From: a virus
Taxonomy: Duplodnaviria > Caudoviricetes
DNA: 64,000 bases
Strand: one strand, 5' to 3'
Virus record (IMG/VR): IMGVR_UViG_3300000203_000004
Coordinates: 1-64,000 of that record
The notes beneath the pieces are model-generated. The model saw nothing but the letters and a program-made list of their open reading frames with translations, did not search any database and was not told the origin of the DNA. How positions within the stretch are numbered: position 1 is the first letter of the stretch; each line of letters begins with the position of its first letter. Position numbers and translations under genes: made by a program. Positions 1 to 64,000 of this stretch are shown one piece after another.

Positions 1-1
1 T

Positions 2-217
2 GATGCGGCATGGGGTGCGGCAAGGGGTGCGGCATGGGGTGCGGCAAGGGGTGCGGCATATGGCGCGGCAGTGGCACTCATTGCATGGGACCATTCCGAG
101 AAGTATCTCGACATGACACCAGATGAACTGCGTATATGGGGTAAGTTATCAGATGACCCGGCATGTATCTTATTGCTGCCGATGATTATTGTTTTACAAG
201 AAATGGAGATAGCATGA
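2..217 (+). CDS. 5'-truncated hypothetical protein with AAW/AAR tetrapeptide repeats
   Basis: Frame 2 reads DAAWGAARGAAWGAARGAAYGAA...QEMEIA*; 12-bp repeat ggtgcggca(tgg/agg). Confidence 0.7.
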   Translation, partial: DAAWGAARGAAWGAARGAAYGAAVALIAWDHSEKYLDMTPDELRIWGKLSDDPACILLLPMIIVLQEMEIA

Positions 218-432
218 ACGAACGAATTAGAGAACTTGAAATTGAGGCTATTGCCTATGCTGATAGCAAAGTGCCAGCCAACGACCGCTACAATGACATT
301 TATCACAGCATTGTCCGTGGAAAGTTCGCCGAACTTATTGTGCGGGAATGTGCCGATTTTGTTGATAACGCTATTAGTGATGGCGGCATTGATGGTCACA
401 GTTTGAAAGAACATTTCGGAGTTGAAGCATGA
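214..432 (+). CDS. MNERI-family phage hypothetical protein
   Basis: ATG at 214 overlaps upstream TGA; motifs MNERIREL, KFAELIVREC, EHFGVE. Confidence 0.75.
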   Translation: MNERIRELEIEAIAYADSKVPANDRYNDIYHSIVRGKFAELIVRECADFVDNAISDGGIDGHSLKEHFGVEA

Positions 433-692
433 ACGAACGAATTAGAGAACTTCGGGCACAGTGTGCAGAAGAATCAATTGATGGACCAGGCTATCCTTAT
501 TGGGTAGACCAAGAAAAATTCGCCTTGCTTATTGTGAAGGACTGCCTTGATGCAATTAGAAATGTAGAAGAACAGTTCTTCAATGGGCGTATTGCGACTG
601 ATGATTTTGTAGAAAAGAATCGTTACGCCGAGGGGGAGACGGTATGCCGAATGGTAAAGCACAAGATTGAAATGCGTTACGGAGTTAAATAA
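429..692 (+). CDS. MNERI-family phage hypothetical protein
   Basis: Same N-terminus and KFA.LIV..C core; ATGA overlap. Confidence 0.75.
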   Translation: MNERIRELRAQCAEESIDGPGYPYWVDQEKFALLIVKDCLDAIRNVEEQFFNGRIATDDFVEKNRYAEGETVCRMVKHKIEMRYGVK

Positions 693-946
693 TGAACGAA
701 CGAATTAAAGAACTATTGATTGAATCTAAATTTCCTTTATACGAATTGTATGGACGAGAAATGGATAAGTTCGCCGAGTTGATAGTGAAAGAATGTGCTA
801 GAACCGCGTCAATGTTTTCTGTTGAAAATAAGCGTATTCATCCAGACATCGATCCGAAAGATATGCCGCTGGCAAACCAAATGGTATATCACTCCACGTG
901 TCAGTGTGTTGCCCAGGAAATCAAAGAACTTTTTGGAGTGGAATGA
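692..946 (+). CDS. MNERI-family phage hypothetical protein
   Basis: MNERIKEL...KFAELIVKEC...ELFGVE. Confidence 0.75.
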   Translation: MNERIKELLIESKFPLYELYGREMDKFAELIVKECARTASMFSVENKRIHPDIDPKDMPLANQMVYHSTCQCVAQEIKELFGVE

Positions 947-1090
947 AACGACACTCCCTTCGCGGTAAGGTAACATGGTCGCTGAACTGGCGCAACGGTT
1001 GGATTCGGATCGTCCAGGTGATGATTCGCTGGAACACTCACTGGACTAAACCGTATACTTATTTTTCAATATCTTACATGAAAGCAAAAA

Positions 1091-1387
1091 ATGTCTAAAG
1101 GAACCTGTCCAGTCTGCAACGGAACAACCCGTCGCCCCTGCCCTGATAACCTACGCAAGTATGGACTCTCAAATGGCTGGTATGGCTATGACCAGGCTGA
1201 TGACACTGTTGAATGCCGGAACTGCGGCGCACAGTATATGATGGGCCGACCAACTGGTGAAGTGAACTGCCGACCCGATGGCACTCCTTGCACTCACGAT
1301 TATGATGTGGTGACAGTGAGCAACTGCTACCACAAACACACCTGTAAGCATTGCGGGGAAGTGCATCACATTGACAGCGGAGATTGA
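1091..1387 (+). CDS. Cys-rich zinc-finger protein
   Basis: Three CxxC pairs (CPVC, CRNC, CKHC). Confidence 0.7.
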   Translation: MSKGTCPVCNGTTRRPCPDNLRKYGLSNGWYGYDQADDTVECRNCGAQYMMGRPTGEVNCRPDGTPCTHDYDVVTVSNCYHKHTCKHCGEVHHIDSGD

Positions 1388-1646
1388 AATGGAATACAGA
1401 TTCATTGGACATTGCTATGACGCCAAAGAGAATCACGACAAAGTGTGGGGTGCTATCAATATGGATGAGGGCGCGGACCCGTGGTCATGGAGGTGTAATG
1501 TGCTGACGTTCAGGGGGCGGTCAGGCTGCAATGGAGACTATCTCCTTTGACAATCTAACTGCTGCTCAACGGGCATACGAGAACCTGCGCCATAATGGTA
1601 TGTCGAGTATGACAGTTATCGCGTTATTCTGATTTACCCAAAAACT

Positions 1647-1674
1647 TGACAGGAAATAGTAAAGATGCTATAAT
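1647..1674 (+). promoter_or_regulatory. sigma70-type promoter for nadV-nadM
   Basis: TTGACA-17 nt-TATAAT with extended -10 TG. Confidence 0.7.
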
Positions 1675-1736
1675 GAAGCATAAATAGATAGTAGGAGATA
1701 GACTTCTACTCGTTTCACTTTATATAAGGATTTTAT

Positions 1737-3158
1737 ATGAAACTCTCACAAAACATCATTCTCGACACCGACAGCTACAAAGTTAGCATGTGGAAACAGT
1801 ACCCAGCAGGGACTGAATACGTTTACAGCTACATTTCCTCACGCGGAGGCAAGTACGCAAAAACAGAATTTCTCGGCGTTCAGGCATTTGCCAAACGACT
1901 GGCGAACATTCGCATTACCCAATCAGACATTGACATTGCAGACCGAATCTGGACTGCACACGGTGAGCCATTCAATCGCGCCGGCTGGCAATACATTCTT
2001 GATGTACACAGCGGCAAGTTGCCCGTTCGTATTCGCGCCCCGAAAGAAGGACTTATCATCCCAACCCAGAATGTGCTTTGCACCATTGAAAACACTGACC
2101 CGATGTGTTTCTGGTTGACAACCTGGATTGAAACTCCAGCACTTCGCGCCATCTGGTACGCAACGACTGTTGGTACTACCTCTTGGTATATCAAGCAAGA
2201 AATTCTTAACTACCTGGAGAAATCTGGTGATCCTACTACAATTAGTTTTAAGCTGCATGATTTTGGTGCTCGTGGTGTCTCTAGTTTGGATAGTGCCGGC
2301 ATTGGTGGAGCAGCGCACCTTGTCAACTTTATGGGCACGGATACTATTTCTGGCGTACTGTATGTCATGGATACCTATGGGGATGATGTGGCGGGATTTA
2401 GCATCCCTGCCGCAGAACACAGTACCATCACAAGTTGGGGTCGTGAAAACGAAGTAGACGCATATCGCAATATGCTGAAACAATTCGGCAAGAAGGATGC
2501 GATTTTTGCGTGTGTCAGTGACAGCTACGATATTTACAAAGCCTGCGAAATGTGGGGAACGGAGTTAAAAGATGCTGTTATCGCAAGTGGTGCTACTGTT
2601 GTCATTCGCCCTGATTCTGGCGATCCTGTTGAAGTTGTTCCGAAAATGCTTCGTATTCTTGCTGAAAAGTTTGGATACACCAAGAATATCAAGGGCTACA
2701 AAGTTCTTAATAATGTTCGCATTATCTGGGGCGATGGTATCAATAATGTTAGCCTTAGTAGCATTTTGCGGTGCGTTGTTGATGTGGCAGGGTTCTCTGC
2801 TGACAACATTGCTTTCGGCATGGGCGGCGGTCTGCTCCAACAATGTGATCGTGACACCCTGAAGTTCGCCATGAAGTGTTCTTCAATTGGTGTACGCGAA
2901 GATGTAGATGTCGAATTTATGGGCAACCCAGATACTGAATCTCGTCTGGTATGGCGTGATGTGTTCAAGGACCCGATTACCGATCAAGGTAAGGTGTCGT
3001 TGAAAGGTCGCGTCACTCTGTTCAAGACTGAGACAAGCAAAGAATACTTCACCGGTGTTGAAGATTGGCGCAAGGATGAAATGGAAACTTACTACGAAAA
3101 TGGTGAGCAAGTTTTCACACAGACCTTTGATCAAGTTCGTGCTAACTCAACACTGTAG
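1737..3158 (+). CDS. nadV: nicotinamide phosphoribosyltransferase (NAMPT)
   Basis: DTDSYK, LHDFGARG, SIPAAEHS, VSDSYD, VIRPDSGDP, GMGGGLLQ motifs. Confidence 0.95.
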   Translation: MKLSQNIILDTDSYKVSMWKQYPAGTEYVYSYISSRGGKYAKTEFLGVQAFAKRLANIRITQSDIDIADRIWTAHGEPFNRAGWQYILDVHSGKLPVRIRAPKEGLIIPTQNVLCTIENTDPMCFWLTTWIETPALRAIWYATTVGTTSWYIKQEILNYLEKSGDPTTISFKLHDFGARGVSSLDSAGIGGAAHLVNFMGTDTISGVLYVMDTYGDDVAGFSIPAAEHSTITSWGRENEVDAYRNMLKQFGKKDAIFACVSDSYDIYKACEMWGTELKDAVIASGATVVIRPDSGDPVEVVPKMLRILAEKFGYTKNIKGYKVLNNVRIIWGDGINNVSLSSILRCVVDVAGFSADNIAFGMGGGLLQQCDRDTLKFAMKCSSIGVREDVDVEFMGNPDTESRLVWRDVFKDPITDQGKVSLKGRVTLFKTETSKEYFTGVEDWRKDEMETYYENGEQVFTQTFDQVRANSTL

Positions 3159-3166
3159 GAGTCAAT

Positions 3167-4195
3167 ATGAAACAATATCACACTCTGGTTCTGATCGGTC
3201 GGTTTCAACCGGTACATTCGGCCCACGCTGAGATTATCCGTCGCGCTGCGAAAATGGCAAAGCAAGTTGTTATCATCGTTGGCTCTGCTAATCAACCTCG
3301 GACATACAAGAATCCGTGGAGCAGCAAGGATCGTGAATTGATGCTGCAAAATGTAATCAATGAAATAGACGACACCATGGACGAATGTATGATCCGCGTG
3401 GAACACAACATTGACACCGTGTATAACGACACAGCATGGGCAAGCCGTGTTCAGGCAATTGTAGCGAAGCACACACAACCCGGCAACAAGATCGGCGTCA
3501 TTGGTCACAAGAAAGACGGGTCCAGCTTCTATCTTGATATGTTCCCGCAATGGGCATATGAGGAAGTTCCGCTGATCGAACCGCTGAACGCCAGTAGCAT
3601 CCGTGATCTGTATTTCCGCGCTGATGCCAACATGAACTTCATCAAAGGGGTGGTGCCGATCAGTGTCTATAACATGTTAGTTGCATGGACTGGTCCTGAA
3701 CGCGAACAGATTATTCGTGAACGCGACTTTGTTGAAATGTACAAAAAGCAATACGCATCATTGCCGTATGCTCCCGTGTTTGTGACAACTGACGCAGTGG
3801 TGATCTGTTCAGGTCATGTACTGATGATCAAGCGCCGCAGCGAACCTGGTAGAGGTCTTTGGGCAATGCCCGGCGGCTTCCTCAATGCCTCGGCCGATCG
3901 GAGTGTCCAGGACGCAATGATCAGGGAACTGCGCGAGGAAACTGGCATCAAGGTCCCGGCTCCCGTTCTGATCGGAAGCATTGTTCGGAGTAAAGTGTTT
4001 GATGCGATTGACCGCAGCGCACGGGGCAGGACGATCACGCATTGCTTCCGCATTGATTTACCGAACGGTGATCTGCCCAAGGTGAAGGGATCCGATGACG
4101 CTGAAAAAGCGCAATTCATTCCCCTGGCTGAACTTGATTCAAGTAATATGTTTGAAGATCACTACGAAATTTTGACCACGATGATTGGAGCTTGA
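3167..4195 (+). CDS. nadM: bifunctional NMN adenylyltransferase / ADP-ribose Nudix hydrolase
   Basis: IGRFQPVHSAH (HxGH-like) N-domain; Nudix box GG...RELREETG; GSDDA. Confidence 0.93.
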   Translation: MKQYHTLVLIGRFQPVHSAHAEIIRRAAKMAKQVVIIVGSANQPRTYKNPWSSKDRELMLQNVINEIDDTMDECMIRVEHNIDTVYNDTAWASRVQAIVAKHTQPGNKIGVIGHKKDGSSFYLDMFPQWAYEEVPLIEPLNASSIRDLYFRADANMNFIKGVVPISVYNMLVAWTGPEREQIIRERDFVEMYKKQYASLPYAPVFVTTDAVVICSGHVLMIKRRSEPGRGLWAMPGGFLNASADRSVQDAMIRELREETGIKVPAPVLIGSIVRSKVFDAIDRSARGRTITHCFRIDLPNGDLPKVKGSDDAEKAQFIPLAELDSSNMFEDHYEILTTMIGA

Positions 4196-4460
4196 AATGA
4201 ACGATAAACCGGAATCAGCATACGACAACGAACGGTTGGTGTCAATCTTTGACAAGCAACAACTGGCACCTGAACAAGACCTTGTTTATCGGTTGCGGGA
4301 ACGCGCCCGTATCCGTCGGCAGATTCCAGGTAGGAAGTCTGTAGTAGAGGGAAAGCCAGATCGTATCGCAGACCTGCTGGAGGAAGCGGCAAACGCCCTT
4401 GAGGCGCAGACAAGAAGTGATCCATTGGATGGCCCAATGATCAAAATGTTCCGAGACTGA
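4185..4460 (+). CDS. phage hypothetical protein
   Basis: In-operon ORF; LRERARIRRQIPGRKSV...DRIADLLEEAA. Confidence 0.65.
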   Translation: MELEMNDKPESAYDNERLVSIFDKQQLAPEQDLVYRLRERARIRRQIPGRKSVVEGKPDRIADLLEEAANALEAQTRSDPLDGPMIKMFRD

Positions 4461-4562
4461 TGAAATACATCACTAACAAATATCAGAGTGTTAAGCTGCC
4501 ATATAGTCCCGAACTATTAGAGTGGCTTCAGGACACCTATCCATATTCACAATACACATTAC

Positions 4563-5108
4563 ATGAAACAACCTAAAATAACCGGCGAGTTCCTTAATGA
4601 CTTCTTTGATGCAGTCGATGAAACCAGAAAGAAAGAAAGTATGCTGAAAACAGTAAAAGGTAATCTGATTGATCTGGCTGAACAGGGCGAGTTCAACATC
4701 ATTGTTCAAGGCTGCAACTGCTTTGAGACAATGGGCAGCGGTCTGGCGCGAGAGATTAAAGCACGATATCCTGCCGCTTACGAAGCCGATATTAAGTATT
4801 CACACGCAGGCGACTACAATAAACTTGGTTGCTATTCGGTGATGCTCAGCAAGCGATTCAACATCATTAATTGTTATTCCCAATTTGGATTTGCCCGTGA
4901 TAGTGATGTATTTGAATACGATTCATTCAAACTAATCCTTCAAAAACTTGCTTATGCCTATCCAGGTGGAAAGTTTGGCTTCCCGATGATCGGATGCGGT
5001 CTGGCCGGTGGTGATAAGGATCGCATCGTCGGCATGTTGGAAGCGTTTGCCCGAATGATGGATAAGACTGCGGCAGGCGGCTCGGTTACACTTGTGGAAT
5101 TCGCTTGA
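4563..5108 (+). CDS. macrodomain protein (ADP-ribose processing); alternative start 4641
   Basis: KGNLI, QGCNC..MGSGLA, PMIGCGLAGG macro motifs. Confidence 0.85.
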   Translation: MKQPKITGEFLNDFFDAVDETRKKESMLKTVKGNLIDLAEQGEFNIIVQGCNCFETMGSGLAREIKARYPAAYEADIKYSHAGDYNKLGCYSVMLSKRFNIINCYSQFGFARDSDVFEYDSFKLILQKLAYAYPGGKFGFPMIGCGLAGGDKDRIVGMLEAFARMMDKTAAGGSVTLVEFA

Positions 5109-5162
5109 CAATAAATCAGTTTGGGTGTATAATAGACGCATCTAAACTCTCGGGGAACCGAA

Positions 5163-5705
5163 ATGAAATTGGCATACTTGGGTGCTGCAGGAATAGTCCT
5201 AGTCCTGGGCGTTCAACAATATCAACTGAATCAGATAACCGAAGCCGTTGCTGACATTCAAACCAATCTAAAATTCGTCACACAGTCTGACCGACCTCTG
5301 GCGTCATTCTCTGAAAAAGATGAGGCGTGTCTGGCCAGAAATGTCTATTACGAAGCTGGCAATCAGACCGAGAACGGCAAATATTCTGTGGCTCAGGTTA
5401 CCCTCAACCGATTGAAGTCGGGCCGATGGGGCAGAACAATATGCGAAGTGGTTTATTCCAAGGCGCAATTCAGTTGGACGCTAAAAAAGAAACTGCCGAA
5501 GCCTTCGGGTCAGGCATGGGATGATTCTCGTTGGATTGCCCATCGTGCCTTGCGCGGTGATCAAGTTCCCTCACTGAAAACGGCAATGTTCTACCACGCA
5601 GACTATGTTAAACCGGCTTGGCGTGACCCTGTTGCTAAAATACAACAGGTCGGGGCGCACATTTTCTACGCTCGGGCGAAGACCAAAGCCGAAACCAAAA
5701 GTTGA
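5163..5705 (+). CDS. SleB-like cell wall hydrolase (Hydrolase_2)
   Basis: N-terminal TM; CLARNVYYEA, VAQVTLNR, QFSW, FYHADYVKP, GAHIFY. Confidence 0.9.
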   Translation: MKLAYLGAAGIVLVLGVQQYQLNQITEAVADIQTNLKFVTQSDRPLASFSEKDEACLARNVYYEAGNQTENGKYSVAQVTLNRLKSGRWGRTICEVVYSKAQFSWTLKKKLPKPSGQAWDDSRWIAHRALRGDQVPSLKTAMFYHADYVKPAWRDPVAKIQQVGAHIFYARAKTKAETKS

Positions 5706-5760
5706 CAATAAATCGTTTTGGGTATATAATACTAACATCAACTCGCAAAACGGAACAAAA
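5703..5760 (+). repeat. repeated early promoter + leader cassette (TTGACAATAAATC...TATAATA...ATCAACTCGCAAAACGGAAC), copy 1
   Basis: Near-identical copy at 6000-6059 (+); related copies at 23218-23277, 24794-24853, 25318-25375 (-). Confidence 0.85.
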
Positions 5761-6003
5761 ATGATTGCTCAATCTTCTAAAATCATGCGTGAACTTGCTG
5801 GCAAGGGTGCTACTATGTTCAACGACAAACTTGTCAACGGTAGCCGCAGCTATAAGGTTTGGGGATGGACTTTGCGTGATTATGACAAAGCCTGGGCACG
5901 ACTGCTCCAAGCAGGCATCAAGTCGGAAGTTGTTTATGCCCGTGCGTACTACGACATTCGCGGTGCCCGGATGGTGCAAAACATCCGGTTGCATGTGGCT
6001 TGA
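5761..6003 (+). CDS. early hypothetical protein
   Basis: ATG directly after promoter cassette. Confidence 0.65.
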   Translation: MIAQSSKIMRELAGKGATMFNDKLVNGSRSYKVWGWTLRDYDKAWARLLQAGIKSEVVYARAYYDIRGARMVQNIRLHVA

Positions 6004-6059
6004 CAATAAATCAGTTTGGGTATATAATACTAACATCAACTCGCAAAACGGAACGAAAA

Positions 6060-6371
6060 ATGGAAGCACTTACTGAACGCCAAAAGACTTTGATCGTGAA
6101 CAATGTGGTCAAAGCTTGCAAGGATATCAATGCTCTGAACAAGACAGGCTACAATTTCCTGTATTTGGCCGCCGGCTTTATCGCTCACTACAACCTCGGT
6201 GGGTTCAAGGCTCACTACGAAGATTTTGATCTGGACCGTGACATTCTGCGAAACGCTGCTCCGAACATGTGGCGCAACTTCCGCCCTGGTGAAAAGGACT
6301 ATGAATACTACGCCAGCAAGGCGGATGTGTATCGCATGATCTGCGGTGCATTGGATACCCGCCCTAACTGA
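6060..6371 (+). CDS. early hypothetical protein
   Basis: ATG directly after second promoter cassette. Confidence 0.7.
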   Translation: MEALTERQKTLIVNNVVKACKDINALNKTGYNFLYLAAGFIAHYNLGGFKAHYEDFDLDRDILRNAAPNMWRNFRPGEKDYEYYASKADVYRMICGALDTRPN

Positions 6372-6392
6372 AATTTGACAATAAACCTAAAA

Positions 6393-7070
6393 TCAATTCG
6401 AATTGGATTGACACTTTCTTCCCCGGACAAAGTCATTTCCGGGGCATTCCTCTGCTCTGATTACTTTATCCCCGTTATTCCACCATTTAAGTCGCGCTAG
6501 ACTTTCACTATTTTTACGACGAGCCTCAGGTGACTGCGCTACCCCTTTATTCAATCCTGAGATTTCATTTGTCGCCCAACGCGGATCTGATAGCAGGGCT
6601 TTGATACGCTCACCAGTGCTCACCACCTTAGCAGGAATAGCTGTGTATTCAGGGCGCCTGTTTTGCTTCCGACCTTTTTGACTCGGGGGTTGTATTCCTA
6701 AGCGAAGATTTTGTTCTCGCATAGCAGCCTTCCGAGCCTCGCTCCAGCCACGAAGACCATCGCCTCCTTTAGTTTGATTAGTGAGTGTGCCGGTGCCCAA
6801 ATCTCGGCGACCGATCAGTTCAATTAATAGCTCTTCCAGTTCCCCGGCCTCATCTTTTGTCAACTCTGAATCAATCACAGAGATAACTGGTTCTTTGTCA
6901 GTGAGCAATATCTCCCGTATAGTATTCAGTTTGTGTTTGCCCTTTTGCGGGGTAGGGTGCAGAATGGCCTCTTTGAGGTGTACCATCTTTCTGTTGCCAT
7001 GGCCCATTCCTACATAAAACGGAATCATTGATTCAGGAAAGTAGTAAATGTAGGTATAATAAATATTCAT
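6393..7070 (-). CDS. GIY-YIG-type homing endonuclease
   Basis: YTYIY...PFYVGMGHGNR, GRRDLGTGTLTNQTKGGDG, KWWNNG; antisense to neighbours. Confidence 0.8.
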   Translation of the reverse strand: MNIYYTYIYYFPESMIPFYVGMGHGNRKMVHLKEAILHPTPQKGKHKLNTIREILLTDKEPVISVIDSELTKDEAGELEELLIELIGRRDLGTGTLTNQTKGGDGLRGWSEARKAAMREQNLRLGIQPPSQKGRKQNRRPEYTAIPAKVVSTGERIKALLSDPRWATNEISGLNKGVAQSPEARRKNSESLARLKWWNNGDKVIRAEECPGNDFVRGRKCQSNSN

Positions 7071-7168
7071 ACTTCTATTTATCCCAGGTATGCCATTGGG
7101 ACGGATATTTGACAATAAATGCGAGGTGTGATATAATACTTGTATTGAATCAACAAATGGAGTGAGAA

Positions 7169-7597
7169 ATGTCTACAAACGGAGCAATTGGGGTCGTCAT
7201 AAATGGCAAGATCAAGTCGGTTTATGTTCACTGGGATTCGTATGTTGACGGCGTCGGCAAAAAGTTGCTTGAAAACTACGATCAGGTCCTGGCCGAAAAG
7301 CTTGTCGCTGAGGGCGATATCTCCTCGCTCGGCGCTGATATCGGTCGGAAGCACCCGTTTGACACTTACGATCTGTCTGATGCTGAAAAGTCCATGTATA
7401 AGAACATGACGACCTTCTACAAGCGCGACCGTGACGAGGAAGACGTTGACACCAAGACTTTCAACACAGCAGAAGAATTCCTGGAATACTTCAGCGGCGA
7501 GTTTTGGTATCTTCTGGGCACTGACGGCGAATGGTATTACTCTGAAGGTGATATGAACTGGAAGCGCGTGGACCAGAATTTGGGCCGTGACGCATGA
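7169..7597 (+). CDS. conserved phage hypothetical protein
   Basis: YVHWDSY...G..LLENY; own TTGACA/TATAAT promoter. Confidence 0.7.
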   Translation: MSTNGAIGVVINGKIKSVYVHWDSYVDGVGKKLLENYDQVLAEKLVAEGDISSLGADIGRKHPFDTYDLSDAEKSMYKNMTTFYKRDRDEEDVDTKTFNTAEEFLEYFSGEFWYLLGTDGEWYYSEGDMNWKRVDQNLGRDA

Positions 7598-7797
7598 ATA
7601 AATTTGAACGCTGGTTCCTGAAACGTGTCATCAAGCGCGAGGTGCAACAGGATTATGATCACGATAAAAAGCATATCGCCCTCTATCAGATGATTCGGGA
7701 CGCGCATCGCGCCGAATTCACTGAGGACAATGTGATGACCGCTGATGCGTGTTTGCGTGAATGGTTTGAAGCAACTCAATTTAGGAACAAATACTGA
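7594..7797 (+). CDS. hypothetical protein
   Basis: Overlapping start/stop in operon. Confidence 0.6.
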   Translation: MNKFERWFLKRVIKREVQQDYDHDKKHIALYQMIRDAHRAEFTEDNVMTADACLREWFEATQFRNKY

Positions 7798-8120
7798 TGA
7801 ACGCCGTGCAAGAAACAACGAAATGGGTGGGCGAAGCTCAGCCTAACAATTGCTATCTGATGGACGGCGATCGGATCATGGCTTTCAAGCATGGCAACAA
7901 GGCGCCCTACTACTTCAAAAAGCCGATTCAGATCAGCGTCCGTGGTCGTACATTCAAGCCCGTTGTTCCTAGCCCGTTCAATGTGACGAAAGATGCCGAC
8001 ACAATTGAGGTGACTGGATCAAAGGGTCAGGTTTACACTGTGAACACCGTGGAAAAGACCTGCACTTGTCCTGGATTTACCTTCCGGGCGAAGTGCCGTC
8101 ATGTCGATTCGCTGAAATAA
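7797..8120 (+). CDS. SWIM zinc-finger protein
   Basis: GSKG..Y.V...CTCPGF.FR..CRH. Confidence 0.8.
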   Translation: MNAVQETTKWVGEAQPNNCYLMDGDRIMAFKHGNKAPYYFKKPIQISVRGRTFKPVVPSPFNVTKDADTIEVTGSKGQVYTVNTVEKTCTCPGFTFRAKCRHVDSLK

Positions 8121-8253
8121 CTTGCCACCCCTTGTGTTGCTTCCTGTTTCTAAGAGAAACCTCTGCCATTGTGCCAGCACTCAAGTGGTATCGTGACGAA
8201 TGTGCCCGACTGAAAGCCTTGACAAAAACATCGTAAGGTGTTAAAATAATCAT

Positions 8254-8892
8254 TTAGGAATAAAGGACGCACCATCCTTTGTAGGTCAACCCTCGGTTTA
8301 TCATATCTGAGGTTCCGCCTTTATTAATTCCGTTGCAATGAATAAATACCCATCTATTACAATGTAGCATTTCGCCCGTCTCGACATTAAAGAAGCAATA
8401 TTCTCGGGAATCGAATCTAGGATTGTGCTTATAACTATTGTCTTTGCCGGCGGTGCTCTGTGATCGCCGGCACTTTAACTCAGTTGCTTTCTCCTCACCG
8501 TATAAATCTAAGTAAGATTTGCCCTTGAATCGAACCGATGCATTTTGACCCAACTTAGAGCATACTTCAGGAGTGTGGGTTTTACCAAACATGCCGTTAA
8601 TCTCACCGAAACAACCACCGCCATCTCCCTGTTCTTCTTTCAGGTTAGCCCATTCACTGTTGGACACAACATTCCACAATCGACTATAATGGATTCCCCA
8701 CTCCCTGACTTCCTCTTTGGATAGGCATTCTCGCAAAATTATTGTATCAATTAAATACCCGTGTATCCGCAGATGATTATTCCATCGGGTCCCGGAACCG
8801 TGATACTTTTCTTGATTTTTCTTTTTGGTGTAGCCAAGATACTTCAACCCGGTTATTTTGTGGGTCTTGACATAGAGGTAATAAATACACAT
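8254..8892 (-). CDS. GIY-YIG homing endonuclease with NUMOD3-like motif
   Basis: YLYVKTH...KYLG...Y.GSG..W; NGMFGKTHT. Confidence 0.82.
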   Translation of the reverse strand: MCIYYLYVKTHKITGLKYLGYTKKKNQEKYHGSGTRWNNHLRIHGYLIDTIILRECLSKEEVREWGIHYSRLWNVVSNSEWANLKEEQGDGGGCFGEINGMFGKTHTPEVCSKLGQNASVRFKGKSYLDLYGEEKATELKCRRSQSTAGKDNSYKHNPRFDSREYCFFNVETGEMLHCNRWVFIHCNGINKGGTSDMINRGLTYKGWCVLYS

Positions 8893-9054
8893 GCTGATTG
8901 CTCCTAAATAGCGTCAGAGAGGGCAGAGGGTCGAACTCGTGGCTCTCACTTCTATTTATCATAGGTTGACAGATAATCAGTTTTCTGTTATAATGAATCT
9001 TCAATTAATTATAAGGAACCATATTATGGATCAGAAAGGTAAAAGGTCGGGAGT

Positions 9055-9963
9055 ATGCGTATAGCAGTAGCTTCCGACCTTTAGTGACTTCACCTTGAAT
9101 TTGGTGATATCATTTTGAAAAACGACGAGGGCGCTGATGTCCTAATTTTGTCTGGCGACATTGTGATCGCCAATGACCTCCATGACCACCCTGAGCCAGT
9201 ATACCCGCCGCGTCTATCAGATCGTATCGACCTAGGTCGGCGACAAGAATGTGCTTATCGTTTCAGAGACTTTTTCAAACGTGTGTCGTTTCAGTTCAAG
9301 CATGTTGTGGTAGTCGCCGGTAACCATGAGTTTTATCATGGCAAGTGGGTTGCCAGCCTGGCACATCTACGCAACGAATACATCAAGTTCCCGAATATTT
9401 ACTTTCTGGAGCGCGACACCAAAGTAATTGACGATGTTACCTTTGTGGGTGCAACATTGTGGACCGACTGTAATAAGTTTGACCCACTGACTCTCCATGC
9501 TCTCGGTGATATGATGGCAGATTACTCTGTGATTAGGCACGATGGTCTTGGATACACCAAGTTGCGCCCTGCTCATTCGGCCCATCGCCATCGTCAAACT
9601 TTGGAATACTTCGGTCATGTTCTTGGTGAGAACAAGGACAAGAAATGTGTCATTGTCAGTCATCATGCCCCGTCTTTTCAGAGTGTAGCGGCTGAGTATA
9701 AGAGCAAAGCAACTATGAACGGCGGGTATGCCAGTGATCTGTCAGAGTTCATTCTGGATAATCCACAGATCAAACTGTGGACCGCGGGGCATATGCACCA
9801 TAGCTATCGCTACCATATGGGTGATACTCTGGTTGCGTGTAATCCCAGAGGTTATATCAACCACGAGTCTTGTGCGGACAACTTCAGGTTGAAGTATATA
9901 GACCTGGATAACATGCCATCTCACGACGAGGTTGCCAAAGACTATGACTGGGTTAACCCTTAA
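9055..9963 (+). CDS. calcineurin-like metallophosphoesterase; N-terminus interrupted by in-frame TAG TGA
   Basis: MRIAVASDL**LHLEF, GD, GNHE, SHHAPS, GHMH motifs. Confidence 0.8.
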
Positions 9964-10018
9964 CTAATCTGCCTCGGATAAACGAAGAATCCGGCGGTAG
10001 TTTAGACATACATTCAAA

Positions 10019-10366
10019 ATGAAAATGAAAAAGAAATGGGCAAGTGCCGAAGCAAAGTTCCGCGACACACAGCTTACCGAAAGTTGGAAACAACTGAAGG
10101 AGGCTCATGGTGTAGTTGAAGAAGACCGAAAGCGCCGGAGGGCTATGGCTGCAGCGCCGTATGTTCCTCCCGCACCTTCCATCCGTGAAGCCTCATTACC
10201 ACGCATTCCTAGCAGGGCCACAGCAGGCGGATCCTGTGCGCGTCCTGCTGATAAAGTGTATACAGGAACCGCCGTAATAGGAATCGCCCAGATGGCGAAG
10301 TCTAATGCTGTTCCGGTATTCAGCACACAGGAAATAGTTGATATTGGTAGGATGCGACGAGGTTAA
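10019..10366 (+). CDS. conserved phage hypothetical protein
   Basis: KVYTGT..IGIAQMAKSNAVPVF C-terminal block. Confidence 0.7.
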   Translation: MKMKKKWASAEAKFRDTQLTESWKQLKEAHGVVEEDRKRRRAMAAAPYVPPAPSIREASLPRIPSRATAGGSCARPADKVYTGTAVIGIAQMAKSNAVPVFSTQEIVDIGRMRRG

Positions 10367-11049
10367 TACTTACAATTGGCGAAATGCCATTTATACATAA
10401 CCCCGCCCTTGCCAGTTGCGCCACACTGCGGGCATGTTAGTACCGGTCTCGCTAACGCAGTCTCGCTCATTTTCTTTCTTGTCAAGTCGGAGTGTGGCGC
10501 AATAACTTGATTTGCTCTCGCAAGCCGAATCTTGTTTTTAGTTTCTTCGGTTATTACTTTACCAGCTTGGGCCAATCTCATGTTTGCCTTAGCCTGTTCT
10601 GACATTTTTTTTCCCATCTTATATTTCCGTTGTTTTTCTTTGGTATGCTCAGAGGTAACCTTCCCCAAATGCGTCTGACGATTTAACTCCTTCATTTCCG
10701 GTGTCTGTGGAATTCCTTTATTCCACGGTGCTTTTCCTTTTCGCATTTCACTCATCCGTTCACTGGAGCCCGGTGTTTCGCCTCCATCACCGGTCTCGGG
10801 TTTTAAGTTAGCCCAATTATCACACTCTACTATGTTCCACAATGCGCTATAATACTTGCCCCATTCAGCAACTTCACTATTAGTTTGGCATTCTCGTATT
10901 ATTTCGGTCTCGCAATCATAGCCGTGGATAGATATATGACGCTTCCAGTATTTGCCCGACCCCTTATATTTGTATGGATCATCTTTGGTTTTTCCGAAAT
11001 ATTTCATACCAGTTATCCGATGTGTCTTGATGTATAAGTAAATTGTCAT
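10363..11049 (-). CDS. GIY-YIG homing endonuclease with NUMOD3 repeats
   Basis: YLYIKTH..KYFG..YKGSG; PWNKG; repeated S/TEETK.K; CPQC. Confidence 0.85.
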   Translation of the reverse strand: MTIYLYIKTHRITGMKYFGKTKDDPYKYKGSGKYWKRHISIHGYDCETEIIRECQTNSEVAEWGKYYSALWNIVECDNWANLKPETGDGGETPGSSERMSEMRKGKAPWNKGIPQTPEMKELNRQTHLGKVTSEHTKEKQRKYKMGKKMSEQAKANMRLAQAGKVITEETKNKIRLARANQVIAPHSDLTRKKMSETALARPVLTCPQCGATGKGGVMYKWHFANCKY

Positions 11050-11167
11050 ACTATTATTTAGTCCATTGTCGCCCGATTGTATGAATGTGTTTACCCAATT
11101 GATTTGCTTTAGTGCCGCGAAGTTGTTATAATAGTCTCATGCTGTAAACAGCTATATTTAAAGGAAA

Positions 11168-11425
11168 TTGAAAATGACAAAAACTGAACGACTTTTAGAA
11201 GTTCTCCAAAATGGCGAGTCTTTGACAGCCAAACAAATTACCCAACGCTTCGGCTTGGCTAATCCTACCGCATCCGTGTCGAGCCTGCGCTTGAACGGTG
11301 GCTTCGCAATCTACGCCAACAAGCATATTGACAATCGTGGTCGCGAAACAACCAAGTATCGCTTGGGACGCCCTAGCCGCGAAGTCGTGGCTGCAGGATA
11401 CCGGGCACTCGCGCTAGGACTTTAA
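11168..11425 (+). CDS. small HTH-like DNA-binding protein
   Basis: LTAKQITQRFGLANP.A.VS.LR; SD AAGGAA. Confidence 0.65.
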   Translation: MKMTKTERLLEVLQNGESLTAKQITQRFGLANPTASVSSLRLNGGFAIYANKHIDNRGRETTKYRLGRPSREVVAAGYRALALGL

Positions 11426-11515
11426 GTTTTAATACTTGAAGGATGAGTGAACTGGCTTTCGGGCCAGTTTTCCATATGTGTTTACTTTTAATCCATTGTG
11501 TGTTATAATAGAGAT

Positions 11516-11740
11516 ATGAACAACCGTATTAAAGAACTTGCCGAACAAGCAACAGAGTATAATGAACAAACTCTTACTGGATGGTTGAATCCTGAAAAGT
11601 TCGCCGAGTTGATTGTGCGGGAATGTCTCGGGATTATTAATAAAGAACACGACGAGGGCATTGACCGACACGGTGATTATCAGTTAGCGTTGTATGAGGC
11701 ATATAGAGAGATTAAAGAACATTTTGGAGTTGAAGAATGA
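11516..11740 (+). CDS. MNERI-family hypothetical protein
   Basis: MNNRIKEL, EKFAELIVREC, KEHFGVEE. Confidence 0.75.
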   Translation: MNNRIKELAEQATEYNEQTLTGWLNPEKFAELIVRECLGIINKEHDEGIDRHGDYQLALYEAYREIKEHFGVEE

Positions 11741-11910
11741 TTGACGAAAATAGATATGAGTGGGAAGTATACTATAATGGTGTGTTGCTTGGTAGAACAA
11801 ATACCGAAGGAAGACACCGACTTGTCAAAGAAAAAGTAGAGAATCCAATTGGCATACGGGAGATTGAATTTAAGTTGGTCTTGAAACAACATTTCGGAGT
11901 TGAAGAATGA
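11737..11910 (+). CDS. hypothetical protein ending in the MNERI-family tail
   Basis: 57 aa ORF ending LKQHFGVEE; ATGA overlaps. Confidence 0.55.
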   Translation: MIDENRYEWEVYYNGVLLGRTNTEGRHRLVKEKVENPIGIREIEFKLVLKQHFGVEE

Positions 11911-12116
11911 AGAAACTATGTCCTGATTGTGATCCCAGGGCTACTTGTTGCGATCACTGTGCTTTTTATGAATTTCGTGGTGACACCCAAGGTTGCTACA
12001 CCGGCGATGGTTGGTGTCGCTTACATAAAGAAAAACGAGACCCCGGCAGCGATTGCGAGGAGTATGTTTGTTTTCAACTATTAAACCCCGAAGGTGTGGA
12101 GCCGAAGCATGAGTGA
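11907..12116 (+). CDS. Cys-rich hypothetical protein
   Basis: CPDC, CCDHC. Confidence 0.6.
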   Translation: MKKLCPDCDPRATCCDHCAFYEFRGDTQGCYTGDGWCRLHKEKRDPGSDCEEYVCFQLLNPEGVEPKHE

Positions 12117-12242
12117 TCGTCCCCGCTTATGGGTGTTCTATTCGCTAATGGTGGTGTTATCTCCATTCATACTGGTATGGGCAATATATTCAATAATCAC
12201 AGCCTTCATAAGAATGGCGGTAGATGTAATAAAGGACAGAAA

Positions 12243-12416
12243 ATGAACGAACGAATTAAACAACTTGCTATACAAGCAGATATTAAGTTCTTAGAGTTCC
12301 ACGGTAAAGAATATTGTGAAGCGTGGGTAGAACAACAAGAAAAGTTCGCCGAACTTATCATTCAGGAATGTGGTGAGATTGCTTTTTATACTCTAAAGGA
12401 ACTGACAAGAAAATGA
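12243..12416 (+). CDS. MNERI-family hypothetical protein (short)
   Basis: MNERIKQL, EKFAELIIQEC. Confidence 0.65.
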   Translation: MNERIKQLAIQADIKFLEFHGKEYCEAWVEQQEKFAELIIQECGEIAFYTLKELTRK

Positions 12417-12563
12417 ACGAAGAAATGATTACCATTACAAAAGCAGAATATGACCGACTGGTTGAAGATTCTGTGTGGCTCAGTTACCTTGAAGGTGCCG
12501 GCGTAGATAATTGGGAAGGCTTCGATGAGGCCCGGGCGATGCGTGACGAAGACGAGGCTGCAG

Positions 12564-12851
12564 ATGAATGAGCAAACCAGAGAAATCCTAATTATCCTCC
12601 AAGAGGAATGCGCTGAGGTCATCAAAGATGTTTCCAAGTGCTTCCGATTCGGTCCTGATCAGGTTCATCTAAACTCACAGGATGGTCGCACTCAGATCCA
12701 GAATCTTGAAAAAGAACTGGGCGATGTGATGGCGATGATTGAACTGCTACAAGACGAGAACATCGGAGTGTCGGCAGCAGGCATTGAGAAGGCAAAACAC
12801 GAAAAGTTTGCGAAGCTAAAACAATGGTCCAACATAAAGTTCAATAAATAG
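12564..12851 (+). CDS. MazG-like NTP pyrophosphohydrolase
   Basis: EECAEV...ELGDV acidic motifs. Confidence 0.8.
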   Translation: MNEQTREILIILQEECAEVIKDVSKCFRFGPDQVHLNSQDGRTQIQNLEKELGDVMAMIELLQDENIGVSAAGIEKAKHEKFAKLKQWSNIKFNK

Positions 12852-12854
12852 TAT

Positions 12855-13190
12855 ATGGAATATTTAATTTATCTTCTTGTTTTTCTCGCCGGCTGGTTTA
12901 TTGGTCGCTGGGTTCTGAGATTCATGATGGTAGTCGAGGCGCTAAACAGCATGTCGCCCGAGGAACTGCGTCGAGCCTTAAAGAAAGATGTCAGAGGTGT
13001 CCCGGTGTTACACACAGAGCAATCTAATGACAGTCTCTTTTTGTATGACACCGCGACAAACACTTTTCTTTGCCAAGGTAAGTCACTAGATGAACTTGTC
13101 ACCAATCTCAAATCAGTATGTAACATCAGCACAGCACAAGTAACCCACGACGATAAGCAAATTTTTATCGTAGATGGGAAAGTAGCATGA
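12855..13190 (+). CDS. membrane-anchored hypothetical protein
   Basis: N-terminal TM; late-type promoter ATAAATA 4 nt before ATG. Confidence 0.65.
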   Translation: MEYLIYLLVFLAGWFIGRWVLRFMMVVEALNSMSPEELRRALKKDVRGVPVLHTEQSNDSLFLYDTATNTFLCQGKSLDELVTNLKSVCNISTAQVTHDDKQIFIVDGKVA

Positions 13191-13690
13191 AGGTATCACT
13201 CGGGAAATACCTTAAAAAAGGTGAGCGTCGAATCGATATTCAAATCGACGGTTTCGACACATGGAGTTTAGATCACTCCTTGGCGATGATCATCTATCCT
13301 GCGCTGATACAACTAAAAGAAATCAAGCACGGCGTACCGAGTGAGTTCGCTGAAGTCGGTGGCGAGGACTGGCACGATCAACAATCTTTCGACTTCTATA
13401 CAGAGACCGCAGCAGAGTGTTTTGATTTAGGTGTTGCTCGTTGGGAAGAGGTTCTTGACAAGATGATCTGGTCGTTTCAACAACTTAGTCTGGATGATTA
13501 CGATGACAAATATCATCATGGTGAAATGGACATTGGTTGGAAGGAGATAGATTCTACGGGGCTGTCTGAGATGATTGACAAGAATCCCAGTGGACACTGG
13601 TATGATCATGTTGGACATACTCTACATAACGAACGAATCCAAGAAGGTCTTGATTTATTCGGCCGTTACTACAGAAATTTATGGGATTAA
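13187..13690 (+). CDS. conserved phage hypothetical protein
   Basis: DTWSLDH.LA.II.P.L; W..VLDKMIWSF; GL.LFG.YY.NLWD. Confidence 0.75.
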   Translation: MKVSLGKYLKKGERRIDIQIDGFDTWSLDHSLAMIIYPALIQLKEIKHGVPSEFAEVGGEDWHDQQSFDFYTETAAECFDLGVARWEEVLDKMIWSFQQLSLDDYDDKYHHGEMDIGWKEIDSTGLSEMIDKNPSGHWYDHVGHTLHNERIQEGLDLFGRYYRNLWD

Positions 13691-13691
13691 T

Positions 13692-13934
13692 ATGAATCCT
13701 TTCAATAACATGACAGCCATTCTGATGCGTGATTCCGGATCTAATCGGATCAAACATGTATCTAAGAAGGATTACGAAGTCTTTTGTAAAGAGTTTATAT
13801 TTGACAGTCTACGAGGTACGAACTTCGGAGTAGCTTTTTGTAAAAGATTTGAAATAATAGATACCGCATTGATTCTGAATCGCAGTGATGCGAACACCAG
13901 ACAATATATTAAGGATGTAGCCTACGTTCAATGA
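13692..13934 (+). CDS. hypothetical protein
   Basis: ORF in dense operon. Confidence 0.55.
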   Translation: MNPFNNMTAILMRDSGSNRIKHVSKKDYEVFCKEFIFDSLRGTNFGVAFCKRFEIIDTALILNRSDANTRQYIKDVAYVQ

Positions 13935-14131
13935 TGACTGATGATGCTTTCAAAACTGATATCGATATCCAGTTTGGTGGACTATCCTCTATGGTTGGTT
14001 GGTGCCAGACAAACTGTAATGGTGACTGGAGCTACAAAGTTCTGGAGTATGCCGGACTCACTGTTGGTAAATATCAGTTCAACTTTGAAAATCAAGCTGA
14101 CTATATAAACTTTGTTCTTTGGAAAAAATGA
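13931..14131 (+). CDS. hypothetical protein
   Basis: WC..NC.G.W; FE...D...F.L.W. Confidence 0.6.
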   Translation: MMTDDAFKTDIDIQFGGLSSMVGWCQTNCNGDWSYKVLEYAGLTVGKYQFNFENQADYINFVLWKK

Positions 14132-14370
14132 AATATTTTACATTCTGGCGCGAGAGCAACAAGTTTGCTGATATTCTGTCCGATCCTGTACTCAAAAAAT
14201 TGATCAGGAGCAAGACTACCTGGTATCGATACCTGATGATCGGCATCGAAGAATACGAGAACGAATCGACCTTCAGTTATATCACACTGAAATACGGCGA
14301 TGATATGAAAACTGAAGTAGTGAAAGATCGTAGTCCTGTTATCGGTGTGGATTACATGCCCAAAAGATAA
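14128..14370 (+). CDS. hypothetical protein
   Basis: ATGA overlap. Confidence 0.55.
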   Translation: MKYFTFWRESNKFADILSDPVLKKLIRSKTTWYRYLMIGIEEYENESTFSYITLKYGDDMKTEVVKDRSPVIGVDYMPKR

Positions 14371-14377
14371 ATATACA

Positions 14378-15109
14378 ATGAGAAAAATATTTCTGAGTAT
14401 CCTGTTCCTTTTCAGCCTTGGGGTCTGTGCTGAAAATCTCCCTAATATAACCGCGCACTCTTGGTTAGTTGCGGATAATGAGGGTAGAGTAATCGAAGGA
14501 TTCAATCAAGATAATATCAGATCAATCGCCAGCATTACCAAGTTGATCACAGTAATGACAGTGCTAGACGCCGATCAATCATTATCAGAGGTTATCAACA
14601 CCAAGCAGTTCAAATACATTACCCGCCAGATGTTGATTGATCTGGCTATTGTGAAGTCAGACAACAAAGCAGCAACCATTCTGTGCGAACAGTACCCGGG
14701 TGGATACGCCGAGTGTATTCAAGCAATGAATCGCAAAGTTCAAGAGTTGGGCATGGTCGACACCAAGCTATTTGATTCAACTGGACTGAACTACAACAAT
14801 GTAAGCACAGCAAATGATCTGTTGAAATTGGTTCAAGCCGCAAGTAAATATGAAAAGATTGTAGAAGCAAGCGGGAAATCTACGGTATCCGTACCGGTAA
14901 AAAATAAGTCAATTAGTTTTCATAACACAAATTCTCTAGTTGGTCATGGATACAATTTTATCGTAAGTAAGACAGGGTTTATTACCAAGAGCGGAGGATG
15001 TATTGTGATGCAATTACTTACAGACAATGGTTTAAGAACCGTAGTTTTACTTGGCAGCAAGAACACAAAAACAAGAATACCCGAAGCGGCATTCCTCTCA
15101 CTGAAATGA
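14378..15109 (+). CDS. D-Ala-D-Ala peptidase, family S11 (PBP7/PBP5-like)
   Basis: Signal peptide; SITK, SDN, KTG catalytic motifs. Confidence 0.9.
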   Translation: MRKIFLSILFLFSLGVCAENLPNITAHSWLVADNEGRVIEGFNQDNIRSIASITKLITVMTVLDADQSLSEVINTKQFKYITRQMLIDLAIVKSDNKAATILCEQYPGGYAECIQAMNRKVQELGMVDTKLFDSTGLNYNNVSTANDLLKLVQAASKYEKIVEASGKSTVSVPVKNKSISFHNTNSLVGHGYNFIVSKTGFITKSGGCIVMQLLTDNGLRTVVLLGSKNTKTRIPEAAFLSLK

Positions 15110-15185
15110 AAATAGGACTAAATAGAAGTGTAGCCCGCGGAAAGTCGAAGTTCCCGACTACTCTAATGCTAAGAGGAGCACCAGC

Positions 15186-15950
15186 ATGACTATTTATTCA
15201 GTAAGCGCCCTGGATCAAAACATTTGGATTCCGTATACCTATTTAATAACTCATATACCAACCAATACTCATTATTATGGAGTACGGTATAAAAAAGGAT
15301 GCCATCCAAAAGAGTTTTGGATCGATTATAAAACAAGTTCGGAATATGTCGCTGCTCTGATTAATGAATACGGAGAAAACTCTTTTATATTCCAGATCAG
15401 AAAAATATTTACAAATTCCAAGGATGCCAGACGTTGGGAATCGCGGGTCTTAAAAAGAATGAATGCTGTTAATAGACCTGACTTTATTAATAGAACAGAT
15501 AGCGATATACGCTTTTTCCACGATCCTGCTTTTAAATGGTACAACAATGGTATTATTAATACATTAAGTGCTGAACTGCCCGGGTCAGACTGGAGCCTTG
15601 GTAGATTATATCAAAAGCCCACTACTGCTGGGCGGCGAACATATAATAATGGAGTTACCCAAATATCCGCGATGGAGAGTCCGAGCGCTGAGTGGAAGTT
15701 GGGGATGCTGCCTAAACGCAAAGTTACTTATGCCGAAGTTAGATGTCCTCATTGCGGAACCGTAGGTAAAGGTTCAGGGATGATACGATATCACTTCGAT
15801 AACTGCACTGGTGGGTCACGCCGCAAAAACGTTACTCCCAACGGACAAGGTAAGTATCAACGATTGTTGGCAAGTTGTATTATCTGTCACAAAGAAACCT
15901 CAATAAATAATATTAAACGACACCACGGAGATAAGTGTAAATGCACATAA
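15186..15950 (+). CDS. GIY-YIG homing endonuclease
   Basis: YTYLI..YYGVR; WYNNG repeats; CPHC, RYHFDNC. Confidence 0.8.
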   Translation: MTIYSVSALDQNIWIPYTYLITHIPTNTHYYGVRYKKGCHPKEFWIDYKTSSEYVAALINEYGENSFIFQIRKIFTNSKDARRWESRVLKRMNAVNRPDFINRTDSDIRFFHDPAFKWYNNGIINTLSAELPGSDWSLGRLYQKPTTAGRRTYNNGVTQISAMESPSAEWKLGMLPKRKVTYAEVRCPHCGTVGKGSGMIRYHFDNCTGGSRRKNVTPNGQGKYQRLLASCIICHKETSINNIKRHHGDKCKCT

Positions 15951-16492
15951 TAGAAATAGAGAACAATATTAGGATTCCGCATCTTTACTTAGACCAAGAT
16001 GGTGTCCAGGCTGACTTCTTCGGGGCATGGGCTGATATGCACGGTGTGCCACATTACAAAGAAATCAAAGATCCTGAGGCAGCGATAGTTGAATTGGCTC
16101 AGACCGGGCCCGAGAATGTCTATAAGTTTTTCAGAAACCTTGAACCACTACAAGGTGGACAGGTTATCATTCAATGGCTCCATCGTAACAAAATACCATT
16201 CACCGTGTTGAGTGCTCCGTTGCGAATCGAGGGCGCCGCAAGTGTCCAGGGGAAGAAGGATTGGTTGGATGAACATAATCCGGGAGCAAGTCATGGGGCA
16301 ATTTTCACCCCGAAGAAGTTCAAATATGCCACAAGTAATGGGCACCCAAATGTGCTTGTTGATGACTTCGGCAAGTATTTGTCTTCCTGGGCAGACGCCG
16401 GCGGTATTGCTGTGAAGCACGAAGATGGTAGCACCTCGCATACCATTGCTGAACTGACAAAGATTTATAGTCAGTATAAAGACATACACTAA
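15941..16492 (+). CDS. HAD-family 5'(3')-nucleotidase
   Basis: LYLDQDGV (DxD), LSAP, LVDD. Confidence 0.8.
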   Translation: MHIIEIENNIRIPHLYLDQDGVQADFFGAWADMHGVPHYKEIKDPEAAIVELAQTGPENVYKFFRNLEPLQGGQVIIQWLHRNKIPFTVLSAPLRIEGAASVQGKKDWLDEHNPGASHGAIFTPKKFKYATSNGHPNVLVDDFGKYLSSWADAGGIAVKHEDGSTSHTIAELTKIYSQYKDIH

Positions 16493-16499
16493 ATATCGT

Positions 16500-16691
16500 A
16501 TGAGCAAAAAAGGTCCCGGATCAAACAATATGCGTTACGAAGTGGTAACACAGAAAGATCCGGCAACGGACGATGTACTGTTACCCATTCCACCAGTTCT
16601 ACTGAAGCAACTGGGATGGAAAGAGGGCGATGATGTTGAGTTAGTCGTAGATGCTCAAGGTCATTACATACTTAAACGAATCGAAAAATGA
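16500..16691 (+). CDS. AbrB/MazE/SpoVT-like DNA-binding protein
   Basis: LPIPP.LLKQLGWKEGD.V. Confidence 0.75.
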   Translation: MSKKGPGSNNMRYEVVTQKDPATDDVLLPIPPVLLKQLGWKEGDDVELVVDAQGHYILKRIEK

Positions 16692-17086
16692 TACAAAATG
16701 ATTGGATAACCTCCCTCTCTGGTGTAAACACCAATATGGCATCGTCGCCGTATACTATCACCGGCGGACTAACCGCAACCGGAGGTTCAGTTCTTACCGG
16801 GATTAGTAGTTCTGCTAGCTGGGCAGATACCATAACAGCATCGGGCGATATGTTCCCGACCGCTCTGAATGTAAGAGGTGATGCGAACTTTCAGGGCGAT
16901 GTAAAGATTCAGGGTAGAAGTATCATGGACACGCTTGATAAGATTGAAGAACGACTTGCTATCCTGCGACCTAACGAGGTCCTTGAAGAAAAGTGGGAAC
17001 AGTTAAAAGAACTCGGTAAACAATACCGAGAAATGGAAAAAGACATTCTTGAAAAAGAAAAGATTTGGAAAATACTTAAAAGGTAA
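16688..17086 (+). CDS. hypothetical protein
   Basis: C-terminal coiled coil IEERLAIL.PN..LEEKW. Confidence 0.65.
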   Translation: MIQNDWITSLSGVNTNMASSPYTITGGLTATGGSVLTGISSSASWADTITASGDMFPTALNVRGDANFQGDVKIQGRSIMDTLDKIEERLAILRPNEVLEEKWEQLKELGKQYREMEKDILEKEKIWKILKR

Positions 17087-17094
17087 GGAGAAGA

Positions 17095-17811
17095 TTATTT
17101 CTTCGCAGACCATCCTATTGTGTTGACAGAGGCTTCATTATGATATTTATTTACTTCAATCTTTTTACCAATATTGTATCTCATAAGGTCTGCGTTAAGA
17201 AAATTGGATCTACAAAACTGTGCCAGATTCAGAACAGTATGTTTAACGCCGGCAGGTGAAGTAACTTCCCAACAAATACCTTTACTTTTCACTACATGTT
17301 TTTTTCTGGGCGCAGTGTTATTCTTCTTCGTTTGAATTCCTTTATCAATGGACTCCTGCGTTTGAGTATTGTATATTCCACCGTTATTTTTAAGGCGAGT
17401 AGCAGTTGCTTTGGCTCTCGCCTCAGGGGTACCACATTTATATATGCCTCCTGTTTTTCTTTTAGTAGCAATAGCCTTTTGTATAGTTTTATGAGAGTGT
17501 TTTATTCCAGAAACACCATCTCCGCCATCAGTTTTGTTTCGGAGAATACCAACGGTACCGTCGCGGTACATAACATCTTTGCGGCCATACCATCGTATTA
17601 GTCGTCGTTCAATAGCAAATGCTCCAATCTCTGATAAATACTGTTCTATGATGATAATTTTATCAAGGTCTACTGGCGGTGAAATTTCACCCCTCCCTTT
17701 AGTCCAGGCCCTGGTATTATGTCCTTTACCTATATAGTACGGAGTCCCATCATGTCGTAAATAGGCGTAAACATAGAACCAGTAAGGTGGTTTATTCTTG
17801 CTAAATATCAT
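17095..17811 (-). CDS. GIY-YIG homing endonuclease
   Basis: FYVYAY..PYYIGKG..R; [10 protein letters not shown]. Confidence 0.85.
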
Positions 17812-17886
17812 GCTGTAATTCCTTTCAATTATAGAATAGTTGGGTAACTTAATCGTGAACTATAGTATTTATCATAAGGAAATAAA

Positions 17887-18099
17887 TTGAAAGAAGAAGG
17901 TATCAAAATGGAGGGCAAGGTAGTCGATGTACTATCTAATGCTATGTTCCGTGTCACATTAGAGTCTGGCGCAAAAGTTGTCGGACATGTCTCTGGTAAG
18001 ATGCGCCAAAATGACATCAAAATTTTATTAGGTGATGCTGTGGAAATTGAATTTTCACCGTACGACCTAACTAAAGGTCGAATCACCCGCCGACGATAA
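17887..18099 (+). CDS. infA: translation initiation factor IF-1
   Basis: [17 protein letters not shown]...[26 protein letters not shown]. Confidence 0.95.
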
Positions 18100-18132
18100 A
18101 ATGGTCTTGGTAATATTTGTGCTAAATACAGC

Positions 18133-18459
18133 ATGAATATTACAATCACACAAACAGCAGCAGAAAAAATCGCAGAAATTATTGCCGCGGAAAACGACCC
18201 GGCAATCCAACTCCGTATGTTCGTCCAGGGAGGCGGATGTGCGGGGTTTTCTTATGGGTTCGCCCTTGATGACGAAAAGAATGATGATGATTTCGAAATC
18301 CCGGCAGGTTCCTCAAGAGTCCGGGTGGATGCTATGAGCGCACAATACCTCGATGGATCGACGGTTGATTATGTTGAGGACCTGATGGGGGCGAGTTTTA
18401 AAATCAACAACCCTCAGGCAACATCCACATGTGGGTGCGGTTCTTCCTTTAGTATGTAA
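18133..18459 (+). CDS. erpA: A-type Fe-S carrier, ErpA-like
   Basis: GGGCAGFSYGF; NP.A.STCGCGSSF. Confidence 0.88.
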   Translation: MNITITQTAAEKIAEIIAAENDPAIQLRMFVQGGGCAGFSYGFALDDEKNDDDFEIPAGSSRVRVDAMSAQYLDGSTVDYVEDLMGASFKINNPQATSTCGCGSSFSM

Positions 18460-18489
18460 TTGGACTAAATATACAATAAGGATTAAATC

Positions 18490-19537
18490 ATGGCGATATC
18501 AGGAAAGTTGGAGATTTTTGTAGGGTTGCAGAACGAATCAATCGGCAGTGATTCATTGTATACCGCCTTCAATAAAACCAAAGATAATTTCACCACATTG
18601 TTTAGTAATGCAAGTCCATATAACACATTTACTGGTAACACCGGCATCAATGTAACCGCCAATGCTTCAACCGGAACGGTTGATATAACTAACACTGGTG
18701 TAGTCAGCATTATTGAAGGGACCGGGATTACTATAAGTGGAAGTAATGGTAATGTTACAATATCATCTAGGGGGCGGTGGCGGTTCCGGAGTAACCAGTG
18801 TTGGCGTGACATCAACCACCCTTACTGTAACGAATACACCTATTATAAGCGCCGGCAACATAAATATAAATCTTCCAGTGATTGCTAGTATTTCCGGAGT
18901 TTATACAGCACCTACGATAACAGTTGATCCTTACGGAAGAATAACGTCAGCAGTGTCATCAGTGTCATCAGGAACAGTTACTTCAGTTGCAGTTACTAGT
19001 GGTGATGGCATCCTGGTAACTGGTGGCCCTATCACCTCATCAGGAACTATCAACATTATCAACACTGGTGTAACCAGAGTTAATGCAGGCACTGGTATAT
19101 CTGTATCTGGCAGCAACGGTAATGTCACAATCTCCACGACTACGACAGGCGGCACTGTCACCAGTGTTAGTGTAGCTAGTTCATCTCTAGTGGTAAGTGG
19201 TGGTGCGATAACGACAACAGGCACTATCAACGTTGAACTGCCTACGAGCAGTGAAAATCTACTGACTGGCAATGCTGCTAATCTTGCAGTGCTGTCAAGC
19301 TACTTCACTACTTTAGGTGCCAGTACTGCTACTCTTGCGGCAGGAAGTAATGGTCAGGTCAAGAACTTTATGATGGTTGCACACGCCGGAGACATGGTCA
19401 TCACTGTGACTAACGCAGGATGGAAAGCATCGGGTACAGGAACGCTGACGTTTGATACAATCGGTGATGCCTGCACACTCCGTTATGTGAACAGTAAGTG
19501 GTTCTGTACTGGAAACAACGGGGTGGTATTCGGATGA
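18490..19537 (+). CDS. tail-fibre/virion structural protein, frameshifted near 18768
   Basis: G/T/S-rich repeats (GTVTSV, GNVTIS) continue across ORFs 18490-18888 and 18737-19537. Confidence 0.7.
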
Positions 19538-19968
19538 CAACAACAACTATTAGAATAACTGAGTTACACAGCATCGGTTCGAATGTGGCGTTCAACACCA
19601 TTGTGCCTGTTGTCAATATGGCAGGCATTCCTACTACGTTCAATGCTAATCTACAGATCATCGGAAATCTTATCCTGTCTGGAGCAGGTGGCAACTTCGT
19701 TGTAGCTGCGAACTCTATACATGCAGTGACTTCTAACACTGCTAACTATGCTGATATCGCAGCCACTGTTTCAGAAGGTGCTCAACCAAACATCACCAGC
19801 ACCGGCACACTTGCCAATCTTGTGATAGGTAGTAGCGTGATTCTTCCTGCTAACATCACTATCACTGGCAGCGACCCTCGCGCAGCAGTCGATAAAGAGA
19901 TTGCGTTCAAAATACCCGTGGTCATCCGAGGCGTTACTTACTATCTTTCACTTACAGCAGCAGTTTAA
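19534..19968 (+). CDS. putative virion structural protein
   Basis: AQPNITS.GTL motif; follows fibre-like gene. Confidence 0.6.
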   Translation: MTTTTIRITELHSIGSNVAFNTIVPVVNMAGIPTTFNANLQIIGNLILSGAGGNFVVAANSIHAVTSNTANYADIAATVSEGAQPNITSTGTLANLVIGSSVILPANITITGSDPRAAVDKEIAFKIPVVIRGVTYYLSLTAAV

Positions 19969-19975
19969 TAGCCGT

Positions 19976-20005
19976 GGCAAAGCCTCCCGAGGGAGGCTTT
20001 TTGCC
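19976..20005. terminator. bidirectional intrinsic terminator between convergent blocks
   Basis: GGCAAAAGCCTCCC-GA-GGGAGGCTTTTTGCC hairpin at the +/- strand switch. Confidence 0.85.
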
Positions 20006-20013
20006 GGGTGATG

Positions 20014-20223
20014 TTAAACAGTTTCCAACATCGTATCAGTGAACCTCGACAGGCACATCGCTGAGATATCCAGAAACGGCCACTCAAGAAAGAACGGGCA
20101 TCCGCCATCCCACTTGTGTTCTTTTCTGAATCTGGCAAACGCTTCCACATCTGCCTTGTTTCGTGCGTCGAACTTGCGGCGCTCACGCACCACAGTGTCT
20201 AATGTGGAGAGCATGTAGCTCAT
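20014..20223 (-). CDS. hypothetical protein
   Basis: W..GCPF.LEWP motif. Confidence 0.6.
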   Translation of the reverse strand: MSYMLSTLDTVVRERRKFDARNKADVEAFARFRKEHKWDGGCPFFLEWPFLDISAMCLSRFTDTMLETV

Positions 20224-20615
20224 TATGCTACTACCGGAGTTTCCGTTACCGCTTCAACAGTGACCTTCTTAGCGCGAGCCTTGATAGCATCAAGCGAGGG
20301 CTTCGTCTTAGTGACCTTGACGACCTTGGGCGCTTTTGCCGCCTTCGGGGTCTTGACCACAACTGCGCGGTCAGTCAATGAATCGATAATAGTTGCCTGA
20401 TCACCCGGGGATTGAAAATCTGCATGAGATTTCAGATACGTGAGAGCCTCGACCTTAGTCATTGCCGTTGGCAACTCAACCAGATCAACGCGAGAAGCGC
20501 CGCCCTTAGTAAATTGCTTGATGCGACGAACCATGTCATCAGTGAAGCGAACCTTGGTAGAATCACCATGAGTCGTAATACCAGCCACCTTAAATACTTG
20601 AGTAGTATTTGTCAT
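20223..20615 (-). CDS. hypothetical protein with Lys/Ala-rich tail
   Basis: SD AAGGAA; upstream sigma70 promoter. Confidence 0.7.
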   Translation of the reverse strand: MTNTTQVFKVAGITTHGDSTKVRFTDDMVRRIKQFTKGGASRVDLVELPTAMTKVEALTYLKSHADFQSPGDQATIIDSLTDRAVVVKTPKAAKAPKVVKVTKTKPSLDAIKARAKKVTVEAVTETPVVA

Positions 20616-20932
20616 TTTGTTTTCCTTGAAAGAGAAAGTTAATAAAAATGCTTTTCAGCATGAACTATTATAACACACCTTGCGATTAAAGTCAATCACT
20701 AAGGTGCCCATAATTAGACGGGGGATGCAAAGCTTGAAATGAGTTGGTCGCCATACATTGCCTTGAGCATTTGGAAGGCATTGTAAGGATTATCGGATTG
20801 GATGGTAACCTTGATAAAGGCTCCGGGTACGGTTCGGACAAGAGCCCAGTATGTATTAATTTTCATTCTCCTTTAAGTAATAGCGATGTTATATTATAAC
20901 AGATTTAGGATTTGTTGTCAAGTATTCTTCAC

Positions 20933-21553
20933 TTATTTGGGCGCAGCCTTGCAGGCACCACCGTGATAACGGGTAAACATTCCGGCACCTTTACCTTCTT
21001 TACCACAATGTTCACACTTCCAAACTTTCTGCGAGGAATGAGTTCCGGCTGCAAGTTGATTCCGGACATTTTTCCGGGCGACCTCAGGGTCGAGAAAGGG
21101 GTTTGTACCTGCAGCACTTCGCTTTAGATTTCTTACCCGGGCTTTAGCACCGTCAAGCCACGGATGAGTTCCATCCGCAACTCTTTTTAGGGCAAACTCA
21201 CTGCCGAGGAAGTGATGTTTGCCCTCTGCTACTAGTTTCCTTTGGGCTGTCCGTTGCATCTCACCACCGAGGAATGGATGAGTACCATCTTCAACTCTGC
21301 TGTAGTTTGACATTGATGCCAGGTGACTGATCTCCTCGGGAGTTTTTTTCATTTTGCCGGCTATCATATAGCAAGCATACCAATCTTCCTGTTCATAATG
21401 AATATTATAATGCTCCTGGATAGTTACCGCTCGGAGGTTTTCGGGTGAATTATTACTATGGTTCCCGTCTATATGATGAATGTCATAGGACCGACCATTC
21501 TTCTCTTTGGGAATGGGGCCGAAATGGGATTCATAGATTTTTCTGTAATTCAT
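20933..21553 (-). CDS. HNH homing endonuclease
   Basis: DIHHIDGNHSNN..ENL...EH..IH; GTHPF repeats. Confidence 0.88.
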   Translation of the reverse strand: MNYRKIYESHFGPIPKEKNGRSYDIHHIDGNHSNNSPENLRAVTIQEHYNIHYEQEDWYACYMIAGKMKKTPEEISHLASMSNYSRVEDGTHPFLGGEMQRTAQRKLVAEGKHHFLGSEFALKRVADGTHPWLDGAKARVRNLKRSAAGTNPFLDPEVARKNVRNQLAAGTHSSQKVWKCEHCGKEGKGAGMFTRYHGGACKAAPK

Positions 21554-21581
21554 ACTACTATTTATCGGTCATCCAGTGTTA

Positions 21582-21842
21582 CTAACTGATTCCTTTGAGA
21601 GTGAACTTGGAGAGAAGAGTTTTGGCTACTGAGCAGTCGAGGTTTTCATTGTCAATACTACGATTGATACATTCCTTTGCGGCTTGAACAAGAGCAGTTC
21701 GCTCCAGTTCGGCTGAGGCGTATGCCAGAAGTTCTGTGGCGTAGTCAACATCGTCCTGCGATACACGGGCGTACCATTCGCGCAGAACTTCTGGTGTTGC
21801 GGACATAAGGAATTCCAGATTCTTTTTGTCATGAGGATTCAT
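21582..21842 (-). CDS. hypothetical protein
   Basis: ORF in operon. Confidence 0.6.
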   Translation of the reverse strand: MNPHDKKNLEFLMSATPEVLREWYARVSQDDVDYATELLAYASAELERTALVQAAKECINRSIDNENLDCSVAKTLLSKFTLKGIS

Positions 21843-22167
21843 GTTACTTCCTGCCCCGTTTCAAACCGTCAGCGAAGCCTAGGAGATTCATCACCGTGCC
21901 GTAAGCAGCGACAGCAATGACATACCACCAGTTGTCAGTGAGAACCATAACGCCAGCGCCCATCGCGCCAGCCGCCAAATAAGATAAGGTGTTGATATTC
22001 ATATTGCCCTCACCAGCAGCATAGATGCAGCAACGACAACCAAGAGCGCCCATGCGAGTCGCTCACCGCAGCCCTCAAGGCTGAATAACCATTTAAGAAA
22101 GTTTTTCATGTTTTATTTTCCTTTATATAGTAGCACTTATACCAACCTACGTCAATATAAATACAAT

Positions 22168-22815
22168 ATGTTTAATACTTCCAAATATACATCTATTTAC
22201 TATTCTATAATAAATAATGCTCAATCACGCAACATAACAGGTTATGTTGAGAGACACCATATCATTCCGCGTTGTTTGGGCGGAACTAATGACACAATGA
22301 ACATCGTCAGACTTACCGCCAGGGAGCATTTTATTTGTCATTTATTGCTTATTCGGATGGTTAGAAACGATGTTAAAAGTAAGATGGTTTATGCGGCTTG
22401 GCAACAAGGTCGTTCAGCAAAGATAAGAGGTGCCCGGATTACCAGCAGAACGTACGCCAAACTGAGAACACAAATGTCCGAAACCTACACTGGTCGCAAG
22501 CGCGAAGCCTTTAGTGAGGAGTGGAGAGCTAATATGAGTAAGGCTCATACCGGAATGAAAGTTCCAGCCTCTGATAAGTTGCTTGCCCATCTTGCCAAGA
22601 TGACCGAAGAGCGCAGAGGCTACATCGGAAAAGCTAACCCGTTTTATGGAAAAACTCATTCCGCCGAATACGGTGTGATAGTCGCCGCACGGAACGTTGC
22701 TGTTTTCACTGGCGTCCCTAAGATGCGAGTATCTTGTATTCATTGTAGGAAAGAGGTTTCTCATAATATGATTAATCGGTATCACGGTGATAACTGTAAA
22801 TCACTTCGTAAGTAA
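22168..22815 (+). CDS. HNH homing endonuclease with NUMOD3
   Basis: ERHHIIPRCLGG.N...N.V.LTAREHF.CH; NPFYGKTHS. Confidence 0.88.
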   Translation: MFNTSKYTSIYYSIINNAQSRNITGYVERHHIIPRCLGGTNDTMNIVRLTAREHFICHLLLIRMVRNDVKSKMVYAAWQQGRSAKIRGARITSRTYAKLRTQMSETYTGRKREAFSEEWRANMSKAHTGMKVPASDKLLAHLAKMTEERRGYIGKANPFYGKTHSAEYGVIVAARNVAVFTGVPKMRVSCIHCRKEVSHNMINRYHGDNCKSLRK

Positions 22816-23217
22816 ATAGGGTTTATTCCAGGAGCCCACATTTACGTCAATGTAGTGGGAGCAATCAAAGTAATCAGACTGGATATCACTCCGATCATAA
22901 TAGTCAGGACCATACATTGCAGGCAGAATAGCAGACAGAAAAGCAAGAGCTTTGCCGTCGAAGTGATCGCGGTAGTGATACGGGTTAACGTCAATCGACC
23001 CGACAGCAGGACGATACGCACCATAACGATCAGCACCGGGCGCCTTGGAGCAAACCTTGTTCAGGTTGCCGATAAAGTCAATCGGGCCCGACTTGATGTT
23101 GAGAACCAACGTCGAATGATTGCGTACAGCAACCGAAGCCTTGACGCCATACTTTTTGCAGATTGCCTTCAATACAGGGGCGATTTCTGCTTTGCGTTGC
23201 TGATTCATGTAAGCCAT
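22801..23217 (-). CDS. early hypothetical protein
   Basis: Follows repeated promoter cassette; D.SDIQSDYF motif. Confidence 0.7.
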   Translation of the reverse strand: MAYMNQQRKAEIAPVLKAICKKYGVKASVAVRNHSTLVLNIKSGPIDFIGNLNKVCSKAPGADRYGAYRPAVGSIDVNPYHYRDHFDGKALAFLSAILPAMYGPDYYDRSDIQSDYFDCSHYIDVNVGSWNKPYLLTK

Positions 23218-23266
23218 TTTATGTTCCGTTTTGCGAGTTGATAAGTGTATTATACACCCAAACGCA

Positions 23267-23599
23267 TTAATTGTCAACCTCAGCGTAGCCGAGTCGAGCA
23301 ATTCCTTCTTGGAATTTTGTCCGAAAAGTAGCTGAAAACTCAGCCGTGTCACCGTACATGGGCCAGCGCCCTGCACCGACTTTGTAAGCCAACAGATCCA
23401 TAAGCATTTCACGCTCAAGGGTGTCATGCGGGCCGAATTCTGTCAGGGTGCTGATACAGTCCTTATTGTCATTCATCAGATCAAGAAACTGATCCATTGT
23501 CAGCACCACGTTGGTACGATCAGAAAGTACGTCAATACATTCTTGAGAGAATACAGCAGTTAATCGTTTCATTATCGTCCTACTTGTTTGATGCGCCAA
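23267..23599 (-). CDS. hypothetical protein
   Basis: ORF in operon. Confidence 0.55.
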   Translation of the reverse strand: MAHQTSRTIMKRLTAVFSQECIDVLSDRTNVVLTMDQFLDLMNDNKDCISTLTEFGPHDTLEREMLMDLLAYKVGAGRWPMYGDTAEFSATFRTKFQEGIARLGYAEVDN

Positions 23600-24150
23600 A
23601 ACATGCGCCAGATTCTTGCTTGTGTCGTGCGGTGCAGTGATTGTGTTCCGACGAGCAATTTTCCATCCTCAAAGAAACAGAAAGGCTTCGGTCGCCGATA
23701 ATTCACCAGGAGCAAACGCTCGGAGATTCGCTGATAGGTTCCTGTCATTTCGGTACGCATCTGTAACTCGTTTGGTATTTCAGTTGAATGTCAATTGCCC
23801 GGTCAATCTCCGGATTCTTTGGGATCAGCCCTGCCGAGCCATACATCTTGGTCTCGTATATCGTGCGGATTGCCGCCTGACAAGATGCCTCGGAATTAAA
23901 TGTTCCGAGTGTCGTCGGATGCAACGCAGTGATAAAGATCAGAATATAAGGACTCATCCGAAGAACCTCGTAATCAACCAGGAGACACATACCAGAAACG
24001 CCGCACCACCGACTGGGTTCAGCGTGATCGTCGCCCTGCATTGTTGGTACGAAGTCAGCCCGAGAAACAACCAGAGAGTATGAAGTGTCCCTATTGCATA
24101 GAGTGTCACCCAAATTGTGGACAGCACTGTGAGGAATGTGTAAACCATGA

Positions 24151-24357
24151 TTACTTGGAAGTAGACGGCTTGAACAAGAAAGCACAGAGAACGGTCAGTC
24201 CCCAAGCTTGGAGCCAGGTGACCTCAGCGACCCCTGCGACCGCGCCGACCAAACAGCCGTTCCAAAGCAGAAACACAGGGTATGAGAGCAAAAAACTGAC
24301 GAACACCAAGAGTACAATGGCGCCAACAGCAAGAGTAAGAGCAGCGAGAAAGTTCAT
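24151..24357 (-). CDS. small membrane protein
   Basis: Two hydrophobic segments; TWLQAWGL. Confidence 0.65.
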   Translation of the reverse strand: MNFLAALTLAVGAIVLLVFVSFLLSYPVFLLWNGCLVGAVAGVAEVTWLQAWGLTVLCAFLFKPSTSK

Positions 24358-24379
24358 TTTGATTTCCTAAGTTGAGAGA

Positions 24380-24793
24380 TTACGCAACGACACCTGCAGT
24401 CACCATGCTGGTCGCTGCGTTCGAACCGATCTTGTAACGCTTGCCAGCAGAAGTCAGCACCACGAACGGGTAAGCACGGGCGCGACTATTGTAGCCGACA
24501 AAGCTAACCACACCGAGAGACTGCGAACGGTACTTGGCAGTCGCATCAAAAGATGCACCAAGCAAACGCTTGCCGGTTTTAGCAAGAGCCAAAGCTTTCA
24601 CATCGACCGGGGTAGTCACCGAAGTACCTGCAGCGCCGCGAACGACGCCAGACAGCGTACCGCGCATCGATTCAGCGTTGAAGCGAATCGTGCCCAGAGA
24701 AAAGTCGATACCGTGCTTTTTGGCGATGAGGGTGAAAGCGAGGGCGAGGTCAGCGCGAATTGCTGATACTTGGGTTTTTGTGAGTGCTGTCAT
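24380..24793 (-). CDS. early hypothetical protein
   Basis: Follows repeated promoter cassette. Confidence 0.7.
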   Translation of the reverse strand: MTALTKTQVSAIRADLALAFTLIAKKHGIDFSLGTIRFNAESMRGTLSGVVRGAAGTSVTTPVDVKALALAKTGKRLLGASFDATAKYRSQSLGVVSFVGYNSRARAYPFVVLTSAGKRYKIGSNAATSMVTAGVVA

Positions 24794-24855
24794 TTTCAGT
24801 TCCGTTTTGCGAGTTGATAAGTGTATTATATACCCAAAGTGATTTATTGTCAACC

Positions 24856-25053
24856 TTAGATGCCAAGCTGCATGCCAATTTGTTTAGCAGTTTCAGTGAC
24901 TTCAAAGGACTGACCACCGGACAACCAAATCTTACCGTCGATATAGGCAGCAAGCTGCATCGGGTTGACGAACAATTGTTCAGTGCCCGTTTTCTTGTAT
25001 CCTTCGGTGAACGGTGTGTAGCTTTCGCGGGTGATGTGAGTAAGCCTGATCAT
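24856..25053 (-). CDS. hypothetical protein
   Basis: SD AAGGAA. Confidence 0.55.
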   Translation of the reverse strand: MIRLTHITRESYTPFTEGYKKTGTEQLFVNPMQLAAYIDGKIWLSGGQSFEVTETAKQIGMQLGI

Positions 25054-25062
25054 TTTGATTCC

Positions 25063-25317
25063 TTAGGCGAATTCGTAAAACTTGACGCTCGGGTCAAGAG
25101 CAACCAATTCACGGGCAGCCTTGGTCAGCATCTTGTAACGAGCAGCGACCTGAGCGCGGGGACGTTCACCGTCGCAAGTCAGACATTCAGGAGACAGATC
25201 GGAGTCGAGCCAATCAGCGACTTTTTGACGATCCGAAGCGTAGCTAAGATCGACTGCCGGGGCGTTGAACATAGCATGAAAGCGATTTTTGTCAGCGACA
25301 TATTTCTGGAGAGACAT
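25063..25317 (-). CDS. early hypothetical protein
   Basis: LSPE.LTCDGE motif; follows promoter cassette. Confidence 0.7.
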   Translation of the reverse strand: MSLQKYVADKNRFHAMFNAPAVDLSYASDRQKVADWLDSDLSPECLTCDGERPRAQVAARYKMLTKAARELVALDPSVKFYEFA

Positions 25318-25371
25318 TTTAGTTCCGTTTTGCGAGTTGATAGTGTATTATATACCCAAAGCGATTATTTG

Positions 25372-25572
25372 TCAAATAAAATCGTATGCGAATTCGCTGC
25401 CACATGCGTTCATTTCAACGCGGTTTTTGTAGTCGGCGGAGAGCATTTGGAATACTTTGTCAGCATCTTCGGGGAGAGCCATGACAAACAGGGTACCGTA
25501 AGCAAAAGATGCAGCATTGTCGGCACCGAGAACCTTTGCGACCTTTTCCAGAACAACAGTTTCAAAACCCAT
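25372..25572 (-). CDS. early hypothetical protein
   Basis: Own TTGACA/TATAAT promoter. Confidence 0.6.
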   Translation of the reverse strand: MGFETVVLEKVAKVLGADNAASFAYGTLFVMALPEDADKVFQMLSADYKNRVEMNACGSEFAYDFI

Positions 25573-26049
25573 TTTTAACTCCGTTTGTTGATTTCAGACT
25601 GTATTATAGCAGATTTGGGAATTTATGTCAAATCGCGCTTGACATGCTTCGGACGCCGTTTGTAGGTGTCCTTACGCTTTACAACCTTCGGCTTGAAGGG
25701 CGTGTCTTCTTGGAACAGAACACGATGAACCCGGTGTTTGGGCTTTTCAATCGTGAATGAGAGGATTTGCTTTTTCATGTGAGTATTATAGCATAATCCC
25801 CATTTATTGTCAAGTTTGGGTTAATTTAGCAGAGCAATGCCGGTCTCTCTAATCAGGTCAATATCGGCTACGTCGAACCTGTCAACATCAAATGAACCGA
25901 ACTCATACCTGGCAGCGTCCCAGCGCTCCATGGTACCGTCTTGATATACCTTAAACTCACCGATATTGGTGTCTATTAACGCGCAATGTATGCGCTTGGC
26001 ACTATGGATTTTCATTGATAACTTTCTGCTTGTTATCTATTTATCGTCC

Positions 26050-26430
26050 TTACGGTTTCGGGCGCAACGGGAAGGGCCAGAATTCACCGGTTTCTTCTTC
26101 AATCAGTGGTTGATCGTCACCTATTGAGAAAGCAACTCGCTTGACCTCAGCAACACGGAATGCGCGCCACTCTTGTAAATCAACTTCAAACACCGCAATG
26201 CTTGTTGTTGACTGCTTGCGTTCCTTCTTAGATTCAGTGACCGGGACCACAGGAAGCAACGCCGGGTTCAGAGTACATTTCATGGTGCGTTCAGTACCGT
26301 CGACTTTAGTGAAGGTTACAATGACTACATTCGTATGAAGTAGACCAGTTAGCCATGACTGGAAGATTTCCCAATCTTCAGGTGCCCAGTCTTCTTTCGG
26401 TGTCGGCCCGTTTGGCATAATATCGCTCAT
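26050..26430 (-). CDS. WYL_2/Sm-like SH3-fold protein
   Basis: VTFTKVDGTER.M.CTL...FEVDL.EWRAFR. Confidence 0.7.
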   Translation of the reverse strand: MSDIMPNGPTPKEDWAPEDWEIFQSWLTGLLHTNVVIVTFTKVDGTERTMKCTLNPALLPVVPVTESKKERKQSTTSIAVFEVDLQEWRAFRVAEVKRVAFSIGDDQPLIEEETGEFWPFPLRPKP

Positions 26431-26545
26431 AGTTTCCATTCTTTCTTTGCTTCGGCCCATACAGCCTTTGGGTTCATCACCGCCCATGCACCGATAATAA
26501 CCGGGGCAAGGACGATCAGCATTAGTTTCTTATACCAAGGGTAGT

Positions 26546-27001
26546 TCATTTTTCTGTCCAAGCGGTGAAGAAGGTTTTCAGCTTGGTTTCTTCGTCCCAG
26601 TCTTTGGTGTAGTCATTATCAATGTCCGAAAGCGCCAAAGCTTCTGCCTTGGTGACAACACGATGACTGACTATCGTTTCTCCAAGGTGTTCTTGACTGA
26701 ACTCCTGTGCTTCATTACAGGTGACTGTATCAAGCGCCCAATCAGCTTTGTCCTTGCCGTAGTCATCTGTTCCGATAGGAACTTCAACCATGTAGCGTTC
26801 ACGGAACGTTGAAATTGCCTCAACCAGCACCCACTGAGTGGCTGGCTTCTTAACAAGAGACCAGGTGCCATTCTTCAGATCAGTCCAAACAAGGTCGTCG
26901 CCTTCTTTCCAACCAGTCTCTGCCATCAGTTCCGGAGGGAACTCAATGAACAACTCGCCTTCTGCGTTTTCCTGAACTTCAGGTGTATATCTCTTACTCA
27001 T
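26546..27001 (-). CDS. AbrB/MazE-domain protein
   Basis: IEFPPELM.ETGWKEGD.L.W. Confidence 0.7.
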   Translation of the reverse strand: MSKRYTPEVQENAEGELFIEFPPELMAETGWKEGDDLVWTDLKNGTWSLVKKPATQWVLVEAISTFRERYMVEVPIGTDDYGKDKADWALDTVTCNEAQEFSQEHLGETIVSHRVVTKAEALALSDIDNDYTKDWDEETKLKTFFTAWTEK

Positions 27002-27010
27002 TACTTTTCC

Positions 27011-27301
27011 TTAGTTAACAATCATACGAATTAAACCAACACAATCAATACTTACTAGCAGCCCGTAGTTAGCCAGCATACCAAATGATCGGCGACTGTA
27101 GGAACACCAACCGAACATAATACACTGAGATATAAAAATGGGATAAAGAATAATAAGCGGCGGATTAGGGACAGTGAGCGCCATCGTGACAGAGCATCCG
27201 ATAGATAACGCCCAAGCTGCAATCTCAACAAAAAAACGAAACGGATACTTTCGGTAATCATCGGAAATCCATGTACCTATATTTGAAAATAGTTCAGTCA
27301 T
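27011..27301 (-). CDS. membrane protein
   Basis: Three hydrophobic helices. Confidence 0.65.
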   Translation of the reverse strand: MTELFSNIGTWISDDYRKYPFRFFVEIAAWALSIGCSVTMALTVPNPPLIILYPIFISQCIMFGWCSYSRRSFGMLANYGLLVSIDCVGLIRMIVN

Positions 27302-27623
27302 TAATCGGAATCAATACTTGTTTGTAGCATGAGCAACTCGGATCATACGCCCGCACATATTTGTAGGCGGGTTCGACGTATGCGGGTTGGACAATCACTG
27401 GTTGCTGAATGACAACCGGTTGAGGACGACTGGCCTCGATTGCCAGGATGCTGCCAAAGAAGATAGCAGGCAGTATCCAACCTTCATTACCACGCCACAC
27501 CGCTTGAGGATGCGGTCGTTGTCGATAGTCGTGATTGTTAAAAGAGTAGTCGCGCCGCTCAGGATTGGCAATGGCAGTCGTCACAATCATCACCGCCATT
27601 ATGGCCAGTACAAGTTTTTTCAT
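27294..27623 (-). CDS. secreted/periplasmic Pro-rich hypothetical protein
   Basis: Signal peptide; QPVVIQQP. Confidence 0.6.
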   Translation of the reverse strand: MKKLVLAIMAVMIVTTAIANPERRDYSFNNHDYRQRPHPQAVWRGNEGWILPAIFFGSILAIEASRPQPVVIQQPVIVQPAYVEPAYKYVRAYDPSCSCYKQVLIPIND

Positions 27624-28116
27624 TTTTTAGCCTTTCAATTGCCAGTTTCAAAATCTCAACGACCATTTCGTTGAATGTAATATCACGCTCATGTGCCATT
27701 TTAGCCAGAGCCATGAAGTCTGCATCAGACAGTTCAATTGGAACTTCAATGCGGGTATCAAACTCTTCGCCATCAAGAATAGCCTTTGCTTTTTCCAGGA
27801 AGTCTTCTTCCGTTTCAAGATCGGTCCAGTGAACATCATCCCAAGCATTATCTCTATCTACGCCGCGCGCTTCGGCCTCGTCAAACATTGCTTGCTTGTG
27901 CGATTCGTTTAGCCAGCGATATGGGCGAGTTTCGTCAACAGTTGCTTCCACTGATGCTTCGTAAACTTCTTGGGTAGAGGTGTTGAAAATTACACTGGCA
28001 TTACCAAATTTAGTTTCGTAGTCCAAATATCGTGCGTCTGGGTAACATGCCCATTGATATTCACTTCCGCCCGAAATCGCATGGTTGAGTGCTTCGTTGA
28101 TCGCTTTCAATTTCAT
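27559..28116 (-). CDS. hypothetical protein with C-terminal RHH-like segment
   Basis: LAKMAHERDITFNEMV.EIL. Confidence 0.65.
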   Translation of the reverse strand: MKLKAINEALNHAISGGSEYQWACYPDARYLDYETKFGNASVIFNTSTQEVYEASVEATVDETRPYRWLNESHKQAMFDEAEARGVDRDNAWDDVHWTDLETEEDFLEKAKAILDGEEFDTRIEVPIELSDADFMALAKMAHERDITFNEMVVEILKLAIERLKNEKTCTGHNGGDDCDDCHCQS

Positions 28117-28245
28117 TTTTACATTCCTTGTTTGTTTCTGTGGAGTTAATTTCTTCATCAGGAACTTTTAACCACCACATCATTACTATCAATGCTGCTA
28201 TTATAGCACACACCTTATAAAAAAGATAGTATTTTGGTGAAAGCA

Positions 28246-28581
28246 TTACCGGAATGTATTAAGGACTGGATGGTAGGCGCGGATGTATTCAAGTTCTCGG
28301 ACATGGGCCGCAGCCTTACCTCGGACGACTTCGAGCAACCCAAAAGTGAAAGCCTCAGGTCCATATTCACGAATGCTCTTGCACAGACCCCAGTCTTTAT
28401 TCTCTGCGTTGGCTCTTTGAACATGCTTTCGGGCACGAACCCGCATGGCCGCATATACTCCGGCCGGGCTGATAACGGCTAAACCCACATATTGCTCACC
28501 GGTTAATGTGTTGGTAACCACATATATGACATGGTTTGTATCGGCGCGGCGTTTACGGCGTTTAAGTGGAATATCGGACAT
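28246..28581 (-). CDS. small GIY-YIG-domain protein
   Basis: HVIY..TN...YVG...R..E..YI....LN. Confidence 0.7.
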   Translation of the reverse strand: MSDIPLKRRKRRADTNHVIYVVTNTLTGEQYVGLAVISPAGVYAAMRVRARKHVQRANAENKDWGLCKSIREYGPEAFTFGLLEVVRGKAAAHVRELEYIRAYHPVLNTFR

Positions 28582-28588
28582 GAAGTAT

Positions 28589-29041
28589 TTATCGTTTCAT
28601 CGCATAGACAAGTGCCTCTGATAATACACCTTCATGTCTGGCTAACACATCAACCTCCCATGGCAACTGCTGATGCTGCTCAAAAGTCATCGTGTTTACG
28701 TTTATTTTATATGGTTGACCATTCCAATAATAAGTGCCAATTCTGGATGCTTTTAATACTCCGGTATGAAGTTGATTTATATGTATCAGTTCGTGAACCA
28801 GAACTTCTGGAATTTCTTCCAATGATAACGTGCTGTTGATAGTCACACGGTTTCTAAATCTAAATTCCACTGCAGTGGAGCCGTGCGTGGCCGGTCCTAA
28901 ATTGGCAATTCGTATTACGATTTCTTTGGGGAGCGGAATGACAGTAGAAACTGCCTCAGTTAATTTTCTACAAACTATTTCACGGGCCAGGTTATAGTCA
29001 TCATTCTGATAACTGAACCGAATTGCCGGAAACATATTCAT
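28589..29041 (-). CDS. HExxH metallopeptidase-like protein
   Basis: VLVHELIHINQ...LPWE. Confidence 0.75.
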   Translation of the reverse strand: MNMFPAIRFSYQNDDYNLAREIVCRKLTEAVSTVIPLPKEIVIRIANLGPATHGSTAVEFRFRNRVTINSTLSLEEIPEVLVHELIHINQLHTGVLKASRIGTYYWNGQPYKINVNTMTFEQHQQLPWEVDVLARHEGVLSEALVYAMKR

Positions 29042-29116
29042 AAATAAGGACTAAATAAAAGTGAGAGCCACGAGTTACGACCTCCGCCCTCTCTAACACT
29101 TTCAAGGAGTATCAGC

Positions 29117-29668
29117 ATGACTATTTATCACAAACACCATATCATTCCGCGCCACGCAGGGGGAACTGATTCCCCGGATAATATTGTTTCATTAACCGTA
29201 AAAGAACACGCAGAGGCGCATCGGTTATTATTTGAATCATTCGGTAGATGGCAAGACTTATATGCTTGGAGGGGGTTATCGGGACAGATAAACATGTCAG
29301 AAGAAAGAATTCGTGTATTTCGAGAGGCTATTGCAAATGCAACACGACAACGAGTTAAAGACGGTACCCATCATCTCTTAAAACGAGCAGATGGTACAAG
29401 TGTAGTATCCGATTTGGTTAGTGCAGGTACATATCATATGTTAGGCGGAGAGATTCAAGGAAGAACTTCTCGCAGAAGGGTGATCGAGGGAACGCATAAC
29501 TGGTTAGGTGACGGAACTTCTCAACGGGAAACACAGCGAAAGTTAGTTGATGCCGGTAATCATCATTTTCAGAACAAAGTTAAAAAAGAGTGCCCGCATT
29601 GCCATTCTTTTTTCGATGACGGTAACTACAAACGTTATCACGGTGATAAATGTAAATCAAGAATATAA
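29117..29668 (+). CDS. HNH homing endonuclease
   Basis: HKHHIIPRHAGGTD..N...LTV.EHAEAH; GTHH repeats. Confidence 0.88.
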   Translation: MTIYHKHHIIPRHAGGTDSPDNIVSLTVKEHAEAHRLLFESFGRWQDLYAWRGLSGQINMSEERIRVFREAIANATRQRVKDGTHHLLKRADGTSVVSDLVSAGTYHMLGGEIQGRTSRRRVIEGTHNWLGDGTSQRETQRKLVDAGNHHFQNKVKKECPHCHSFFDDGNYKRYHGDKCKSRI

Positions 29669-30097
29669 GTAGTTAATCGTAGTTTCGTTTTCACGGAACA
29701 ATACAGCACCATTTGACAAATGGAACCTGCGAGCCATATCTGTTTTGGGGCTCAATGTCACAAACGTGGTCACTGTCGGAAAATGTACTTTAATGTAATC
29801 CATTGACTTCATTAATACAGTTCGGCCGGCGCCGGGTTTATAACTCCACACCGTATAATATACAGCACAAGTAGGGGATTCGGCAGTATTATCCAAACCG
29901 GCCACATTTTCAGGAATCGCATTATGAAAACTTACGCACACCATTGCTTCGGGAGTGTCCTCGGGAGTTTCGTCAGATAGTACAATGACTAATCTGCCGT
30001 TACTCACGCGGAACTCTGCTGGAATCTCAGGGCGTACAGGATCGTCTTTGACAAACGATAGGAATGAATTTGTTGTGTCTCGGATGTAGTGTATCAT
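29657..30097 (-). CDS. GNAT-like hypothetical protein
   Basis: YTVWSY..GAG; TLSPKT.MA.RFH..NGA. Confidence 0.6.
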   Translation of the reverse strand: MIHYIRDTTNSFLSFVKDDPVRPEIPAEFRVSNGRLVIVLSDETPEDTPEAMVCVSFHNAIPENVAGLDNTAESPTCAVYYTVWSYKPGAGRTVLMKSMDYIKVHFPTVTTFVTLSPKTDMARRFHLSNGAVLFRENETTINYLYS

Positions 30098-30633
30098 AAC
30101 CTTATTTATCTATTTGTTATGAATGTTCTGTTACAGTTGTGTTACAGTTGCCAACAGTTATTGTCGTAGTCCCAGTGACGAGTATCGTAAATCTTCGCCT
30201 CCGCGCCGTACCCGAATAAGCACACCTCCAACGACGGCCCAGCGTGGTCACACCGCGCTGACCAATCAAAACTTATCTTGAGTAAGTCATACGAATATCG
30301 ACAAACTTCAAATTCCCATGCTTTGTGTTCGGTAATCATACCAGAACGGCAGAATAGGTTTTTGAAGTTTTCCTTGTACCAAGGATTAGTCAGACTTAGG
30401 TGCAGATTGATCATCTTCTTCCTCCGGTAATGTGGCTCCAAGCAATCTAATCATTCGGCGAACACCAGCTTCATTCATGGTCACCGACAATGTGGTGTAA
30501 CCTGATGTTAGTCGCAACATAACTCGTTCGTCATCGGTCATGCCGACGGTGTATCCATCGTAGGAGACGGGTGCGTAGATGGCGCGGTGACGGGCGCAAT
30601 GTAATCAGGTTTTGAAAACCACATTGTTTTTCC

Positions 30634-31155
30634 TTAGGTTGAACTACCGGGCAGTGTCAGATAACCGAGATATACCTTAAGGGTATCCTCTGTCACGTTC
30701 GGTGGCAGCAGATTGACCGGTTCAGATTCCTCGTCAGGGTCGTAGGTCATCCCGAGTTCTTTCATCATCTGGTGCTTGACCAAAAGATTAGGTTGACGAT
30801 AACGACCAGTATCTTCGAATCCCATCATCACACCAACTTCGGCGACTGCGCCCGAACGACAGATACCTGCGAAGCAATGGACAGTGACGTTCATATCAAG
30901 TTCGAGGGCGTGTTGGAGTAATCGGACGAGGTCGCTTGCTTGCTTTTGGGTGCAGCGGAATGCCTCGTCAAAAACATGATCGTCTTTTTCAATGTCAAGG
31001 AATTCAAATTGATGCACCTCCGCGAAAAGGTGCTTAGGGTCAGGCACCCAACCAGCAGGATCGCTAATTTGGATCAGCATTGAATTTGGACCTGGATCTT
31101 TGTAGAAAGTTCCACTGGCGATATCGCTTGCAGCGCAGTTCTGAATAAACGGCAT
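30634..31155 (-). CDS. protein-tyrosine/dual-specificity phosphatase-like protein
   Basis: HCFAGICRS (CX5R) motif. Confidence 0.85.
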   Translation of the reverse strand: MPFIQNCAASDIASGTFYKDPGPNSMLIQISDPAGWVPDPKHLFAEVHQFEFLDIEKDDHVFDEAFRCTQKQASDLVRLLQHALELDMNVTVHCFAGICRSGAVAEVGVMMGFEDTGRYRQPNLLVKHQMMKELGMTYDPDEESEPVNLLPPNVTEDTLKVYLGYLTLPGSST

Positions 31156-31194
31156 ATTTTGTTCTCCTATGCAGCTATTATAGCACAGACAAGA

Positions 31195-32697
31195 TTAAAT
31201 GTCAATTCCTAATCGTCCAAACAATATTTTCTTATACTGTTGGACGAAGGTGCATTTTTCGTCGGAAATGATATCCCAGTTAACTGTATCAGCAGTTGTG
31301 TTTTGCACGTATTCCTCTGAGTATCCGAGATTCTTTAAACCAAACCCAAGGTGGCCACTGATATAAAAACGAGGATTCTGAGCGACAACAGACATATAAT
31401 CAGCTGCCATTTGTTTAGCGATATCATACGTCATATGTTTGCTTTTCCAATTAATAAATGTGGGTGATTGGGCGGTCATATCTTCCGCGTAACCGTATTT
31501 CAAATAGTTCTTTTCCAAGTCACTTGGAAACGGGTTTCTTTCTGCTCTGGCAATACCTAACCCATTAAATACTACCGTGTGTAACGGGATAGTTTCATTC
31601 ATTATATCATTGTATGTTTTTTCTACAGACTCCACTGCTTCTTCAGGTAGACCTATTATAAAACTACCATGCAGACTCAAACTATTGCCGTACTTATGCC
31701 GTATATTTGATATCATTGCAATTTGCTTTGACCTGTCATATCCTTTACCTATTATTAATCCTGTTTTTCTATTTAGAGTTTCTATACCGAAGTACATTGC
31801 ACGGAGACCAATATCATATAACTTTTCAAGAGTAGCAGGATTTCTTGCAATAAGGTCTAATCGGGCATAGCACCAAAATTTTGGTTGGAACGGCAATCTC
31901 TTCACCACTGACAACATGATATCTAATTTAGGTTCATTATCATTGAATGTGTCATCTAATAACAGGTAATCAGTAACCCCAAATGTATAATAATTGGTTA
32001 ACATTTCTTCATATAAAATGTCAGCGGGACGTATGAAGTCTAAATTTTGTTTTCCATTCATTGGATACGAACAGAACTTACATCTAAATATGCACCCGCG
32101 TGCAATTTCAATAGGCAATACTTTCATATTAGCAACATCATGCTCTCCCCATTTAAATGGAGAGTTAACAAAGTCGTGATTCGACCCGGTGCGGTCGTCT
32201 ACGATTATAGTTCCTGACAAGCTGCGGTAACTACCAGGCATTTTATCACCGTGACGCAAATGATTAGCAAGAGACACGATTGAAGCCTCAGCGTAACCTA
32301 TAACCGAGTAATCAATACCCGATCCGTTTTGTATTGCATGAGGTAAATTCCCACCAGTTACTATTTTGCACCGCGGATTGAGTTGCCGTATCAACTCAAC
32401 CATACTATCCTCAGTTTCACGGCCTTGCGGTACCACTGAGTTTGAAAGGCGTTTATACTGACTAGGTGTATCTATAGACATCATAAAAGTTGTACTGACA
32501 CCTACAAACAACGTTCGATCGGTGATAACTTTTGTCAACATTGTATCTAGTTCAGCTGGTGTAAACCCACTCAGATGGTCTACTACTAAGCATTCATACC
32601 CTGCTTGTCGCAAACTATAAGCACATTTATATGCACCTATTGCGCGACCTACATAATGCAAACTAGTAATGTCAGTAAAGATAATTACATCGTACAT
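31195..32697 (-). CDS. B12-binding-like radical SAM protein
   Basis: RGCIFRCKFC (CxxxCxxC); DDTFND; FGIET. Confidence 0.88.
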   Translation of the reverse strand: MYDVIIFTDITSLHYVGRAIGAYKCAYSLRQAGYECLVVDHLSGFTPAELDTMLTKVITDRTLFVGVSTTFMMSIDTPSQYKRLSNSVVPQGRETEDSMVELIRQLNPRCKIVTGGNLPHAIQNGSGIDYSVIGYAEASIVSLANHLRHGDKMPGSYRSLSGTIIVDDRTGSNHDFVNSPFKWGEHDVANMKVLPIEIARGCIFRCKFCSYPMNGKQNLDFIRPADILYEEMLTNYYTFGVTDYLLLDDTFNDNEPKLDIMLSVVKRLPFQPKFWCYARLDLIARNPATLEKLYDIGLRAMYFGIETLNRKTGLIIGKGYDRSKQIAMISNIRHKYGNSLSLHGSFIIGLPEEAVESVEKTYNDIMNETIPLHTVVFNGLGIARAERNPFPSDLEKNYLKYGYAEDMTAQSPTFINWKSKHMTYDIAKQMAADYMSVVAQNPRFYISGHLGFGLKNLGYSEEYVQNTTADTVNWDIISDEKCTFVQQYKKILFGRLGIDI

Positions 32698-33842
32698 TAT
32701 GAGCCCACACTATAACTTTTAGTAAAAATACCACATACACCTTTATAAATGGTCCCATCGTGCTTCCAATTCGTCGGAACTAACTTGTCCAGTTGGTCCA
32801 TACTATTTTTCCAATTTTTAAGATATTCGGCCGCCGGGTCCCTAAAGAAGAATTCATCCCAGGGAAACGCCACTGAGATAGTTGTAAATTTATCAGGATT
32901 GAAGTTCAACTTGAACTGCCTCTGATATATGATGTTACCGATGAAATCGTGAAATCCCCGGTTCCGCGTGTTGTTCATCTTGTTGGGATTTATGTTGTGT
33001 AGTTTAATATAATTCTTTATGGCATGGGCTTGTTTAGATATCATCGGACCAGTAGACGCTGCCCAATAAAATGGTTCCTGGTACACCGGCAAATCTACCG
33101 CAGATGCTCGTCCGGGGAAAAACATACCTAAAAACTTATCAAGAAATCGGAGCTTGAATTCACCGTTCTCTACAAACATCATTGGCTTATCAACACCCAA
33201 TATATGTCCCACTCTCTTGCCCGACTCTACTAACTGTTTATGTCCAGGATCAAGAATATCACTATCAGCCCGTGTGATCAAACTTGAAGGAGAGAAATTA
33301 GCTCCGCGCCTATTAGGTGAGCAGAAGTTGTCCGCATTATTCTCTGTTGAGAAATAATCTAAAACACCAGAGGTAACATCCTTTACATTGATTACTAGAT
33401 CGGGATAATAAGTCTCCTTTACATGTTGTGCAATAGGGTACGCATTAAAATAAACCTCAGCAAACATGTTGGAGGCGCGAGTATCAGTTATGTCATTGTT
33501 CGCAGTAGTAAGCGGGCCACGCAAGTATACTTCTTCAAGCGGAATCTTGTTTTTAACGAATGTTTCTAAGATGTTGTTTGAATCCCATCCGCCGCTGTAG
33601 TGGAGAATTAAGTAGTCGTACTTGTTCCTTATTTCCCATGCTCGTTTTGCATACAACTGTTCTAGTGTTTCATCCGGCTCGACCATCCAATTAAGTTTAT
33701 CATACGAGGTGTCATTAAAGATAAACACCGGGCGCGTTCCTATTGCTTCTGCTGCCAGAATAGCCTCTATCTTGTTGAAATATATCACAGAGTTAACGGT
33801 GTAATAACCGTAGTCCCCTTCATTGCTGTCGTACTTGTTCAT
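32697..33842 (-). CDS. PP-loop (adenine nucleotide alpha-hydrolase) protein
   Basis: LHYSGGWDS; G.DKP. Confidence 0.75.
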   Translation of the reverse strand: MNKYDSNEGDYGYYTVNSVIYFNKIEAILAAEAIGTRPVFIFNDTSYDKLNWMVEPDETLEQLYAKRAWEIRNKYDYLILHYSGGWDSNNILETFVKNKIPLEEVYLRGPLTTANNDITDTRASNMFAEVYFNAYPIAQHVKETYYPDLVINVKDVTSGVLDYFSTENNADNFCSPNRRGANFSPSSLITRADSDILDPGHKQLVESGKRVGHILGVDKPMMFVENGEFKLRFLDKFLGMFFPGRASAVDLPVYQEPFYWAASTGPMISKQAHAIKNYIKLHNINPNKMNNTRNRGFHDFIGNIIYQRQFKLNFNPDKFTTISVAFPWDEFFFRDPAAEYLKNWKNSMDQLDKLVPTNWKHDGTIYKGVCGIFTKSYSVGS

Positions 33843-33843
33843 G

Positions 33844-34770
33844 TTATTCTACCCGGTGAATGCCGATTTGTTCTCGTATTTTATTAATTCTGTGATATTC
33901 TTTATCAAGTGATGCATGAGTGTACGAGGGTTTAACTATTTCAAAATTAGTAGTTGCAAGAGAGTCAATAAACCTAGGGTCACTGTACATATCCGATAAT
34001 AGTTTCAACATAGGGTCTTTGATACTGCCCGGGGTATTAACTAAGATGCCGACACCAAACCAATTATAGAACTCATACCCAGGAATCGTAGTTTTTATCA
34101 ATGAAATCTCGGGCAGTGCATGATCAGGTTCGCCGGCGGCGATAGCGATTATTTTCAGACGATGTTCAATGTGCGCTGTTTTGTATGAGGCGAATGTGTC
34201 TATCGCACAATTAATGTGTCCACCTAATAACGAGGTCAACACATCTGCGCCGCCCTTAAAGGGGATCATTTCTAATTTAGACAGTGACAGAGTTGATTTT
34301 AGATACTCGGCGGAAAATGCACTGCCCTGATTACTTGTCCCGCAATTCATTGCGGTGTTCTTTGATGCTACAACAAAATCTTGAAAGTTGTTAATCTTAC
34401 TATTCATCGGAACAATTATTGCAGTCGGTGTTCTGACTACTGGAGTTACTAGGTCAAAGTCTGTGTAATCGTACCCAGGATTAGTAGTTAACGCTTTGTT
34501 AAACACAAGAAACCCGGTGCTGACAATTACGATGCTGGAGCCGTCGGGTTGTCTGGTAAGTGCATATCTGCCGCCTATTCGTCCATCTGCGCCTGGCTTG
34601 TTGACAACTACAACCGGGCGGGCTATACGTTCCATTAAATATCGCTGAGTTGCCCGCGCGAATACATCTGTGGGGCCGGCAGCGGGCCAAGACGCGATAA
34701 TTTCCAATGGTTGAGCCCATCCCGTAATAGCACAGAGAAGCAGAAGGATCGTTAAAACTTTTTTCATCAA
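33844..34770 (-). CDS. tripartite tricarboxylate transporter substrate-binding protein (TctC/Bug)
   Basis: Signal peptide; PAAGPTD..AR; NKPGA.G; PFKGG. Confidence 0.85.
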   Translation of the reverse strand: MMKKVLTILLLLCAITGWAQPLEIIASWPAAGPTDVFARATQRYLMERIARPVVVVNKPGADGRIGGRYALTRQPDGSSIVIVSTGFLVFNKALTTNPGYDYTDFDLVTPVVRTPTAIIVPMNSKINNFQDFVVASKNTAMNCGTSNQGSAFSAEYLKSTLSLSKLEMIPFKGGADVLTSLLGGHINCAIDTFASYKTAHIEHRLKIIAIAAGEPDHALPEISLIKTTIPGYEFYNWFGVGILVNTPGSIKDPMLKLLSDMYSDPRFIDSLATTNFEIVKPSYTHASLDKEYHRINKIREQIGIHRVE

Positions 34771-34802
34771 ATATTTATTCTAATCTTAGTCGCAACATAA
34801 AA

Positions 34803-35010
34803 AGGTGTCCCGGCGACTCCACCACAGAGTCCCGGGACAGGGCTATTGAGCCATTCATCTAATATCTGTCACGTTTGGCCAAATTAGAAATGACCTACGA
34901 TTTTTCCAGGCTCCCCACGATGGGACTATGAGGCGGATCGTAAGCGCCGGGCAACTATGGTCTCTTGCCTAACCCACTTCACATAACGGAAAAGTGTACT
35001 CCGGGTTTTC
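34803..35010 (-). ncRNA. candidate structured ncRNA / cis-element
   Basis: ORF-free ~200 nt with several GC helices (GGCAA/TTGCC, TACGAT/ATCGTA, GTCCCGG..GACTC/GAGTC..CCGGGAC). Confidence 0.45.
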
Positions 35011-35379
35011 TTATTTTCGTCGCTTTATTGCTACTGTTAAAATATAATTACTCAAAACATCTAAATCTTCAGTAGACCAATTATTAAATCCATACGCGGT
35101 GTTCAGAAAGTCTTTGGCACGACAGAATGCTTGTTTCTGATCTTTATCCGGGGCTGAACTAAATGCATAATACAATATTGAATTGCCGGCTACTTCTCCA
35201 TTTTCCGATTTTTTCCGGGCCCGCTCTGACCTGGCATATTGTTTAAGATGTTTAAGATACGCTGACTTAAACCGGAATACCAATCCCGTCCTTGGGCATT
35301 TAAAGCCATTGAATACTCGTCCAGAGTATTCAACTGGTTCCTGGTTAGCAGGGTTGATGACTATATCTATCTTTGGCAT
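35011..35379 (-). CDS. hypothetical protein
   Basis: FKCPRTG...KSAYLKHLK (zinc-finger-like remnant). Confidence 0.55.
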   Translation of the reverse strand: MPKIDIVINPANQEPVEYSGRVFNGFKCPRTGLVFRFKSAYLKHLKQYARSERARKKSENGEVAGNSILYYAFSSAPDKDQKQAFCRAKDFLNTAYGFNNWSTEDLDVLSNYILTVAIKRRK

Positions 35380-35505
35380 AATATGATTATACTACTTTCT
35401 ACAAAAAAATCAAGTGTTTTGGTAAGTGTGATAAATAAAAGTGTAGTTCGCGGAATGGGGATTCCCAACTACTCTAACTGTATTATCTTAGAAAGGACAA
35501 TCAGC

Positions 35506-36207
35506 ATGAATATTTATAAACTTTACGTTAAGACCCATAAAATTACCGGATTGAAATATCTTGGCCAAACAACAGAGATAGATCATTTTAAGTATACAGG
35601 GTCAGGAGTATACTGGAAAAGCCATCTAAAGGTTCATGGGTTCGAACACGATACTGAAATAATTAAAGAATGCCAAACTAAAGATGAAATCCGATTTTGG
35701 GGAGAACACTACAGCAATCTATGGGATGTAGTAGAAAGTAATGATTGGGCAAATCTAAAATCAGAAAGCGGAGAGGGTGGTGCATATTTTGGTCATCAGA
35801 TGACAGTCAAGACACGAGCCTTGCAGGCTGAAAAGGCAAAGCAACGTTTGAAACAATCGTGTCCGCACTGCGGCATTACCTGTTCAATTAGTCACTTTAA
35901 ACGATGGCACGGTGATAACTGCAAACTGGTCGCTTCCCCGGAAAAACTTATCGACCGTATTAGTCCGCTCCGATTGCAGAAAATAACCTGTCAACACTGC
36001 GGTAAAACAGTGCTGCCCTGCAGGTATAAAGAGTTGCACGGAGATAACTGTAGTCAAAATCCTGTAAATATCAACACCCGAATAACCGAACATGTTAAGC
36101 GAATGGAGGAAAGGGCAGTATACTCTTGCATATACTGCCCATCTTCTACTAAAAATAAGACCAACTACTTACGGTGGCATGGTCCCAATTGTAAGCACAA
36201 ACCTTAA
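35506..36207 (+). CDS. GIY-YIG homing endonuclease with Zn-ribbon repeats
   Basis: LYVKTH..KYLG..Y.GSG; 3x CxxC...HGxNC. Confidence 0.85.
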   Translation: MNIYKLYVKTHKITGLKYLGQTTEIDHFKYTGSGVYWKSHLKVHGFEHDTEIIKECQTKDEIRFWGEHYSNLWDVVESNDWANLKSESGEGGAYFGHQMTVKTRALQAEKAKQRLKQSCPHCGITCSISHFKRWHGDNCKLVASPEKLIDRISPLRLQKITCQHCGKTVLPCRYKELHGDNCSQNPVNINTRITEHVKRMEERAVYSCIYCPSSTKNKTNYLRWHGPNCKHKP

Positions 36208-37616
36208 ACGTTATATCTCGTGGCCATAACTGCCTTCAGCATTATGGCCTCGGGCGTTATTCCGTCCATGTCCGCTGACAAAATAGTTTGGGCAATTGCG
36301 GGACTAAATCCTGACACTAACGCGGTACCGCGTTCATCAAAACGTACTGGCACATTAGCACCTGCATTCAAGTTCCAGAAAATAACGTTGGGAACTACAT
36401 ACCCCGCATCCGCATACTTACGACGGATCATCTCAATCGCGCTATCATCAAATTTCAAGCATTGATCCATTTGCATGTCGCTGAAGATTACCAGAGTACC
36501 TGGCATATCCGCTGCCGGCACCTTGCTTGCCACCGCAGTGTCAAGGATCTTCGCAAAGGCCTTGTTCAGGTCAGTGTTCATCTGCCAATCAGTATTGACC
36601 ATTTGGTCGATCTTCTCGTTGATGTTGCCCTTCAGCTTCACCAATTGCGGGCTGTCGCTGAATGTCAGCATACAGTCCTTGAAGGCGCCGCGACCCTTGT
36701 CAGCGAAGTACAGTCCCAGAGAGACTGCGATTTCCAAACAAGTTGTCGAACCCGTTTGACCTGCCTTGCAAGTCATAGAACCCGACACGTCAACCAGAGG
36801 CAACACTGATGCGTCACCGATGTAGTTCGGCAGAGCCGCCCATTGCGCTTCGATCACATCCAATTCTTGCTTGGACATCGGCACACTGTATCCAGTGATC
36901 CGACCCTTCAGGACATCGTGCGGGAAGATTGCCGAGGCATTGATCTTCACATCAGCGTCACCCTTGACCAACTTGGTCACGTATTCGGCGTATGTCGTGC
37001 CATGACGACCAAAGGACTTTTTGTACCTGGCATGCGCCACAGACGGTACATGACTGTAGTTGATAGTATCCCACGAACCCGAACACATTGCCGTTTCGAC
37101 CACGTTGGTCATGCCAACTAGAGTCTTGCGGTATTGCTTCGGGGTCATGCCGAAGAACTTACGGATTTCCGCAGCCACTTCGCCCTTACGCGGAGTCCAC
37201 TTTGCAGCCAGACCGTTACGAGCGCGGAGCGCATCGCCCAACAGCGTATATGCCTTGTCCTTCATCGGCTTGGTCTTGAAGATCAACAGGTCATCGAAAC
37301 GACCCAGTTCCGGAACCTTAGCCAACAGCTTTGCGGCCGCCTCAGGGTTTGCCGTTTCCAGGTGCGTCAGAATTTGACGGAATACTTCGCGCTCACCTGC
37401 GCCACCGCGGGCATCACGTGCCCATGCTGCGATACGCAGCGCCAGGTCGTCATTCTCCACGAAAGCCGCAGTGAATTGCGGGATGATGTTCTTGCCGCGG
37501 CTTGCACCGATAGCGAAAAACAGGTCTACACAGGCATTAGCCGTAGACTTACGTGCCTTCATACCGTTTTCGGTACGGGCGGATTGATTTGCGATTGCGT
37601 TAACAAATGCGTTCAT
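36204..37616 (-). CDS. DUF2828-type TROVE-vWA protein (Ro60-like architecture)
   Basis: TENG, RD.RGG.GER, AAKW.PR N-terminal region; vWA MIDAS DVSGSM, FSDM, FWNL, SGFSP. Confidence 0.8.
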   Translation of the reverse strand: MNAFVNAIANQSARTENGMKARKSTANACVDLFFAIGASRGKNIIPQFTAAFVENDDLALRIAAWARDARGGAGEREVFRQILTHLETANPEAAAKLLAKVPELGRFDDLLIFKTKPMKDKAYTLLGDALRARNGLAAKWTPRKGEVAAEIRKFFGMTPKQYRKTLVGMTNVVETAMCSGSWDTINYSHVPSVAHARYKKSFGRHGTTYAEYVTKLVKGDADVKINASAIFPHDVLKGRITGYSVPMSKQELDVIEAQWAALPNYIGDASVLPLVDVSGSMTCKAGQTGSTTCLEIAVSLGLYFADKGRGAFKDCMLTFSDSPQLVKLKGNINEKIDQMVNTDWQMNTDLNKAFAKILDTAVASKVPAADMPGTLVIFSDMQMDQCLKFDDSAIEMIRRKYADAGYVVPNVIFWNLNAGANVPVRFDERGTALVSGFSPAIAQTILSADMDGITPEAIMLKAVMATRYNV

Positions 37617-37629
37617 TTTACTTTCCTTT

Positions 37630-37683
37630 ACAGATTAATGCTCTTACGAGCGGGTTTAATGATTTGATGCTGTGATTAATCTA
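37630..37683 (-). ncRNA. CAGCA-helix RNA copy 1 (5' UTR of the TROVE-vWA gene)
   Basis: AGATTAAT-CACAGCA...ATTAATCTG, followed directly by SD AAAGGAAAG. Confidence 0.7.
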
Positions 37684-37693
37684 ATCAGTGCTT

Positions 37694-37722
37694 ATTATAG
37701 CACTATTCTTCTTTGTTGTCTA
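37694..37722 (-). promoter_or_regulatory. sigma70-type promoter
   Basis: TAGACA-17-TATAAT, start just before RNA copy 1. Confidence 0.7.
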
Positions 37723-37743
37723 CTCTCGGGTTGCCCAAAAGTT

Positions 37744-38008
37744 AACAGGATGATCAAACGAGAGTTTATTTATTTTCTGGTCGGCCCCTACTCATGCGAG
37801 ATTTTTGTTTCACGACCCTATCAACAATTCATGTTGCCTACTTGGTGTAATTTTTCTACCACCAACAATATATTCGGTACTTTGCCGACCTAGCTATTCC
37901 TTCTGCGTATCTGATATTTCGCAAATAGTAGATATGTACTTTTCAGTCCACCCCTACAGGCACATTCTATAGCAGTAGCGTTAGGTTTTTAATGCTGAAC
38001 TCATCCTA
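37744..38008 (-). ncRNA. CAGCA-helix RNA copy 2 (large cargo)
   Basis: AGGATGA-GTTCAGCA...TCATCCTGTT. Confidence 0.7.
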
Positions 38009-38013
38009 GATTT

Positions 38014-38183
38014 AACAGGTTAGTGTTTAGCAGCTAGTTTAACCAGGGCTACAAATCCTGGGCGAGAGAACCGTCTGCCTTTCGGCGTGTCTATGTCTGC
38101 TTCAAAGCCAATTAAGGCTCCACAAACATAGCGCGACTAAGTCCTTTCAGATCATAGTTAATGATGTTGCTGAACCTAACCTA
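38014..38183 (-). ncRNA. CAGCA-helix RNA copy 3
   Basis: AGGTTAG-GTTCAGCAA...CTAACCTGTT. Confidence 0.7.
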
Positions 38184-38188
38184 AATAT

Positions 38189-38297
38189 AACAGAATCGTT
38201 TTTCATATTTTGACATGATATGAAACATGTGTCGTATAGTTAGGCCTTTCGGCGTAAGTCATACAATTAGAATGTTTTTATTGCTGTACCGATTCTA
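38189..38297 (-). ncRNA. CAGCA-helix RNA copy 4
   Basis: AGAATCG-GTACAGCAA...CGATTCTGTT. Confidence 0.7.
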
Positions 38298-38316
38298 AAT
38301 TTCTTATTAAGCATGA

Positions 38317-38345
38317 ATTATAACACCGAATGTCTTACTTGTCAT
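38317..38345 (-). promoter_or_regulatory. sigma70-type promoter for the RNA cluster
   Basis: ATGACA-17-TATAAT with extended -10. Confidence 0.65.
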
Positions 38346-38361
38346 GCTTTTTGGGTAAACG

Positions 38362-38568
38362 TCAGGTGCGTTGACCCACTTTTTTCAGATATTCGCGACC
38401 AATGAATCCTTGCTCAATCTCTTTCAGAGCCTTGACCATTGGTCCATTGTTAGTTGTGACGTACGGGAGATGTCCTCGTTTGATTTCTCGGGCCCGAATA
38501 GATGCGATAAGCACCAAGTCATACCGATTACCAACCATATTCTTTGCTTCTTCTGCACTGAGTCCCAT
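38362..38568 (-). CDS. rpoZ: RNA polymerase omega subunit homologue
   Basis: VGNRYDLVLIAS.RAREI...AL.EI. Confidence 0.85.
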   Translation of the reverse strand: MGLSAEEAKNMVGNRYDLVLIASIRAREIKRGHLPYVTTNNGPMVKALKEIEQGFIGREYLKKVGQRT

Positions 38569-38644
38569 GACATTCCTTGTAGTTAAAGAATGAATTATAC
38601 ACGAAGTCTGTTATAAAGTAAATCTGTTTGGGCGGAGATCGGAT

Positions 38645-39793
38645 TTACTGCCAAATATTTGGGCAAGTGTATATTAACGAGTAGTCAGATTCAATTCCGA
38701 ATAATCGGTTTGATTTCTTTATCTGTGGATTCAACGGGGTGGAATCAATCTTGCGCTTATTTAAGTAATAATCAATATCGTTATTGTACGAATAGATATA
38801 TTTTTTAATGGATATCTTATGTGTTGCAACGGTATCACCTATTTTCTGATTGGTACCGATAGTGCTTACTGCCCAATTTTGATACTCTTTCGTATTAAAG
38901 AATATCACCAGGTTCTCTTCCAGATACTTTCTAACATCAGGTACTGATAGCATCTGAAAGGACCAGACAGAGTTGAAAAAGTTAAGATCGTATCCCCAGT
39001 TGAAATCTATCCACCAAAGAAAATCATATACTGATTCAATCTGGAAGCAGGTGAGTGAATTTTCTATGTAGCCCATCACGAATTTCCCCGCAGCTTCGCC
39101 GGCGGCACAGGAAAAGAATTTAAGTAGCTGATCTTTATGATTTGCCCACGGTTTATGATATATTCCTGGGAACATTTTATCAAATTTATAAATCTCAGAG
39201 AAGCCTAGAATAGGGTCTCCGCAGTCACCGGTTATAAACATAGCATCATTTGAAAATCGTTTGGTGCCGGCAAAGAACTCATCAGTGCTGCATTCTTTAA
39301 ATCGCCCGTTGATAAGTGACTGGTACATTGCCGGATATTCATTAATTGAGTTATTATTCAACACTATCGTTACCTTATCCAATGAGGATACACTCCAGTT
39401 TTTGAGCATAGCACACAACACGGCACTAGAGTCTATGCCACCAGACCAGAATAAGTATACCTCCTGATAAGCTTCTGCCCTCTTCTCCACATCACATGCT
39501 CTCTGATCAGTGACCATATCAAATGATACATATGTAGGACTCAAGTCAGGAAATTGATGTAGTAGTGGATTGGTTGTAAGCCTATAGAAATAGTTAGACC
39601 TATCAAAACGTGGGTAGGCGCATGATTCCCCAACGTAGTACCCAAATCGCAACTCATTGAACACTTGACTGCTTAGAGTAGATTCTAAATGATTGTAGTT
39701 TTTCGGGTTCAGGATCACCGTAGGATTGACGAAGATGAATTCCTTATCCTGCATTGGCAAGGAAGTACCTTCCTCCATCAAAATGTTACTCAT
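38645..39793 (-). CDS. PP-loop / asparagine-synthase-like protein
   Basis: FWSGGIDS; TGDCGD. Confidence 0.75.
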   Translation of the reverse strand: MSNILMEEGTSLPMQDKEFIFVNPTVILNPKNYNHLESTLSSQVFNELRFGYYVGESCAYPRFDRSNYFYRLTTNPLLHQFPDLSPTYVSFDMVTDQRACDVEKRAEAYQEVYLFWSGGIDSSAVLCAMLKNWSVSSLDKVTIVLNNNSINEYPAMYQSLINGRFKECSTDEFFAGTKRFSNDAMFITGDCGDPILGFSEIYKFDKMFPGIYHKPWANHKDQLLKFFSCAAGEAAGKFVMGYIENSLTCFQIESVYDFLWWIDFNWGYDLNFFNSVWSFQMLSVPDVRKYLEENLVIFFNTKEYQNWAVSTIGTNQKIGDTVATHKISIKKYIYSYNNDIDYYLNKRKIDSTPLNPQIKKSNRLFGIESDYSLIYTCPNIWQ

Positions 39794-40685
39794 GTTTCAC
39801 CGAACATCTTCTTGTCGCAGTATGTGGCAGTTAGCCAATCATAATTAATCTGAGCTTGGCGGGATAACTCATTGAAGTCCCACTCCTGAGGCGCAGTGAT
39901 CTTTCTGACTATCGCTGCATGAGTCAATGGTCCAATAGATCGATCTGATTCATTATCCAGCACTGCCGGCAATCCTACAAATGACTTCTTCATAAAATCA
40001 CTGATATTCTTGAACGCACCCAGATTCGAATGAAGTGCCACGATAGATGCATCCGACGGATTGAAGGTCCATTTCAGTTGAATGTGGTGTAACTTACAGA
40101 GGGTTTCTAGGAAAGCAAATCTCTCCTCTAATATATACTGATCATTATGCGGATTTCTTAATCGCTTGTTGGCCGCAAGTTGCATCAACCATACCTCAGC
40201 TTCTTCCTCATCAATCAGTTTAGCTCTTTTCATAAAATTGACTGAGGCTATTCTGCTACTGGCATTATAACAACGACCGGACTTATTAACATACTCGTAT
40301 CCGTCGAAGCGAGGGATCGTCATATATAGATACTTAGGAGCTCCGCACGTCTCAATGAATGCATAAAGACGACGAATCATAGTGGGAAGACCGACTGCCA
40401 TTGATCCTAATAAGATCAGTGGACTACGAGGATGTAGCCGGGAGTGAATCTGCCTAGGCCAATGATTCGATGTGTCGGTTATTTCTGACATCACATCACA
40501 TGACCCTAGAAACACAACATCACTAGGTTGTAATCGGTCGCCAAAATAACCATCGTGATTAACCCCTTCCTTTATACTTTTGTAACCCTGATAGTAATCG
40601 GTCTCACAAAATCAAACACATCAGCCAACACTGTTGCATTATTAAGATACTTACGACCACCGATTGAAACTAATTTAGCAAGCAT
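39790..40685 (-). CDS. hypothetical (SGNH-like) protein, frameshift near 40600
   Basis: MLAKLVS... frame switches to DYYQG...VVFLGSCD; ORF 39790-40515 is the 3' part. Confidence 0.5.
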
Positions 40686-40912
40686 TAAATATTTCCTCCT
40701 AACGGAATTGTTGTTCGAAACTCTTGTTTCAAATAATTGCTTCTGGTATAATGCTGTGGATCCACTCTTCCCACTTTAACAACATATTTTTCATACGGAG
40801 TAAGACTGCGACCAAACTCTCTGCCACCAATAGAATATGTTAGATGGTTATTAAGAGTAAAATTCATCAAGTATTTATTACGACAGCGACACTGATATAA
40901 TTTTTACCAATA

Positions 40913-42379
40913 TCAGGTATTAATCGTTAACGCCGCTAGCAATCTTTGTTTATAGGCGTTCATGTATGCAATCCTCCTCGGAGCTATATCCAACGGAGTC
41001 TTGACGGTAATAGTATCTCTTGGAGTAAATCCAAAATTACCTAACATCATCAAACGAAAATTACTCGCGGCGTCACTATATGGTAATGCACTAAGGGTGA
41101 GTTGGCGCGCCAGCGCGCTGGCGGTGGCAGCAGTGAAGTATTCATTCTTCCAGCCATGCTCATCAAACGTGTAGCCATATTTATCGGCATTTTTAGAGAA
41201 CTCCGATTGCCAAGTCTTGGCGTTACGATCAATACCCAAACCAGTAAATTGGGCGCGGTGCAACGGACAGTTGTCATTAAGAATCCACTGAGTCCAATTC
41301 GCCACAGTATCTGGCGTTTCGTGCGGCAGACCCACAATGAAGCCGGCTGTCATCGAAACTTCGTCTTTCCATATATCTTCGCGGAGCCAGTGGATAGTCT
41401 CCTTTATCTTGTCCGGATGAATGCCCTTGCCGATGGCTTTAGCAGACTCATAGTTTAGTGATTCAACTCCGAAAAAGGTAGCCCGCAGTCCAGATTCACG
41501 CATCATTTTTGCAGTCTCTTTATGAGCATATAATAAATCAATCCGCAGATAAGTAGAGTATTCTATTTCAAACGGCAGAGTAGTAACTATACGATGCATC
41601 ATCTGTAGCTTTTCTACGGAATCATTATGGGTGTCGTCTGCGTAGATGTACCGAGTAATACCATAGTCATTGTAATTCCGTATAAATTCCTCGCGCAGCG
41701 TGTTTTCATCCTTGACGAAATCTAATTTCTTTTTCCCGTTCAACGGGTAAGAACAGAAGTGGCACTTGAAAATGCATCCTCTGGAAATCTCAATAGGTAC
41801 CGTCTCGTTGAATTGCAGATGATCGGACTGGTGCCACTCTAATGAACTTGTGGTGAACTCAAACTTTCCAGTAAAGTCTGCCCCATAGATTTCAATCTGA
41901 TGATCATTGATATTGTTATATTGAAAAAACGGATTCTTTCCTTGGAGGAAAGCCAGGTATTCTACTATTGCCTGATCACTATAGCCATGCACAAAGACAT
42001 CAGCCTCTGCTTGAATGAACTCTGCCTTTGCCCCACCGAAGACAATCTTGACCTTAGGATTGATTGATTTTATTCGCATAAACCAACCATGCATAGTTAT
42101 ATCGTTTAGTGGATATGCCGGGGTAAATTTACTAGGCGACATTGGCTCTCGGTTTTGGAAGAATGTCGAGGAGAAACCTACAATAAGAGTATTAGCCCCT
42201 ATTGTAGAATCAATGATGTGTTCAATCTCTGACTGTGAGAACTTAGTAAAAAAGTCTACAACCTGACAGGAGTGACCTGCTTTTCTGATAGCTGACGCAA
42301 TAACATACGCGCCCGCTGATCTGCCATAATTAACATTTGGGGCAGAGATTTCAGTAAAAAGCAGGACATCAACACTCAT
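40913..42379 (-). CDS. B12-binding-like radical SAM protein (paralogue of 31195-32697)
   Basis: RGCIFKCHFC; DDTHND; FGVES. Confidence 0.88.
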   Translation of the reverse strand: MSVDVLLFTEISAPNVNYGRSAGAYVIASAIRKAGHSCQVVDFFTKFSQSEIEHIIDSTIGANTLIVGFSSTFFQNREPMSPSKFTPAYPLNDITMHGWFMRIKSINPKVKIVFGGAKAEFIQAEADVFVHGYSDQAIVEYLAFLQGKNPFFQYNNINDHQIEIYGADFTGKFEFTTSSLEWHQSDHLQFNETVPIEISRGCIFKCHFCSYPLNGKKKLDFVKDENTLREEFIRNYNDYGITRYIYADDTHNDSVEKLQMMHRIVTTLPFEIEYSTYLRIDLLYAHKETAKMMRESGLRATFFGVESLNYESAKAIGKGIHPDKIKETIHWLREDIWKDEVSMTAGFIVGLPHETPDTVANWTQWILNDNCPLHRAQFTGLGIDRNAKTWQSEFSKNADKYGYTFDEHGWKNEYFTAATASALARQLTLSALPYSDAASNFRLMMLGNFGFTPRDTITVKTPLDIAPRRIAYMNAYKQRLLAALTINT

Positions 42380-42627
42380 TTATCATTATTGCTCGGCATG
42401 CCGAGCAAACGCATATTCAAAACGAAGTTCTCAACCGTGAGTTTGACCATAGTTGCCAGAGTAAGTAGTTCTCGTTGTTCCGGATCCGACACCCTATAAT
42501 TCTCAAGGACTCCGGCAGCAAGAAGTAGGTAAGCATCATGTTCAATTATACTTAACATTCCCCAATCAATTGGGTCACCCAATTCGATCTCCTCTGCTAT
42601 TTCTACTAGATTTTCAACTGTTATCAT
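42376..42627 (-). CDS. hypothetical protein
   Basis: MITVENL...DPIDWG.L. Confidence 0.55.
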   Translation of the reverse strand: MITVENLVEIAEEIELGDPIDWGMLSIIEHDAYLLLAAGVLENYRVSDPEQRELLTLATMVKLTVENFVLNMRLLGMPSNNDK

Positions 42628-42792
42628 TTGTCTCTTCCTTCTCCTCCTCAACAGGGTTGACAACAGGGTTGTCATCAGGACTATTGTCCTTATGGGTGTT
42701 GAAGATTGCATCCCATCGATTTGCGTAATCGTCATCGGACACTTGCCTTGGTCTTTGTGTGCTGCCTTTACTCATATATGTATTTAGTTAGT

Positions 42793-44154
42793 TTAGTTTT
42801 TCTTTTTGTAACCGTATGTCATCAAAAAGGGTTCGTATTCCGGTGCGTACTCCAGGATAGAATTTCCGCGAAGGGACTCAAATCCATTTAAGAACGTTAC
42901 CAAATCGCGTCTACATTTTTCACTGTCAGACGGTAACGTCATATTAGTTAAAAAATCAATATATGAAAACGCAACAGACGCTATCACCTGGCGTATCAAG
43001 CCGGAATTTCGCGTATCTACTACTGCGCTGCGCGACAGTGAATTCAGTTCTATCACCTTTTCTAGTTTTGATATAGCTATCAATCGTAGGTCTTCCGGAA
43101 TAAGTTCCATTCGCAGGCATGCAGGATTATACAAGATATCACAACTCTCACCTGTTATGTTATTATCGCACATATATTGGATGATTTCATCCATATAGAA
43201 AATACTAAAAATGTTAGGCGTTATACGAAGTGATAGGTGAATCTTATCAGGATTACCGTTTCGTAGTTCTAAAAATTTACCAAGCGTGTCAAGTACTCCG
43301 GCGATCTTAGCAGGATATCTGATGTAGTCGTTGAGCGGGTTTACTGACTCTATGCTCAGACCTATGTGGAAGCTAGAAAACTGCGTGACTATATTTTCTA
43401 ATCGTTCAGAGTAGAGCGTGAGATTTGTTGTGGTGCCAAGGAAAATCTTCTCCGATAAGCCGGCGGCGATCAATGCATCACAAATCGTGTAGAAGCTTTC
43501 TAGGTATAGGGTCTCTCCGCCCAATAAGTGAATGTAATCAATACTAGGGAACTTTATCAACTCCTGAATAAATCGGTCAAGTAGTACTGGATCATCTGAC
43601 CAACAATTTATTTTCGGCCCCTGCTTAAACAGGGCTGGCGATATCGTTGACAGCTTTGTATAGTCTGAATATAATCTTGAACTTAAATCCGGATAGCACA
43701 TTATACATGCACCGTTGCAAGTATTACCTAGATCAATTTGAAGATCAAACGGGTGACCATTAGATTCTCCGTTATTTTCTTCGCTATACTTAAATAGATC
43801 ATAATGAAGGCTATCAGTAAAGGTTTCGTCAAATGATTCCTCACTGTCGAGCTTACTGCGATATAATTGCTTCTTTCGGCCGCTAGTCTTACCGAATGAA
43901 TCTTCGTAGTGACATTTTGCACACGCCGGCAATTTTTTATCAGTTAACAAACTAGTACGCACTAACTTCATCTGATCTGAGTTGAAATACTCCATCAACC
44001 CAGTCGTCTTAAAATTCAAATCAGAATATGTACTAAATTTTGGATTTATGTAATGGCCGGAATTCATCCACCGACACGGGATAAATTGTCCTGATGCGTT
44101 TAACCGAATGTGAAGCCATGGGCTTGAACAAAATAATTTTTTATCGGGCATCAT
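42793..44154 (-). CDS. radical SAM protein with N-terminal twitch/SPASM-like domain
   Basis: FC..PW...PC; C..C; CNGACIMC; GGE. Confidence 0.88.
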   Translation of the reverse strand: MMPDKKLFCSSPWLHIRLNASGQFIPCRWMNSGHYINPKFSTYSDLNFKTTGLMEYFNSDQMKLVRTSLLTDKKLPACAKCHYEDSFGKTSGRKKQLYRSKLDSEESFDETFTDSLHYDLFKYSEENNGESNGHPFDLQIDLGNTCNGACIMCYPDLSSRLYSDYTKLSTISPALFKQGPKINCWSDDPVLLDRFIQELIKFPSIDYIHLLGGETLYLESFYTICDALIAAGLSEKIFLGTTTNLTLYSERLENIVTQFSSFHIGLSIESVNPLNDYIRYPAKIAGVLDTLGKFLELRNGNPDKIHLSLRITPNIFSIFYMDEIIQYMCDNNITGESCDILYNPACLRMELIPEDLRLIAISKLEKVIELNSLSRSAVVDTRNSGLIRQVIASVAFSYIDFLTNMTLPSDSEKCRRDLVTFLNGFESLRGNSILEYAPEYEPFLMTYGYKKKN

Positions 44155-44164
44155 ATATTTAGCA

Positions 44165-45280
44165 CTATGGAATAATCTCTACATAATCATAGATAGGCGC
44201 CGAGGTGACAAATAACTGGTCCTCTGCTGAAAGATTGCTAAACCAGTTAACTGGATTACCTTCTGCCATCTTCTTCCCTATATACTTTACTAGTTCACAT
44301 ACGGGGTCAACACATCCTATCCGATATGCCTCATCTTTCATAACATATGCGATGTGTAAATTTTTCATGCAATTACCGCGGCACCAGTCTTTAGCTTCAC
44401 ATGTATGACACGGCATATCAGGATGCATCTGCAATGGATTCCTACTCAGACGATTTTCCTTGACAGACCCGTGTTCCATTTCTTCAAGCGTAGTCATATC
44501 CGGACAACCAAAGATTCTGCCATCCGGACGTATATTAAGTAGGTTAGTCGATACCCTACACTGAGTTTGGCCGGCGCACTGAGAGGCCGCCGCACCCGGT
44601 ACTGCTAAGTTTCTGGCAATGCCCATCAATGGGACAAATTTGTAAACTCCGTCGTATGAGTAGAATTTATCCACCATCTTATCGATGATGATTTTCTTCT
44701 GAAAGATATCCTCAGCGGAATACCCGCTAGTGGACTGAGCGAACTGAAAATGAACCTGATCAAAGCTATCCAGTAATGCATCCATTTCTTCAAATGTAGT
44801 TTTTGGATCGCACCAGGTCATTCTGGCAGTGAGCATGCCATTGGCATAAGGTCTGATGTGTTCTACATTTTTCATCACTCGGGCAAACACATCTTTTCCA
44901 CGAAATGAATTTGTAATCTCCTCGCCGCCGTCTAGTGAGATAAGAAAACTTGAGATGCGAGAAATAAGTTCATGCGGGACAGTATCAAGCAACGTACCAT
45001 TAGTCTGGAACTGAAATTTAGAAGCAGGAAATCGTGTCATCACACTTTCGATGAAGGGTTGGTTCAATAATGGTTCTCCACCAAAGAAAGTAAAATACAC
45101 TTCCTTATCGGATAGATGTGTATTGATAAATCTTTCTAATTCATCAATAGAATAAGATGTGTTTCGTTGCGAACCTAGTGCATCAGAGACAGCACAATAA
45201 GAACAACGAAGATTGCATTTTAATGTGGTAAAAAGCTGTATCTCAACTTTTTCACCGCGGATAGCAGATAAATTTTTCAT
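44165..45280 (-). CDS. radical SAM/SPASM protein
   Basis: CNLRCSYC; FFGGEPLL; C-terminal CxxC...C.G.C; true start 45280 (upstream extension overlaps tRNA). Confidence 0.88.
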   Translation of the reverse strand: MKNLSAIRGEKVEIQLFTTLKCNLRCSYCAVSDALGSQRNTSYSIDELERFINTHLSDKEVYFTFFGGEPLLNQPFIESVMTRFPASKFQFQTNGTLLDTVPHELISRISSFLISLDGGEEITNSFRGKDVFARVMKNVEHIRPYANGMLTARMTWCDPKTTFEEMDALLDSFDQVHFQFAQSTSGYSAEDIFQKKIIIDKMVDKFYSYDGVYKFVPLMGIARNLAVPGAAASQCAGQTQCRVSTNLLNIRPDGRIFGCPDMTTLEEMEHGSVKENRLSRNPLQMHPDMPCHTCEAKDWCRGNCMKNLHIAYVMKDEAYRIGCVDPVCELVKYIGKKMAEGNPVNWFSNLSAEDQLFVTSAPIYDYVEIIP

Positions 45281-45335
45281 ATTGCCAGTATACTCTTTGT
45301 TGAAGTGATTTACAACAATAAAGGGAAACTGAACG

Positions 45336-45421
45336 TGGCGGAAGGCTGAGGAATCGAACCCCAGCCTGTTAAGACCCATCTGCTTTCGAAACAGCGCCAG
45401 GCCCAGCCTGGATAACCTTCC
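45336..45421 (-). tRNA. tRNA-Ser(CGA)
   Basis: Cloverleaf, long V-arm, GCCA end. Confidence 0.85.
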
Positions 45422-45490
45422 GTGATATCGGTGGTAGGACGCCTTCCGTCTCATGAAAACGGAAGTGGTCTAGACTCCGCCTACCGTAAC

Positions 45491-45530
45491 TGGCAGCGAG
45501 TAAGAGATTCGAACTCTTGTGCCCCTTTCG
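45491..45530 (-). pseudogene. tRNA 3'-half remnant
   Basis: Only V-arm tip, T-arm GTTCGAATC and ...GCCA remain. Confidence 0.55.
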
Positions 45531-45533
45531 TTT

Positions 45534-45623
45534 TGGCAGAGGATAACGGAATCGAACCGTCGCCTGTTCATCACAAGCGGAACACCTTTCCAAGATGCCT
45601 AGTGACCATCACTTCTATCCTCT
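45534..45623 (-). tRNA. tRNA-Ser(GGA)
   Basis: Loop TTGGAAA, long V-arm, GCCA. Confidence 0.85.
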
Positions 45624-46243
45624 TCGTATAACTTTATAAAGTCTTTCCCGTACTTCTCTACAACATGTTCTATGATAGGAGTCATTTTATCCTTATCATA
45701 GACTGTGATGTTGTGCGGGAACTGATCAATCTTTGCACGGACTAGTTCAGTCATGTATCCTTTGACCTCTACATATTCGCCGGACGCAAGTAAAAAATCC
45801 GGTATATAGTTTTTTGATATTCCGTTGTATGAATATCTAAACTTCTCATTATTTCTTGTAAAGATAGTGCCACACTCAAGATGATAGATGATCCATGCTA
45901 ACTCCCATGAGGAATCGCACCAATACCCCTTATACCATCCCTTTTTACCGCGACCACCAGAGGGGATATATCCGCCTAGGTTTTGTTTTTTCGCAGAAAT
46001 ACGCAACTTCTCTCTTGTACTGGCATTGACTATATGACCAAATAATGCTACGGAATTATTCATAACCCGTTGATCAGTTTCTTTGGTTAGCCCCTTGTTC
46101 CACGCAGCCGGCGATTGTTTAGTGCGCCTGCCTGCATTAGCCTTCCTAGTTTGAGCCTTGCCTTCGGCAGTATGAGCCATACGCTTATGGTTGCTTATCC
46201 CTGCCTCTTTGACTTCCTTGTTACATATTTCACATCTTATCAT
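45599..46243 (-). CDS. PD-(D/E)xK-type homing endonuclease
   Basis: DSSWE...YIPDF...EVKGY; AWNKGLTKETD. Confidence 0.75.
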   Translation of the reverse strand: MIRCEICNKEVKEAGISNHKRMAHTAEGKAQTRKANAGRRTKQSPAAWNKGLTKETDQRVMNNSVALFGHIVNASTREKLRISAKKQNLGGYIPSGGRGKKGWYKGYWCDSSWELAWIIYHLECGTIFTRNNEKFRYSYNGISKNYIPDFLLASGEYVEVKGYMTELVRAKIDQFPHNITVYDKDKMTPIIEHVVEKYGKDFIKLYEEDRSDGH

Positions 46244-46310
46244 AAAGTACCTCTATACTTTATTTATCTTTTTGAATCAAGATGCGCCAATAGACCACTC
46301 TGGCAACTCG

Positions 46311-46649
46311 CTATTTCATGTATTTTAGATGACCTTTCATTGCTGCCGCGCATGGGAATTTCTCACCTTTCCTAAATTTTTTGTTATTTAATGTGAACGA
46401 CTTTAACACACGGTCACCATTCCACCATGATCGTTGAATTTCAATGTAACCAGTTGATTTAAGTTGCTCACGCAATTTAACGAACTCCGGGTGATCTTCC
46501 GATCGTGTTGAGTAACAACGATCTTCACCTTTGATGATTTTGAATAGTTGTTCTGGAGTCAGATCATCTGGAGCAATGTTGTCATACATTCCACATTCTT
46601 CCTTCACGACAACTGAGGTCATAAAATTTTCATTAATCTCAACTTTCAT
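46311..46649 (-). CDS. hypothetical protein
   Basis: SD TAGGAG; DHPEF..LR..L...GYI..R.WWNGD. Confidence 0.65.
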   Translation of the reverse strand: MKVEINENFMTSVVVKEECGMYDNIAPDDLTPEQLFKIIKGEDRCYSTRSEDHPEFVKLREQLKSTGYIEIQRSWWNGDRVLKSFTLNNKKFRKGEKFPCAAAMKGHLKYMK

Positions 46650-46660
46650 GTTTGCTCCTA

Positions 46661-46788
46661 AATCATATTGAAACACACTCTCGATTTCGTATATCTTTTC
46701 ACCGCGCTGGTTAAGCTGCTTCGTCGTGTAGTTCAGGCTACCAACCTCTGAGACTAACGACCAATGATGAATATGTTTCAATATGATT
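46661..46788 (-). ncRNA. long-terminal-helix RNA, family 2, copy 1
   Basis: AATCATATTGAAACATA / TGTGTTTCAATATGATT inverted repeat. Confidence 0.5.
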
Positions 46789-47116
46789 TCAACACCCTGT
46801 AGCCGGGATTCTGTCGAGACCTAACATTAATCTACAGAAATATTATCCAACTTGCTCACACAGCCCGAGGGTCAATGCGCTTAGTTCTTCGATACTTCTG
46901 TCCTCGTCACCTTTCAAAGTAAGTCATAGGTGCCACAACCCGAACCAATAGGGCAAGTGTTCCCTGGTCCTGTTTGTGTTGCTTGTTATGTCTTGGTAGT
47001 TTGACGAAATACCAAAGTAAATTTTTACATAATACCAAAGTAAATTTCTCCTACTCGCACTTGCCACAAGTCCCGAACTTCCTCTGGCTTGCACCAGCGT
47101 TAGGTCGGATGTTGAA
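46788..47116 (-). ncRNA. rnpB: RNase P RNA
   Basis: P1 TTCAACATCC/GGGTGTTGAA; CR-I GAGGAAGTTCGGGAC; CR-V ACAGAATCCCGGCTAC. Confidence 0.85.
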
Positions 47117-47254
47117 TACCATAGTTAAGCATTTTAATATTCCTCTATACTGGCATACAGAGTTTTCGCAGCCTGCCAGGGCCACCGATAATTCTGTCGC
47201 TCAGGCAAATTATGGCTACATTGCGACAAGAAAGACCGTCAAAATACTTAACTA

Positions 47255-47328
47255 TGGTAGGGCCGGAGAGAATCGAACTCTCATAGACCGGTTAAAAGCC
47301 GGATATTCTACCTTTGAATTACAACCCC
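47255..47328 (-). tRNA. tRNA-Lys(TTT)
   Basis: Loop CTTTTAA, ACCA. Confidence 0.9.
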
Positions 47329-47440
47329 ATAATCTGTTGATTGTCTTTTTCGTGCCAATAACAGATCACAGGGTTCTATTATCGACACTATAGTTTACGG
47401 GTTTTTCGTTTCATATAGTCTCTCTTTCTTTAGTTAAAAT

Positions 47441-47555
47441 AACAGGATTCATTTTTTATTGACCGCTGTGCTACCGATACACTACGCACCCTAAGGTGGC
47501 CGGGAGTCGAACCCGATCGCGCGGTTTGGAATTTTAAAATGCTGTTAGGATCCTA
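47441..47555 (-). ncRNA. CAGCA-helix RNA copy 5: YrlA-like Y RNA with permuted tRNA body
   Basis: Closing helix + ACAGCA, then T-arm CGGGTTCGACTCCCG, loop-closed acceptor CACC-TTAG-GGTG, D-arm TAGTGTATCGGTAGCAC. Confidence 0.8.
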
Positions 47556-47653
47556 AATCTAATAGTGGATAAGCATGATCAAACCTGCTACTTACCCTTC
47601 AGACACCTTACCTTGATGCGTGGCGTTGTGATCAACCCGGTGTCTTACTAAAC

Positions 47654-47745
47654 TGGTACGAGCGGAGAGGATCGAACTCTCTCAAGAACCCTAATCTGGG
47701 GCTAAAAGGCTTATAAGACCTCTCTGACTGCCAAGTCTCGCTCGC
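47654..47745 (-). tRNA. non-canonical tRNA, anticodon TAT (Ile-UAU), long V-arm
   Basis: 7-bp acceptor, 4-nt D-loop, loop CTTATAA, V-arm AGCCC/GGGTT, ACCA. Confidence 0.75.
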
Positions 47746-47750
47746 AATAT

Positions 47751-47814
47751 AACAGGATGCACATTTGGTTTTTTTGAATAATAAAAAATTTTGTAATTTG
47801 CAGCAGGCATCCTA
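47751..47814 (-). ncRNA. CAGCA-helix RNA copy 6 (loop ATTATTC)
   Basis: AGGATGC-CTGCTGCAA...GCATCCTGTT. Confidence 0.7.
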
Positions 47815-47822
47815 AATTCTGA

Positions 47823-48020
47823 TTAAACTGTTGGCTCTACAGCCACAACCGCAGCACCAAATTGCTTACGCGGTTCAGCTTTGATCTTCACTTCGCTCTG
47901 AAGCTGGGCTTGGATCATCATCGCCTTAAACGCTGCACGAGTATCTGTGTCCTTGAACGGCAGAATGGCAAGCATTGTCTTGTTGCGCTTTGTCAGCTTG
48001 AAAGTTTTTGAGGGTTTCAT
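47823..48020 (-). CDS. small basic hypothetical protein
   Basis: SD AAAGGAAA; MKPSKTFKL. Confidence 0.65.
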   Translation of the reverse strand: MKPSKTFKLTKRNKTMLAILPFKDTDTRAAFKAMMIQAQLQSEVKIKAEPRKQFGAAVVAVEPTV

Positions 48021-48044
48021 TTGTTTCCTTTGTTAAATGATCTT

Positions 48045-48132
48045 TGGCGGAGTATGTAGGAATCGAACCTACTCGCCCATTTCTGGACGATTGATTAGCA
48101 ATCAATTGCCTTAACCGGTCGGCCAATACTCC
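48045..48132 (-). tRNA. tRNA-Ser(GCT)
   Basis: Loop TTGCTAA, long V-arm. Confidence 0.9.
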
Positions 48133-48139
48133 ATATTCT

Positions 48140-48214
48140 TGGTACATCGTGACAGTTTCGAACTGCCGACCCGCTGCGTGTAAAGCAGCCGCTCTACCCC
48201 TGAGCTAACGATGC
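48140..48214 (-). tRNA. tRNA-Val(TAC)
   Basis: Loop TTTACAC. Confidence 0.9.
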
Positions 48215-48219
48215 ATATC

Positions 48220-48296
48220 TGGTGCGCCAGGTGGGACTCGAACCCACAGAACTCGGATTTTAAGTCCGATACCTATACCAATTCGGTTACAAGCGC
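48220..48296 (-). tRNA. tRNA-Leu(TAA), short V-loop
   Basis: Loop CTTAAAA. Confidence 0.88.
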
Positions 48297-48342
48297 ATTA
48301 TTCTCTAATTCTACTACATTTTATTGTTGTAGTCAACAATTT

Positions 48343-48418
48343 TGGAGCGGGTAGCCGGTATCGAGCCGGTCTACTTCAGTTTGGAAGACTAATGTGTATC
48401 CATAAACACCTTACCCGC
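48343..48418 (-). tRNA. tRNA-Gly(TCC)
   Basis: Loop CTTCCAA, TCCA. Confidence 0.88.
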
Positions 48419-48492
48419 ATTGAATTCTAACCACACTACTTATCTCATTATACGCCGTGTGCTATGGCGAGTTTCTTTTTGTTATTTATTCT

Positions 48493-48567
48493 TGGTTCGG
48501 AGAGTCGGTCACGATCCGACACCGTAGGCATTATGAGTACCCCGTACATCCATTATACTATCTCCGA
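48493..48567 (-). tRNA. tRNA-Met/Ile2(CAT)
   Basis: Loop CTCATAA. Confidence 0.82.
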
Positions 48568-48573
48568 ATATAT

Positions 48574-48636
48574 AACAGGATGCACATTGGTTTCATTTAT
48601 ACAGTGAAATTTTTGTGATTTGCAGTAGGCATCCTA
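48574..48636 (-). ncRNA. CAGCA-helix RNA copy 7 (TTTCA-CTGTATAAA-TGAAA)
   Basis: AGGATGC-CTACTGCAA...GCATCCTGTT. Confidence 0.7.
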
Positions 48637-48643
48637 AATTGAA

Positions 48644-48858
48644 TTTGTAAGTTGTTCCACCACGTTATAGGAACCATTCACCCGAATTAACTAGTCCGGA
48701 CGGGTTTCGGTAAGTTACTTGGGATCTATCCAGATTATACACTCTTGTATCCCGGTCCCACTCAAGCGACCAGTCGGGCATTGCACCCGCATCCTTTTAC
48801 TGTTTTAGTTGTTCGAACAAACCTAGACAGCGTGACTTCTCTTGCTAACACTTACAAA
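48644..48858 (-). ncRNA. candidate ~215-nt structured RNA
   Basis: Ends pair TTTGTAAGT/ACTTACAAA; multiple GC hairpins; no ORF. Confidence 0.55.
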
Positions 48859-49043
48859 ACTGGACGAGGCTGCTGTCTCTCAACAGCATTATTTAACGCC
48901 TCGATAATTTGGCGTCGGTTATGCGAGTAGTGAGGGGTCATATCTCACGCTTGCCACAAGGTCATTTAAGACCAGCATATACTCAACCGACATATCTTGG
49001 TGGAGGTAAAGATAAACCTTGCGGCGCTTTCGGCTTTAATCAT

Positions 49044-49619
49044 CTATGCCCCCGTATCTTGGTTCTCCGGGGATTTATCCCTCTGAAGGATTTTATTTCT
49101 TCTCTTATAAATAGCAGCATTTGATATTCCGAACATTTTTTCTAATTCTGAAATACCGTGCTTACTCATTAGGTCTATCAAATCTACTTTATCCCAGTCA
49201 ACTTTGCGTCGATTAGTAGTAGCGCATTTGGGAGAACAAAAACTATTTGTAATAGGCTTATCACTACCACAAACAGGACATGAATCATATTCTTGAATTT
49301 TTCTGAATGAATTGAAGTTCTCATCGAACTTTTTGTATTCAGTAGGTAATTTCCGCAAACCTGCATGAATCTCACTGTGGCAGTTGTTACATACTAAAAT
49401 ACATTTTTTAAGTTCCTCAATAATCGAGGGCCATTTTTTAGGATTTGCCCGTATTGATCCAAATGCAAGTTCTTTATGGGCCGGGTCAATGTGATGGAAC
49501 GCTAATGCTTCTTTGCAGGCGTGATATCCACAACACTGACATTGGCCGCCCATTGCCTCAACCATTCTTTCTTTAGCGCGATGGCGCCATGCTTTTACTC
49601 TTTTGCTTGATACTGACAT
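49044..49619 (-). CDS. HNH endonuclease
   Basis: CQCCGY...FHHIDP..K...KCILVCNNCHSEIH. Confidence 0.85.
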   Translation of the reverse strand: MSVSSKRVKAWRHRAKERMVEAMGGQCQCCGYHACKEALAFHHIDPAHKELAFGSIRANPKKWPSIIEELKKCILVCNNCHSEIHAGLRKLPTEYKKFDENFNSFRKIQEYDSCPVCGSDKPITNSFCSPKCATTNRRKVDWDKVDLIDLMSKHGISELEKMFGISNAAIYKRRNKILQRDKSPENQDTGA

Positions 49620-49676
49620 ATTATAACCTCTAACCTTCGCATATATTTATGCCTAGTAGCGGTTATAGTTATAATT

Positions 49677-49755
49677 TGGCTCCGTATCTGGGTAACGATC
49701 CCAGCTAGTCATTGATTAACAGTCAAGTCCGTGCACCATGCTCGAATTCTACGGA
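49677..49755 (-). tRNA. tRNA-Asn(GTT)
   Basis: Loop CTGTTAA. Confidence 0.85.
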
Positions 49756-49763
49756 ATAAAACT

Positions 49764-49840
49764 TGGTGCCCCAGAGGAGACTCGAACTCCTAAAATACGG
49801 CTTCTAAGACCGGCATGTATACCAATTCCATCACCGGGGC
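49764..49840 (-). tRNA. tRNA-Leu(TAG), short V-loop
   Basis: Loop CTTAGAA. Confidence 0.88.
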
Positions 49841-49846
49841 AAATAA

Positions 49847-49910
49847 ATCAGGATGCTTTTTCTTTTCAAAGATAATGGTTTTGAAATTTAAGTTTGCTGG
49901 AAGCATCCTA
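49847..49910 (-). ncRNA. CAGCA-helix RNA copy 8
   Basis: AGGATGCTT-CCAGCAA...TTTCAAA-ACCATTATC-TTTGAAA...AAGCATCCTG. Confidence 0.7.
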
Positions 49911-49914
49911 TGTT

Positions 49915-49987
49915 TGGCGCTCCTAAGCGGAATCGAACCGCTCTGTGACAGGCTTCAAATCCTATTGACACAATAACAATCAAGAGC
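49915..49987 (-). pseudogene. degenerate tRNA (8-nt anticodon loop, aberrant D-arm)
   Basis: Intact acceptor, T-arm and GCCA; loop ATTTGAAG. Confidence 0.55.
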
Positions 49988-49994
49988 AAAAACT

Positions 49995-50069
49995 TGGCGC
50001 CGCTGATGGGACTCGAACCCACCTGATATTGATAGACAATCAATTGCCCTCCCTGAGGACTACAACGGC
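49995..50069 (-). tRNA. tRNA-Asp(GTC)
   Basis: Loop TTGTCTA. Confidence 0.85.
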
Positions 50070-50215
50070 TAAATTTGGGGACCTAGTTTTGCGTTATATG
50101 GCCCATCGAACGATTCTAATTTGTCAAGGAGAATTCTTCCTGCTTACTTTTTACAGGGTTCGGCTATAATATATGTGTGCCGTCCGAACAGTATATAATC
50201 TCACACATATTGTTT

Positions 50216-50289
50216 TGGTAACGCATAGGAGAGTTGAACTCCTCTACCCAGAATGAAAATCTGGTATCCTACCGATAGATGAATGCGTC
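50216..50289 (-). tRNA. tRNA-Glu(TTC)
   Basis: Loop TTTTCAT. Confidence 0.85.
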
Positions 50290-50294
50290 ATAAA

Positions 50295-50683
50295 TTGCTG
50301 GCATACTCTACGTGAGGATTCTTACCCCGTCTTTTACAAGTTGTACTTCTATGAACACAACACGGATCACCGAGTAGCCAAGATGATCGACATTTACTTT
50401 GTGGCTCTTGCTTTCCACTTGATTCAATAGGTGCTATGCTTCAGGACGACTTGCATAGCGTTGCGAGAATTCCGCCACATTCAGTGTCTAGAACACCTTA
50501 GTAACTCGCGTAATCCACTTAACCGGTTTCCCGATCCAGGTTTTTGATTTTGCGATTTCCGAGCGACGAAGGATTTTACACTGTTAAACTGAAGTGACCC
50601 CATATTTCGATGCACTGTATGGCACCGGCCCCTACTCTCTTATCCGCGCGTAGTCCTAATTAAAGCACATCGCGTTTCAGCAA
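50295..50683 (-). ncRNA. candidate ~390-nt structured RNA between tRNA-Tyr and tRNA-Glu
   Basis: Fills the spacer exactly; ends TTGCTG/CAGCAA pair; no ORF >=60 aa. Confidence 0.5.
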
Positions 50684-50687
50684 ACTT

Positions 50688-50773
50688 TGGTGGATGATGA
50701 TGGTAACGATCCATCAGAGCCTTGCGGCGTCCGGGTTACAGCCGGAACCGTCTCCTTAACGGTATAATCATCC
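50688..50773 (-). tRNA. tRNA-Tyr(GTA)
   Basis: Loop CTGTAAC, V-arm. Confidence 0.88.
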
Positions 50774-51153
50774 TAAATCATATTCAAACACATTATTGGG
50801 AATTCAACCCAAGACCGCCTAGCGGTTCGACGCTGATAATATGCTTGAATATGATTCCTCGCCCTGGGGTCGCTTCACAGCGTCCTTGCTTTCTTCAACC
50901 TGCTTTCGCAGTAAGATCGCTCTCGGGTATCGAGGAAATCATTCGATAAGTTTTTAATGAACTAAGTTCAATCGGGGTGTCTTTCGACACATTACATGCT
51001 TAGGGCTCTGTATGCCTTTATCACAAACATTTAGTTCACCTCACGCAACATCATTGTGTTTCGCTACCATAACGTGCTGCTTTGCAGACTCCGTTCAGAA
51101 CCCGATTAAAGAACTAAGTTGATAAGTTCGATCACTTTTTCAACGTATGCTGT

Positions 51154-51182
51154 ATTATAGCAGAAGATTGATTAATTGTCAA
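51154..51182 (-). promoter_or_regulatory. sigma70 promoter inside tRNA array, followed by two boxA-like sites
   Basis: TTGACA-17-TATAAT; AGTTCTTTAA (~51107-51116) and AGTTCATTAA (~50955-50964). Confidence 0.65.
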
Positions 51183-51314
51183 GTTCCCTTCCTGCTTACT
51201 CACTGTACTTGCTCTCACTGAGCGATTTTCCAGTGCCTCTGCCGTTTTGTTCTCAACCTTCAATCAATCTAAGAGTCTATTATAGCAGAAAGTCCATTTA
51301 ATGTCAACTTTGTT

Positions 51315-51389
51315 TGGTCCGGCGTGAGGGAATCGAACCCCCATAATGACTTTAGAAGAATCATGTCCTATCCGTTGAACGAACGCCAG
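51315..51389 (-). tRNA. tRNA-Arg(TCT)
   Basis: Loop CTTCTAA. Confidence 0.88.
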
Positions 51390-51393
51390 AAAT

Positions 51394-51747
51394 TTATGCT
51401 TGTCTATGTAGGAAATGTTCCTTGACCGAAGTTGGGCCGAAGTATTTTTGTATGATATCTTTGACAACTTGTGGTTCGAACTCTTTACAACTGAACACAT
51501 CAAAATATGCAGTGCCGTCGAGTTCCATGAAGTGAGCGCAGATGTTGCTGGTCTCAATCAGTTGAACCAAGCTGAACCCTTGCTTAGGATCGCCTAGCAA
51601 CATAAACTCAATCATGGGTTTTCCGTGAGCAACCATGTCAATAGCAGGAACAAGTTCAGTGATGAACTTTTTAATTTGTGCTGCACTGGCAATGTTTTCA
51701 TTGCATCCTGCACAGTCTAACATTAAATGGTATCCCCAATATTTCAT
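51394..51747 (-). CDS. speD: S-adenosylmethionine decarboxylase proenzyme
   Basis: WGYHL.LD; QLIETS.I..HF; DVFSCK.F. Confidence 0.85.
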   Translation of the reverse strand: MKYWGYHLMLDCAGCNENIASAAQIKKFITELVPAIDMVAHGKPMIEFMLLGDPKQGFSLVQLIETSNICAHFMELDGTAYFDVFSCKEFEPQVVKDIIQKYFGPTSVKEHFLHRQA

Positions 51748-51771
51748 GTAAGTCCTTTGTTGCTATTATTT

Positions 51772-51838
51772 ATCAGGATGCTTTTTTACGGTTTGATTAT
51801 GAGTCAAATTTTATGTAATGTTTGCTGAACGCATCCCA
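51772..51838 (-). ncRNA. CAGCA-helix RNA copy 9 carrying Met-CAU anticodon stem-loop
   Basis: GGGATGC-GTTCAGCAA...TTTGA-CTCATAA-TCAAA...GCATCCTG. Confidence 0.75.
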
Positions 51839-51864
51839 TGTTTGGCTCTACCGATGAAAATTCT

Positions 51865-51939
51865 TGGTGCCCAATGTCTGATTCGAACAGACGACCTACC
51901 GCTTACAAGGCGGTTGCTCTACCCCTGAGCCAATCGGGC
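51865..51939 (-). tRNA. tRNA-Thr(TGT)
   Basis: Loop TTGTAA. Confidence 0.9.
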
Positions 51940-52001
51940 GATTGGATGATACTGACTTTCATCAGCATCATCTTTATTTATACTCTGTCGCTTCGTCTAA
52001 A

Positions 52002-52562
52002 TTAATTTAGCAGGATACGCGAGTGCTTCGGAACACCAGTCATCAAATATTCCATTTGATCAGCCAGGATGTTCCTGTTAGCCAGAATCATGTTTTCGAA
52101 ATGATTCGGCGCGTATGGCACATACAGCAGGGCCATGTTTGCTTCCTTCAGAGTCTCGTGACCCTTTCGGCTGTTACATTCCTTGCAGGCTGTGACTACG
52201 TTCATCCAAGTGTTAGCACCACCTAAAAATTTAGGGACAATGTGGTCCCTAGATAGATGATGATAGTTCGGCGTATGTTCACCGCAGTATGCACACGTGT
52301 ACCGGTCCCGACCGAACAGAGTCTTGTTCGTCAGCGCAACCGTACCATGCTTCAACGGGTTGAACCCGTGACCCTTGATAGCGATTATGCTGGTTGATTC
52401 GATGTATGATTGGGTGCCGTCTTCTTGGAATCCGCCGCGATATTTTGCCACAATTTCGCCCAGTGACCATGCTACTGAATCAGTTGCGTGGTACAGGATT
52501 GCGTCATCGTAAGAAATCCACTGACGCGGAATTCCGGAAATATCTAATGCTAAAATACTCAT
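52002..52562 (-). CDS. HNH (McrA-like) endonuclease
   Basis: RD.YTCAYCG...SRDHIVP...GG.NTW.NVVTAC..CN..K. Confidence 0.88.
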   Translation of the reverse strand: MSILALDISGIPRQWISYDDAILYHATDSVAWSLGEIVAKYRGGFQEDGTQSYIESTSIIAIKGHGFNPLKHGTVALTNKTLFGRDRYTCAYCGEHTPNYHHLSRDHIVPKFLGGANTWMNVVTACKECNSRKGHETLKEANMALLYVPYAPNHFENMILANRNILADQMEYLMTGVPKHSRILLN

Positions 52563-52602
52563 GCTGGCTCCTTTTAAATGTGTCACTGTATTTAGTTGCG
52601 GT

Positions 52603-52677
52603 TGGCGCGCCTTGCAGGAATCGAACCTGCACCTCTTGTTTCGAAGACAAGGATGATATCCATTTCACCAAAGGCGC
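52603..52677 (-). tRNA. tRNA-Arg(TCG)
   Basis: Loop CTTCGAA. Confidence 0.88.
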
Positions 52678-52684
52678 ATTGTAT

Positions 52685-52774
52685 TGGCGGAAGTAGTAGG
52701 ATTCGAACCCACGGACCCCTTTCAGGGTCTCCGCATTTCAAGTGCGGTGCAATCGGCCACTCTGCCATACTTCC
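52685..52774 (-). tRNA. tRNA-Ser(TGA)
   Basis: Loop CTTGAAA, long V-arm. Confidence 0.9.
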
Positions 52775-52782
52775 ATAAATTT

Positions 52783-52859
52783 TGGTGCCCACGGGGAGAG
52801 TCGAACTCCCAAACTACGGCTTCTTAGACCGTTGACTTTACCAATTTGTCTACACGGGC
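52783..52859 (-). tRNA. tRNA-Leu(AAG)
   Basis: Loop CTAAGAA (A34). Confidence 0.85.
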
Positions 52860-52861
52860 AT

Positions 52862-52936
52862 TGGCACAGGACCGGGGATTCGAACCCCGAACGACAGCTT
52901 CAGAGGCTGTAGAGTTACCAATTACTCTAATCCCGT
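52862..52936 (-). tRNA. tRNA-Gln(CTG)
   Basis: Loop CTCTGAA. Confidence 0.85.
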
Positions 52937-52941
52937 ATGTT

Positions 52942-53015
52942 TGGCGGGCTGACTAGGACTCGAACCTAGACTGACGGTTTTGGAGACCGCGATGCTGCCA
53001 TTACACTATCAACCC
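52942..53015 (-). tRNA. tRNA-Trp(CCA)
   Basis: Loop CTCCAAA. Confidence 0.9.
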
Positions 53016-53026
53016 ATACTAACTCT

Positions 53027-53102
53027 TGGTCTCCATAGAAGGATTTGAACCTTCACCGCATGCTCCCAAAGCATGTACGCTACCAGATTACGCCATACGG
53101 AG
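53027..53102 (-). tRNA. tRNA-Pro(TGG)
   Basis: Loop TTTGGGA. Confidence 0.88.
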
Positions 53103-53161
53103 AGTTGATTGGATGCGGAAACAGTTTTTGCGCTATTTCTGCATAGATGTATAAATACAGT

Positions 53162-53875
53162 ATGAATAAATTTCAACTGTATTGTTCTTGTATTTATTGC
53201 AAGTTGTCGGTAACCGCACAAAACTTATCAGCACATTACTCGCGGCATGAGAGGGCGAAACCCTGTGCCCAGTGCGGGAAACTAATAATGGCCGGCAAGT
53301 TCTGTTCTAAATCATGTAGCGGAATATTCAATAATAAACTACGATTACCGGAATCACGAATCAACGGTGGAATTACATTACTTAAAAATAAGAAAAAACT
53401 CGGATGGGAACCCAAGTTAAAAACTAAGTTACCTCGCCCAGTTAAAAGCAGAACTTGCGTAGAGTGTGGTAAAATAGATACGACCAGTGGTCGTTTTCAA
53501 TCCGACAAATGTATGTTTTGTAATGATTCGCTAACTTATCGGGAATCATGTAAATTTACCTTTAATCTAAAAGACTACCCGGCAGAATTTAATTTGGCAT
53601 TGCTCACTGAACATGGCATGTTTAATCCAAAAAGCAACCAGTCTGGTGTCTCCAGAGACCATCTATTGTCAGTTTCCTACGGGAAAACAAATAGAATAGA
53701 TCCTAAAATTATTTCTCATCCGGCTAATTGTCAACTGATGACACAGACCGAAAACAAGAAAAAACAACATCATTCATCCATCACATTTGACGAGTTACTC
53801 GGTCGTATTGCTGCTTGGGATACAAAATACAAAGATGCGGGGTCAGGGCATGCTCCTGAAAGCGAAGGCTTATGA
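53162..53875 (+). mobile_element. HNH-like endonuclease gene inserted in the 3' end of a tRNA(CAT)
   Basis: SRDH..SV..G...ISHPANC..M...N; flanked by GATGCGG at 53112-53118 and 53834-53840. Confidence 0.75.
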
Positions 53876-53902
53876 GACCCCGCGGCCACTCGGCTCCCCG
53901 CA
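53834..53902 (-). tRNA. tRNA-Met(CAT), fMet-like, CCA displaced
   Basis: TGCGGGG/CCCCGCA acceptor, loop CTCATAA, atypical D and T loops. Confidence 0.65.
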
Positions 53903-53934
53903 TTTTTGTACTCTGAACTTTATTTATCATTACC

Positions 53935-54008
53935 TGGTATCTCTGGAAGGAATCGAGCCTTCGTATCTGTCGAGTCAGAACAGTGTTCTACCATTGAACT
54001 ACAGAGAT
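53935..54008 (-). tRNA. tRNA-Val(GAC)
   Basis: Loop CTGACTC. Confidence 0.82.
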
Positions 54009-54014
54009 AAATTT

Positions 54015-54091
54015 TGGTGCGCGAGGCGAGAGTCGAACTCGCAGGTTCCACCTTCTGAGGATGGCGACTTTACCAATTTGTCTACACGCGC
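54015..54091 (-). tRNA. tRNA-Leu(CAG)
   Basis: Loop CTCAGAA. Confidence 0.88.
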
Positions 54092-54095
54092 ATAT

Positions 54096-54154
54096 AACAG
54101 GATACTTATTTTTCAATTAAAAGTTGAATTTTTGATTTTGCTGTTCGTATCCTA
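54096..54154 (-). ncRNA. CAGCA-helix RNA copy 10 carrying Lys-UUU anticodon stem-loop
   Basis: AGGATAC-GAACAGCAA...TTCAA-CTTTTAA-TTGAA...GTATCCTGTT. Confidence 0.78.
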
Positions 54155-54259
54155 AAACTGATTCGTGAAGTGGAATCGAACCACGCTTGGCAAAGTGACG
54201 CCTACCCAGCTTACGCTTCTCGGACTTCCTGTGCTACCATTACACCATTCACAAATTTC

Positions 54260-54334
54260 TGGTCCCGCTAGGCCGAATCGAACAGCCATCTAGGATTTAG
54301 GAAATCCCTATTCTATCCGTTGAACTATAGCGAG
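54260..54334 (-). tRNA. tRNA-Arg(CCT)
   Basis: Loop TTCCTAA. Confidence 0.88.
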
Positions 54335-54521
54335 AAATATTCTTAAGGCTGTCATCTGTTACAAGTGTGCGGGAATCGAACCCACGCCTCCGACTTGAAT
54401 GTCGGCGTTGCTTCCGCTGAACTAACACCTCAACACCATCTTTTCGTGCGCCAACACTAGGGATGATGAGACAGATTAAGCACTGCTGCCAATTGGCGTC
54501 AACAGCCTTAAGAACATTGTT

Positions 54522-54599
54522 TGGTACCCTATCTCAGATTCGAACTGAGAGAATAACAGTTTTTGAGGCTGCTGACTTTACCAATTTGTCTAATAGGGC
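54522..54599 (-). tRNA. tRNA-Leu(CAA)
   Basis: Loop CTCAAAA. Confidence 0.85.
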
Positions 54600-54607
54600 A
54601 TAATATT

Positions 54608-54685
54608 TGGCGGTTCGTATGGGTTTCGAACCCATCTGTATCTTCCGTGACAGGGAAGCGTCCACTCCGAGCAGACTCACGAACC
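54608..54685 (-). tRNA. tRNA-Asp(GTC)
   Basis: Loop CTGTCAC. Confidence 0.88.
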
Positions 54686-54693
54686 GAATTGTT

Positions 54694-54770
54694 TGGTGCG
54701 GGATAGGAGATTCGAACTCCTACTTACGATTTGGAAGACCGTTGTGCTAGCCGTTGAACACTAATCACGC
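54694..54770 (-). tRNA. tRNA-Gly(TCC)
   Basis: Loop CTTCCAA. Confidence 0.85.
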
Positions 54771-54777
54771 ATTGTTT

Positions 54778-54860
54778 TGGTGGAGACGTGTGGTTTCGAT
54801 CCACTCCCCGAAGGGCGAATTTTACAGACTCGCTGCTGAAGCCATCAGCTTTCCGTCTCC
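54778..54860 (-). tRNA. tRNA-Tyr(GTA)
   Basis: Loop CTGTAAA. Confidence 0.82.
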
Positions 54861-54868
54861 GAATTGTT

Positions 54869-54940
54869 TGGTGGACCTATGGGGTAACGATCCCCAAGCA
54901 TCGCATTGCAAGTGCGTTTCCCTACCCATTAGGTAAGCCC
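54869..54940 (-). tRNA. tRNA-Ala(TGC)
   Basis: Loop CTTGCAA, G3:U70; identical to 56967-57038. Confidence 0.8.
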
Positions 54941-54995
54941 ATGAATTGTTTGGTGGACCCTAAGTTTGTCATCATTGGCCCTTTGGAGATTTTCT

Positions 54996-55070
54996 TGGTG
55001 GACCGTCGGGGAATCGAACCCCGAATTTCTGGTTGCAAACCAGATGTGTTCCCGTTAGCACTAACAGCCC
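54996..55070 (-). tRNA. tRNA-Ala(TGC)
   Basis: Loop TTTGCAA, G3:U70. Confidence 0.9.
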
Positions 55071-55080
55071 ATAAATTATT

Positions 55081-55158
55081 TGGCTCCGCAACTAGGGATC
55101 GAACCTAGCTTATTCTTCATTAACAGTGAAGCGCCTACACCATGCTGACTCTTGCGGA
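55081..55158 (-). tRNA. tRNA-Asn(GTT)
   Basis: Loop CTGTTAA. Confidence 0.85.
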
Positions 55159-55166
55159 ATAAATTT

Positions 55167-55240
55167 TGGTCACCGATGTAGGAGTCGAACCTACGCCTCC
55201 TGGTTCCGGGCCAGGGCTGCTACCGTAACAACTATCGGAG
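55167..55240 (-). tRNA. tRNA-Pro(CGG)
   Basis: Loop CCCGGAA (C33). Confidence 0.8.
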
Positions 55241-55246
55241 AAATAT

Positions 55247-55341
55247 AACAGGTTCGTTTTGTACTTTTTGATTTGCGTGAGAAATCCAAACTCACATGAT
55301 ACGGCAATTACCGTGATTTTGTTTTTGCTGAACCGAACCTA
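55247..55341 (-). ncRNA. CAGCA-helix RNA copy 11 (hairpin loop TTTGGATTT)
   Basis: AGGTTCG-GTTCAGCAA...CGAACCTGTT. Confidence 0.72.
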
Positions 55342-55346
55342 AAAAT

Positions 55347-55403
55347 AACAGGATGCACATTTGGTTTCATTTACAGTGAAAGTTAATTGCTGTAGGCATC
55401 CTA
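55347..55403 (-). ncRNA. CAGCA-helix RNA copy 12 carrying Tyr-GUA anticodon stem-loop
   Basis: AGGATGC-CTACAGCAA...TTTCA-CTGTAAA-TGAAA...GCATCCTGTT. Confidence 0.78.
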
Positions 55404-55408
55404 AAGAG

Positions 55409-55482
55409 TGGTCACCGCGGGCAGAGTCGAACTGCCGCCCCCTGGATCCAAGCCAGGAACGCTACCGTAACGCTTCGCGGAG
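55409..55482 (-). tRNA. tRNA-Pro(TGG)
   Basis: Loop CTTGGAT. Confidence 0.85.
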
Positions 55483-55488
55483 AAATAT

Positions 55489-55550
55489 AACAGGATAGTT
55501 TTTGTCGCTAGACATCCAAAGTTAGCTTATTGTTTGCTGAACCTATCCTA
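55489..55550 (-). ncRNA. CAGCA-helix RNA copy 13 carrying Pro-UGG-like loop
   Basis: AGGATAG-GTTCAGCAA...GCTAAC-TTTGGAT-GTCTAGC...CTATCCTGTT. Confidence 0.75.
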
Positions 55551-55554
55551 AAAC

Positions 55555-55629
55555 TGGTACCTGGTGCCTGAATCGAACAGGCCACATTCCGCTAATCGGG
55601 CAGACGTTCTTCCACTGAACTAACCAGGC
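55555..55629 (-). tRNA. tRNA-Ile(GAT)
   Basis: Loop CCGATTA. Confidence 0.82.
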
Positions 55630-55635
55630 ATATCT

Positions 55636-55712
55636 TGGAGTGACGGGTGAGATTCGAACTCACGAACAACGGGTTTGCAATCCATGCCATTAGGCCTCTT
55701 TGGTACCGTCAC
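55636..55712 (-). tRNA. tRNA-Cys(GCA)
   Basis: Loop TTGCAAA, U73. Confidence 0.88.
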
Positions 55713-55720
55713 ATAAATTT

Positions 55721-55796
55721 TGGAATCAGTACGGAGAATTGAACTCACGATTTGCGACTTGAGGGGCCACCGTCCTTACCCTTAGACGATACTGAT
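55721..55796 (-). tRNA. tRNA-Glu(CTC)
   Basis: Loop CCCTCAA. Confidence 0.75.
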
Positions 55797-55927
55797 ATAA
55801 TTAGTGCTATGTCCTTTTGCGAGGACTCTAGTTGTAGTTTGAGAGGCGCCCTTAGGCCCAATTAATGGATCCAGATATATCTGGGGAAGCCGTCCTACCA
55901 CAGCATTAAGCGATGCTGTGCATTCTT

Positions 55928-56004
55928 TGGTGCACCGCCCGGGATTTGAACCCGGATCTTTCTGATTAAGAGTCAGACATAATAAGCCGTTATACGAACG
56001 GTGC
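55928..56004 (-). tRNA. tRNA-Lys(CTT)
   Basis: Loop CTCTTAA. Confidence 0.88.
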
Positions 56005-56094
56005 ATAATTTGGGAGTAGACTGAGGGATCGAACCTCAACGCAACTAGTATACACCGGCAATGCCGGCTGCGGTCCATTCTCTACTCATAAACT

Positions 56095-56169
56095 TGGTAT
56101 CCTGCAGGGGTTTTGCTCCCCTCTCAATAGTTTGAAGGACTATCGGCCACACTAGCTGCCTCGCAGGAT
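56095..56169 (-). tRNA. tRNA-Glu(TTC)
   Basis: Loop CCTTCAA; atypical T-loop. Confidence 0.7.
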
Positions 56170-56175
56170 ATATCT

Positions 56176-56250
56176 TGGAGCGGGTATCCGGTAACGATCC
56201 GGAATCTTAACTTTGGCAAAGTTATGTGCGTCCATTCTCACTCTACCCGC
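56176..56250 (-). tRNA. tRNA-Gly(GCC)
   Basis: Loop TTGCCAA. Confidence 0.85.
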
Positions 56251-56260
56251 ATAAATTGTT

Positions 56261-56335
56261 TGGTGGTGGTAGAAGGTAACGCTCCTTCGTCTAAGCCTTA
56301 TGAGAGCCTCGTTGCTACTTTTGAACTATACCACT
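56261..56335 (-). tRNA. tRNA-Met/Ile2(CAT)
   Basis: Loop CTCATAA. Confidence 0.75.
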
Positions 56336-56340
56336 GTATT

Positions 56341-56416
56341 TGGTGCAACCTGTAGGAATCGAACCTACTTCATCGAATTTTCAGTCCGCTGCTATGACCA
56401 CATCAGCTAAGGTTAC
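56341..56416 (-). tRNA. tRNA-Phe(GAA)
   Basis: Loop CTGAAAA. Confidence 0.88.
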
Positions 56417-56422
56417 ATATTT

Positions 56423-56499
56423 TGGAGCCCACGTTCAGCCTCGAACTGAATCCTCAACGTTACGAAGGTTGCGTACCACCAGGGGCATACTTCGCGGGC
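56423..56499 (-). tRNA. tRNA-Thr(CGT)
   Basis: Loop TTCGTAA. Confidence 0.75.
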
Positions 56500-56509
56500 G
56501 AATACTTTT

Positions 56510-56583
56510 TGGTGCCCCACGACAGAATCGAACTGCCATCCACGGATTACAAAACCGTTATACTTCCATTGTACTAGTAGGGC
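56510..56583 (-). tRNA. tRNA-Thr(TGT)
   Basis: Loop TTTGTAA. Confidence 0.88.
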
Positions 56584-56726
56584 TAATAGTTTTTCAGAGG
56601 CTACCTATCCTTGTTCAGGGGACTCAATAGTTTGTCTCGTATGGAGGAGGTCTTGCTTTTTTCGCGTGAAAAAATCCGATCAGTCGGCGCTACTTGCGAC
56701 TCGACTCCCACGTCTATCTGAAATCT

Positions 56727-56800
56727 TGGTGCCCCCACTAGGAATCGAACCTAGTGTTAATCCTTACCAAGGATTTAGTCTACCATTAGCTTATGGGGGC
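56727..56800 (-). tRNA. tRNA-Thr(GGT)
   Basis: Loop TTGGTAA. Confidence 0.88.
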
Positions 56801-56806
56801 GAATTT

Positions 56807-56882
56807 TGGGGTAAATGACGGGATTCGAACCCGCTCTAAGAGTTTCACAGACTCTGGTGCTAACCGATACACTACATCTACC
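56807..56882 (-). tRNA. tRNA-His(GTG)
   Basis: Loop CTGTGAA, G-1:C73. Confidence 0.9.
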
Positions 56883-56888
56883 ATAACT

Positions 56889-56963
56889 TGGTACCCCTGA
56901 AAGGAATTAAACCTTTATCTGAACCTTCGCAGGGTTCCGTGATATTCATTTCACTACAGGGAT
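56889..56963 (-). tRNA. tRNA-Arg(GCG)
   Basis: Loop CTGCGAA. Confidence 0.78.
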
Positions 56964-56966
56964 GTT

Positions 56967-57038
56967 TGGTGGACCTATGGGGTAACGATCCCCAAGCATC
57001 GCATTGCAAGTGCGTTTCCCTACCCATTAGGTAAGCCC
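56967..57038 (-). tRNA. tRNA-Ala(TGC), duplicate
   Basis: Identical to 54869-54940. Confidence 0.8.
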
Positions 57039-57161
57039 ATTAAATTGTCTCGAACCCTGTTAATTCAGGCTATGCACCCTCACCAGATGCCAACGCCGCC
57101 TGGCGTTCAGAGGTTAGTTCCTCATTTTGTAACACCCTTTATTGGGATGCTGGTCGATATT

Positions 57162-57236
57162 TGGTACCTAGCGTTGGTTTCGATCCAACTACAGCTCGCT
57201 TATCGGGCGAGTACCTCCCCATTCGGTCTGCTAGGC
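57162..57236 (-). tRNA. tRNA-Ile(GAT)
   Basis: Loop CCGATAA. Confidence 0.82.
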
Positions 57237-57872
57237 ATTTGTTTGTTTTCTCCCTGGCCGCCATCCTTCTGGCACCAGCGAGTCCTTTCGGATCTTTTTA
57301 CTTTCTATCCCATTGGATATCCATTTAGTACCGTACTGACTATTTCCTTCCCCACGCTGATGGACTGCGCTTTTCTCTCCTATCGCAAGTTTGGTATTTT
57401 CAGAATGCAGTCGGCCGTCAAACGTCCCTTTAGGGAATTTCTCCATACGAGCGATAGCCCCTAAATGCTGTATTTTTCTCCAGCGATCAAGATGTTTCGC
57501 TATATTGTTATCATTTTTTGCAAACGTTTTCCACCCCGTCTGGTGTGTTTCACGCGACTTTCCGCCACGATTCAAACCAGTTTTATTTAAGTAGTCGAAC
57601 CCACCGAATCCGCCTCGTCGCAAATTATAAGTATCTGATCTTGCAAGGAATTCATCAGTGACGACCTCTTTTTCTCTGCGAAACATTGCCTCGGAATTAT
57701 CGAAGGTCTCTCTTATTGTCTTGGTGAAGTTTTCAAGGCCATTTTTCTGTATGGCTCGTTGAATAACTTTCCCGGACCCCATATAGCCGTCATCCATGTT
57801 TTTTGTTTTATGGACGCCGACATATATTTTGTCGTTGAGGTTGTTTTTGATTTCGTATAGATAGTAGAACAT
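57231..57872 (-). CDS. GIY-YIG (Seg-like) homing endonuclease
   Basis: YYLYEI.N..KIYVGVH...YMGSG; YNL..GG.GG; NSQYGTKWI. Confidence 0.88.
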   Translation of the reverse strand: MFYYLYEIKNNLNDKIYVGVHKTKNMDDGYMGSGKVIQRAIQKNGLENFTKTIRETFDNSEAMFRREKEVVTDEFLARSDTYNLRRGGFGGFDYLNKTGLNRGGKSRETHQTGWKTFAKNDNNIAKHLDRWRKIQHLGAIARMEKFPKGTFDGRLHSENTKLAIGEKSAVHQRGEGNSQYGTKWISNGIESKKIRKDSLVPEGWRPGRKQTNA

Positions 57873-57902
57873 AATGTATTTAGTCCTATTCTCCAAAAAG
57901 TG

Positions 57903-57974
57903 CATACCCCCAAGGACTCGAACCTTGTCATGCGCGTTTGGAGTGCGCTGTGCTGCCATTAACACTAGGGGCAT
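57903..57974 (-). tRNA. tRNA-Trp(CCA), no encoded CCA
   Basis: Loop CTCCAAA. Confidence 0.82.
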
Positions 57975-57981
57975 ATAAACT

Positions 57982-58055
57982 TGGCACCCGACTGTGGTAA
58001 CGCTCCACATTATCTAGTTTCAGAGACTAGCGCCGCACTTTATGGCTCATCGGGT
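57982..58055 (-). tRNA. tRNA-Gln(CTG)
   Basis: Loop CTCTGAA. Confidence 0.78.
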
Positions 58056-58060
58056 ATAGT

Positions 58061-58146
58061 TGGCACACCGGGAAGGACTTGAACCTCCATAGTCTTTCGA
58101 CCGTCACGTTCAAAGCGTGATGCGGCTACCATTTCGCCACCGATGT
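58061..58146 (-). tRNA. tRNA with Gln(TTG) anticodon and long V-arm
   Basis: Loop CTTTGAA; V-arm GGTC-GAAA-GACT; G73. Confidence 0.82.
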
Positions 58147-58612
58147 ATATTTGCTATTCTGAAACACTCTGCCTTCTCGCTATATGACCGCTGTTACGAG
58201 CTATCAATCGGACTCGCACCGAATCAGAATGTTTTAGAATAGTGCGTGTTGCCACGCACTATGATAGGGTTGATACCCTACCCAGTGATTTTAATCTCTG
58301 CGTTATCGCCGCAGATTTCATCCTACTGTCCGCCCGTTTGCTCCATGTTTTAAGTGCAGAGCGAGGACCTCGTTTCCTCATATTCACACTATTACTCCGC
58401 AAGAACCGATTCTGGTATCCTCTTTCTTGCTTCTAAATGCTCTAAAGCACGTTCTAACTTGTTTAGGATCAATCGCTTGACCTGTTCACTTGTCAGTTTA
58501 TGCTCTGAGCACCATTTTTGTTTTTCTGTCAAATTCTTTTCCTTCATTTATTATAACATATTTTCGATTTTTCGTCTATCGATTTTTTGCTATGTTGTTT
58601 TTTGTTCACATA

Positions 58613-58650
58613 GCAAAAAACCCTGAGACTTTTGCAAGTTCTCAGGGTTT
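58613..58650 (-). terminator. intrinsic terminator (attenuator) upstream of tRNA array
   Basis: AAACCCTGAGAACTT-GCAA-AAGTCTCAGGG-TTTTTT. Confidence 0.85.
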
Positions 58651-58674
58651 GACGATGTTTTAACTATGTGCTAG

Positions 58675-58839
58675 TTAATCATCCCACCCCTCAAACTGAT
58701 CACCTTCTTTACCATTACCGCGCCCAATATTTCTTGAGGCTGCTGGCGCTGTCACTGGATACATACCTGTAAACGCCTCTGCCGATAAGGGCCAGAGCGA
58801 TGTATGTTGTATTAGCTGGTGACAAGCAAAGTTTTTCAT
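58675..58839 (-). CDS. putative leader peptide (54 aa, all 20 amino acids)
   Basis: MKNFACHQLIQHTSLWPLSAEAFTGMYPVTAPAASRNIGRGNGKEGDQFEGWDD*; stop 24 nt before terminator. Confidence 0.6.
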   Translation of the reverse strand: MKNFACHQLIQHTSLWPLSAEAFTGMYPVTAPAASRNIGRGNGKEGDQFEGWDD

Positions 58840-58887
58840 TGTAATCTATTTAGTCCTTGTTTCGTTAAAGTATCAATTTATGTGTCT

Positions 58888-58916
58888 ATTATAGCAGTTT
58901 TTCGATTAAATGTCAA
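58888..58916 (-). promoter_or_regulatory. sigma70 promoter upstream of leader/attenuator
   Basis: TTGACA-17-TATAAT; second TTGACT-17-TACAAT at ~58969-58997; CTAAATA at ~58847-58853. Confidence 0.75.
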
Positions 58917-59025
58917 CCTTTTGTGAATCTATTTACCCGAAAGCTACTTTTCTCACTTTCTAAACGCTATTGTAGCACAGAGTCGAATTAAAGTCAACCG
59001 CAGCCTATGGTCTGGTGTCCGAAAG

Positions 59026-59922
59026 CTACTTTTGGTTAAGTTTTCGTATCTGCTCGACTAACGGATACACACCATCCGCGATGGGGTTCGGACCGAATTC
59101 AACAGTCTCCATGTACACCTCTGTGGCATACTTCTTTGTTCGCACATCATCTAAATAGTCATGCAGTAATCTATTCCAATATTGGACAATGCCCGAAGAA
59201 GCACCTTCTGGCAGCACTACAAGGTATCCTTCCCCGGATTGCCACGACTTGTATTTTTTGTTAAGGCTCGGAACGTTGAAGGCAGTGTCATGTTGTGAGA
59301 TGATCGCCAGAAGTTTGAGCTTTCCTGAAGATATGAATTGTATAGCAATGCTAATTGGCACCACAGCAACATCCACGTGCCCGGACACAACATCCATCAT
59401 CGCCGGCGCTCCGCCTTTGTACCCGATGACTAATGGTTCCGGTTGATCAATTCGTCGTGTATTAATAAATAGTTGGCTGAGAAGTACCTGTTGGTTAGGG
59501 GATCCGTACCCAAATGAGAGGCGCGTGGATGAGACTTTAAGCTCATTTTCCAGATCCTCATAAGTTTGTAATTTATTGTTTGGCCCGGCGACAAACGCCA
59601 TGATCGAAGCATGTGTCATAGACACATAAGTAAACTGATAGCTAGGGTTTGCTGCTCGGTGCGTGGCAACTGTGGCGAGAGTGCCAAACACCACAGTAGT
59701 CTCACGGTTGCCGGCGACAGCGGCATTCATACCTATCAACCCGTTAGCGCCACCTTTGTATTGCGGAGTAAGTTCGGTGCCATGCTCGGATGCATATTTT
59801 TGAAAATGTCTGAAACTTATATCAGCACCTCCTCCGGGAGTGAACGGTATAATTACATCAAAATGTGCAGCCGATGCTAGAGTAGAAATAGTTATAAGGA
59901 GAAGAAGTATTAATTTTTTCAT
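59026..59922 (-). CDS. TctC/Bug-family substrate-binding protein
   Basis: Signal peptide; PFTPGGGAD; YKGGAPAM.DV..GHVD. Confidence 0.85.
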   Translation of the reverse strand: MKKLILLLLITISTLASAAHFDVIIPFTPGGGADISFRHFQKYASEHGTELTPQYKGGANGLIGMNAAVAGNRETTVVFGTLATVATHRAANPSYQFTYVSMTHASIMAFVAGPNNKLQTYEDLENELKVSSTRLSFGYGSPNQQVLLSQLFINTRRIDQPEPLVIGYKGGAPAMMDVVSGHVDVAVVPISIAIQFISSGKLKLLAIISQHDTAFNVPSLNKKYKSWQSGEGYLVVLPEGASSGIVQYWNRLLHDYLDDVRTKKYATEVYMETVEFGPNPIADGVYPLVEQIRKLNQK

Positions 59923-59928
59923 CGTGTT

Positions 59929-61065
59929 TTATACATCAAGGGTTCTTATATAAAATGATTCAGTCATTTGATTAGCTAACCCGGTTTTCTTAATAAACCG
60001 GTCATCTACTTCAGCTAACCTAGCAGAAGCCTCGTTAACAAAAACTTTCTTAACGTCGGCGAACTCCGGGTGTTCGTAGAACCAAAAGAATTTGTCAGAT
60101 CGGTCTATTGCGGTCGGCTTATCCGCCTGAAAGCGATAATCCCACGTAGAGTAACACATATTTTTAACAGTATTATTCTGATGTTGTCCAGTGATGTTGT
60201 TTATTGATTGGTCCCAGAGTGGAGCAGTAGCCCACTTGAGGTACTTTCTGGAGTCCTTATTCGTGTTGTAATATTGACTTGTTTGAAAAGCCATCTCAAA
60301 CGTCAGAAGAGGAAGCTCCGGAGACCAATAAAACGCTTCACCAGAGTCCGGGTCTGCAACACCGGAAAAAACCATACGAACAGCAAAATCAGAAAATTGC
60401 ATCCAAACCTTGTTTGATTCATCTACATGTAGTATAGGTTTATCTATTCCCCATATATGGCCCACCGAGACGCCCTTAGCAGCCAAGTAAGGATCAGAAT
60501 CAGATACTAGGTTGTATGCTAATAACGCGCCGCCTCGCACGTGATCTGCTTGGCCCACCAATGACTCCATATCAAATTTATCAGGATCTCGCCCATAATC
60601 CTTAATGGTTATTTTTATGTCGGGCCTGTTGCTTACTATCCATTCAAGTATTGGCTTGATCGCGTAATCCCATTCACTCCAGTAATTCCTGGACCCCTTA
60701 TCAGAGGTATTTGGACTATAGATAGTAGAACCTAGCAGTGCCTTGGGCCACCGAACACATATTTCATCTAACTTTATATTGTTGTCAATATAAGTGCGTA
60801 ATATGTTGTGACTATCCGAACCACCCGAGTAATACAAAATCAAATATTGATATTTGTCTCTAAGTTGTTGTGCCCGCTCTTTGTATAAAAGATTCAGTGG
60901 TTGCTTCCCTAACCAGGTTCTGTCAAATTCTCGCCAAATATCATTGTGATACTTAAATTCAATATTAGTCTTATGGACCGAAGCGTGATATAACGCTTCG
61001 AACTTGTTAAAGAACTTGACTCTGTTAGATTCCCAGTAACCGTATTTTTCAGTTGGTGTGATCAT
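59929..61065 (-). CDS. PP-loop protein (paralogue of 32697-33842)
   Basis: YKERAQQLRDKY.YLILYYSGGSDS; GIDKP. Confidence 0.78.
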   Translation of the reverse strand: MITPTEKYGYWESNRVKFFNKFEALYHASVHKTNIEFKYHNDIWREFDRTWLGKQPLNLLYKERAQQLRDKYQYLILYYSGGSDSHNILRTYIDNNIKLDEICVRWPKALLGSTIYSPNTSDKGSRNYWSEWDYAIKPILEWIVSNRPDIKITIKDYGRDPDKFDMESLVGQADHVRGGALLAYNLVSDSDPYLAAKGVSVGHIWGIDKPILHVDESNKVWMQFSDFAVRMVFSGVADPDSGEAFYWSPELPLLTFEMAFQTSQYYNTNKDSRKYLKWATAPLWDQSINNITGQHQNNTVKNMCYSTWDYRFQADKPTAIDRSDKFFWFYEHPEFADVKKVFVNEASARLAEVDDRFIKKTGLANQMTESFYIRTLDV

Positions 61066-61381
61066 ACTCTATTTATCATCACCCCCTGACATATTTTAAT
61101 TATCGCGGGTTCATCACCAGTGCTATCTTCCAATCTCCCCAGCAATGCGTGTGTTCGGCTGAGGTCAAGACCCAATGCAGAGAAAGCATACGGAATTTCC
61201 TTTATAAAAGGCTGTTCGATAAACTTGCTCTGTTCTAACCACTCGGGGAGTTTACTGATTATGAAACCCCCTTGTACCACGCCGTGAATACTATGAATGT
61301 CTTGACCATCCCCCGCTCACTCTGGCAAAATCTTGTACTTGCGCCAGAGTAAAAATATCAGTTGTAGTAAATGTAGTCGTG

Positions 61382-61849
61382 CTATGCGTAAATAATTACA
61401 TCAAATCCTTCTGTCATCGATGGCTCTTGCCAGTTGGCCCGCATGCTTTCCATAACATACTTCGGAATTTCCTTTCCCGGACGCGATGCCAACCGACGAG
61501 TGAGTTCTGCCTCATCCGGTGTACGGAACACCACAGCGATAACCTCATAGTTAGATGGCAGCATGCGAAACTTCTTTGCGCGAGACGGAACTGTCGTGGA
61601 AGTTTGATCCCATACAATGTCGTGCCCCTTCTTCACCGCGTCAGTGACAACCAGTGCCATGTACTTAACTGCATCGGGCATTACTTCTTTGAATACTTCG
61701 GAATAGGTCATGCCGACCAGCGCGGCAGCACGATCAACGTAGTCATCCGTGCTGGCGACTACAGTACGAGACCAATCAAAGTTTTGAGACTTGATCCAGG
61801 TGGACTTACCCGAGCCCGGAACGCCCACTAATATGTAACATTTTGCCAT
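61382..61849 (-). CDS. AAA_33 / polynucleotide-kinase-like P-loop kinase
   Basis: LVGVPGSGKST, STD, WDQT, RLASR, EGFD. Confidence 0.82.
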   Translation of the reverse strand: MAKCYILVGVPGSGKSTWIKSQNFDWSRTVVASTDDYVDRAAALVGMTYSEVFKEVMPDAVKYMALVVTDAVKKGHDIVWDQTSTTVPSRAKKFRMLPSNYEVIAVVFRTPDEAELTRRLASRPGKEIPKYVMESMRANWQEPSMTEGFDVIIYA

Positions 61850-61880
61850 ACGAGTATTATAGCAGAAAGTCCATTTAATG

Positions 61881-62201
61881 TCAAACCCTGAATGATTCTC
61901 CACACCCGCAACGATCACGCTCATTTGGATTCCGAAACTCAAACCCCTCATTGAGTCCCTGACGAACATAGTCAACTTCAAGTCCGTCGACATATACCAT
62001 ACTCTTAGGATCTACAAATAGCTTACAGCCGTTGCAGTCGTAGCATTGATCATCTGCGTTTGGAGTATCGACGTACTCCAGAACATATGCCAGACCAGAG
62101 CATCCTGTAGTTTTTACGCCGATGCGAAGACCCTCGCCGTGACCTCGCTTGGCAAGTGTCTGCGTTACTTTACGGGCTGCTTGAACAGTGATCGTGATCA
62201 T
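61881..62201 (-). CDS. iscA: Fe-S cluster assembly protein IscA
   Basis: GVKTTGCSGLAY; GLNEGF.F.NPN..DRCGCGESF. Confidence 0.93.
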   Translation of the reverse strand: MITITVQAARKVTQTLAKRGHGEGLRIGVKTTGCSGLAYVLEYVDTPNADDQCYDCNGCKLFVDPKSMVYVDGLEVDYVRQGLNEGFEFRNPNERDRCGCGESFRV

Positions 62202-62398
62202 TTGACTACCAGATGCCCGGTGACTGCCATGATTGCCATTACGGGACCGGCGATGTGTTCGCCAATCTCATATAGTGCCCACAGCGTCAGGGCAGCAGAC
62301 CACCATGGGTTTGACTCTGCTTTTTTTCCGAGCCACATAAAGAACCGGCCGTGCATACGACCGATTCCGTTTGCGAAATTTACAATAGGTTTAAACAT
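62198..62398 (-). CDS. small membrane protein
   Basis: Hydrophobic C-terminal half. Confidence 0.55.
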   Translation of the reverse strand: MFKPIVNFANGIGRMHGRFFMWLGKKAESNPWWSAALTLWALYEIGEHIAGPVMAIMAVTGHLVVK

Positions 62399-62774
62399 GA
62401 TTCTTTTTATAGTCTGCGATTGCTGCTTTGATAGCATCCTCAGCAAGAATACTACAGTGTAGCTTAACTGGAGGCAGTGCGAGTTCTTCAGCGATTTCTC
62501 GGTTGGTGATAAGGACGGCCTCTTCCATTGTCTTACCCTTGATCCATTCAGTGACCAGTGAAGATGATGCGATTGCTGATCCGCATCCGTATGTCTAGAA
62601 CTTTGCGTCAGTGATGATTTGGGTCAGCGGATCGATTTTGAGTTGTATCCGCATCACATCTCCACACGCCGGGGCACCTACCATTCCTGTTGCGATATCC
62701 GGATCATCTTTGGGAAATGATCCTACATTGCGCGGATTTTCATAATGGTCAATGACGCGGGCTGAATAACTCAT
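62391..62774 (-). CDS. iscU: Fe-S scaffold IscU with in-frame TAG at 62595-62597
   Basis: DHYENPRNVG...GAPACGDVM...DAKF*TYGCGSAIASSS...LPPVKLHCS.LAEDAI. Confidence 0.9.
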
Positions 62775-63411
62775 ATAATACCTCTAATGTTATAGAACAT
62801 TTAATACCTTTTTTTACATTACTGATGGCTGGAATAAATTCCAAATTGTGAATACTTCCTATTACCTCAGGGGGTACTTTTTGGTTGAATCCTTCAGTGA
62901 TACTATATTTATGATCCAGATGAAATCCGTTTTTACTACGTTTATCATTGTTAGGTAAGCTTGTTAGGTTATTCTTGTTTGTCCAATAATAAACTTTACG
63001 TCTATATTTTTTGAACTCTATATATTCAGGGTCGTCAGGTTTCCAGGATATTCCACGATCAATTTTAGTCTGGATCGCCTTGGCAGTTGATTCCGGTTTC
63101 ACTATTTTACCAGTCAAGGCACGTGATCGTTTTTCATTAGAAGTTGGGGAGTGTTTTTTACCTTTCCAGTAATCTCTAACTAAGTTAGATATACTATTGG
63201 TATTCACTTGCGTCATGCCAAACATCGGGTTGTGTTCGCCTTGTTTTGCATTGGACGCTTTTTTACGCCAGGATGCTGACCTGTTGTTGGCCATCCAACG
63301 CCTTGAACATATTGCACCACAGAATTGTCGAGTAAGTGCTTTTTTATTTTCTCGAATAGAGAATGATATTCCGCAGTGTTTACATATTTTATCTATCATT
63401 AGGACTTTCAT
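62749..63411 (-). CDS. HNH-like homing endonuclease with NUMOD3
   Basis: NPMFG; FHLDHKYSI..GF...I.NLE.I...N..K. Confidence 0.78.
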   Translation of the reverse strand: MKVLMIDKICKHCGISFSIRENKKALTRQFCGAICSRRWMANNRSASWRKKASNAKQGEHNPMFGMTQVNTNSISNLVRDYWKGKKHSPTSNEKRSRALTGKIVKPESTAKAIQTKIDRGISWKPDDPEYIEFKKYRRKVYYWTNKNNLTSLPNNDKRSKNGFHLDHKYSITEGFNQKVPPEVIGSIHNLEFIPAISNVKKGIKCSITLEVLYELFSPRH

Positions 63412-63770
63412 ATTGTTCTATTATTTAGTCCTTTAACGAAATATTTACGTTAACGTGCAGCAAACTTAGAACGAGGGGTAACCTTGTCCTTCGGTTGCAC
63501 TGGCGCCTGCTGTTGTTTTGTAAGATGCTTGAGTAGCATACCGGGCTTGGCCATCATCTGCTTAATGAGTTGCATGCCTGAGCCGGGACGATTTAGATTT
63601 GGCATTTTATTTCCAGAAAAAAAGGATTGCTTTCAGTTTATCAATGTATTTTTGAAGATACTTTGTCTGAATGTTCTTGGCGAACGCTGGTTGTGGGAAG
63701 TTCCATCCGATGAATGCACCGATGAAGATGTAAAATAATGTTTCTAACATAAAGACTCCTTAGTCAGTAT

Positions 63771-64000
63771 TTAGTCATCAACGTCTGATTGTTCAGCGGA
63801 TATCCAACCTAACTTTCGCAGGTCTTCGCGTATCTCGTCAGTTATGACACCTTCACCTACATACGCCCGAGATTCTTTGTACGCGATTTGCCGATCAACT
63901 GTCAATTCATTGAATTCCAGAGGATCCATTTCTTCACGGTCGCCGATGCCAGTGCAATACCAGTCAACGTAATCTCCTTCTTGTCGCATATCAGCGATGA
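63771..64000 (-). CDS. hypothetical protein (5'-truncated)
   Basis: GDY.DWYC.G...EG.ITDEI..DL..LGW. Confidence 0.6.
   Translation of the reverse strand, partial: IADMRQEGDYVDWYCTGIGDREEMDPLEFNELTVDRQIAYKESRAYVGEGVITDEIREDLRKLGWISAEQSDVDD

What the first reader, a model, noticed from the sequence alone, without database searches (positions are those of the whole stretch)
47751..55550. Isolated anticodon stem-loops as cargo: candidate decoys for anticodon nucleases
Seen: three short family members carry a perfect 5-bp stem with a canonical 7-nt anticodon loop and no other tRNA parts. They are TTCAA-CTTTTAA-TTGAA (Lys-UUU, 54096-54154), TTTGA-CTCATAA-TCAAA (Met-CAU, 51772-51838) and TTTCA-CTGTAAA-TGAAA (Tyr-GUA, 55347-55403). 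A bulged variant is GCTAAC-TTTGGAT-GTCTAGC (Pro-UGG, 55489-55550), nearly matching the CTTGGAT loop of the adjacent tRNA-Pro. Other variant loops are CTGTATAAA (48574), TTTGGATTT (55247) and ATTATTC (47751, next to the UAU tRNA). Known: tRNA-Lys is cut by PrrC and PARIS AriB, tRNA-fMet by VapC, and tRNA-Tyr by colicin E5 and retron PtuAB. Inference: protein-scaffolded anticodon mimics titrate or trap host anticodon nucleases, or recruit modification/repair enzymes.
Basis: partly seen in the sequence, partly recalled or inferred. Interest (0 to 1): 0.92.

Follow-up and report, generated by a model that had tools for sequence, protein, structure and literature searches.

The report
Bare anticodon hairpins on phage Y-like RNAs
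Inside its large tRNA gene cluster this freshwater phage encodes ~55-60-base RNAs that carry only a tRNA anticodon hairpin on a conserved "handle" shared with RNAs next to a Ro60-like protein gene. Selection clearly keeps the hairpin in many phages, and it may be a bait for bacterial tRNA-cutting defence enzymes, which is untested.

Summary
All seven listed hairpins are present on the minus strand, the strand of the 44 tRNA genes. An eighth member (49850-49909) was not listed. Each sits inside one RNA design: a covarying 7-10-bp closing helix, a YC(A/U)GCAA motif, variable cargo, then CCU-GUU.

The design recurs in over 200 copies in uncultured phage contigs and in two cultured phages. It travels with a DUF2828 protein whose model matches Ro60. 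Of 107 non-redundant short members, 50% carry a 7-nt loop (8% in shuffles) and 34% fit Y-U-NNN-R-A (0.2% in shuffles). A second sample, found through the protein, repeats this.

The displayed "anticodons" are strongly skewed to Lys-UUU, Thr-UGU and Tyr-GUA. These are rare among the real tRNAs of the same contigs, and they are published targets of PrrC, PARIS AriB and retron/Septu PtuAB.

So anticodon-arm mimicry is well supported. The decoy function is only a plausible inference (about 0.35). The match to neighbouring tRNAs is not general. Neither Rfam nor the papers I searched describe the family. This scan has already noted the family in at least 42 other genomes and the decoy idea in at least 26.

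The parts
54099..54153 (-). Short family member m5. Handle AGGAUAC/GUAUCCU, motif ACAGCAA. Cargo at 54112-54128 is UUCAA-CUUUUAA-UUGAA (Lys-UUU type anticodon arm).
   Evidence: (CM 69.1 bits, E 7e-16). Identical cargo occurs in L064 and L077. It lies 6 nt after tRNA-Leu(gag) and 7 nt before tRNA-Leu(cag).
51775..51837 (-). Short family member m4. Handle GGGAUGC/GCAUCCU. Cargo at 51792-51808 is UUUGA-CUCAUAA-UCAAA (CAU loop: Met or Ile2 type).
   Evidence: (51.1 bits). The same loop sits on a different handle in Aeromonas phage 4_4572. The member lies upstream of an AdoMet-decarboxylase-like ORF, 51394-51747.
55350..55402 (-). Short family member m7. Cargo at 55365-55381 is UUUCA-CUGUAAA-UGAAA (Tyr-GUA type anticodon arm).
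   Evidence: (55.9 bits). The CUGUAAA loop recurs in other contigs on other stems.
55492..55549 (-). Short family member m8. Cargo at 55507-55526 is GCUAAC-UUUGGAU-GU(C)UAGC, a bulged stem with a 7-nt UGG loop.
   Evidence: (63.1 bits). Identical cargo occurs in L020 and L115, but sister copies have loops of 8-13 nt, so this subtype is not a strict anticodon arm.
48577..48635 (-). Short family member m2. Cargo at 48591-48609 is UUUCA-CUGUAUAAA-UGAAA. Its 9-nt loop is that of m7 plus 2 nt.
   Evidence: (63.1 bits).
47754..47813 (-). Short family member m1. Cargo at 47770-47788 is six A-U pairs closing the loop AUUAUUC.
   Evidence: (61.2 bits). Identical cargo occurs in L077.
49850..49909 (-). 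It has a 7-bp stem and the 9-nt loop ACCAUUAUC (49864-49886).
   Evidence: (47.4 bits).
55250..55340 (-). Medium family member m6. Handle AGGUUCG/CGAACCU. It carries two hairpins; the second, at 55277-55295, is GUGAG-UUUGGAUUU-CUCAC.
   Evidence: (26.6 bits, E 2e-4).
36204..37616 (-). DUF2828 + DUF7788 protein (470 aa): a Ro60-like ring with a vWA domain. It is the inferred protein partner of the handle.
   Evidence: Pfam. AlphaFold2 model with pLDDT 79.5. The top 13 Foldseek matches are all Ro60 structures: 9kop, 9l5y, 1yvp, 2nvo, 9nen.
37745..38182 (-). Two long-cargo members with the same handle (38017-38182 and about 37745-38015), just upstream of the DUF2828 gene.
45336..58146 (-). Array of 44 tRNA genes in which the short members occupy tRNA-like slots.

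Best explanation
These are the short members of a widespread phage RNA family. The family is built from a 7-10-bp closing helix and a YC(A/U)GCAA motif (the handle) plus exchangeable cargo. They are transcribed with the tRNA array and probably released by the same processing as tRNAs.

The handle most likely docks on the phage's Ro60-like DUF2828 protein, as Y RNAs dock on Ro60. The cargo is a bare tRNA anticodon arm: an AU-rich 5-bp stem with a 7-nt loop C-U-NNN-A-A, most often Lys-UUU, Thr-UGU or Tyr-GUA.

I think it works as a bait. Proteins that read an anticodon arm bind the displayed hairpin, and may cut it. The most likely such proteins are the host's tRNA-cutting defence nucleases. They would be diverted from real tRNAs or held on the ribonucleoprotein.

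Shown here:
- the family exists and its helix covaries;
- the anticodon-arm shape is under selection;
- the anticodon choice is skewed;
- the family is genomically linked to the Ro60-like gene.

Inferred:
- binding of the handle to the protein (about 0.7);
- bait for anticodon-arm readers in general (about 0.65);
- defence nucleases as the specific target (about 0.35).
For: Family and handle:
- The covariance model finds 8 members in the window's array and 212 in 119 contigs that were found with a 5' handle motif.
- The helix shows four pair types at two positions.

Link to the protein:
- A DUF2828 homologue lies in 35 of 119 held stretches and in 18 of 49 further contigs, including both near-complete ones.
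- Starting from the protein instead, 72 of 78 loci have members, and all 131 model hits lie upstream of the gene on its strand.
- The protein model matches Ro60 structures over its whole length.

Anticodon-arm shape:
- 53 of 107 short members have a 7-nt loop, against 8% in shuffles. 36 of 107 fit Y-U-NNN-R-A, against 0.19% in shuffles.
- C32 is 74%, U33 85%, A37 83% and A38 83%, in cargo that is 47% A, 29% T, 14% C and 10% G.
- The sample found through the protein repeats this: 31% against 7.5%, and 19% against 0.1%.
- The loop CUUUUAA sits on at least six different paired stems.
- CUUUUAA and CUCAUAA arms also occur on a diverged handle in cultured Aeromonas phage 4_4572.

Anticodon skew:
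- UUU makes up 13 and UGU 8 of 38 canonical loops. Among 1121 real tRNAs of the same contigs they are 2.6% and 3.8%.
- The top loops in the second sample are CUUUUAA, CUUGUAA and CUGUAAA.

Literature:
- PrrC reads mainly the anticodon arm and cuts synthetic anticodon-arm analogues (PMC1950546).
- AriB cuts Lys-UUU, then Thr-UGU, then Asn-GUU, at U36AAUC|A41 (PMC12409363).
- A Ro60-like protein of phage Bas63 counters a defence system (PMC11482910).

Own tRNAs compared:
- The window's own tRNA-Lys, tRNA-Thr and tRNA-Tyr have GC-rich, different stems.
- None of 29 real phage tRNA-Lys(UUU) keeps U39-C40-A41, whereas 4 of 13 mimics do.
Against: - No binding, cleavage or rescue data exist.
- A one-to-one decoy is a poor answer to a multiple-turnover nuclease unless it traps the enzyme.
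- AriB also contacts the D-loop (PMC12409363), and Septu PtuAB cuts the variable loop of tRNA-Tyr (PMC13096335, abstract). An anticodon arm alone lacks both.
- PrrC also reads base modifications (PMC1950546), which these RNAs may or may not carry.
- Documented phage escapes use functional replacement tRNAs (PMC11555353, PMC12409363).
- About half of the short members, and 4 of the 8 here, have loops of other lengths or sequences.
- Mimic stems are 22% GC, so U39 is expected from composition alone.
- The copies are related by descent, so counts overstate the number of independent events.
- The hosts of these freshwater phages, and their defence systems, are unknown.
- In this window the anticodon-arm members lie 10-19 kb from the DUF2828 gene.
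Confidence: 0.4

Rival explanations
1. The displayed anticodon arm is a bait or tether for non-defence proteins that read anticodon arms. Candidates are tRNA-modifying enzymes (t6A37 or i6A37 makers, wobble-base modifiers), aminoacyl-tRNA synthetases, and tRNA repair enzymes. This would match how Y RNAs tether Ro60 to other enzymes.
For: - 76% of canonical mimic loops have U36-A37, against 36% of real tRNAs, and most of the rest have A36-A37. By my own knowledge these are the contexts of the t6A and i6A classes.
- YrlA is a substrate of tRNA-modifying enzymes (PMC4201824).
- Other cargos in the family carry T-arms or whole tRNA-like bodies. That fits a general display of tRNA parts.
- Three radical-SAM genes lie between the gene and the array.
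Against: - No single modification enzyme covers Lys-UUU, Thr-UGU and Tyr-GUA together.
- Nothing explains why a phage would gain from titrating or recruiting such enzymes.
- No RNA ligase (RtcB, Rnl1, Rnl2) was found in the held record, but that record is estimated to be only 29% complete, so this carries no weight.
Confidence: 0.3
2. The hairpin has no function tied to the anticodon. It is a relic of tRNA-derived cargo, or simply a stabilising hairpin in a partner RNA whose working part is the handle.
For: - The family also carries whole and permuted tRNA-like bodies, so the short forms could be reduced descendants.
- Half of the short members lack a canonical loop.
- Folding energies are unremarkable.
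Against: - C32, U33, A37, A38 and the 7-nt length are kept across many different covarying stems and across diverged handles. Neutral relics in 71% A+T sequence would not keep them.
- The stems are not copies of the phage's own tRNA stems.
Confidence: 0.12
3. The elements are punctuation for the tRNA array (RNase P, RNase E or RNase Z processing signals, promoters or terminators) rather than RNAs with their own role.
For: They sit 5-6 nt after one tRNA and 7-12 nt before the next, with AU-rich flanks.
Against: - Most tRNA junctions in the array have no such element.
- Members also stand in tandem directly upstream of DUF2828 genes, without tRNAs.
- Promoter-like sites are at chance level (25 found, 22.4 expected), and no terminator-like site lies on a member's strand.
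- A processing signal would not need an anticodon-type loop.
Confidence: 0.05
4. The hairpins act as mini-tRNAs on the ribosome or on mRNA. Codon-anticodon pairing at AAA, ACA or UAC codons would slow host translation or sense codon supply.
For: By my own knowledge, isolated anticodon arms can bind the 30S decoding site in vitro. The loops are canonical U-turn loops.
Against: They would compete poorly with ternary complexes. The model gives no role to the conserved handle or the Ro60-like protein. No data bear on it.
Confidence: 0.05

Closest known systems
Bacterial and phage Y RNAs of the YrlA type with Ro60/Rsr (Rfam RF02553; Chen et al. 2014, PMC4201824)
   Same: - Small RNAs encoded near a Ro60-type gene on the same strand.
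- The 5' and 3' ends pair into a conserved helix.
- A variable module mimics tRNA.
   Different: - The protein is the DUF2828/DUF7788 branch, not a Pfam TROVE hit.
- The handle has a different sequence, and RF02553 does not match: only 20-bit hits on tRNA T-arms against a threshold of 69.
- YrlA shows the T-arm, acceptor and D-arm and lacks an anticodon arm. These RNAs show only the anticodon arm.
- There are many copies per genome, scattered through a tRNA array.
Thermus phage phiLo Ro60 with Yrl1/Yrl2 (PMC12135203; PDB 9kop, 9l5y)
   Same: A phage-encoded Ro60-like ring with partner RNAs encoded upstream of its gene. It is the best structural match to the model.
   Different: phiLo's RNAs are classical stem-bulge-stem Y RNAs with a CGAA motif. 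They have no anticodon-arm cargo and are not in a tRNA array. Sequence identity to the protein is 16%.
Phage replacement tRNAs that escape tRNA-cutting defences: T5 tRNA-Lys/Thr/Asn against PARIS (PMC12409363), and tRNA-Tyr and tRNA-Lys against retron-Eco7 and PrrC170 (PMC11555353)
   Same: The same tRNA species are involved (Lys-UUU, Thr-UGU, Tyr-GUA), and they are encoded in phage tRNA clusters.
   Different: Those are complete, decoding tRNAs that replace the cut ones. The RNAs here cannot be charged or decode, so any protective effect would have to be by binding.
Phage Bas63 gp130, a Ro60-like protein that counters the ppl defence (PMC11482910)
   Same: A Ro60-like phage protein encoded next to a tRNA cluster, with a measured counter-defence phenotype. 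The authors guessed that some of the 'tRNAs' are Y RNAs.
   Different: No partner RNA was identified there. ppl is not known to act on tRNA. In Felix O1, a relative of Bas63, my model gives only weak hits (E 0.009).
Dictyostelium Class I RNAs (Rfam RF01414)
   Same: A short closing stem followed by a CAGCAA-containing motif and a variable hairpin. Six members here hit the model.
   Different: The hits are below threshold (22-28 bits against 41.5). The organisms are unrelated. I treat this as a resemblance, not membership.
Protein-binding anticodon-arm mimics in mRNA (E. coli thrS operator) and phage RNA anti-CRISPRs that mimic CRISPR repeats. Both are from my own knowledge and were not checked here.
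   Same: An RNA copies the part of a cellular RNA that a protein recognises and thereby occupies that protein.
   Different: The thrS operator is a cis-regulatory mRNA element. RNA anti-CRISPRs mimic crRNA, not tRNA. Neither sits on a Ro60-type handle.

Membership tests
Y RNA (partner RNA of a Ro60-type protein) | Encoded close to the Ro60-type gene and on its strand | tested here: met
   For the family: 72 of 78 protein-anchored loci have members, and all 131 hits are upstream on the gene's strand. A homologue also lies in 35 of 119 stretches anchored on the RNA. In this window two long members abut the gene. The anticodon-arm members are on the same strand but 10-19 kb away.
Y RNA (partner RNA of a Ro60-type protein) | 5' and 3' ends pair into a conserved helix that carries the protein-binding site | tested here: inconclusive
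   The helix is present and covaries, although the first 7 pairs were part of my selection rule. Binding to the protein cannot be tested with these tools.
YrlA (Rfam RF02553) | Match to the covariance model, and a tRNA-like module made of T-arm, closed acceptor stem and D-arm | tested here: not met
   There is no hit at the gathering score. The only hits are about 20 bits, on tRNA T-arms. None of the 111 short members has a T-loop motif.
Ro60 / TROVE-vWA protein | HEAT-repeat ring followed by a vWA domain | tested here: met
   AlphaFold2 model, pLDDT 79.5, pTM 0.74. The top 13 Foldseek matches are Ro60 structures over about 500 aligned columns, TM 0.4-0.54. There is no match by sequence to PDB, and Pfam gives DUF2828 + DUF7788.
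tRNA | Cloverleaf with acceptor stem, D-arm and T-arm | tested here: not met
   Not called by ARAGORN or by Rfam RF00005.
Canonical tRNA anticodon arm | 5-bp stem, 7-nt loop, U33, purine 37 | tested here: met
   - Fully met by m4, m5 and m7.
- m8 has a bulged stem.
- m1 has U33 but U37.
- m2, m3 and m6 have 9-nt loops.
- Family-wide, 34% fit against 0.19% in shuffles.
Decoy or sponge RNA against a defence nuclease | Binds or is cut by the nuclease and relieves defence | not testable with these tools
   Only indirect evidence exists: the anticodon skew and published target lists (PMC12409363, PMC1950546, PMC11555353).
Dictyostelium Class I RNA (RF01414) | Score at or above the gathering threshold | tested here: not met
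   21.9-28.2 bits against 41.5.

The most novel reading that the evidence does not exclude
Phages deploy a protein-scaffolded library of bare anticodon arms (Lys, Thr, Tyr and others) on a Ro60-like particle. The particle traps or misdirects the host's tRNA-cutting immune nucleases. This would be the first RNA-mimic countermeasure against tRNA-targeting immunity, and it would give a function to the widespread phage Ro60-like proteins.
Probability: 0.3. Interest if true: 0.9.

Novelty: new variant of a known kind. Interest (0 to 1): 0.72.

Why it matters
Ro60-like DUF2828 genes occur in 711 sequenced phage records, including Felix O1-like, T4-like, Listeria, Staphylococcus and mycobacterial phages. 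No partner RNA or mechanism has been assigned to them. One homologue already has a counter-defence phenotype (PMC11482910).

tRNA cleavage is now recognised as a common bacterial defence, and the only known phage answers are replacement tRNAs. An RNA family that displays just the part of a tRNA these nucleases read, skewed to the tRNAs they are known to cut, gives a concrete hypothesis. It can be tested in cultured phages that carry the family (Aeromonas phage 4_4572, Synechococcus phage BUCT-ZZ01).

Even if the decoy idea fails, the family extends tRNA mimicry by Y-type RNAs to the one tRNA domain that YrlA lacks. It also flags RNAs that tRNA finders and Rfam currently miss.

Tried and rejected
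- **Rfam.** At gathering thresholds and at E up to 5-10, only tRNAs and sub-threshold look-alikes were found.
- **Close relatives among sequenced phages.** Megablast of the region found only single tRNA matches.
- **Sequence search of the DUF2828 protein against PDB.** No hit. The fold search was needed.
- **Match between a mimic loop and its neighbouring tRNA.** Rejected: 0 of 23 and 1 of 27.
- **Promoter or terminator reading.** Rejected: sites are at chance level and not on the members.
- **RNA ligase genes (RtcB, Rnl2, Rnl1) in the held record.** None found, but the record is estimated to be 29% complete and the Rnl1 search had no positive control. This is uninformative.
- **Expression.** Two metatranscriptome runs hold short contigs over relatives of m5 (54092-54163) and over neighbouring tRNAs. 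Contigs cannot show ends, strand or level, and DNA carry-over cannot be excluded, so I do not count this as evidence.
- **Felix O1.** It gave only weak model hits. Its handle, if any, differs.
- **Literature.** Searches for DUF2828, for Y RNA or TROVE in phages, and for anticodon-arm decoys found no description of this family.
- **Two failed calls.** exceeded the size limit for genome handles and were resent.

Full report
**Setting**

The window is the first 64 kb of a 103-kb viral record. CheckV rates the record 29% complete, so it is probably a fragment of a much larger phage. The same DNA occurs in freshwater metagenomes from several studies. ARAGORN finds 44 tRNA genes, all on the minus strand, between 45.3 and 58.1 kb. 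No close relative exists among sequenced phages.

**The observation**

- Three have perfect 5-bp stems and 7-nt loops: CUUUUAA at 54112-54128, CUCAUAA at 51792-51808 and CUGUAAA at 55365-55381.
- One has a bulged stem and the loop UUUGGAU (55507-55526).
- Three are variants: 9-nt loops at 48591-48609 and 55277-55295, and AUUAUUC closed by six A-U pairs at 47770-47788.
- An eighth element, at 49850-49909, was not listed.

All eight share one frame: U-rich leader, AGG plus four variable bases, two to four bases, YC(A/U)GCAA, cargo, the complement of the first seven bases ending in CCU, then GUU. The seven-base stem differs between copies and always stays complementary (GGAUGC, GGAUAC, GGUUCG, GGAUAG). 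The frame gives five matches in the window against 0.13 expected. Folding energies alone are unremarkable (z -0.2 to -2.1). Rfam has no family for the elements. Six copies touch the Dictyostelium Class I model below threshold.

**The family elsewhere**

- A covariance model built from 98 short copies finds seven window copies at E of 5e-10 or better and the eighth at 2e-4. It finds 212 copies in those contigs.
- A pattern-plus-pairing scan gives 233 closed members. Their lengths are bimodal: about 50-70 nt and about 90-130 nt.
- None of the 111 short members has a T-loop motif, while 48 of 76 medium ones do. So the family carries anything from a lone hairpin to tRNA-like bodies.
- Short members sit in tRNA arrays: 61 of 111 have a tRNA within 20 nt downstream and 59 of 111 within 20 nt upstream. 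Typical spacings are 5-6 nt after one tRNA and 7-12 nt before the next.
- The family is also present in cultured phages. Synechococcus phage BUCT-ZZ01 has one copy directly upstream of its DUF2828 gene. Aeromonas phage 4_4572 has eight tandem copies directly upstream, on a diverged handle (AGAAU.../...AUUCU).

**Link to the protein**

ORF 36204-37616 (minus strand) is DUF2828 + DUF7788. It has no sequence match in PDB. An AlphaFold2 model built on 33 homologues (pLDDT 79.5) has Ro60 structures as its 13 best Foldseek matches, led by the Thermus phage phiLo Ro60.

Two long-cargo members with the same handle lie just upstream of this gene. Of the 119 RNA-anchored stretches, 35 encode a homologue within the few kilobases held. 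So do 18 of 49 further contigs searched whole, including both near-complete ones. Most of the negative contigs are small fragments.

In the reverse direction, 78 new loci were anchored on the protein. They gave 131 model hits in 72 loci, every one upstream of the gene and on its strand. Three of the six loci without a hit hold fewer than 70 nt of upstream sequence.

Binding itself is an inference, by analogy with Ro60 and Y RNAs (PMC4201824, PMC12135203).

**Is the cargo an anticodon arm?**

I took the best hairpin in the cargo of each of 107 non-redundant short members:
- 53 (50%) have a 7-nt loop, against 8% for shuffled cargo.
- 36 (34%) fit Y-U-NNN-R-A, against 0.19% for shuffled cargo.
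- Within the 7-nt loops, C32 is 74%, U33 85%, A37 83% and A38 83%. The cargo overall is 47% A, 29% T, 14% C and 10% G.
- The most common loop frame, CU-NNN-AA, is also the commonest frame of the 1121 real tRNAs in these contigs (51%).
- The loop CUUUUAA sits on at least six different fully paired stems, and CUUGUAA on three. The loop is held while the stems drift and compensate.

The protein-anchored sample, after removing sequences already seen, repeats the result with a looser scan. Of 91 members, 31% have 7-nt loops (7.5% in shuffles) and 19% fit the pattern (0.1% in shuffles). The Aeromonas phage carries AUUUGA-CUUUUAA-UCAAA and UCGA-CUCAUAA-UCGA on its diverged handle. Its protein is about 40% identical to the window's, so the Lys-type and CAU-type arms seen in this window persist across that distance.

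About half of the short members, and four of the eight here, do not have a canonical loop. The UGG subtype (m8) varies freely in loop length among its relatives.

**Which anticodons?**

- Among 38 canonical loops, UUU accounts for 13 and UGU for 8. UCU, GUA, UGA and GGA follow with 2-3 each.
- In the 1121 real tRNAs of the same stretches, UUU is 2.6% and UGU 3.8%.
- From cargo composition, UUU would be about 2% and UGU under 1%.
- The replicate sample is again led by CUUUUAA (6), CUUGUAA (5) and CUGUAAA (3).
- 76% of the loops have U36, against 36% of real tRNAs.
- The mimic's anticodon is unrelated to its neighbours: 0 of 23 downstream and 1 of 27 upstream tRNAs match.
- The mimics are not copies of the phage's own tRNAs. 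In this window tRNA-Lys, tRNA-Thr, tRNA-Tyr and tRNA-Met have different, GC-rich stems. Family-wide, mimic stems are 22% GC against 60% for real anticodon stems.

**Bearing on the decoy idea**

Points in favour, from published work:
- PrrC reads mainly the anticodon arm of tRNA-Lys and cuts synthetic anticodon-arm analogues (PMC1950546).
- PARIS AriB cuts Lys-UUU, then Thr-UGU, then Asn-GUU, next to the sequence U36AAUC|A41. T5 escapes with variant tRNAs (PMC12409363).
- Retron-Eco7 PtuAB depletes tRNA-Tyr (PMC11555353).
- A Ro60-like protein of phage Bas63 counters a defence system, and its authors guessed that Y RNAs hide among the neighbouring tRNAs (PMC11482910).

So the three commonest displayed arms are three known targets of anti-phage tRNases.

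One further hint: none of 29 real phage tRNA-Lys(UUU) keeps U39-C40-A41, while 4 of 13 Lys mimics do. Member m4 in this window also has it, with a CAU anticodon. The E. coli lysT arm is GUUGA-CUUUUAA-UCAAU. The low GC of mimic stems could explain part of this.

Points against:
- AriB also reads the D-loop.
- Septu PtuAB is reported to cut the variable loop of tRNA-Tyr (PMC13096335, abstract).
- PrrC also uses base modifications.
- Known escapes are functional tRNAs whose anticodon is needed (PMC11555353).
- A simple competitor is a weak answer to a turnover enzyme.
- The hosts here are unknown.

**Alternatives**

- A bait for modification, charging or repair enzymes fits the U36-A37 and A36-A37 bias and the precedent of YrlA being modified (PMC4201824). 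I rate it close behind the decoy reading.
- A neutral relic is unlikely given the conservation pattern.
- Processing punctuation, promoters and terminators are not supported. They also fail to explain the tandem copies upstream of DUF2828 genes that have no tRNAs between them.

**Verdict**

Mimicry of the anticodon arm on a Ro60-type handle is well supported. The decoy mechanism is plausible but unproven. I file it as a new variant of the Ro60/Y-RNA kind: it fails the YrlA membership test and shows the one tRNA domain YrlA lacks.

I found no description in Rfam 15 or in the papers searched. This scan has already reported the same family in at least 42 other genomes, and the anticodon-arm decoy idea in at least 26, with similar verdicts. 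Those are unchecked AI notes, not independent evidence.

Noticed in passing
window 54346-54506 (minus strand): In one metatranscriptome run, two short contigs join 54506 back to 54346 ('goes back 161'). The DNA contig of the same sample runs straight through. The unit holds the odd tRNA-like gene 54361-54431 (ARAGORN 'tRNA-???', Rfam tRNA 35.9 bits) plus 75 nt upstream. It could be a circular or permuted RNA, a tandem copy in a relative, or an assembly artefact at depth 2-2.5.
   Followed up: partly
window 40913-45454 (minus strand): Three consecutive radical-SAM proteins lie between the Ro60-like gene and the tRNA array: one with a B12-binding domain, one with SPASM, one with a 4Fe-4S single-cluster domain. 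A weak PP-loop/Asn-synthase-like ORF lies at 38645-39793. They may be RNA- or nucleotide-modifying enzymes.
   Followed up: no
window 51394-51747 (minus strand): An S-adenosylmethionine-decarboxylase-like gene (Pfam E 6.5e-19) sits inside the tRNA array, directly downstream of family member m4.
   Followed up: no
window 52002-52586 (minus strand): An HNH endonuclease gene lies inside the tRNA array. ORFs 49044-49619 (weak treble-clef zinc motif) and 53147-53875 (no family) also interrupt the array.
   Followed up: no
window 47753-47812, 48576-48634, 49849-49908, 51774-51836, 54098-54152, 55349-55401 (minus strand): Six family members hit the Rfam model of Dictyostelium Class I RNAs below threshold (22-28 bits against 41.5). 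The shared layout is a closing stem followed by a CAGCAA-containing motif.
   Followed up: partly
L123 9896-10138 (Cronobacter phage S13) and L122 1514-1630 (Aeromonas phage 4_4572): Deposited annotations-121-nt 'tRNA-Ser', 'tRNA-OTHER' and 'tRNA-Leu' genes beside or near the DUF2828 gene. These over-long 'tRNAs' may be tRNA-like cargo members of this or a sister RNA family.
   Followed up: no
window 45-58 kb and loci L001-L119: The contigs that carry the family hold very large tRNA arrays: 1121 ARAGORN calls in 81 stretches of at most 15 kb, with CAU the commonest anticodon at 88 calls.
   Followed up: partly

Follow-up and report, generated by a model that had tools for sequence, protein, structure and literature searches.

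The amino-acid operon leaders of Escherichia coli and Salmonella (trpL, hisL, leuL, pheL, thrL and ilvL) combine a promoter, a short translated open reading frame (ORF) and a mutually exclusive pair of hairpins, the antiterminator and the terminator. Their stop codons are placed such that a terminating ribosome masks the 5′ strand of the antiterminator and, as in trp, the terminator is thermodynamically favoured, the antiterminator being the first to form. We describe a locus with this anatomy at the head of the tRNA array of an uncultured freshwater phage. Large tRNA arrays in phages have been linked to the evasion of tRNA-cleaving defences and to translation late in infection.

Related logic is found in several systems. 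The vmlR and bmrCD leaders of Bacillus subtilis and the mef/msr leaders are stalled-ribosome attenuators that sense translation inhibition (PMC9226507, PMC4335068). As we propose for the present locus, their output is tied to slowed ribosomes and not to one amino acid, and read-through turns on a function that relieves the translation problem; they respond to ribosome-bound antibiotics and control ABC-F or efflux genes in bacteria, whereas here decoding speed would be coupled to tRNAs. At the Sinorhizobium meliloti trp attenuator, the small RNA rnTrpL and the peptide peTrpL act in trans (PMC6614838, PMC7298713), which provides a precedent for a conserved leader peptide; it bears no sequence relation to the one described here, for which a function in trans is conjecture. 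The nearest published regulation of a tRNA array that we found is that of the trn operon of Anabaena PCC 7120, a long array induced under translational stress (PMC8421152, PMC10272220). Its control is exerted by a transcriptional repressor, TrcR, with no leader, attenuator or terminator mentioned (PMC8421152). In both that operon and our proposal an accessory tRNA array is raised when translation is impaired, the Anabaena array being bacterial and plasmid-borne and the present one phage-borne. Phage tRNAs have been reported to counter tRNA-targeting defences, in work that concerns the tRNAs themselves and not their regulation, describes no attenuator and offers a rationale for supplying tRNAs on demand (PMC11555353). 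Full-text literature searches returned no published account of a leader-ORF attenuator for phage tRNA genes.

The window, that is, the whole stretch of DNA analysed here, comprises the first 64 kb of a 103-kb IMG/VR virus record that is 29% complete by estimate, and the virus is therefore probably a jumbo phage. The public sequencing runs that contain it are freshwater and lake metagenomes, no RNA run being listed among them. ARAGORN places 44 tRNA genes in the window, between 58146 and 45336 and without exception on the minus strand; most of these were confirmed by Rfam, which added two more. The leader cassette sits just upstream of the first of them, tRNA-Gln(UUG), and is compared throughout with three related loci, L006, L007 and L008. 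In the direction of transcription, its parts and those that follow it are:

58969..58997, minus strand: promoter P1, TTGACT-17-TACAAT with a TG-extended −10 (10/12, promoter scan), both hexamers conserved in L006, L007 and L008.
58888..58916, minus strand: promoter P2, TTGACA-17-TATAAT with a TG-extended −10 (12/12, promoter scan), nearly invariant in the four loci.
58840..58881, minus strand: AU-rich 5′ untranslated region (UTR) containing the conserved block GGACTAAATAGA (four-locus DNA alignment).
58675..58839, minus strand: 54-codon ORF with all 20 amino acids; stop codon TAA at 58677-58675.
58637..58697, minus strand: antiterminator hairpin (−24.8 kcal/mol), the 5′ strand of which is codons 48-54 plus the stop.
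58613..58650, minus strand: intrinsic terminator with a 13-bp stem carrying one bulge, a 4-nt loop and U6 (−18.5 kcal/mol).
58550..58578, minus strand: promoter P3, TAGACG-17-TATAAT with a TG-extended −10 (10/12, promoter scan), downstream of the terminator and conserved in all four loci.
58392..58547, minus strand: second small ORF (46-51 aa, helical), with a likely TTG start at 58532 and AAGGA 8 nt upstream of it.
58147..58391, minus strand: structured non-coding spacer between the second ORF and the first tRNA, with hairpins and a long AU-rich closing helix.
58061..58146, minus strand: tRNA-Gln(UUG), the first of the 44 tRNA genes (ARAGORN).

We propose that this cassette is a ribosome-mediated (leader-ORF) transcription attenuator that connects strong early promoters to the tRNA array, a reading to which we give about an even chance. 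An earlier, sequence-only reading of the DNA had likened it to trp/his-type attenuation. The geometry behind that comparison holds up, beyond chance and in four loci, whereas the codon runs of the classical leaders are absent and the array has a promoter of its own, P3.

The evidence centres on the end of the ORF. The stop codon had been said to lie 24 nt ahead of a strong terminator, and it does: the stem spans 58650-58613 and, of the 35 terminator-like sites scored in the 103-kb record, it is the strongest on the minus strand. Pairing between the last codons and the 5′ arm of this terminator is also present, and is larger than had been claimed, an outer helix A (AGUUU/GAACU) and an apical helix D (UAACUA/UAGUUA) being added to helices B (GGGGU/ACCCU) and C (GAUGAU/AUCGUC). 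The 3′ strand of the resulting hairpin takes up 10 of the 13 nucleotides of the terminator's 5′ arm. Folding of the last 96 nt gave this antiterminator as the MFE structure, codons 48-54 and the stop being paired with the spacer as well as with the terminator arm. On the growing chain it was the MFE structure until the 3′ arm of the terminator had been made, after which the terminator together with a truncated hairpin became slightly better than the antiterminator. In the MFE folds of the full leaders, the 5′ strand that is freed once the terminator forms pairs with ORF sequence, and no conserved, dedicated 1:2 pause or anti-antiterminator hairpin was identified.

We assessed the hairpin against shuffled and natural controls. 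The terminator arm was kept constant while the 60 nt preceding it underwent 1,000 dinucleotide shuffles; none of the shuffled sequences folded as low as the observed −24.8 kcal/mol (−13.7 ± 2.8 kcal/mol in the shuffles), and the energy gained by adding the arm (−16.4) was equalled in 0.1% of shuffles and in 0.13% of 60-mers drawn at random from the genome. The same statistic, applied to the 35 terminator-like sites as a natural control, gave z = −3.5 for this site and values of −1.1 to +1.7 for all others bar one, a weak intragenic site that exceeds it (z = −3.7). The second outlier, at 21784-21830 on the plus strand, was set aside as a weak hairpin (−10.9 kcal/mol) that lies inside coding sequence as judged by eye. 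The leader site was itself picked from the whole window, which places a look-elsewhere factor of about 35 on the p-values obtained from this genome.

Homologs of the 54-aa product were sought in two libraries of 5.8 and 1.8 billion proteins. Five clusters with 74-89% identity were found among the 5.8 billion proteins, and a profile search added four more at 37-72% identity, giving nine in total (P0001-P0009). The DNA comparison covers the window, L006 (the same 44-kb contig as L009, L010 and L011), L007 and L008. P1, P2, the ORF, the terminator stem, P3 and the second small ORF recur alike in L006, L007 and L008, and L006 and L007 also share the structured spacer and tRNA-Gln(UUG) as the first tRNA after the cassette. 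L006 runs on into an array of 30 tRNAs; the L008 contig ends before that region. A TctC-like gene precedes P1 in the window and L007, and two other contexts are found in L006 and L008. As the upstream genes differ while the linkage to the array is kept, the cassette goes with the array rather than with the gene next to it upstream. The check proposed earlier, for a similar arrangement in related phages, finds the layout and the alternative pairing in all four DNA loci, the three relatives being metagenomic. In the phage GenBank collection, blastn of the locus returned nothing, nor did tblastn of a neighbouring gene, and no relative was found among GTDB genome contigs. Two candidate routes to further relatives were discarded: the TctC-like neighbour as a synteny anchor gave two loci with unrelated downstream genes, and L012, a match to the peptide GRGFEGWDD, is a chance hit within a larger unrelated ORF, presumably ThyX as judged by eye, with no tRNAs nearby.

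The alternative structures are retained across the relatives. Their antiterminators fold at −22.8 to −24.6 kcal/mol, a stability that no more than 0.6% of shuffles reach at any locus, and 10-11 of the 13 terminator-arm nucleotides are paired in the antiterminator in the four loci. Each of the four full leaders has the antiterminator as its MFE fold as long as the 3′ arm is missing, and prefers the terminator once that arm is present (P 0.98-0.997). Every locus has its stop codon within the hairpin, 23-25 nt ahead of the terminator arm. The apical helix is kept, though its sequence differs between two sublineages; L007 carries one compensatory A-U to G-C change in the antiterminator, and a U-to-C change in the outer helix turns G·U into G-C. 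Covariation across the four sequences is nevertheless too thin to prove the alternative helices: 11 of the 16 outer pairs are constant throughout, and the scores obtained do not exceed those of shuffles. The invariance of the outer helices does not discriminate either way because their 5′ strands encode the conserved F-E-G and their 3′ strands are the terminator arm. The terminator stem itself is 100% paired; 12 of its 13 pairs stay unchanged across the four loci, the loop and flanks vary, and the thirteenth, loop-closing pair varies with a compensatory change. A strand that pairs with two different sequences, one of which is coding, is expected to be this nearly invariant. The terminator of the window, L006 and L007 reaches −17.4 to −19.1 kcal/mol and is followed by U5-U6. 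In L008 the U-tract has been lost and replaced by UUUACC, and termination there is therefore probably weak.

The sequence of the antiterminator invites a different reading, in which no ribosome takes part and a protein or an uncharged tRNA, in the manner of a T-box, stabilizes the hairpin. GGGUGG in its 5′ strand superficially recalls a T-box sequence, and a poor Shine-Dalgarno sequence (described below) would fit control that is independent of translation. Yet the internal-loop bases vary among relatives (GG, UG and GAG), no T-box or other Rfam family was detected over 58200-59100 even at E up to 10, and the reading frame is clearly maintained. We regard such a switch as highly improbable.

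That frame, given by the sequence-only reading as a 54-codon ORF at 58839-58675 with 20 amino acids, 34 distinct codons and no repeat among its first 18 codons, checks out in each particular. Across the four-way DNA alignment, all five indels within the ORF are multiples of three, and those in the UTR and after the stop are mostly of 1 nt, with one of 3 nt in the 5′ UTR. In contigs from other lakes, aligned on the locus and available as partial variant tables only, the in-ORF indels of each contig add up to 3 or 9, and single-base indels occur immediately outside the ORF. Variable sites number 9, 7 and 16 of 48 at codon positions 1, 2 and 3, third positions vary as often as the non-coding flanks do (31-33%), and pairwise dN/dS is 0.17-0.45, about 0.2. 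Because the indels are in frame and dN/dS is below 1, the pattern of substitution indicates that the ORF is translated and its peptide held under purifying selection. Poor amino-acid conservation had been predicted of a leader of this kind; the dN/dS of about 0.2 and the persistence of the blocks MKNF.CH, LWP and FEGWDD down to 37% identity contradict that prediction. The peptide is therefore more than a codon sampler. It has no Pfam or PHROGs family, its best score against the ESM Atlas (0.76) is at chance level, and AlphaFold2 models it at pLDDT 55 without secondary structure.

Conservation of this strength points either to an added role for the leader peptide, through arrest in the exit tunnel or in trans, or else towards an ordinary small early gene. 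On the latter account P1 and P2 drive a 54-aa, probably disordered protein (a host-takeover factor, for example), the terminator insulates an array transcribed from P3, and the hairpin at the stop codon is incidental or stabilizes the 3′ end of the mRNA. Purifying selection over N- and C-terminal blocks is what such a gene would show, yet the peptide has neither a predicted fold nor a family. A terminator that wins at equilibrium, and alternative helices that covariation does not prove, are equally compatible with it, but the complementarity between last codons and terminator arm, beyond chance in four loci, is left unexplained, and no other good terminator of the genome has such an upstream partner. 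We consider the plain gene, the main rival to the attenuator, possible, if somewhat unlikely. A further role for the peptide, in the exit tunnel or in trans, is probable, and could be joined to the attenuator: the switch might work alongside a terminated RNA of about 270 nt, the peptide or both, acting in trans. Such a dual function would reconcile the anatomy of the switch with the strong conservation of the peptide and has its precedent in rnTrpL and peTrpL of S. meliloti (PMC6614838, PMC7298713); as to target, partner and fold it is purely inferential, and we rate it as quite unlikely.

Promoters and translation signals bear on the same choice. Two sigma-70 sites, at 58997-58969 and 58916-58888, were found ahead of the ORF, where promoters had been noted. 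P2 is predicted to start transcription near 58881, leaving a 5′ UTR of about 42 nt. P2 also shares 80% identity over 49 nt with a promoter inside the array at 51307. The lack of a clear Shine-Dalgarno sequence before the ATG, raised earlier as a caveat, is correct: the candidate, AAGGA, stands 13-14 nt before the ATG, whereas AAGGA or AGGAG typically stands 4-7 nt before the phage's other genes, and in relatives it is weakened to ACGGA or CAGGA. An in-frame upstream ATG adds nine codons in L007, P0001 and P0009. Without a well-placed Shine-Dalgarno sequence, ribosomes may load poorly, in which case read-through would be the default; for a plain gene, the same placement would be odd if high expression were its purpose.

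The further promoter that had been reported downstream of the terminator, TAGACG-17-TATAAT, is placed by the scan at 58578-58550. This is P3, and its conservation in all four loci means that the array is not reliant on read-through alone. The only perfect promoters available to the first 7 kb of the array, with its 31 tRNAs, are those upstream of the leader terminator; the other perfect promoters within the array, at 51307 and 51182, are followed by no ORF and terminator. The presence of P3 in every locus speaks for the plain gene, as do the many perfect early promoters that precede small ORFs in this phage, but that account leaves the first 31 tRNA genes with a 10/12 promoter and devotes two stronger ones to a 54-codon ORF.

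Between P3 and the array, the second small ORF is kept in L006, L007 and L008. The upstream ATG of the window (58547) is missing there, and the likely start is a TTG preceded by AAGGA; a search of Pfam gave a sub-threshold match only. The spacer that follows (58147-58391) contains a stretch of about 50 nt shared without change by three loci, and of its 59 predicted pairs, 11 show compensatory changes. It matches no Rfam family.

Set beside the amino-acid operon leaders, the ORF departs from type in several respects. It has 54 codons where they have 14-32, and it encodes every amino acid, each one to six times, without the run of codons for a single amino acid that forms their regulatory cluster. 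No 1:2 pause or anti-antiterminator hairpin was found, and the peptide is conserved. The leader is phage-encoded and would regulate tRNAs and not biosynthetic enzymes, and a conserved promoter follows its terminator, so that P3 stands between the terminator and genes which in the classical case have no promoter of their own. With codon runs and promoterless downstream genes both absent, we place the cassette as a variant of the attenuator class and not as a member of it. Rare codons are not significantly enriched in the ORF (CAI-like 0.71), its adaptation to the codon usage of the phage's own genes being low-normal, at the 9th percentile. The ORF requires 27 of the 38 anticodon types of the phage; a match between leader codons and downstream tRNAs was considered and dropped as uninformative because the array covers nearly all codons.

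Among 54-residue windows drawn from the phage's own long ORFs, 3.4% contain all 20 amino acids and 2.5% begin with 18 distinct codons; at least 34 distinct codons are found in 28% and are thus ordinary. These composition features are real but modest, and the figures, selected post hoc, carry little weight by themselves. All 20 amino acids are present in 12 of 12 homologs (48-55 aa, 37-89% identity), including those in which a scarce residue has moved: P0001 and P0002 have lost the sole valine at position 29 and have one at 34, and P0007 lacks Cys6 and has a cysteine in an insertion near position 32. Under a conservative null, in which identical positions are fixed and changed ones redrawn from BLOSUM62, the joint probability of keeping all 20 is about 0.009 (0.4, 0.098, 0.59 and 0.39 for the informative lineages). 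Under a second null, with substitutions at random sites and eight lineages treated as independent, it is about 4e-5. The true probability lies between these two values. It suggests selection for the full set but does not settle the matter, since most proteins conserve their rare residues.

The composition and the hairpin could both be coincidences, picked out afterwards and inherited by close relatives. The composition statistics, at about 3% each, are indeed post hoc, and the four DNA loci share a common ancestry, which makes their p-values dependent on one another; but p remains about 0.001 even allowing for 35 terminators, the hairpin is retained despite a diverged apical sequence, and all 20 amino acids are kept at 37-56% identity with cysteine and valine relocated. 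We think chance a very poor explanation.

Transcripts from P1 and P2 carry a translated 54-codon ORF with the switch hairpin at its end. On the attenuator reading, a ribosome that keeps pace with the polymerase and has reached the last codons or the stop would unwind or cover the 5′ strand of the antiterminator; with that strand masked, the terminator would form and the transcript would end at about 58613. A ribosome lagging or stalled in roughly codons 1-42 would leave the antiterminator hairpin in place, and the polymerase would continue through the second ORF and the spacer RNAs to the tRNA genes, on top of basal transcription from P3. Slow elongation of any cause would thereby raise the output of phage tRNAs. 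How the position of the ribosome acts, which way the regulation runs and what sets it off physiologically are inferred; the anatomy, its excess over chance, its recurrence in relatives, the translation of the ORF and the linkage to the array are what the sequences show.

As the ORF contains all 20 amino acids, a shortage of most tRNA species could be felt. The sequence-only reading had gone further, to stalling on any tRNA. Its basis in the all-20 content is borne out by 12 of 12 homologs; "any" is an overstatement, as the aspartate codons occur only at positions 47, 53 and 54, in the masked part, where a stalled ribosome would itself cover the antiterminator strand. In the most specific form of the idea, the ORF would be a "pangram", a gauge of the whole tRNA pool in which selection keeps at least one codon per amino acid within about 50 codons; loss or cleavage of almost any tRNA, for example by a host anticodon nuclease, would stall the leading ribosome, preserve the antiterminator and let transcription from P1 and P2 run on into replacement tRNAs, forming a phage-encoded, demand-driven counter-defence circuit. 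We hold this version to be doubtful, and induction of the array by attack on tRNAs is conjectural.

If the plain gene is the right account, the ORF is one more conserved, unfoldable small early protein of unknown function. If the cassette is an attenuator, read-through would rise when any of about 19 aminoacyl-tRNAs becomes limiting, and the cassette would serve as a compact and portable means of sensing translation elongation in general. The attenuation logic of amino-acid operons would then extend to the supply of tRNAs, with output coupled to the speed of decoding.

The 5′ end of the leader ORF differs among relatives of the window, being lengthened in some of them from an in-frame ATG nine codons upstream that opens the sequence M[KQ]PGLNR[FYL] (positions 2596–2627 of L007, a related metagenomic locus, and the N termini of the leader-peptide homologues P0001 and P0009). 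The block GGACTAAATAGA is kept in all four loci carrying the cassette, whatever its frame, and we therefore place the constraint on this block at the nucleotide level.

Between the terminator stem and the first array gene, tRNA-Gln(UUG), the window holds the following features:

58581–58622 (−), second AU-flanked hairpin, U6-GCUAUGU...ACAUAGC-A6, directly 3′ of the terminator stem
58392–58547 (−), second conserved small ORF, downstream of the promoter P3
58147–58391 (−), structured non-coding spacer from the second small ORF to tRNA-Gln (L006 6405–6648; L007 3050–3295)

The hairpin, with a potential stem of up to 13 bp that takes in the terminator U-tract, is shared by the window, L006 and L007 but missing from L008; it could have a role in read-through transcripts or in processing. 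The upstream ATG of the second small ORF (58547) is found in the window but not in the relatives, where translation likely begins at a TTG (window position 58532) that has AAGGA 8 nt before it. The helical product of 46–51 amino acids gave only a sub-threshold Rap1a-like match in Pfam (19 bits; cut-off 27.7). Within the spacer, one stretch of roughly 50 nt (GAGGAAACGAGGTCCTCGC...GGGCGGA) is identical across three loci and better conserved than the ORFs. The spacer also has two hairpins, in which 4–5 compensatory changes occur, and variable cargo enclosed by a long helix rich in A and U (UAUUCUAAAACAU/GUGUUUUAGAAUA); it matched no Rfam family.

Elsewhere in the window, about 17 perfect TTGACA-17-TATAAT promoters group as repeated promoter-plus-leader cassettes, and further ORFs gave Pfam matches, some of them weak:

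5105–6028 (+), 23249–25375 (−), 51279–51307 (−) and 61856–61884 (−), perfect-promoter cassettes
59026–59922 (−), TctC/Bug-family periplasmic solute-binding protein gene (Pfam PF03401, E = 5e-11)
57231–57870 (−) and 62749–63411 (−), GIY-YIG (SegE-like) homing-endonuclease ORF and nearby NUMOD3-motif ORF (weak matches, below Pfam cut-offs)

One cassette type, ...TATAAT-ACTAACATCAACTCGCAAAA, occurs for example at 5702, 6000, 23277, 24853 and 25375, and the array-internal promoter at 51307 is 80% identical over 49 nt to P2, one of the two promoters preceding the leader ORF.

The TctC/Bug-family protein, the product of an uncommon auxiliary gene in a phage, has a signal-peptide-like N terminus and homologues of 40–48% identity on two further viral contigs, L003 and L004. 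On L004, a viral and unrelated contig, ARAGORN places a permuted tmRNA (4570–4981; tag ANDSTYALAA) immediately 5′ of the TctC-like gene.

The GIY-YIG ORF lies between tRNA-Trp and tRNA-Arg, and its position among tRNAs, on a weak, sub-cut-off Pfam match, recalls the arrangement in T4, in which SegB is associated with the tRNA cluster.
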